27,308 bases of DNA from Acidobacteriota bacterium (GTDB taxonomy: Bacteria; Acidobacteriota; Terriglobia; UBA7540), in assembly GCA_003224665.1 (NCBI GenBank), contig QHZM01000006.1, forward strand, positions 1 through 27,308, given 5' to 3'. The notes beneath the pieces were generated by a model. It ran no database searches, was not told the origin of the DNA, and worked only from the letters and a program-made list of their open reading frames with translations. Both the position numbers and the translations under genes were made by a program. Below, piece by piece: positions 1 to 27,308 of the stretch (position 1 is its first letter; each line of letters opens with the position of its first letter).

Positions 1-102
1 ACTTCGGACTGGGAGTGGGCGCTCGGCGCCGAAGCCGGCTCGTCCGGTTGCCCGACGTCGGGTCAATGCCGCACGGATGCATTCATCGTCGAACTAAAAT
101 AA
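1..102 (+). CDS. 3' end of a secreted-protein gene, identical over these 33 aa to the C-terminus of 2705..5158 (5'-truncated by window edge)
   Basis: Frame 1 reads TSDWEWALGAEAGSSGCPTSGQCRTDAFIVELK-TAA (stop 100-102), the same nucleotides as 5057..5158. Not in the ORF track because it has no start codon in the window. Confidence 0.85.
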   Translation, partial: TSDWEWALGAEAGSSGCPTSGQCRTDAFIVELK

Positions 103-180
103 GGCTGGCTGGAAACAATCCCCCCGCGCCCGCCGGGTGCAGCTTGAGGCTGCGGCAAGCCTCGCATCCCTCCGCTCAGC
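1..180 (+). repeat. Direct repeat copy 1 (at least 180 bp; runs off the window edge)
   Basis: 179/180 identical to 5057..5236; the single difference is T145 versus C5201. Identity stops abruptly after CCGCTCAGC. Confidence 0.97.
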
Positions 181-433
181 TCAGCCATGCAGTCACTTTG
201 CATGGGCATGCGAATACGCCTGGGCTCCGCGGGCTGATCCGGCCAGTGCTCAAGGATGAGCCCGAGGCGAAAGCCGCCAGCACCTGAAGCTAAGTCTGCA
301 TTCGTCCTATCCCCGTCCCTCAGACTAACCAACACTTTATCACCGCCCCTTATGCCCTTTCGGATGGCGATTTGGGCTCTGACCATCCACCGGGAGGATG
401 TTCTGCGGAGCTCAACTGTGCCAACGTGCGTTT

Positions 434-1153
434 CTACGGCAAGTTACTAAACAACATGATGAGATCCGTGCGGCTTTGAACCTTGAACTTGGCCAGAAGC
501 TTGGAAACGTAGAACTTCGCCGTACTTTCTGAGATTTTCAGGTCGTAGGCAATCTCACGATTCGATCGGTTTAATTTGAGTAGTTCGAGAACCGTCCGTT
601 CGCGATGGGTAATGTTGGGGACTGTTTTGACCAATTGTTTGTTCGCAATCGCGCCCAAGTAGCTGGCGAGCAAGTTGCGCGGTGCCCAGCAGCCGCCCTC
701 GGCAACTCTGGACACGGCACGGGAAATGTAGCGATGCGCCTGGTCATGGGTCAGCAAACCTGTAACGCCGATTCTAAAGAGCGGAAATGCCGATTCCGCG
801 CTTAGCTTCGCACCTACCACAATTTGTCGAGACTTCGGAAAGCCAGCTCGGATTTCTGCGACCAGAAGCTGAATCGCCTCGGTGATGGCCAGAGTATCCA
901 CAATGAAAACCTGGACAACTGGCAGGTCCAGCTTTTCAAGATCAAAGGCCAGCGAAGTGTCAAGCTGTCGCGCTTCTATACGAAAGCCCGAGGCAGACAA
1001 CAGCTTTTGGTAATCCTCCAGGACTAAAGGGTGGGTATAAAGAAGACATACCGTCCCGAGCGGAGCTGCGGTCTTGCTTTGATGCACTTTTGCGATAGTA
1101 TTGATCCGCATTACGGATCTTCGGTTTCTCGAATTTTTCTGTAGTTGCCCCAT
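434..1153 (-). CDS. LuxR-family (NarL/CsgD/VpsT-like) transcriptional regulator with atypical receiver domain
   Basis: C-terminal LuxR HTH ITHRERTVLELLKLNRSNREIAYDLKISESTAKFYVSKLLAKFKVQSRTDL. N-terminal receiver-like region (LLYTHPLVLE, VFIVDT). Alternative start ATG at 1111. Confidence 0.88.
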   Translation of the reverse strand: MGQLQKNSRNRRSVMRINTIAKVHQSKTAAPLGTVCLLYTHPLVLEDYQKLLSASGFRIEARQLDTSLAFDLEKLDLPVVQVFIVDTLAITEAIQLLVAEIRAGFPKSRQIVVGAKLSAESAFPLFRIGVTGLLTHDQAHRYISRAVSRVAEGGCWAPRNLLASYLGAIANKQLVKTVPNITHRERTVLELLKLNRSNREIAYDLKISESTAKFYVSKLLAKFKVQSRTDLIMLFSNLP

Positions 1154-1574
1154 GGACAGGCCTGCGCAGGTTCTGAGGAGTTTCTCTGGTTCGAAAGGGG
1201 CGGTGACCTACCCCATTACTGTTGCCACTTGCAAGGAAAAGTGTGTACTTCCGGGCCCCGCAAAGGCGCGAGGCGAACTCCGCGCGGCGGCAAATTCCGC
1301 CGACGTTTGATGGCCCAGCAAATGGTGTCGCCGCCGCTCGTCTTACTGCCTACTCCAAATCCCATTCTTGTTGTGGGCGACAGCCGGGCTGCGAAGCCAG
1401 CGCGTGTTCAATCATTCCTCCCCCAGCTACCCGTTGAAGGTTTCCATGTACGCGTTCCGCCTTGGCCGTCCAGGCCGGTGCGCCCCAAGCGGCTGCCGCG
1501 AAGTAGTAGCACGAAGCAACCAAGTTAAGTGTCCTCATTAACGTCTTCTCACCAACCGCTATTTACGCGATGTG

Positions 1575-1736
1575 CGCTGGCCCTCAGAGGTGAACTCCAA
1601 AGCGAGTTACCCTGTTCAGGGGCCGCTCAGCGTTCAAATCGTAGAGGGGCGTGTTCGCGGTCTGCCCGCAGAGCACCAAGGGCTAGGCGCAGAAATGCCA
1701 CATCTTGTCCATCAGTCATTTAGCGCCGCACGCTAA
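1575..1736. other. Cluster of three predicted stem-loops in the intergenic region (possible sRNA or structured leader)
   Basis: Imperfect ~21-bp hairpin 1575-1632; GTGTTC-GCGG/CCGC-A-GAGCAC hairpin 1651-1676; TTAGCG/CGCTAA hairpin 1720-1736. No RNA family recognised. Confidence 0.3.
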
Positions 1737-1765
1737 TCGCCAAAGGGATTATCAGACGCTGCTGC

Positions 1766-1784
1766 GATAATGGCATTTATTATC
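1766..1784. promoter_or_regulatory. Fur-box-like 19-bp palindrome
   Basis: GATAATGGCATTTATTATC matches 15/19 positions of the classical Fur consensus GATAATGATAATCATTATC, with perfect GATAAT/ATTATC arms. Confidence 0.45.
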
Positions 1785-2704
1785 AATAAGTTAGGAGGGA
1801 ATTGGGGGTCGGTAGTAATCCCCGGAGATACTTTTGAAGGGTAGTTCTTGCACCCTCCCGTTACACTTTGACATGGCGGGCATCGGTGCCTCGACTGATT
1901 ATTCAATTCCTGAACTCGTAGACCTTGCCCCGTTTTACGTACCCATAGTAAGGAAACTTCTGCCTTCTTCGGTGCCCCTACGTGAGCGGCCCACCATTTT
2001 TTGAGCCACTGGGAGAGCAGGTTACGCGGTTCAGAGAAACCGCGTCATCACCCACTCGTTTCAGACGATCAAAAACTTGTTAGATCGCGCGCCCTAACCG
2101 GTCCAGCCCAGGTCCAGGACCGACTCCGGACAAACGAACGCAGCCCACATGGCGGAAGGATTCAGGGAAAAGGACACTTCATCCGCAGGACTGTTCATCA
2201 AGATTTTGTCGGCATTCTTTCTACAAAAGCCGTACTTCCTCACCGCTTTCGAAACCAACGAGCAGGTTAATGGGGTTCGCAATTAGGTTCATTTCCGGGA
2301 ATCACCCACTTGCACTTAAGACTAGAAGAATCACTTTCCCACCGAATTTAGATGCTCCTTTGTACAGGTTTACACCTGTTCTGAAAGCTAGTCTCAGTTC
2401 TATCCCGAATTAGCCATGTAGCCAATTGTTTGCTCCTTCTGCCTGGCCCTAACCTGGGATGGAAAGAAAGGCGGGCCGCATGAAATCCGTTTTATCGCTT
2501 TCTCAAGCGGTCGAAAGTGATACGGCACACGCGTTTCAATTCAACTTGCCCGCCTTTCCATCACGCGCACGAAACACGCCCGAGTACTCGGCAGAGAGCG
2601 GGGATGAATTCCCCAACGTGCAAGCCGATCCAATAGCTGCCCCTCCGCCCCAAACCTGCCCGCGTGCTTAAGCGTGTCGAATCTCTCAGAGGAGGTTTGC
2701 CAGA

Positions 2705-5158
2705 TTGCATGCCTCACGTCGGATATTGTTTACAGCAACTTTACCCTTTGCCGCCTTTACCGTACTTACAGTAACCATCATCTCCAGCGCAACATGGAGC
2801 CTTGTCGGGGTTTCTCCGAATTCGGGTCCTTTGACAGGCGGAACAGTAGTCAATATTTCAGGTAGTGGTTTTCAAAAAGCTACGGGAGTCTCCTTCGGGG
2901 GAGTTAACGCCAGTCGGGTGACTGCGCTGAACGCCACACGACTGCAAGCAGTCACCCCCGCCCATGCAGCAGGGGCAGTCGACGTCGTGGTAACCTATCG
3001 TGACAGCCAGTCGGCTGGGTTGCCCGCAGGATTTACCTACAATCCCCCGCCGACGGTCAGCAGTGCCACGCCTAACTCCGGGCCCACGGCTGGAGGAATG
3101 GCTGTGACTATTGCGGGAACGAGTTTCCAGACTGGAGCGAAGGTTGCGTTCGGAGGAACACTTTCAACCGCAGTCTTGGTCACCAGTGGAACCAAGTTAC
3201 AAGTCTTGACGCCAACACATGCGGCAGGCACCGTCAATGTAGTCGTTGCCAATCCCGACGGGCAGAGTGCCTCGCTGACGGGTGGCTACACCTACATTTC
3301 CATGCCGACGATCAGCAGCGCCTCGCCCAACTCGGGTCCTGTAGGAGGCGGGACCACGGTGACCATTTCAGGTCTTAGTTTCCAGAGTGGGGCAACAGTG
3401 ACCTTTGGCGGAACCAGCGCCAGCCAAGTGACCTTCGTGAGTGCCACCCAACTTCAAGCTCTTACACCTACACACGCAGCTGGCACAGCGAACGTGGTGG
3501 TGACGAACCCCAACGGTCAATCTGGCTCCTTATCGGGAGGCTTCACCTACAATCTCCCGCCGAAGGTCAGCAGTGTGTCGCCTAACTCCGGGTCCACGGC
3601 TGGAGGAACGGCCGTGAATATTGCAGGCACGGGCTTCCAGAGCGGCTCTGGAGTGTCATTCGGGAGTGTCGCCGCCAAGTCCGTCGCTTTCGCGAGCTCT
3701 TCACTCCTTCTGGCCACCACGCCGGCCGAATCAGCCGCAGTTGTGGACGTCACCGTCAAGAACCCGGATGGCCAGATGTCGAGTCTGCCCGCCGCCTTCA
3801 CCTTCAGTCCCGGAACAGGAGGGCCCCCGACCACTTACACCAGTCGAAGTGACCGAAACCGCCAGCTAGAGTCCGCTTTGTCGCCGCCAGCGGTCAACAC
3901 GGTCGTCAACGATCCTGCTTTCAGCTCCCGGATGGTGCGGGTAACTGACCAGAACACCGGGACACCCTTCGGCAGCAACTTCACGAACCACTCCTTCGAA
4001 ACCACTTCCTCAGCCGAGCAGAACACCTGGAATACCAATTCCACCCGCTTCTACGTCGAGATGGACACGGGACGGACATTACCCTTTGCCTTTGATCCCG
4101 CCACGATGGCGGTGACCCGGATTAACATCTCCTCCAATCCGCCGGGCTGGTTGCCCCTGAATAACGGCGCGGCCTTCAGCTATTCGGACCCCGATTTGAT
4201 CTACGGAACGGCCCAGCAGAACGTCATTTTAAAATTCAATTTTGCGACGAACACCCTCTCCACCGTCATTAACACGACCCAATGCGGCGTCACCGGCCTG
4301 CAGCCCGGCACTCACACGGGAGATATCTCCGTCAATTCCACGGATACCCGCTTTTTGGCCTATGAGGGAGGGACCATTCAGGACACCGACATGTTCGCCG
4401 TGGTGTACGACACGGCCCTCGGCTGCCGCTGGTACAACACCCAAACCGGGCAGATTGGGGGATGGGGGGTGCCGACCGGAGCCGCGACGACAACGCAGAC
4501 CTTTCCGATGCACAACGCTCGCCTCTCCAGGGCCGGCGATTGGGTTCGCCTGGTGAATCCCGGAGGCTCAGTTGAGGCCTATTGGGATGTTGCGACTTTG
4601 AACGTCTCGGTGTGCTCCAGCGCCTCGGCACCGTATTGCGGCGGACACCAAGTGCTCGGTTACAGCAACCTGGTCAACCAACCGGGAACGATTGACGCCA
4701 TGAACATCGCCATCAGGCCCTTGACCAACATTAATTCCTCGACCGGACTGATTGTTCCTCTGCCGACGCCGACGGAATTTGTGCTGGATGGTCACTGGTC
4801 ATGGAATAACGTCGACCCCAACGACAGCGTACCGGTTTGTGGCTCGACTTACCGGAATGTGACCCCGGTGCTCGAAATCGGCCGCGCGTGGGACCGGGAA
4901 GTCATCTGTATCCGGACCGACGGCGTCCAATCCGAGGTTTGGCGGTTTGCTCATAACCGGGCCTCGGGGACCGCAAACCAGAACGCAGGTCCGGGCTCGA
5001 ACTTCTTTGCCACGCCTCGCGGCAACGTGTCCCAGGACGGCAGGTTTTACATGTTCACTTCGGACTGGGAGTGGGCGCTCGGCGCCGAAGCCGGCTCGTC
5101 CGGTTGCCCGACGTCGGGTCAATGCCGCACGGATGCATTCATCGTCGAACTAAAATAA
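2705..5158 (+). CDS. Secreted protein: signal peptide, four IPT/TIG domains and an uncharacterised ~440-aa C-terminal (probably beta-propeller) domain
   Basis: TTG start 9 nt after GGAGG (2691-2695). Hydrophobic N-terminus MHASRRILFTATLPFAAFTVLTVTIISSA. Four repeats of the SPNSGxxxGGTxVxIxGxxF...TPxHAAGxVxVxVxNPxGQ type. The C-terminal domain is a clear paralogue of 5457..6857. Confidence 0.9.
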   Translation: MHASRRILFTATLPFAAFTVLTVTIISSATWSLVGVSPNSGPLTGGTVVNISGSGFQKATGVSFGGVNASRVTALNATRLQAVTPAHAAGAVDVVVTYRDSQSAGLPAGFTYNPPPTVSSATPNSGPTAGGMAVTIAGTSFQTGAKVAFGGTLSTAVLVTSGTKLQVLTPTHAAGTVNVVVANPDGQSASLTGGYTYISMPTISSASPNSGPVGGGTTVTISGLSFQSGATVTFGGTSASQVTFVSATQLQALTPTHAAGTANVVVTNPNGQSGSLSGGFTYNLPPKVSSVSPNSGSTAGGTAVNIAGTGFQSGSGVSFGSVAAKSVAFASSSLLLATTPAESAAVVDVTVKNPDGQMSSLPAAFTFSPGTGGPPTTYTSRSDRNRQLESALSPPAVNTVVNDPAFSSRMVRVTDQNTGTPFGSNFTNHSFETTSSAEQNTWNTNSTRFYVEMDTGRTLPFAFDPATMAVTRINISSNPPGWLPLNNGAAFSYSDPDLIYGTAQQNVILKFNFATNTLSTVINTTQCGVTGLQPGTHTGDISVNSTDTRFLAYEGGTIQDTDMFAVVYDTALGCRWYNTQTGQIGGWGVPTGAATTTQTFPMHNARLSRAGDWVRLVNPGGSVEAYWDVATLNVSVCSSASAPYCGGHQVLGYSNLVNQPGTIDAMNIAIRPLTNINSSTGLIVPLPTPTEFVLDGHWSWNNVDPNDSVPVCGSTYRNVTPVLEIGRAWDREVICIRTDGVQSEVWRFAHNRASGTANQNAGPGSNFFATPRGNVSQDGRFYMFTSDWEWALGAEAGSSGCPTSGQCRTDAFIVELK
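2792..3810 (+). repeat. Four tandem ~85-aa IPT/TIG (Ig-like) protein repeats
   Basis: Repeats begin near SLVGVSPNSG, PTVSSATPNSG, PTISSASPNSG and PKVSSVSPNSG; each ends in F/Y-T-Y/F. Boundaries approximate. Confidence 0.88.
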
Positions 5159-5236
5159 GGCTGGCTGGAAACAATCCCCCCGCGCCCGCCGGGTGCAGCT
5201 CGAGGCTGCGGCAAGCCTCGCATCCCTCCGCTCAGC
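5057..5236 (+). repeat. Direct repeat copy 2 (last 34 codons of the IPT gene plus 78 nt of 3' flank)
   Basis: 179/180 identical to 1..180. Contains the hairpin CGAGGCT-GCGGCA-AGCCTCG (5201-5220), which has no U-tract. Confidence 0.97.
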
Positions 5237-5456
5237 GGAAGCCGGCCTGTTCGTCCCCTCGACCCCCCTTAAGCCCCGAATCCCCGGAATTCTTGCATTG
5301 ATCAGGGGCATAAAGGAAACGCCTCGGGCTATCATCCCAGCATATAATTGACGAGGACGTGCCGCTGGGGAGCTTTCCATAATGGCCGCGCGGCAACAGC
5401 CTAATTTCCAACAGTTCTGAGCGTTGTTTGATACTTGGGACTTGGGGTGAAAACTT

Positions 5457-6857
5457 ATGAAGAGGTCTCAGAAGCTGCTCGCTCGGTTTGCGGGCGCCGC
5501 CGCAGTTCTGGGCTCCCTTGTCGGTCCGAGTTTCGGGCAATCCAAAGAATCGGCGGCCCAGTGTGGTCCGCCTGTTTATTGTGCCCCCAGCGACAGAGTT
5601 TTGCGGAAGGAAAGTCCGCTTTCAATCGGCGATGCCGGTTCGGTGTTTGACGATCCAGATTTCGGTTCGCGCATCGTCCGCGTCACCGACGCGAACACCG
5701 GGACTCAGCTGGGCGGCGGTTTTCCCGGAGTCTCATTCGCCACGGATTCCTCATCGGAGCAGAACACCTGGAACAAGAGTGCGACAAGGTTTTACGCCGT
5801 GACGGAGGGCGGAAGGGCTGTTCTGTTTGGCTTTGATCCGGAATCCAAAAACTCATGGCTTGTACGGATATCGGGAGGGGGATGGCTGCCCCTCCGGCCG
5901 GGGGCGTCGTTCAGCTTCGTTGACCCTGACGTTATTTACGGGAGCCCGGCCTCAGGGGATTCGGCGGTCGCTCGTTACCGATTATCAACGCGCAAAACTT
6001 CGACCGTCTTCGATGCGAGGAGGTGTGTACCGCACTTCGGGCGCGTCACGACGCTGGGGGACATCTCCGTGAGTTCCAACGACCAGCAATTCGCCACGTA
6101 CGCCGGCGGCCCAATTCAGGACGAGCACATGTTGGTCATGGTTTTCGATTCAACCCAAGGGTGTCGATGGTATAACACCCAAACTGGGCAAGTTGGCGGA
6201 GACTGGGGCCCGGCCGGTGCGGCCACGACGCCGCAAAAGTATCTTATCCACAACGCTCGTCTCTCCAAGCGGGGCGATTTTGTTCGAATTACCGGCCCTG
6301 GTGGGGGGGTCGAGGCTTACTGGCAGGTCGCAACGCTCAACGTAACGACTTGTTCCTCGCGGGCTGCGCCGTATTGCGGTGGCCATAAAGTCCTGGGCTA
6401 TGCTCACATGGTCAATCAGCCGGGGACGCTGGACGACATGAATGTCGTGATGAGGCCCTTGACCAGCATCAAGGCAAGCTTCCAGCTCATCAATCCTCTG
6501 CTCACCCCGACCCAATGGACCCTGGATTCGCACTGGTCTTGGAACAACGACGATGCCAACGACAGCTTCCCTGTTTGCGGTTCCACCTATCGCGAAGTGC
6601 CGCCTTTTACTCGGATTGAAAGGGCGTGGGACCGGGAAGTGATCTGTATCCGCACGGACGGGACTCAATCGCAGGTTTGGCGGTTTGCCCATCATCGTTC
6701 GACCGCCGCCAATGGATTTTGGTCCACTCCGCGAGGCAACGTTTCGCAGGACGGCAAGTTTTACATGTTCACTTCAGATTGGGAAAACACGCTCGGATTC
6801 CTGAACGGCTCAAGGACCCAGCACCGCACCGACGTGTTTGTCGTGGAGCTGAAGTGA
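5457..6857 (+). CDS. Secreted uncharacterised protein, paralogue of the C-terminal domain of 2705..5158, without IPT domains
   Basis: Signal-peptide-like MKRSQKLLARFAGAAAVLGSLVGPSFGQ. Shares RVTDxNTG, SEQNTWN, GCRWYNTQTGQ, HNARLS, PYCGGH, HWSWNN, AWDREVICIRTDG, TPRGNVSQDG and YMFTSDWE with the upstream gene. Confidence 0.9.
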   Translation: MKRSQKLLARFAGAAAVLGSLVGPSFGQSKESAAQCGPPVYCAPSDRVLRKESPLSIGDAGSVFDDPDFGSRIVRVTDANTGTQLGGGFPGVSFATDSSSEQNTWNKSATRFYAVTEGGRAVLFGFDPESKNSWLVRISGGGWLPLRPGASFSFVDPDVIYGSPASGDSAVARYRLSTRKTSTVFDARRCVPHFGRVTTLGDISVSSNDQQFATYAGGPIQDEHMLVMVFDSTQGCRWYNTQTGQVGGDWGPAGAATTPQKYLIHNARLSKRGDFVRITGPGGGVEAYWQVATLNVTTCSSRAAPYCGGHKVLGYAHMVNQPGTLDDMNVVMRPLTSIKASFQLINPLLTPTQWTLDSHWSWNNDDANDSFPVCGSTYREVPPFTRIERAWDREVICIRTDGTQSQVWRFAHHRSTAANGFWSTPRGNVSQDGKFYMFTSDWENTLGFLNGSRTQHRTDVFVVELK

Positions 6858-8297
6858 GCGAGAGCGCCCCACCGCACCAGCCGGTGAACCTCAAGATTCA
6901 AGCCGTCAAGAATGTCGGGTCCAGTTGGTTGGCGCTTGCCGTCACGGTCGCCGTCGGTTTCTTTCTGGCTCCCTTCATCCTGCATAAGCTGGGCGACGAG
7001 GCTTACGGACTTTGGATTCTGGTCTTTTCCTTGACCGGTTATTACAGCCTTTTCGACCTCGGCATCCGCTCCACAATTGTCCGCTACGTATCAAAACTGA
7101 CGACGACGGGCGACGACGACCAGCTGGCGCGTATCATTAACACAAGCTTTTTCAGCTACAGCGTGCTCGCGGTTTCCCTCCTGGTGGTGACGGCCATCGG
7201 ATCCCGGGTTATCGATCTGCTGTTCCACGTCCCGCCGGCCTTTCTCAACGCTGCCCCGCTCCTGTTTCTGATCGTCGGTTCGTCAATCGCTCTCAATTTT
7301 CCCCTCGGCTTGTTCGCCGGCATTCTCGAGGGACTTCAAAAGTTCTACTGGCTGAACCTGACACAAATCATTTCGATCTTGCTTCGCGCCTGGCTCATTG
7401 TCGTGGCCCTGAAGCGCGGCGGCGGGTTGGTGACCATCACGCTTATTACGGTTTCCTTCCCCCTGCTCAGCTCCGTCGCCCACATCCTGATGGTACGTCG
7501 AAGTCTGCCCCTCCCGTTCGGCGCGAGGTTCGTTGACCGGAGAAGTTTTCGCCAGCTCATCAGCTACGGCGCAGCGACCTTCATGATCATCGTTGCCGCC
7601 AGGCTCCGCTTCCAGACCGATGCACTCGTGATCGGCATGTTCCTTTCTTCTTCGGCGATCACGCTCTTTTCGATCGGGTCGAAGCTGGTCGATTACCCGT
7701 ATTTTCCCGATTAGCGCGGCGCTCGTCATCCTGGGCAGGTCCCTGATTGAGATTTGGGTTGGGCCGAAGTACCTCGCCAGCTATGCGATCCTGCTGATCT
7801 TGGTCCTATCCACAACTCTTTACTCCGCGCAGGCAACTTCGACTAAGATCCTCTTCGGGATCAGCCGCCATCGAATCCTCGCGGCCGTCGTGCTGGTCGA
7901 GGGAGCGGCAAACTTGGTCCTCAGCATTGTGCTGGTGCGCTACCTCGGCATCATCGGCGTCGCTCTGGGCACCGCGATCCCTTTGACGTGCACGAGCATT
8001 TTTTTCCTGCCGCTCCACCTGTGCCGCATCCTGAAGATTCCCTTGGGGACCTTCCTGAGGCAAGCTTATCTCCTGCCCCTGGCACTCTGCACCCCCTTTG
8101 CGGTCGCGCTGCTCTCCATGCGGCACCTGTTTCACGCGCGCACCTACTTCCAGTTCCTGCTGCAGCTCGGTCCGGGGGCACTCGTGTACGGCGTCGGGTT
8201 ACTGTGGCTGTTTTTTACCAGAGAAGCGATGGGGATAAAAATGTGGACACGTTTTACTCAGTTCCTGCACGAATCCGCCGGGTGGCGGAATAGATGA
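6854..8297 (+). pseudogene. Wzx-like oligosaccharide flippase disrupted by an internal out-of-frame deletion at ~7697-7700
   Basis: GTG 6854 overlaps the TGA of the upstream gene (alternative GTG 6884). Typical multi-TM flippase sequence runs to KLVDY, then stops at 7714. The C-terminal half resumes in another frame at 7701 (IFPISAALVILGRSLIEIWVGPKY...) and ends at 8297. Confidence 0.82.
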
Positions 8298-8320
8298 CCG
8301 GGAAGGATTCCGCCCGAGTA

Positions 8321-9370
8321 TCATCCGGCATCAGGGCCTTTCTTTCCCATGCGCGGCCGCCCTTCCGTCGGCGATTCCGGAGCGGGGAATATGCTGAAAA
8401 CAACATTGACTCCGACTTTTTCCAAATTGACCTCATCGAGGCACTTTTGGGCGGACAAGTCGTAAAGGGCGATATGGGTCGGTTTTTCTCCCTCCTTAAA
8501 GGCATGCCTCACCCAATTGAGATTCTCTTTGAACTTCGTTTTGCGAACCCGAGTAAACCCCACCCACACCCTTGATTCATCCAGAACCAGGAGGCCGCGG
8601 CACCAGCCGAGCAGCGCCCTTTCCGGATTGTCGATCGTCTTCAGGTCCACCGCTTCGACGGTCCGGAGGGTGTTCTTTTCCACGACGACAATATTTCCGT
8701 CGACGGTCGTAAAGTAAATTCTGTCTCCGATCACGTGTCCGTCGTGCGGCTTTTGAACGCCGATTTCAATCCGCTGGCCTGGATGCGTCAGGCACACAGC
8801 ATCCTTCTGATCAAATCTCGTGACCCAGATCTCGTTTTCGATTTGAAAGACGAAATTGGGATGAGAGTGGTGCGGTTTGGTGGTTTCGACTTTGCGGTAA
8901 TCGATACTCTTGGAAAAGCGCGACCAGGGGTCCTCGCCCAGGACGTTCCACTCGCGACATAACTTTCCATCCCGAGTCAGCTCCACGACCATATCCAAAC
9001 CCGTGTTGGCCACCAGCAGGTGGCCTTCGGGTGTGGGCGTCACGTGATGGAGGTCGTTAAAGCAGGGCAAAGAAATATAGCCGGTCCGTATAAACTCGGG
9101 AACCTCGTAGATCAAAACCTCCGTCGAAGTGCAGGCATACAGCGTGTTGCCCTGCAGCGTTCCGCACTTGAAGACTACGGACGAGTTACCACTTGCGCGC
9201 GCTTCGAGAGGAGTGATGTGCTCGGCGCAGACTTCGGACGCCTTGGTTTCAATATCCACACGGACCACCAACGCCCGATCATAGAGGCGCCACTCTTCCT
9301 CGTCCTTGAGAAACCTTACCTTTTCACGGGCGCCAAGTACGTATAAATTCCTCACGAAAGCCCTCGACAT
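8321..9370 (-). CDS. Uncharacterised beta-propeller-like protein with conserved-looking His motifs (arylsulfotransferase/DUF4915-like by motif pattern)
   Basis: 349-aa ORF starting 1 nt after the upstream stop. Beta-rich repeats; motifs NDLHHV, HSHPN...WVTR, KPHDG and WCRGL. No signal peptide. Confidence 0.6.
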   Translation of the reverse strand: MSRAFVRNLYVLGAREKVRFLKDEEEWRLYDRALVVRVDIETKASEVCAEHITPLEARASGNSSVVFKCGTLQGNTLYACTSTEVLIYEVPEFIRTGYISLPCFNDLHHVTPTPEGHLLVANTGLDMVVELTRDGKLCREWNVLGEDPWSRFSKSIDYRKVETTKPHHSHPNFVFQIENEIWVTRFDQKDAVCLTHPGQRIEIGVQKPHDGHVIGDRIYFTTVDGNIVVVEKNTLRTVEAVDLKTIDNPERALLGWCRGLLVLDESRVWVGFTRVRKTKFKENLNWVRHAFKEGEKPTHIALYDLSAQKCLDEVNLEKVGVNVVFSIFPAPESPTEGRPRMGKKGPDAG

Positions 9371-9371
9371 T

Positions 9372-10508
9372 TCATCGCGGGGGAGTGATCAGACGAAGCC
9401 GATAGTCCCGGTATTCAACGGGGGTTCCGTCACGCCCGTCGCAAGCGGCGAGGGCGATGTTCATCATCTCACGTGCCGTGACAAAGTGGACGTGATAATC
9501 CCGCCCGCCTCGAGAATCTTCGATTAATTGGCGGACGAATTCGAGGGAGGGAGGACCCAGCAAGCATGCCTCATCCCGGGGGTCCATTCCGTGAGCATGC
9601 AGCTTGATGAAGATCCATTGGGGACGACCGCGGACCGTAACCGCTGCCTGTTTCCAGAGCTGAACTCGCCGGAGCGTGGGCGGCTGGTCTCTCGTCAGTT
9701 CGCCATTTTCGATGTGCGGAGCGAGCCAGCCTTGCTTCCGCCGCACGATCGTCAGAGCGAGCGGCCCTTGGATGATTACGGGAAAGAGCTGGGGCACACG
9801 CCCGCAACGCAAGTCGCGGCCTCGCCGATGAGGCGCCCGCTGATCGAGCGGAAGCGAGCATTCGTACATCGAATTGATCTTTCCTACCTGAGTGATGTCC
9901 GGCGCCGAAGGGAGCGTCAAGTCTGCGTAGCACCCGGTATCAGAAAGGATTTGCATCTCATTATCGACTCCACAATAGCGTCCCCGACCCGAATTTGCCA
10001 AAGCCCAATTCCCATGAACAAAGGCATACCGCGGCGGCCCCGCGCCATCCAGCCTGGAAAGGCATCCCTGTCCTGCCAACCGGTCTCTGAACTCGAGGAG
10101 GACTCGCCTCGTATTCTCGGCGGTATCAGGCCCGTCCAGCCCATGATGAAGGTGAACCTCAATTTCGCCCCACCCTTCTTTGCAGTGGTCCGCGAGGCGT
10201 TCGATCAGCACTCTGTCGTATTGTTCGGCTGGATAAAAGTAAGTATGGCGGAAAGGGAACCCGTCGGCGTCGCGCCAGGGGTCGAAAATCTTCGGATAAT
10301 CGCGACACCACCGCTCGATCCGCCGCTCCTGCTCATTGTGGCTCGCTCGCGCAGGACCCGCCCCCGGAATGACGGCAGGCTCAAAATGATCGGCCAGGCC
10401 TATGATCAAATGGACCGGCCCGTGGCGAGCCTGGCGCCTCGTCAGCCGCTGCCATAGGAAGGCCGGCAACCAGCGACAATTGCTTCGAATTTCCCTCCAT
10501 GACATCAT
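9372..10508 (-). CDS. Uncharacterised protein with polysaccharide-deacetylase-like (beta/alpha barrel, metal-binding) motifs
   Basis: Motifs DHFEP, EIEVHLHH, FVHGNWAL, DLTLPS and KLHAHG. ATG at 10508/10505 preferred over the TTG at 10550. Confidence 0.6.
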   Translation of the reverse strand: MMSWREIRSNCRWLPAFLWQRLTRRQARHGPVHLIIGLADHFEPAVIPGAGPARASHNEQERRIERWCRDYPKIFDPWRDADGFPFRHTYFYPAEQYDRVLIERLADHCKEGWGEIEVHLHHGLDGPDTAENTRRVLLEFRDRLAGQGCLSRLDGAGPPRYAFVHGNWALANSGRGRYCGVDNEMQILSDTGCYADLTLPSAPDITQVGKINSMYECSLPLDQRAPHRRGRDLRCGRVPQLFPVIIQGPLALTIVRRKQGWLAPHIENGELTRDQPPTLRRVQLWKQAAVTVRGRPQWIFIKLHAHGMDPRDEACLLGPPSLEFVRQLIEDSRGGRDYHVHFVTAREMMNIALAACDGRDGTPVEYRDYRLRLITPPR

Positions 10509-10673
10509 GGGTCGATCATCCCGCCTGGGGCTTGCGAACGGCGCCGTCAACGATAGGCATGCCCCGCGTATTCAAGTCAACTGACAATCCCTCTGGCACT
10601 TGAGTTTCCCCTGGCACGAAAACATTGGATCGCGCGCTTTGCGCGACCGGACACGTCAGCAGCTCAATTCGAG

Positions 10674-12638
10674 TCAATCTGAGCTCAGCACTGGCGCCCC
10701 CGAAGGATGGGACAACCGCCCGGCAACCTGGTCCGTTGACTCCACGTCGAGAAACACGCGATGCCAAATTTCCAGATTCAGGAGCCTCCAAACACGGTCG
10801 TGGTGATCTCGAAAGCGGGTCCGGTGTTCGGAAAATAGGCGTCGCAAGGCGTCTTTCTTAAAGATTCCGCGCCCGAGGCTCCGAGGCTCGAGTAAGAATC
10901 TCTCGATAAGATCCAACTGAGTTCCGGCCAGCCAGGTCCGCCACGGTGTGGGGAAGCCCATCTTCCGCCGGTAAATGATCCCTTTCGGCAGCAGGTCGCG
11001 TACGGCCGACTTCAGGATGGACTTCCCCGCCAGGCCACGGGTCTGAAAATGCGGCGGGATGCCGGCGGCGAACTCCACCAATCGGTGATCCAGAAACGGG
11101 ACGCGGCTTTCAATCGAGGCTGCCATGCTCATGTTGTCTTGCTTCATCAGCAATTCCACCAAGTAAGTCTTGATATCGGTATAGAGCAGGCGACTGATCA
11201 GTTCCCCGGAAGATTTCTCCCAGAATGCGAGCACGTTACGATAGGCCGTCCCAGGATCCGGGCGGAATTCGTCGGCCAGCAGATTGATCTGCTCCGGTTC
11301 CGAGAATGCCGAATAGAAATTGTCAAAATAGAATGAAACCCAGGAGTTCCCGCCACGAGCCAGAAAGGTGTGTTGCAACTTGCGCCGCAATCCGGCAGAC
11401 AAGAATCTCGAATCAGCCACCAGCCGGCGCACCCGACGGCGCAGGCCCGGCGGGGAAAGCCGACGATACAACCGGTCCGCGCGTGTGTTCCAGAGCGTCC
11501 ACGGATAGCGAGAATATCCGGCTAAAGTTTCGTCGCTGCCCTCGCCCGTCAAGACGACGGTAACGTAGCGCCGTGCAAGCCGAGCCACGAAATACAGCGC
11601 GACGCTCGAAGGCCACGCAATCGGTTCATCTTCGTGCCAGACCAGTTTCGGCAAGGCATTAAAAAATTCCTGGCGGCTTACGCGAACTTCATGATGGGTC
11701 GAACCGAGATGGGCGGCCACTCCCTTGGCATAGGGGAGCTCGCTGTCACAGGCTTCCTCATATCCGACGGAGAACGTTTCAATGGGTCCGCGTCGAATCT
11801 TGGTCATCAGCGCCGCAACCGCACTGGAATCTATGCCCCCGCTGAGGAAAACTCCCAAAGGCACATCACTCATGAGGTGGCTTGCCACCACCTCTTCAAG
11901 CTGGCCGCGATAACTTCTGATGTAGTAACTTTTCGGGTGGCGGGTCGAACTGTCGGCCGGAAGGGGAAGGTCCCAATAGGGTTCGATTCGAACCTCGCCG
12001 CCCTCCTCTAATTCCAGGGTATGCCCGGGCGGGAGCTTGTGGACCCCCGCAAAAAGAGTCTCAGTCCCCGAAAGATAACCGAAGGCAAGATACTCGGATA
12101 TAGCCGCCCGATTCAGTTCTGCTCGGACGCCAGGGTATGCCAGTAAAGCCTTAATCTCAGAACCGAACAGAAAAGTCCCGCCGTTCCGCCAGTAATAGAG
12201 CGGCTTGATCCCCAGCCGGTCTCGCGCAACCAGAAGCCGGCGTTTTCGCGCATCCCAGAGGGCGAAAGCAAACATCCCCCGCAGATGCTGCACGGAGTCC
12301 CGCCCATATTCTTCGTAAAGGTGGACGATCGTTTCCGTATCGCTCCGACTGCGGTATTGATGGCCGCGCTCCTCAAGATTCCCTCGCAGCTCCTCGTGGT
12401 TGTAGATTTCCCCGTTGTAGACCAGCCAGACCGTTCCTTCTTCATTGCTGATCGGCTGTTGTCCTGTACGCAAATCGATTATGCTCAATCTTCGGATTGC
12501 CAGACCGACGTTTCCAGACAGATAAAATCCCGCGTCGTCGGGTCCCCGGTGCACAATCTGCTGGCCCATGGCCTCGAGCCAGCGTCGTTCGACGGGAAGC
12601 TTGCTATCAAAGCTAATTACTCCACAAATGCCGCACAT
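10674..12638 (-). CDS. asnB: Asparagine synthase (glutamine-hydrolysing)-like amidotransferase
   Basis: N-terminal MCGICG (Ntn nucleophile Cys2), HRGPD, RRLSIID, NGEIYN, RDRLGIKPLYY, LSGGIDSS, GEGSDE and ESRVPFLD. Confidence 0.95.
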   Translation of the reverse strand: MCGICGVISFDSKLPVERRWLEAMGQQIVHRGPDDAGFYLSGNVGLAIRRLSIIDLRTGQQPISNEEGTVWLVYNGEIYNHEELRGNLEERGHQYRSRSDTETIVHLYEEYGRDSVQHLRGMFAFALWDARKRRLLVARDRLGIKPLYYWRNGGTFLFGSEIKALLAYPGVRAELNRAAISEYLAFGYLSGTETLFAGVHKLPPGHTLELEEGGEVRIEPYWDLPLPADSSTRHPKSYYIRSYRGQLEEVVASHLMSDVPLGVFLSGGIDSSAVAALMTKIRRGPIETFSVGYEEACDSELPYAKGVAAHLGSTHHEVRVSRQEFFNALPKLVWHEDEPIAWPSSVALYFVARLARRYVTVVLTGEGSDETLAGYSRYPWTLWNTRADRLYRRLSPPGLRRRVRRLVADSRFLSAGLRRKLQHTFLARGGNSWVSFYFDNFYSAFSEPEQINLLADEFRPDPGTAYRNVLAFWEKSSGELISRLLYTDIKTYLVELLMKQDNMSMAASIESRVPFLDHRLVEFAAGIPPHFQTRGLAGKSILKSAVRDLLPKGIIYRRKMGFPTPWRTWLAGTQLDLIERFLLEPRSLGRGIFKKDALRRLFSEHRTRFRDHHDRVWRLLNLEIWHRVFLDVESTDQVAGRLSHPSGAPVLSSD

Positions 12639-12641
12639 GAC

Positions 12642-15020
12642 CTAACCTGTTCTCTCACCTGGTTTATCCCACGCCCTCTCCGATAAAATCATACGGGCAT
12701 GACTCGCTGCATCCTCGGAGACACGTCCCAGGGAGGAATTGTCAGAGGACGAAATCCGCGTCGAGCCTCCCCGATTTGTCCACTCGTAACGCGCGAGCGG
12801 ACGTGCGATTTCGAGCAGACGACGCCCGTCGATATCCACGTAGCTCGCCTCGCAGGATATCCAGTGTTGTCCGCCGCCGGGAGCGATGCCGCAGTACAGA
12901 AATCGTGCATCGCTCGTCCAGGGTCCCAGACTCCAGCGCCGGCCTCCGGCCGCGAAAAAAAAGTAATGGCTCTCTCCTGACACCGCGTACAAGTAGCCGC
13001 GGACAGGCGGGTCGGCGGCGGCATCACCGAGCTGCGTAAGTTCGCCTAAAGTTTCCGATCCACGGAGGTCTTTTGCCAAAGGAAACACCATCACGGCAAG
13101 CTCCCGGGGCATAACAGACTCCACTCTGAACCGCACGACGAGGGCAAATTCCGATTGTCCATAAGACCGGGAGACACGATCCCGGCTTAGTTCCTTGAAC
13201 CATCCATTCCCTTGCACCTGGAGGAATGCCAACCCGGCGTTCTCCTCGTCGCGGAAGACCTCACAATTGGGGCCCACGGAATCAGCAGTAAATCCGGGGG
13301 CCAGGTGCCAGGAAACCGCAAGATCGTGTTTCCCCTTCCCTTCAGCCCGATCTCGCACTATCCAAACCCGCGATTTCAGACTAAAAATCCAGCGACGGTG
13401 CACCACCGGTTCTTGGAGCCGGCAATATCCTGTGTGGCTCCCCTGAAACAGGTCGAAAGATTCGCCGGCGACCCAGTTCTCGATACGAACCTTCGGCAAC
13501 GATTGCCAAGAAAAGGGCCCCGTGGCTTCCGCCTGATCCGCACCATCCACCTGGAGAGTATTGTGAGCGCCCGTACCGCGAAATTGATTGCGTTCCTTTC
13601 GGTCCCACAGATATGAAAACGTCCCGGAGTCAACCAGGCATTCTCGCCCGCCGACCGAAAGTTGAACGCTCAGCGCATCGGCGTGGCCATGACCGGCGGC
13701 CCCTGCGCCCTGCGGTCCCGCATCGATCAGCAGTTGGGAAGGCGATGGTTCCGAACCGGCCATAACACAGATGCCGCTCGGCTCAAACCGGTCGGAGCGA
13801 AGAGGGACAGGCGGGGGGTTCAACAGATCGAACTGCTTCAAACCGTCCGGCCCCAACAGCCAGACCGCCTCCTCGGTCGGACCGGGCGCGGAATCCTTGA
13901 AGTCGCCGCGGCTAAATATTACGGCCCCGATGGCCAGAGGGTCGAGCAGATGCCGGGGACGGTTGCGGCGGGGATCGAACACACGGCCCCCATCATCATC
14001 GCCAAAGCTCGGCACCGCCCCCGTTTGCCCCAGGCCAGCGAGGAGACCAAGCATTTGTTTGAGGGTTTGGTCAAACGACTCAGGTATCTCCGTCCGGTTC
14101 GAGGCAGCGAGGATTCGCGCGTGGAGGAAGAAGTCGAGCGCATAGACGTCGTAATAGAGGGATTGCTCAAAGTGCATACCATCCGCGCGCACCTGGCGTT
14201 GCGCTTCTTGCAGAATGATCTTCCAGCCGAGCTCCCGCCAGCCCTCTCCGGCCGCGAGTTGCGGGCACAAGGTTCCGATGAAGAATAGCCCCACCGCTTC
14301 GCCTAGCAGGTGTGTGTTCGGGGAGAAATATGTGGACAGGAACCACTCGATGTGCCGACCGTTCAGCGCTAAGGCGTTCAACAAGTCAGAGTGAAAGCTT
14401 TTCGGCACGGCTGGCGAATCGCCCAGGAGGCGCCACACCCAAAGCCACGAAAGGCTCCGAAAGGCGACTTCCAGACTGCTGGCCCAATTGATCCCCAAGG
14501 GGTAGGGATTTTTTTCTTGCCAGTGATACCATTGGCGAAACAACTCCGTAGCAAAGCGTTCTTCGCGCGCGAGGCAATATGCCTTGGCCAGCACCACCAG
14601 ATGCTGGTGCCGGTTCAGTTCCCACGTTATCTTCGAGTCCCCAACTTCGTTGAAGTCGAGGAATCCGATTTTATACCAAGGCTTAAGCGGCGCTCGCCTG
14701 CCATTCAGAATGTCGAGATGCCAATCGATTTCCTGGCCGTAGTCCAGGTTTTCATATCCCAGGAGGTCAAAACGATGCTGGCAGATGCGTTCGGCTTGCC
14801 GAACGATTTCATCGACCTCGGCAGGAAATCTTTCGAGCAGCAAATCAATTCTGGGGGCGAGTTCCTCCGGCGCGAAAAAAAAACGTCCTTCCTGAGCCTC
14901 AACCGGCGTGATTTGCTTGTGGCTTCGTTGGACCCCCAGCCGATAGGCTGCCGCGTCATAACGCTTAACGATCGCCTGGACGCTGCGTGTGCGAAGCTCG
15001 TCCCAACTCGGATGGGCCAT
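12642..15020 (-). CDS. Heparinase II/III-family protein (polysaccharide lyase-like)
   Basis: Motifs WELNRHQH, SPNTHLLGEA, DGMHFEQS, GHGHADALS, VDSGT and HNTL. Start most likely ATG 15020 or slightly upstream; the ORF-track extension to 15275 looks non-coding. Confidence 0.85.
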   Translation of the reverse strand: MAHPSWDELRTRSVQAIVKRYDAAAYRLGVQRSHKQITPVEAQEGRFFFAPEELAPRIDLLLERFPAEVDEIVRQAERICQHRFDLLGYENLDYGQEIDWHLDILNGRRAPLKPWYKIGFLDFNEVGDSKITWELNRHQHLVVLAKAYCLAREERFATELFRQWYHWQEKNPYPLGINWASSLEVAFRSLSWLWVWRLLGDSPAVPKSFHSDLLNALALNGRHIEWFLSTYFSPNTHLLGEAVGLFFIGTLCPQLAAGEGWRELGWKIILQEAQRQVRADGMHFEQSLYYDVYALDFFLHARILAASNRTEIPESFDQTLKQMLGLLAGLGQTGAVPSFGDDDGGRVFDPRRNRPRHLLDPLAIGAVIFSRGDFKDSAPGPTEEAVWLLGPDGLKQFDLLNPPPVPLRSDRFEPSGICVMAGSEPSPSQLLIDAGPQGAGAAGHGHADALSVQLSVGGRECLVDSGTFSYLWDRKERNQFRGTGAHNTLQVDGADQAEATGPFSWQSLPKVRIENWVAGESFDLFQGSHTGYCRLQEPVVHRRWIFSLKSRVWIVRDRAEGKGKHDLAVSWHLAPGFTADSVGPNCEVFRDEENAGLAFLQVQGNGWFKELSRDRVSRSYGQSEFALVVRFRVESVMPRELAVMVFPLAKDLRGSETLGELTQLGDAAADPPVRGYLYAVSGESHYFFFAAGGRRWSLGPWTSDARFLYCGIAPGGGQHWISCEASYVDIDGRRLLEIARPLARYEWTNRGGSTRISSSDNSSLGRVSEDAASHARMILSERAWDKPGERTG

Positions 15021-15182
15021 TCGCGCCAGGTATTCTCGCCACCCTCTTTGAGGAGACAAGGCCAAGTGTTGACCTACCAATTGAATGCGACCCCGATAGC
15101 AAGAATTACCGCAATCCTGCGAGAAAGCATCTCTTTCACCCCTTCGGGAATTCTTCGAAGGGACAGGGCGATGATAAAATAG

Positions 15183-15198
15183 TGGCACTTTGTTTGCA
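15183..15198 (+). promoter_or_regulatory. Sigma-54 (-24/-12) promoter candidate
   Basis: TGGCAC-TTTGT-TTGCA, with GG at 15184-85 and GC at 15196-97. It points at an AGGAGG RBS (15382-87) and ATG 15397. Confidence 0.6.
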
Positions 15199-15396
15199 GC
15201 AACCAGTTTTCGCGAATCGAAGCGACTAGGTGAGGAGCCCCTCGTATGCGCCAGCGCAGGCCCGCGAGTGGCCAAGGAAAGACAGCGCGTGGGTGTGTGT
15301 GGTTAAACTTTTTCGAATCCTCCCGAGCTATTGGTCGAGCAACTTTGTGCTGCATCCAAGGACCGCGAACTCAGATTTTCCAGGAGGATCTGTTAA

Positions 15397-15797
15397 ATGT
15401 TAAACATACGGTTCCATGCAAGTCGGTTGCCGAACTCTTGCCGAATCGATCCTGCGTGCGGCTATGAGAGGCCGACTCGCAATTGAATACTGACGGCGCG
15501 ACACGATTCTCCGAAGTCGAGGGAGGCCTCAACGGGATGACCGTTCGCAGTTTCGAGAAATTAATCAAGGCGAGTCCTTTCCAATTCGAGAAGTTCGAGG
15601 CCGTTCCCATTCGGGCGGTAAGGCGACTCCACAACCGGTTTACCCGAGAGCTCTTTACTTCCGTCGTGCGATCGAAGTTGATCAGGAAGCCCTCTCGGGA
15701 TCAAGGGTCTGAGTCATCGGGTGATGCACACTTCCAGCCTCGCCTGAAGACTGCTGCTTCCCAATCCGGCGAAAGTGACCCGGTCCGGAAACCTTAG
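15397..15797 (+). pseudogene. Remnant of a probable class I SAM-dependent methyltransferase
   Basis: Strong RBS and ATG give only a 29-aa frame ending in TGA at 15484-86. A different frame from ~15483 reads TDGATRFSEVEGGLNGMTVRSFEKLIKASPFQFEKFEAVPIR...RELFTSVVRSKL, which I recall as a methyltransferase C-terminus. No SAM-binding motif I remains. Confidence 0.45.
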
Positions 15798-15930
15798 CGC
15801 CGCCCACCGTCACTTTGGAACCCGATTTCAGGCGCGACAGGCCAACGGGCAAGAATCAGCGGGCTGCGCCATATTCCGCCGCACAAGGGTGAAACCGACG
15901 CGTGAGTCCGCTGGCAGGTGAAATACAAGT

Positions 15931-17157
15931 ATGAAGATCCTGTGGGTTAAAGCTGGGGGCCTCATTCCCCTCGATACAGGAGGGAAGATTCGAAGTTACC
16001 ACCTCCTGAAAGAGCTCGCGAACAAGCACGAAGTCACGTTGTTCACCTTCTACCCCGCTCACCCCGATGACCGCCATCACGAACTGGAGCGGGTTTTCAG
16101 CCGCGTCGTGTGCCTGCCGCTTCAGATTCCCGGCCCGGGGAGTTTCGGCGACTACCTGAACTATTTCTGGAACCTCTTCGGTCCATACCCCTATGCGATG
16201 GCGAAATACTACCGTCCCGGTCTGGCGGACGCACTGCGCAAGCTCGTGATGTCCGAGACTTATGAAACCATCGTGTGTGATTTTCTCGTTCCGGCAGGCA
16301 TCATCCCCTGGGACGCGCCTGTCCCCAAAGTCCTCTTCACTCACAACGTCGAAGCGATAATCTGGCAGCGGCATTATCAATGCGCCCGGAATCCCATCTG
16401 GAAATCCGTATACTGGCGGGAATACCGCACCATGAAACGGGTCGAGAGCCACTACCTCGAACGCGCCGATCACGTCTTGACGGTCTCCGAAACCGACCGG
16501 GATTATTTCGCGCGTTTCATCGCCCCCTCGAAGATCACCGTCATCCCGACGGGTGTCGACGCGGATTTTTTCCGCCTCCAGCGGGTTCGAGAGCGTCCCA
16601 ATACTTTGGTTTTTACGGGTTCAATGGATTGGCTGCCTAACGAAGACGCCGTGCTCTACTTTGTCGAGGCGATTTTGCCGCACATTCAACGCCGAATTCC
16701 GGACGCGACGCTGCGGGTCGTGGGCCGCCGTCCGTCGAGCCGGCTGATGGCTCTCGCGGGCAGGAACGATCACGTGGACGTCACCGGCGGAGTTGAGGAC
16801 ATTCGCGCCTACGTCCGCGACGCCTCGGTCTATGTTGTGCCCCTTCGAATCGGAGGCGGTACGCGGTTGAAGATTTTTGAAGCGATGGCGATGGGTAAAG
16901 CGGTCGTCGCAACTTCCGTCGGCGCGGAAGGCCTGCCGGTCGAACATGGCAAGGACATCATTCTGACAGACGACCCGGCAGAGTTCGCGGAGGCCGTTTC
17001 GGCGCTTCTTGCGAATCCCGCAGCACGAGAAAAATTAGGCAAAGCAGCCAGGAGCTTGGTGGAGGAAAAGTATAGCTGGGCGTCTGCAGCCGCCCGCCTC
17101 GAAATGGTCCTCGCAAGAACTGCGAAGAAGAATTCTAGTCGAACAGGTTCCCCTTAA
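15931..17157 (+). CDS. GT4-family glycosyltransferase (EPS-cluster type)
   Basis: GT-B motifs FTGSMDWLPNEDA, VVPLRIGGGTRLKIFEAMAMGKAVVAT and AEGL. Full length and apparently intact. Confidence 0.92.
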   Translation: MKILWVKAGGLIPLDTGGKIRSYHLLKELANKHEVTLFTFYPAHPDDRHHELERVFSRVVCLPLQIPGPGSFGDYLNYFWNLFGPYPYAMAKYYRPGLADALRKLVMSETYETIVCDFLVPAGIIPWDAPVPKVLFTHNVEAIIWQRHYQCARNPIWKSVYWREYRTMKRVESHYLERADHVLTVSETDRDYFARFIAPSKITVIPTGVDADFFRLQRVRERPNTLVFTGSMDWLPNEDAVLYFVEAILPHIQRRIPDATLRVVGRRPSSRLMALAGRNDHVDVTGGVEDIRAYVRDASVYVVPLRIGGGTRLKIFEAMAMGKAVVATSVGAEGLPVEHGKDIILTDDPAEFAEAVSALLANPAAREKLGKAARSLVEEKYSWASAAARLEMVLARTAKKNSSRTGSP

Positions 17158-18254
17158 CGGTTCGTTCGCCACCCGCAGCCACGTCCGGCGAATCCCGATC
17201 CCGCTTCAAGGCTCTGCGCGCGGGCTCCCGGGCCAAGGACCTCAGCGTGGACTGATAAACCTGCAACCACTGCCCGCGGACGGCCGACCAGCAATAGTGC
17301 GAGCACTCGTGATAGGCGTTTTGCGCCAGCCTCAAGGCGAGTTCCGGCTCCCAGGTGTCGAATCCCCTCCGCCGCTGTACTGGCGACCGGCGTCCCGGAA
17401 GCGAAGGCTTCCAGGATCGAAACAGGCATGTTGTCCAGCCAGGACGCATTGACGAAGATGTCGGCCTGAGCGTAAGCGGACGCAATCGTCTCCCGCGAGG
17501 AAACACCCGCGAACTCGACGTCAGCCAGCTCTAAATCTCGCACGAGGGCCCGTATCTCCGCCTCCCGTGATCCCTTTCCCACCAAGACCAAACGCGCGCT
17601 GGAAAACTTCTTCTTGACCTCCGCATAGGCACGCACGACAACATCGACACTGTAGTAGGGCTCAAACCCGCGCGTACAAACTAGCCGCGGCCGCAATGGG
17701 CGCCGGGGGCGGTAAGAAAACCGGTCCACGTCGATAAAGTTCGGCAAGGCCCGCGACTCGATGCCGAACTCACCGAACACCTCAACGAGGTACCGCGATG
17801 GAACAACAATTTGGTCAGCCCGCCGCAGAACCGCGCGAGCCGATCGCCAACGGCGAAGATGGTCACGGGCCTCTGCACTGTGATAGTTGATCACGGTCTT
17901 CCGTTTCCTGAGCCGAGCGACCAACCAGGCCGGGAAGACGGCCAGCATGAATGACCAATAAGAAGCCGAAAAGATGTGCGCGATTTCAACCTCCCCCAAT
18001 GCGCGCCAAAGGGCCATGAGATAAAAAGGCATCCGCAGCACTGTCCGGAGGTAAGGGATGCTTCCGGTCCACACGAGCCAACGCGGGAGAGTCGGGTCAA
18101 TGGGTACGAAACGGGCCTCAACCGCCGGGTCGTTCTGCCAGTGGCGAACAAGCAGGTCGGCTTGAACCGACTGCCCTCCGACCCATTTCAGCGACGGAGC
18201 AATAATTGCGATACGCACGCGCCCGGATGATTGCTCGGCCGTACGACTCTCCAT
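17135..18254 (-). pseudogene. GT4-family glycosyltransferase with an out-of-frame deletion at ~17351/17350
   Basis: ATG 18254 after GAGG. GT4 sequence runs to DNMPVSILEAFASGTPVASTAAEGIRHL. The terminal helices (EPELALRLAQNAYHECSHYCWSAVRGQWLQVY) follow in another frame. The usual intervening GLL/P-G-D segment is absent. Confidence 0.8.
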
Positions 18255-18416
18255 CAATCTTCGACCTCTTTCTTCGTTAAGCCAGTCCGACCCTTCCAGC
18301 CCGCGGAGGAAAAAAGGGAGGCGTTTTTCCATCGGACCGCGACGGCGGAGAAAAGCCAGCGAGCACGCCCCCGAAAAGCGCCCAGGCGGGCTGCTGGTTC
18401 GATGGCAATCCCCAGG

Positions 18417-19223
18417 TTACGCCGACTTTAACGACGCGTGCCTCCCGAGGAAAGCCGTGAGTTCAGGGCGCATGGCCAGCCCGCCGGCCAGAAGGCCGGA
18501 AACGAGAACAGACTTGTTGTTAAATGAAAGGGAGAGACCTTCCAGGCCTTGAGCAAAACCACCTGCCGCTTCGACCAAGGCGACGCCCGCGGCAATGTCC
18601 CATTCGTTTTTGGGAGAAAGTGTCCAAGTCGCATCGGCCATGCCCGCGGCGACAAGTGCCAGCTTGTAGGCAACCGAGCCCATCGGCCGGATGACGAAAG
18701 GAGCCTTTCCAAAACGCTCCCACTCTCCTCGTTTGAACTCGCTGCGACTGGCCAGGATGACGGCTCCGTTCAAGCACTCCCTCTTCGTGGCCTGAACGGG
18801 TCTATCGTTGTACGTCACTCCCTCAGAGACCGAGCCGAGGAAAAGCTCCCCCGTAACAGGATTGCAAACGCCCCCCGCCACCGGCCGCCCATTTTCCACC
18901 ATCGCCACGGACACGCACCACTCGGGGACTCCAGCGAGAAATTCCATCGTTCCGTCGAGAGGATCAACCACCCAAACCCGACTCTTTTCCAAACGTCTGA
19001 AATCGTCCACTCTTTCTTCCGAAAGCCAGCCTTCTCCTTCCCGAAGAAGGACTTCCCTGAGCACCCGGTCCACTGTCCGATCGGCTTCGGTAACGGGCCC
19101 GTACCCCGAGGACTTGGGTTTGGCTTCCAGGGACCCGGCAAGAAAGGGAACGAGAGCCTTGCTGGCTGAGTCCAATGCTTCTCGAATTCGCTTCAGAGTT
19201 TCCGGCCCAGACCCGTTATCCAT
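18417..19223 (-). CDS. cysQ: 3'(2'),5'-bisphosphate nucleotidase CysQ / inositol monophosphatase family
   Basis: PVTEAD, LSEE, VVDPLDGT, GSVAYKL and EWDIAAG motifs; lies next to sat-cysC. Confidence 0.85.
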   Translation of the reverse strand: MDNGSGPETLKRIREALDSASKALVPFLAGSLEAKPKSSGYGPVTEADRTVDRVLREVLLREGEGWLSEERVDDFRRLEKSRVWVVDPLDGTMEFLAGVPEWCVSVAMVENGRPVAGGVCNPVTGELFLGSVSEGVTYNDRPVQATKRECLNGAVILASRSEFKRGEWERFGKAPFVIRPMGSVAYKLALVAAGMADATWTLSPKNEWDIAAGVALVEAAGGFAQGLEGLSLSFNNKSVLVSGLLAGGLAMRPELTAFLGRHASLKSA

Positions 19224-19241
19224 TCGGAAACGAGGTCCCTC

Positions 19242-19664
19242 CTAGACCCACAGCATCCTTGCTCCGGTGGCAAACAAGACGACGCCAAGGACTCGCTTCA
19301 CCCAATAGCTCGGCAACGCCGTGCCCAGTCGGACGACCACCAATGACCCGGGTACAGAACCGGTGAACAAGGGAAATACTAAATCGGGGTCCACTGTGCC
19401 TAACCGAAGGTGGAGAAGGCCCGTGAAGCCGGCGAGCGCAAAAGCGTGCATGATATCCGTGCCTACCAGAGTGGCCGGGGCAGATGGCACGAACAGCAGG
19501 AGAAGCACAAAGATGACGCTGCCCGAGCCTACGGCAATCGTGGCGTGCACGCGGAGAAAAAAGATCAAGATAGGAAGTAAAAGTACGCCACCGCCCAATC
19601 CGGCCTGACCCACGAAAGTTCCTACGAACATCCCGACAGTAATTTTCAGGATCAATAGAGACAT
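19242..19664 (-). pseudogene. TSUP (TauE/SafE) sulfite-exporter-family gene with a large in-frame internal deletion
   Basis: 140 aa versus the usual ~250. The N-terminal GxGGGxLxxP...AVGS is joined directly to second-half motifs GSGSVI...LVGTDIMHA. Confidence 0.75.
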
Positions 19665-19718
19665 GGATTGTTTATGGCAGTGTGCCCCCTTTCCCGAGGG
19701 CGAGGGACACCGCTCAAT

Positions 19719-21335
19719 TTAACCGCCCGTCACATGCGAGGACGAGGACTCGACATCCCGTTCGTTTACTCCGATGAACCCCTGCCGCTCCTTGCGATCT
19801 CGCGACTCGCAAACCGCCAGAGGCGTCGCAACGTGGACCAACACGAATCTTCCGTGCGCTTGGACCATCGCCCGCACTTCTTTACGGATCTGATCGTAAG
19901 GGGCAATCGGAGCGCAGATGGCGATCCCGCCGTTTTTCGAAATCTCGGACGCCACAAAGCCGATACGCCGGATGTTAATGTCACGGTGCTCACGCGAAAA
20001 GCCGAGCTCGGACGACAGATGCTTCCGGACGATGTCGCCATCGAGCAAGGTCACCGGCCGGCCGCCCATCTCCAGGAATTTGACTCTCAGGACATTCGCA
20101 ATAGTGGATTTTCCTGCTCCAGAAAGCCCGGTGAAGAAGAGTGTAAATCCCTGACGGTGCCGGGAAGGGTAGCTGCGTTGCAGCTCGCGTGCCACTTCAG
20201 GAAATGTAAACCATGCAGGGATTTCCCGCCCCTCTGCAAGGCGCCGCCTCAGTTCAGTTCCCGAAAGGTCGAGCGCACGCGCCCCAGGAGGGACTTCGTC
20301 CTCGGGGAAATAAGCATCTTGATCTTCGAGGTAGACCATCATGTTAAACGCGACCATGTTGACGCCGAGTTCGTGTTCATGGGCCCGGAATAACTCCTGC
20401 GCGGCATAAGGCCCGTAAAATGGCGTACCGGCTGAGTTCTTCCCCGGGCCGGCATGGTCTCGCCCTACGATGATGTGGCTGCAGCCATGATTCTTGCGGA
20501 CGATGGCGTGCCAGAGAGCTTCGCGAGGCCCCCCCAAGCGCATGGCCAGGGGAAGCAGAGCGAGCTTGACCGTGGCTTTCGGGTATCTTGCAAGGATAGC
20601 CTGGTAACACCTTACCCTGACGTAGTATTCCACGTCACCAGGCTTGGTCATGCCTATGGAGGGATGAATCAGAAGATTGGCCTCAACCTGTTTTGCGGCT
20701 CGCAGGGTCAGCTCCTGATGGGCCCGATGCATCGGGTTCCGTGTCTGGAAGGCGACCACTCGACGCCAACCGAGCCGGATGAATTCCGCTCTCAGCTCGG
20801 ACGGAGTCAAACGCAGGGCGCGGAAATCATAATGCGAAGGCAGTTGGACGCCTTCCAAACGACCGCCGATGTACCAAGGGTGTGTCTGGTTTAATAAATA
20901 CTCCACACCCGGGTGTTCGGTGCTGACGGTCCCGTAAACGGCCTCCGCCTCCGCGAGCCGATCCGGTTTCCAGACCTCCGCAACATGCAAGACAGCCAAC
21001 ATCACGCCCTCGGGGTCGCGCAAGGCGATCGTTTCTCCGGGGGCGGTAGACCGCGCAAACTCCTCGGACACGTCGAAAATAATGGGGATGGGCCACAGTG
21101 TCCCATCCCCCAGGCGCATCTTGCAGCACACGCCTTCATAATCAGCGCGCGACATGAACCCGCGCAAAGGAGAAAAACCGCCCGTCAGCAGGAGCTCCAG
21201 ATCGCACAACTGGCGCGCCGAGAGGTCCCACGAGTGCCAGCCCCGTGATTCGGCCTGTAATTCGAACGTGCGCTCTTGAGTCGCCAGGAGGTTTATTAAC
21301 TGTCCGCCGTGCGGTGGAACAAGATGCTCCCTCAT
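19719..21335 (-). CDS. sat: Bifunctional sulfate adenylyltransferase / APS kinase; APS-kinase domain carries an in-frame deletion
   Basis: ATG 21335 (MREHLVPPHGG) after AGGA. ATP-sulfurylase motifs QTRNPMHRAH, GPREA and VGRDHAG. APS-kinase P-loop GLSGAGKST and LDGDIVR. CESRDRK is followed directly by ERQGFIG, so the GLY...FTG...PYE segment is missing. Confidence 0.9.
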   Translation of the reverse strand: MREHLVPPHGGQLINLLATQERTFELQAESRGWHSWDLSARQLCDLELLLTGGFSPLRGFMSRADYEGVCCKMRLGDGTLWPIPIIFDVSEEFARSTAPGETIALRDPEGVMLAVLHVAEVWKPDRLAEAEAVYGTVSTEHPGVEYLLNQTHPWYIGGRLEGVQLPSHYDFRALRLTPSELRAEFIRLGWRRVVAFQTRNPMHRAHQELTLRAAKQVEANLLIHPSIGMTKPGDVEYYVRVRCYQAILARYPKATVKLALLPLAMRLGGPREALWHAIVRKNHGCSHIIVGRDHAGPGKNSAGTPFYGPYAAQELFRAHEHELGVNMVAFNMMVYLEDQDAYFPEDEVPPGARALDLSGTELRRRLAEGREIPAWFTFPEVARELQRSYPSRHRQGFTLFFTGLSGAGKSTIANVLRVKFLEMGGRPVTLLDGDIVRKHLSSELGFSREHRDINIRRIGFVASEISKNGGIAICAPIAPYDQIRKEVRAMVQAHGRFVLVHVATPLAVCESRDRKERQGFIGVNERDVESSSSHVTGG

Positions 21336-21426
21336 AGTTTCGAATCCTATTCCTGGGTCGAGTCGGTTGTTGAACCCCGGCAAACCTGCCGGAGCGTCGG
21401 CAGTCGAATTTCGCGACGCCACATTT

Positions 21427-22180
21427 CTAGACAGTCAGGCTGACCGGCTGTGCAACCGTGCCGCCGGTCTTCTCCTGCACCCTGGCTGGTTGCCAACCTT
21501 TTTCAGCCAGCAGGTCCAAGTAAAGCTGCTGATAGCGCTCCCGCATCCGGCTGAGACTGAAACGATCACGCGCCAAGCTCCTGGCGCGCACGCCCCATTC
21601 GGTTCGGAGCGATGGCTGCTGGAGCAAAGGTTCAAGAGCCTCCGCCAGCTTTTCTTCGTTATCGAGCGGAACAAGCCGGCCCGTCTCTCCATCCAGTATC
21701 AATTTCGCATTCCCCCCACGTGGGCCGCCACCACCGGCTTACCGGCCGCCCTCGATTCAAGAACTGTCTTCGACAAGCTTTCGGAAAGGGAAGGGAGTAC
21801 GGAAATGTCCATTGCCGCCAAAACGACGGGGATGTCCTGCCGCTCGCCCAGGAACCTGACTCGATCAACCAGGCCGAGTGTCTTCGTCATCCTCTCCAGG
21901 ACTGGGCGGAGGGGGCCGTCACCCACGAACAGAATCTCGAAAGACAGAAATCTGGGCGCAAGCCGCGCGGCGGCGCGCAGAAAGACTGAATGGTTTTTAA
22001 CCGGGCTATTCATGCGCGCGATCAAGCCCACCCGCACCACTCCAGGCCGCGGCGGCAGGGCCGTCTCGCCAATGGCGCACAAGCAGGTTCCGCCTGCACG
22101 GCCTGTCCTCCGACCCAGCGCAAGGTGGGAGCTACAAGCGCCACGCGCAGCCGGATTGAACTAGCCGTAGGGTCTCGCAT
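21427..22180 (-). pseudogene. Multiply disrupted GT4-family glycosyltransferase
   Basis: ATG 22180 gives MRDPTASSIRLRVALVAPTLRWVGGQAVQAE. After one extra base (22087) it continues LLVRHWRDG, then jumps in a third frame to the C-terminal domain (VRVGLIARMN...SESLSKTVLES...HVGG). A further frameshift at ~21705-21712 precedes ILDGETGRLVP... Confidence 0.82.
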
Positions 22181-22214
22181 TTCTCGCCACTACCCTCGTT
22201 TGCCTTTCGAGTTG

Positions 22215-23390
22215 TCACCCGGGTAGACGGGATGCCGCACCTGCCTTTGTTCGGTCGCGCCACATCGTCTTGCGGGTTGCGTCGCGTCGACGCTGTCCCT
22301 CCTCATAAAGTTGCCTGAGCTCTAATAGTGTCCGGTCAAAACTGAAGTGGGTGAGTGCCCGTTCACGTCCCGCACGGGCGAGCCGATCAGCCAACTCCTG
22401 GTCACGCAGCACCCGGAGGATGGCTCGCGCTAAGGCTTGCGGGTCACGTGCAGGAACCAACAAGCCACTTACTTCGTCCTCGATGATCTCAAGGACCGCT
22501 CCAATGCGAGTTGCCACAACGGGAAGGCCCGCGGCGAGCGATTCCAAGATCACGTTCGGAAAACCTTCCGCCCACGAAGGAAGCACGGACAGTTGACAGC
22601 AGCCCAGCAGGTCCGGTACGTCCTCTCGACGCCCGAGGAATAAGAAGTTGTTCCGCACTCCTAGGCCTTCAGCCTTCGCTTCGAGGCCAAGCCGCTCGCG
22701 ACCATCACCGATCAGAAGAAATCTAGTTTCCGGGAGCACCGAGCAGATGACGCGAGCTGCTTCGATTAAGTCGACATGCCCTTTCTCCTCGACGTTCATA
22801 TTGGCCACAACGGCAACAAGCTTGTGTTTGGAATCTAAACCCGGAAGCAGTGCTTCGCGATTCCCGTGCTGCTTTGCAAATCGCTCAGCATCTATACCGT
22901 TCTGGACCACGCGGATTGTGCTGGCATCGAAGCCCTCTTCCCTCACCAGAAAATCACGAACCGTCGCGGAGTTTGCGAGTACAAAGGTTGACAGACTTTG
23001 GACTCGACGTAATAGTTTTCTATTTCGAGGCGTATACCACCACCAATGCGACAGGTCCCGACGGCTGGAAATAATAACGGGAATTCGCGCCATCCAGGCT
23101 GCCGGTACCCCAAGAAGATTCGAATACAAATCGTGGGTGTGGACCACATCGAATCGCTCGCACCGAAGAAAATGCGTTAGGCGAAGCAGTTGACAGAACC
23201 CTCGGGGGCTGAGGAGCCCGCCTTGGGGGTGAAAGTCCGCGACGGGAATTCCAGCCTTTTGCAACATCTCGAGATAAGGTCCCTCGGTACTCAGGCAACC
23301 AACGGTGACAGAATATCGACCGGAGTTCATTCGACGAGCAACCTGCACAGCCTGGTTTTCAGAGCCTCCCAGATTGAACGATTCCACCAA
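22215..23390 (-). CDS. GT4-family glycosyltransferase, probably lacking its native start
   Basis: GGSENQA, DVVHTH, NGID, GDGRER and EGFPNVILESLAAGLPVVAT motifs. The only available start is a TTG inside the first beta-strand (FHLVESFNLGG). Confidence 0.82.
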   Translation of the reverse strand: MVESFNLGGSENQAVQVARRMNSGRYSVTVGCLSTEGPYLEMLQKAGIPVADFHPQGGLLSPRGFCQLLRLTHFLRCERFDVVHTHDLYSNLLGVPAAWMARIPVIISSRRDLSHWWWYTPRNRKLLRRVQSLSTFVLANSATVRDFLVREEGFDASTIRVVQNGIDAERFAKQHGNREALLPGLDSKHKLVAVVANMNVEEKGHVDLIEAARVICSVLPETRFLLIGDGRERLGLEAKAEGLGVRNNFLFLGRREDVPDLLGCCQLSVLPSWAEGFPNVILESLAAGLPVVATRIGAVLEIIEDEVSGLLVPARDPQALARAILRVLRDQELADRLARAGRERALTHFSFDRTLLELRQLYEEGQRRRDATRKTMWRDRTKAGAASRLPG

Positions 23391-23812
23391 GTGGAACCGC
23401 GCGAAATCCTTGCAGGGACCCCGACCGCAATACTCCGCGGCGGCACGGAGCGGATCACGACTGCGTTGGCGCCGATTACCGAACCCTCTCCGACCACGAT
23501 ATCACCCAGGACCTTGGCGCCAGCAGCGATGAATACGTTATCTTCGATCCTCGGGACCTCAGGCTTCTCATTTCGTCCGCCTATCGTGACGCCTTGGGCA
23601 ACAAAAACATTCTTGCCGATTTTCACGCGCGGATGGATAACGACACCTATCCCCCAATATCCGACCTCGAACCCGTCCCCGATTTCGACGGTATAGGGAA
23701 CATAACAGTGAAACACCAGCACATTCAGTATTTCGACGAGCCTAGGGAGTAAGGGAATCCGGTGGAGGTAGAGCCAGCGCGCCAATCGATAGTAGGTGAC
23801 GGGGTTAAACAT
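23327..23812 (-). CDS. Hexapeptide-repeat O-acetyltransferase (CysE/WcaB-like); native 3' end apparently lost
   Basis: VTIGG, IGANAVV and VGVPAR motifs. The frame runs on 64 nt into the downstream GT4 gene. Confidence 0.85.
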   Translation of the reverse strand: MFNPVTYYRLARWLYLHRIPLLPRLVEILNVLVFHCYVPYTVEIGDGFEVGYWGIGVVIHPRVKIGKNVFVAQGVTIGGRNEKPEVPRIEDNVFIAAGAKVLGDIVVGEGSVIGANAVVIRSVPPRSIAVGVPARISRGSTWWNRSIWEALKTRLCRLLVE

Positions 23813-23922
23813 CTGTTCTCATGCTCAGCGTCTTACCGCTCCATCAGCTATGCCCGGCCGGACGGTGCCTCCGTCCATCTCTCATTCGAAGTCCTTGAAC
23901 CCCCGGGCGTACAATGATCGCT

Positions 23923-25899
23923 TCAAGTTACAATGGATCCGGAAGCGGGGGCAACGCTCGGAATCCCGCGCAGTTCCTTCCCTTCCAAGGCGGCTCCTGC
24001 CAAGGAAGGTCGGCCGCTGGCGCTCGCCGCCTCGAGAAAGTTCCGGTGCCACAACTCGAAAATCAAAAGCTGCCACAGGATGCCGGAGTGATCGCGCCTT
24101 TGCCGAAAATGCTCTTCGAGCAATTGCCGCACGGCGGCCGGCCTGAAATAGCCGCGTTGGAGGGTCCGCGGCTCGACGAGGACGCGCAATTCGTCCTTCA
24201 GCTCGTGTCGCATCCAGTGCACGAGCGGCAGGGCGAAACCGCGCTTGGGCTGCTCCAGGACCGCGCCCGGCACGCCGACTCGTTTCGCCAACTTCCGTAA
24301 GATGTACTTCCGCGTGCCGTCGCGGAGTTTCCACTCGGCGGGTAATGCCGCAACCCACTCCAGGAAAACGTGATCAAGCATGGGCGCGCGGACTTCCAGG
24401 GACGTGGCCATGCTCATGCGGTCCACTTTGGTCAGGATGTCGGCCGCCAGGTACGTTTTGGTGTCAAGGTATAGCAACCGGCTCAGTGGATCACGCGCGG
24501 GAGCTCCCTCATAGTAGGCGCGAAATAGGTCCAGCGGGTCCTGGCAACATTCGACGGAATCCAGGAAATCATCGGAGAAGACCTGCCGTTCAGGGCCGAA
24601 AGCGGGCAGGTAGGAAATTGTGTCGAGATATCGGTCCCGGAAAGGGAGGGTCATATTGAAAGTGAGCCTGCGAGCCCACGTGCCGTGCGGCAGCTTCGGA
24701 TGAATTTTCTCGCGGTACCATCGGCGCACTCGACCGGGAATCAGGTCGAACGGCGTGCGACCGAGCCTGAGGCGATAGCGGTCGTAGCCGGCGAACAGCT
24801 CGTCGCCGCCGTCGCCCGATAAGGCGACGGTCACATATCTGCGAGCCAGACACGAAACAAAATACGTCGGCAGGATCGAAGAATCAGCGAACGGTTCTTC
24901 CAGTGTGCCCGTCAGCGTGTCCAGCTCCTGTCCGATTTTCGGCTCAACGATCAGCTCATGATGATCCGTGCCGAAATGCCGAGCGACGGCACGGGCGTAT
25001 TCAGCCTCGTTGAAATCCTGGTTGCGGAACCCGATGGTGAACGTCTTCACCGGCCGCGAGCTGGCCCGGGCCATCAGCGCCACCACCGTGGAGGAATCCG
25101 TTCCTCCGCTCAGCAAGGCCCCGAGCGGGACATCCGCTATCATCCGGATCCGGACGGCCTCGAATAACCGTTGCTCCAGCTCTTCCAGGCACTCTTCCTC
25201 GGATCCGGGCGAGTGCGTTCCGTAGGCTGGCAGGTCCCAGTAATTGCGGACTTTGATCTCTCCGTTTCTGAATTCCAGTGTGTGCGCCGGGGGGAGCTTC
25301 TGAATGCGGGTGTAAGCGGTGCGGGGATCAGGGATATAGCTGAAATAAAAAAATTGCAACAGGGCCTCGCGATCGATCTCTACAAGTTCCGGGGCCGCCG
25401 CCAGAATCGCCTTGATCTCGGAGCCAAACAGCAGAGCGTCGTCGGTTAAGGCGTAATGGAGTGGCTTCTTCCCTAGCCGGTCGCGCGCCAACAGTAAAGC
25501 TCGGCGGCGCTCGTCGTAAATCGCGAAGGCGAACATCCCACGAAGCTTGTGGACACAATCCACGCCCAGGTCTTCATAGAGATGCACGATGACTTCGGTA
25601 TCTGTGTTGGTGTAAAAACGGTGTCCGTGGCGCTCCAGCTGAGTTCTCAATTCCGGATAGTTGTAGATCTCACCGTTGAACACCACCCAGACCGTCTCGT
25701 CCTCATTGTGAACAGGCTGATGACCTCCGGCCAAGTCGATGATGCTCAGCCGTCGCATCCCTATTCCGACGGGTCCATGGACGTAAACCCCCTCGTCATC
25801 CGGTCCGCGATGGACGATCGTCCGGCACATTCGCCGGATAACCGCTTCATCCACCATTGAACCAGGCCGTCTTCCGACAATCCCGGTGATTCCGCACAT
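23923..25899 (-). CDS. asnB: Second asparagine synthase (glutamine-hydrolysing)-like amidotransferase
   Basis: True start is ATG 25899 (MCGITG; Cys must be N-terminal). HRGPDD, RRLSIID, RDRLGKKPL, LSGGTDSS, SGDGGDE and LEVRAPMLD motifs. Confidence 0.94.
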   Translation of the reverse strand: MCGITGIVGRRPGSMVDEAVIRRMCRTIVHRGPDDEGVYVHGPVGIGMRRLSIIDLAGGHQPVHNEDETVWVVFNGEIYNYPELRTQLERHGHRFYTNTDTEVIVHLYEDLGVDCVHKLRGMFAFAIYDERRRALLLARDRLGKKPLHYALTDDALLFGSEIKAILAAAPELVEIDREALLQFFYFSYIPDPRTAYTRIQKLPPAHTLEFRNGEIKVRNYWDLPAYGTHSPGSEEECLEELEQRLFEAVRIRMIADVPLGALLSGGTDSSTVVALMARASSRPVKTFTIGFRNQDFNEAEYARAVARHFGTDHHELIVEPKIGQELDTLTGTLEEPFADSSILPTYFVSCLARRYVTVALSGDGGDELFAGYDRYRLRLGRTPFDLIPGRVRRWYREKIHPKLPHGTWARRLTFNMTLPFRDRYLDTISYLPAFGPERQVFSDDFLDSVECCQDPLDLFRAYYEGAPARDPLSRLLYLDTKTYLAADILTKVDRMSMATSLEVRAPMLDHVFLEWVAALPAEWKLRDGTRKYILRKLAKRVGVPGAVLEQPKRGFALPLVHWMRHELKDELRVLVEPRTLQRGYFRPAAVRQLLEEHFRQRRDHSGILWQLLIFELWHRNFLEAASASGRPSLAGAALEGKELRGIPSVAPASGSIVT

Positions 25900-26026
25900 G
25901 GCTAATTTTCTTCCACGGGATCCAATTTCCGGGGCGTGCTGCTCCAAGGAGCGACAGGCCAGCGCGAGTCGTTCAAAGCGCCGGCGTTGTCCCACCCGCG
26001 GAGGCGGTTCCCCGCGTCCAATCAAC

Positions 26027-26487
26027 TCAAGAAGCCTTTCCCCCGTCCGCATGGCCGCGCCGGGCCTCGCTTGACAGTAACTTCGAAGAAGGAAAAGGAT
26101 TTTCCAGATGTTCAACAACCATATTGCAGGTCACCAGATCGAAGCTTTCATCCGAGATCGGAAGGCGGTCCAGGCTCGAGCACACGGACAAACTCAGGCC
26201 CGATTTCTTCGGAGAGCGGCCGAGGCTAGATCGACGCCCACCATCAACCGCGGCTTGGCCGCCAGCACCCGCTCAGGGTCCTTCACGCCGCCGGCCAGCA
26301 GGCGTTCCCCGCAGCCGGCATCCAACCACCGGGTCGTGTCATTAACGTATCCACCGAGGGTTTGCCCGTGAATTTCCTGATTCCAGAGCAAGTTCGGTAG
26401 GAGCAAACACATCAGCCGCATCATTATGTTTCGGCCCAACAGCCTTTTCCACAGATCAGCGATCCAGAAATTTGGCCGGCGCTTCAT
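26027..26487 (-). pseudogene. Class I SAM-dependent methyltransferase, frameshifted and truncated
   Basis: Motif I WLDAGCG and VGVDL, then a stop at 26194. A one-base shift near 26198 restores LSLSVCSSLDRLPISDESFDLVTCNMVVEHLENP, after which similarity is lost (~26096). Start uncertain (ATG 26487). Confidence 0.75.
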
Positions 26488-26657
26488 TGATTGCGAAAGC
26501 CCGATTTGACTCGAAATCTTCCGTTCCTGAAGTCCGCGTGTCGGCTGCGGGTTCGCGCTGTTTTCCAGTTGGAGCCCGCAAACGACGGTCAAGAAGTACT
26601 TGGCGATGGAGAACTCGCTGATCCCGCCGCCACGGCCTGAACCCGGGGAGCGTCGCC

Positions 26658-27308
26658 TCAATACGCACCCAGAGTCACTTTTGGCACCTGACTTCGATAA
26701 GCGGTCCCCCTGAATCCTGCTTCCTGTGGAGGCTGGTTCAGCTCAGATGGAGCCGTGGCCTCCGTGCCCGCAATGGCGCGGAGCGCGCTGGTGTATCCCA
26801 CCAGAAAATATGGGAAAAATTGGTAGGCCGCGCTCGCAAACAACGAGCCCACGGCGAAACTGGCAAAACTGGCTCCGAGCGCGGTTGCGAACAGCTGCTC
26901 TTCGGGTTTCCCGCGCACAAGACGTTTCGTTTCGCGGATGTTGATGAATCCGCGCCGCATGATCAGGAGAAACAGGATGAGCGCAGCGATCCCCGCTTCA
27001 GAGCTCAGTTGCGTGTACGTGTTATGGGTCTCGCGCCAGGCACCCGAAACAATTTCGAAATTTCCCGGGCCGACACCAAAAAGCGGATGCTCCAAACTGA
27101 CTTTTATGCTGGTCTTCAGCAGGTACTTTCGGGCCTGCGCCGAACCGGTGGCGTCTTCGTTGGGTTCGAAGATCGTCTCGATACGCTTTGCGTAATTCGC
27201 CGAACCTGCGAGAATCAGGACCCCGAAGCCCGTGACGGCGGCGACCAATACCAGGTATTGCCGTCGCCCCTTGACGCCGAACTCCCACAGACACACCCCA
27301 CCCGCCAC
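26658..27308 (-). CDS. O-antigen ligase / Wzy-like polymerase family membrane protein, C-terminal part (5' end outside window)
   Basis: HPLFGVGPGNF and THNTYTQLSSEAGIAALILF (Wzy_C-type His motif), with multiple TM segments. Confidence 0.85.
   Translation of the reverse strand: MAGGVCLWEFGVKGRRQYLVLVAAVTGFGVLILAGSANYAKRIETIFEPNEDATGSAQARKYLLKTSIKVSLEHPLFGVGPGNFEIVSGAWRETHNTYTQLSSEAGIAALILFLLIMRRGFINIRETKRLVRGKPEEQLFATALGASFASFAVGSLFASAAYQFFPYFLVGYTSALRAIAGTEATAPSELNQPPQEAGFRGTAYRSQVPKVTLGAY

Follow-up and report, generated by a model that had tools for sequence, protein, structure and literature searches.

A family of exported, predicted seven-bladed beta-propeller proteins with a remote relationship to PL22 oligogalacturonate lyases in an Acidobacteriota polysaccharide cluster

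The window analyzed here, a stretch of 27,308 nucleotides that is a complete contig (QHZM01000006.1) of an Acidobacteriota bacterium, opens with genes for related secreted proteins placed next to a polysaccharide cluster. What are these proteins, and what might they do to the polymer? They belong to a large family (thousands of sequence clusters) that is common in soil Terriglobia and has neither a database model nor a characterized member; literature searches turned up no account of the family or of its cluster. The genes at the contig start are as follows.

1..102, forward strand: end of a third propeller gene (33 codons and the stop), truncated where the contig begins; the 33 residues are identical to the C-terminus of the 2705-5158 product
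1..180, forward strand: first copy of a direct repeat, covering the gene end and the 78 nt beyond it; the second copy lies at 5057-5236
434..1153, reverse strand: LuxR/GerE-family regulator between the propeller copies (context; PF00196, E 5e-15)
2705..5158, forward strand: stalked propeller gene, 817 aa, with a TTG start 9 nt past GAGGAGG
2801..3814, forward strand: stalk of four IPT/TIG domains (PF01833, E 1.2e-54, four stretches)
3815..5155, forward strand: propeller part of the stalked gene, 59% identical to the 466-aa protein (family profile E 1e-167)
5457..6857, forward strand: unstalked propeller gene, 466 aa, with a Sec signal peptide at about residues 1-28 followed by the propeller domain

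The initial annotation held that three genes end in a common domain, and the translations agree with it. The proteins encoded at 2705-5158 and 5457-6857 align over 448 residues with 56% identity (E 1e-170), and every motif listed for the pair (SEQNTWN, GDISV, HNARLS, CGGH, DxHWSWNN, WDRE, RFAHxR and TPRGNVSQDG) was found in both. The six shared Cys residues (C190, C236, C299, C307, C374 and C397 in the numbering of the 466-aa protein) are invariant in 46 close homologues but are not conserved in the wider family, and so are a subfamily feature. The two repeat copies match at 179 of 180 bases, position 145 being the sole mismatch, and diverge past base 180. In an independent public Logan contig of run X5, sequence like that of 3917-5056 is joined to 1-517, and the read depth in several runs is about twice as high over the propeller body as over its flanks; from these two observations we conclude that the truncated third, near-identical copy is real. 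A GerE gene is also present in the P0063 locus.

The 817-aa protein consists of a membrane anchor or signal, four IPT/TIG domains and a domain of about 445 residues. Repeated PF01833 matches in its stalk pass the profile cut-off, and NF058597 also matches (E 2e-38). The orthologue in a 95% identical relative (L105) has no stalk, homology beginning at 3823. Signal peptides had been assigned to both complete genes: that of the 466-aa protein is a standard Sec signal, whereas the long hydrophobic N-terminus of the 817-aa protein may be an uncleaved anchor. We propose that the 466-aa form, located in the periplasm or extracellularly, is free or soluble, and that the 817-aa form is held on its four-TIG stalk behind a membrane anchor. 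Deployment in stalked and unstalked forms, as suggested earlier, is a recurrent arrangement: among the 20 loci having at least two copies, nine combine one short and one long gene. The stalk type varies, with TIG domains on this contig and He_PIG, Big_7, fn3 or PKD in other relatives, and CBM6, CBM35 and CBM4_9 modules are fused in distant ones.

The propeller fold predicted by the initial annotation is borne out by the AlphaFold2 (AF2) model of the 466-aa protein (pLDDT 85.5), which shows seven blades across residues 59-466. Likewise, the proteins have no confident match to a characterized family: phmmer and hmmsearch searches of Pfam, NCBIfam and PDB sequences gave no match for the propeller domain. 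In comparison with solved structures, the nearest fold is that of a PL22 enzyme, clearly above binding propellers, and the model can be superposed on the seven-bladed propeller of the PL22 oligogalacturonate lyases YeOGL (PDB 3PE7) and VPA0088 (PDB 3C5M). Alignment of diverse profiles of the two families with hhalign gave a full-length match to PL22 with 84.9% probability and an E-value of 6.5e-6, the register in the middle blades being of low confidence. Six controls scored below this match, though one, block-shuffled, reached 32%; with shallower inputs (single PL22-like proteins or a PL22 alignment of low depth) the match was confined to the N-terminal strand, at 1-15% probability. Sequence identity between the families is 12-13%, and the PL22 model PF14583 matched none of 46 family members even at E 10, nor any of the window's own genes or the genome. 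Taken together, profile and structure comparisons, the latter made on a predicted model, point to a family distantly related to PL22, and single out PL22 among the relatives that had been guessed. PL24 and PL25 (ulvan lyases), PL42 and GH145 share the seven-bladed propeller fold and use His, Tyr and Arg residues of the central face to act on anionic glycans that contain uronate, and PL24 and PL25 have no catalytic metal; none of the four families was among the 50 best structural matches, and no sequence relationship to them was detected. The blades had also been described as PD40/TolB-like. The S-x-D-G ... F-x-S blade motifs and the periplasmic location are indeed shared with TolB/PD40 periplasmic propellers (PF07676), and 8 of 46 members gave weak PD40 matches (best E 0.0045), but the window's own proteins gave none. 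A search for canonical PL22 genes gave no match at E <= 1e-20 in the phylum sample of G151 (a MAG labelled Verrucomicrobiia), a sample that looked no different from that of the window's own phylum; canonical OGL genes were obtained from plasmid records.

How far does the relationship extend to the active site? In PL22, we take the Mn2+ site to consist of His287, Gln350, His353 and His355 (all present in the 3PE7 sequence) and the catalytic base to be His242, together with Arg217; these roles were reportedly established by Abbott and colleagues in 2010. In the hhalign alignment, H359 of the propeller family pairs with the Mn ligand His287, and the other three ligands, Gln350, His353 and His355, which fall in the last blade where the alignment is good, pair with F421, T424 and R426. 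H310 pairs with His242 and A287 with Arg217, in blades where local confidence is low. Since three Mn ligands and Arg217 are replaced in this alignment, the family is not a canonical PL22 enzyme and the PL22 mechanism cannot apply to it unchanged. Conservation was assessed in 133 family representatives at or below 50% identity, across which several His, Glu and Arg residues are almost invariant; H310 is kept in 126 of them. Residues E394, R409, H412, W289 and R333 are conserved in addition to those of PL22, as are the six Cys in the present subfamily. R426 was rejected as a universal metal substitute because only 73 of the 133 representatives have it, and a blade register pairing H265 with His242, which was considered first, was discarded as not collinear with either terminus or with the hhalign result.

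The genes downstream provide the context in which these proteins are likely to work.

6854..7699, forward strand: wzx flippase, 5' part (PF01943); start at GTG 6854 or GTG 6884
7700..8297, forward strand: wzx 3' part in a different frame; 122 nt missing from the window at 7699/7700
8321..27308, no strand assigned: remaining polysaccharide cluster (context), from profile matches; homologues flank the propeller family in other genomes

The last region contains two unannotated conserved genes, two AsnB genes, a heparinase II/III-like gene, four GT4 genes, a CysQ-like gene, Sat-CysC and a Wzy-like gene. With a PF01943 Wzx, a PF04932 Wzy_C and the four GT4 genes, the contig has the content of a Wzx/Wzy-dependent cluster; no chain-length or outer-membrane export genes were seen on it. 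In a survey of 80 homologous loci, mostly from Terriglobia, the neighbors included polysaccharide deacetylase (54 loci), Wzx (50), sulfotransferase (48), AsnB (46), heparinase II/III-like proteins (36) and UDP-glucose dehydrogenase (29). Homologues lie in polysaccharide loci far above chance expectation, in line with the association proposed at the outset. The accompanying label of a new system was overstated: this is one accessory gene family within a Wzx/Wzy cluster.

We see about an even chance that the propellers are an extracytoplasmic uronate-directed lyase, or a related enzyme that processes the polymer made by the cluster itself. The cluster would make a Wzx/Wzy-type exopolysaccharide that is uronic-acid-containing, N-deacetylated and sulfated (glycosaminoglycan-like), and the propellers would act on it once the repeat units are flipped. 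At the propeller center, the C5 proton of a uronate may be abstracted, with His310 as the putative counterpart of the PL22 base His242 and with His265, His359, His412, Glu394 and Arg409 around it. The outcome would be cleavage, as by a lyase, or a related modification, and the polymer would be trimmed, released or sized. Such a role is modelled on AlgL, PslG and BcsZ of other exopolysaccharide operons; these enzymes and PelA are periplasmic or secreted and cleave the polymer of their own operon. The predicted location and the genomic logic are alike here, whereas the folds are unrelated, and we infer the role from context alone. Several observations speak against a processing enzyme. PF14583 is silent; PL22 enzymes work on oligomers in the cytoplasm, whereas the propellers are exported and lie in biosynthetic rather than pectin-catabolic clusters; and the CBM-bearing distant relatives sit outside polysaccharide loci. 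More tentatively, and with the odds in our view against it, the propellers may be a new polysaccharide lyase (or uronate C5-epimerase) family derived from the PL22 fold, with a site rebuilt without the Mn ligands and dedicated to a previously unrecognized heparan-sulfate-like sulfated exopolysaccharide of abundant soil bacteria. A polymer of this kind is suggested because the clusters carry UDP-glucose dehydrogenase, an N-deacetylase, several sulfotransferases, PAPS synthesis and a heparinase II/III-like protein.

The loss of the PL22 metal site also fits a protein without catalytic activity that binds glycan or belongs to the matrix (a lectin or adhesin); its stalked form would tether the sulfated or carboxylated polymer to the cell, or its free form would cross-link the polymer. 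Propellers are common binding scaffolds, and the variety of Ig-like stalks and the several copies often found in one locus are just as typical of adhesins. Against this stand the near-invariant His, Glu and Arg residues, which point to catalysis more often than to binding of a variable glycan, the CBM fusions, which suggest that the binding module is not the propeller itself, and the proximity of the fold to an enzyme rather than to binding propellers; we regard this explanation as unlikely, though worth keeping in mind. The same invariant His cluster with Glu and Arg could instead serve other chemistry on the exported polymer, by a glycoside hydrolase (GH145-like), an esterase or deacetylase, a sulfatase, or a PAPS-independent AssT-like sulfotransferase with a catalytic His. 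Sulfotransferase, deacetylase and PAPS genes are immediate neighbors, and close homologues have disulfide-type Cys pairs. Yet PF05935 (AssT-type arylsulfate sulfotransferases), sulfatase, esterase and GH models gave no sequence match, those folds are absent from the 50 best solved structures, and the cluster already has its own deacetylase and cytoplasmic sulfotransferases, all of which makes such chemistry rather improbable.

Finally, the proteins could resemble TolB or BamB and serve the export machinery as a protein-binding scaffold in the periplasm, working with Wzx/Wzy and not on the glycan. The weak PD40 matches agree with this, and so does gene order: wzx immediately follows the propeller gene in 17 of 80 loci, and in three additional cases the two genes overlap by 4 nt. 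However, in most loci the gene is not adjacent to wzx, copy number varies, relatives carry fused CBMs, some members lie outside any polysaccharide locus, and the invariant polar residues are patterned like an active site; a scaffold therefore appears very improbable.

By sequence and model comparison, the preferred reading of a processing enzyme would make the family a PL22-like carbohydrate-active propeller with a different catalytic center, tied to clusters that are seemingly built for a sulfated glycosaminoglycan-like polymer. Should the family prove enzymatic, it would be the first of a new CAZy family and offer a tool to cut or edit bacterial sulfated polysaccharides, as well as a metagenome marker for such clusters. 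Exopolysaccharides are important for aggregation and carbon retention in soil, and there is demand for sulfated polymers from bacteria that could replace animal glycosaminoglycans.

The contig shows no sign of mis-binning: its GC content is 58.1%, where the bin averages 60.4%, and by tetranucleotide distance it ranks 63 of 114. A scan for consensus promoters and terminators did no better than on shuffled sequences. At the junction with wzx, the TGA of the unstalked propeller gene (6855-6857) overlaps a GTG at 6854, which is in frame and has GGAG ahead of it, and gene calls of a 95-97% identical relative and of one unrelated locus have the same 4-nt overlap. From the sequence, translational coupling of the two genes is plausible. 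The overlap reported earlier is thus present, but Wzx may start either at this GTG or at a second one at 6884, which fits the N-termini of homologous Wzx proteins. Wzx residues 1-271 map onto 6884-7696, and the 122 nt missing from the window's wzx are present in contigs of runs X1, X3 and X5.

The propeller domain shared by three genes at the beginning of the window has no sequence match in Pfam, NCBIfam or the PDB and is best regarded as a new family of a PL22-like propeller superfamily. The window is the longest contig of a metagenome bin that is 67% complete, and the features relevant to the family are as follows.

434-1153, minus strand: LuxR/GerE-type regulator, between propeller copies
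2705-5158, plus strand: stalked propeller gene, TTG start 9 nt after GAGGAGG, 817 residues
5457-6857, plus strand: unstalked propeller gene, 466 residues, the same domain behind a Sec signal peptide

The 817-residue protein consists of a long hydrophobic N-terminus, a stalk of four IPT/TIG domains (PF01833, E 1.2e-54) and, at the C-terminus, a domain of about 445 residues, which is 56% identical to that of the 466-residue protein (E 1e-170). All motifs listed in the initial annotation were found in both complete domains (translations of 2705-5158 and 5457-6857). Signal peptides had been proposed for both complete genes; this stands for the 466-residue protein, which has a Sec signal, while what the 817-residue protein has is its long hydrophobic N-terminus.

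A third gene with the same C-terminal end was also claimed, and the frame ending at 102 indeed encodes 33 residues that match the end of the 817-residue protein exactly. Positions 1-180 and 5057-5236 are identical DNA save base 145, and the two copies diverge completely past base 180. The remainder of the third copy was not found on any other contig of the bin. When contigs of four public soil sequencing runs were aligned onto the window, a single contig of run X5 passed from 3917-5056 directly into 1-517. Depth over the propeller body was about twice that of the flanks (runs X2, X3 and X5), and contigs of X3 and X5 matched from 3625 on, preceded by a differing sequence that translates to a TIG-like motif and reflects either TIG repeats varying in number or the part of the third copy that lies further upstream. 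Thus, the third gene exists upstream of the contig start; its sequence is almost the same as that of the stalked gene, at least across the propeller domain, and downstream of it comes the LuxR-type regulator. A GerE-domain gene is likewise found at the edge of the cluster of P0063, an unrelated locus.

The AlphaFold2 model of the domain, built from a 46-sequence alignment, bears out the proposed propeller fold: seven four-stranded blades span residues 59-466 (numbering of the 466-residue protein) and are closed by an N-terminal strand (pLDDT 85.5, pTM 0.85). The top Foldseek matches of the model are two structures of PL22 oligogalacturonate lyases; ESM Atlas gave the same order, both by language-model features and by shape, and AlphaFold DB clusters yielded further uncharacterised relatives only. 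We compared an alignment of 133 family members with a PL22 alignment comprising annotated oligogalacturonate lyase genes of Rahnella, Klebsiella and one haloarchaeon together with PL22-like proteins from the window's phylum. The hhalign match is full-length and collinear (344 columns, 84.9% probability, E 6.5e-6); the reversed control gave 0.2% and five block-shuffled controls 0.3-32%. The sequence of YeOGL (PDB 3PE7) contains Arg217, His242, His287, Gln350, His353 and His355, whose roles were reportedly described by Abbott et al. in 2010. His242 and His287 pair with H310 and H359 of the new family, and Gln350, His353, His355 and Arg217 pair with F421, T424, R426 and A287, with reliability best in the last blade and low in the middle blades. 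Based on this alignment and residue pairing, the family is probably a distant PL22 relative that kept the innermost-strand histidines and lost the manganese site; it falls outside the PL22 definition by both profile and metal site.

The metal site evidently varies across the wider superfamily, because PL22-like proteins of the window's phylum have Glu and Asn in place of His353 and His355. Such proteins (L007:832-2268, L009:931-2202 and relatives) score above the cut-off of the PL22 family in Pfam (PF14583) and keep Arg217, His242 and His287, with Glu-Pro-Asn at the YeOGL manganese ligands His353-Pro-His355. This subfamily is large (at least 8,000 matches) and is annotated as oligogalacturonide lyase.

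Conservation was counted over 133 representatives sharing at most 50% identity. R75 and E394 are kept in all 133, followed by W289 and R409 (131 each), S153 (130), H359 (129), H265 and D459 (127 each), H310 (126), Q221 and R457 (124 each), H412 (122) and R333 (119); R426 is kept in 73. The six shared cysteines of the initial annotation are invariant in the close subfamily, but only there and not across the 133 representatives. DSSP of the model places H265, H310 and H359 on the innermost strands of blades 4, 5 and 6, and Q221, E394, R457, D459 and H412 at strand ends or in loops of the face with the D-to-A and B-to-C loops. From the modelled topology, a single site at the opening of the central channel, which in PL22 holds the active site, would be laid out in this way.

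The family is common although unannotated: a word-indexed search for the domain returned more than 746 matches, and searching 1.84 billion representatives with a profile gave 2,345 clusters at E <= 1e-3 (515 at E <= 1e-30). It is also patchily distributed. Nearly all named records come from Terriglobia (Acidobacteriota) bins, none of 150 sampled genomes of the window's own phylum has a member at E <= 1e-10, and 5 of 24 genomes of its taxonomic family have divergent members, often in tandem, with an insertion of about 150 residues. The window's propeller genes resemble the Terriglobia type (40-46% identity) more than the members of their own relatives, a hint of lateral transfer. Arrays of two or three divergent members in tandem were seen at G275:C241:43397-52485 and G295:C74:1232-5327, with the insertion between profile positions 243 and 252.

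We analyzed 80 homologous loci with 10-kb flanks, using the window's proteins and Pfam-identified neighbours as queries.

Genes within 10 kb of family members (loci of 80)
Polysaccharide deacetylase: 54
Wzx flippase, either of two types: 50
Sulfotransferase: 48
AsnB-type amidotransferase: 46
Heparinase II/III-like protein: 36
GT4 glycosyltransferase: 36
UDP-glucose dehydrogenase: 29
CysQ: 26
Sat-CysC: 25
Wzy-like protein: 18

These counts agree with the suggestion that homologues tend to lie in polysaccharide loci; the chance of finding a gene of one or two copies per 5-Mb genome inside a 20-kb span of this kind is below 1%. Being mutually related, the loci do not give independent counts; nonetheless, gene order differs widely. 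The association extends to bins labelled Verrucomicrobiia and 'Bacillati bacterium ANGP1' (L051, L075). The conserved set of the 80 loci and that of P0063 comprises UDP-glucose dehydrogenase, polysaccharide N-deacetylase, two or three sulfotransferases, Sat-CysC, CysQ, heparinase II/III-like protein, AsnB-type amidotransferases, methyltransferase, FkbH-like and GNAT proteins, and resembles heparan-sulfate-type biosynthesis, here in Terriglobia of soil. The combined neighbour genes predict a uronic acid-containing, N-deacetylated and sulfated, i.e. glycosaminoglycan-like, polymer. In the window's bin, UDP-glucose dehydrogenase, sulfotransferase and deacetylase are on other small contigs.

We consider it about an even call that the family is an exported carbohydrate-active propeller working on the cluster's own polymer, most likely a uronate-directed lyase or related C5-proton-abstracting enzyme, which would be deployed in two forms, anchored on a stalk and free. 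Among 96 single-domain members, a crude criterion assigns a signal-like N-terminus to 78 and a lipobox-like motif to 18. The proposed stalked and unstalked deployment recurs: two or more copies occur in 20 loci, 9 of which pair short and long forms, the latter with Ig-like stalks of varied kinds. Stalks and copy number would equally fit a non-catalytic binding or matrix role, but this seems unlikely given its poorer fit to the invariant residues (His, Glu and Arg) and to fusions with carbohydrate-binding modules. Modules fused to the propeller in a set of 47 multidomain relatives comprise Ig-like domains as well as CBM6 (4), CBM35 (4) and CBM4_9 (3), and others carry discoidin domains; CBM fusion typically marks a carbohydrate-active catalytic domain. 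Two of these multidomain proteins, which had readable neighbourhoods, lie outside polysaccharide loci. That the propeller is an enzyme with other chemistry is quite improbable, and a scaffold role in export very much so.

From 3823 on, the window matches the metagenome contigs L105 and L106 at 95-97% identity. The onset of homology (window 3823, L105:6844) falls exactly at the start of the propeller domain. In these contigs the stalked gene has an orthologue (88.6% protein identity over the propeller) with a lipoprotein-like N-terminus instead of the TIG stalk, and the upstream genes of L105 (amine oxidase, GT4) differ from those of the window. Gain or loss of the stalk was recent and came about through exchange of the whole 5' module upstream of 3823.

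As annotated initially, the stop codon of the unstalked gene (TGA, 6855-6857) overlaps a GTG; this codon, at 6854, is in frame and has GGAG ahead of it. The same 4-nt overlap is present in gene calls of L105, L106 and the P0063 locus, and in 17 of the 80 loci a family gene lies 0-55 nt upstream of wzx. Alignment of homologous Wzx proteins starts at a second GTG, 6884; with either start, the two genes are likely co-transcribed. Compared with L105 and L106, the window lacks 122 nt at 7699/7700, which splits the flippase into two frames (residues 1-271 at 6884-7696, residues 316-506 at 7707-8279). Since Logan contigs of runs X1, X3 and X5 carry the 122 nt, the lesion is likely a minority variant or an assembly fault rather than a population property or a fixed pseudogene.

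Three further genes of the window, 8321-9370, 9372-10550 and 21367-22164, have no Pfam or NCBIfam match; among the 80 loci, homologues occur in 18, 24 and 26, respectively, that of 8321-9370 often directly upstream of a propeller gene.
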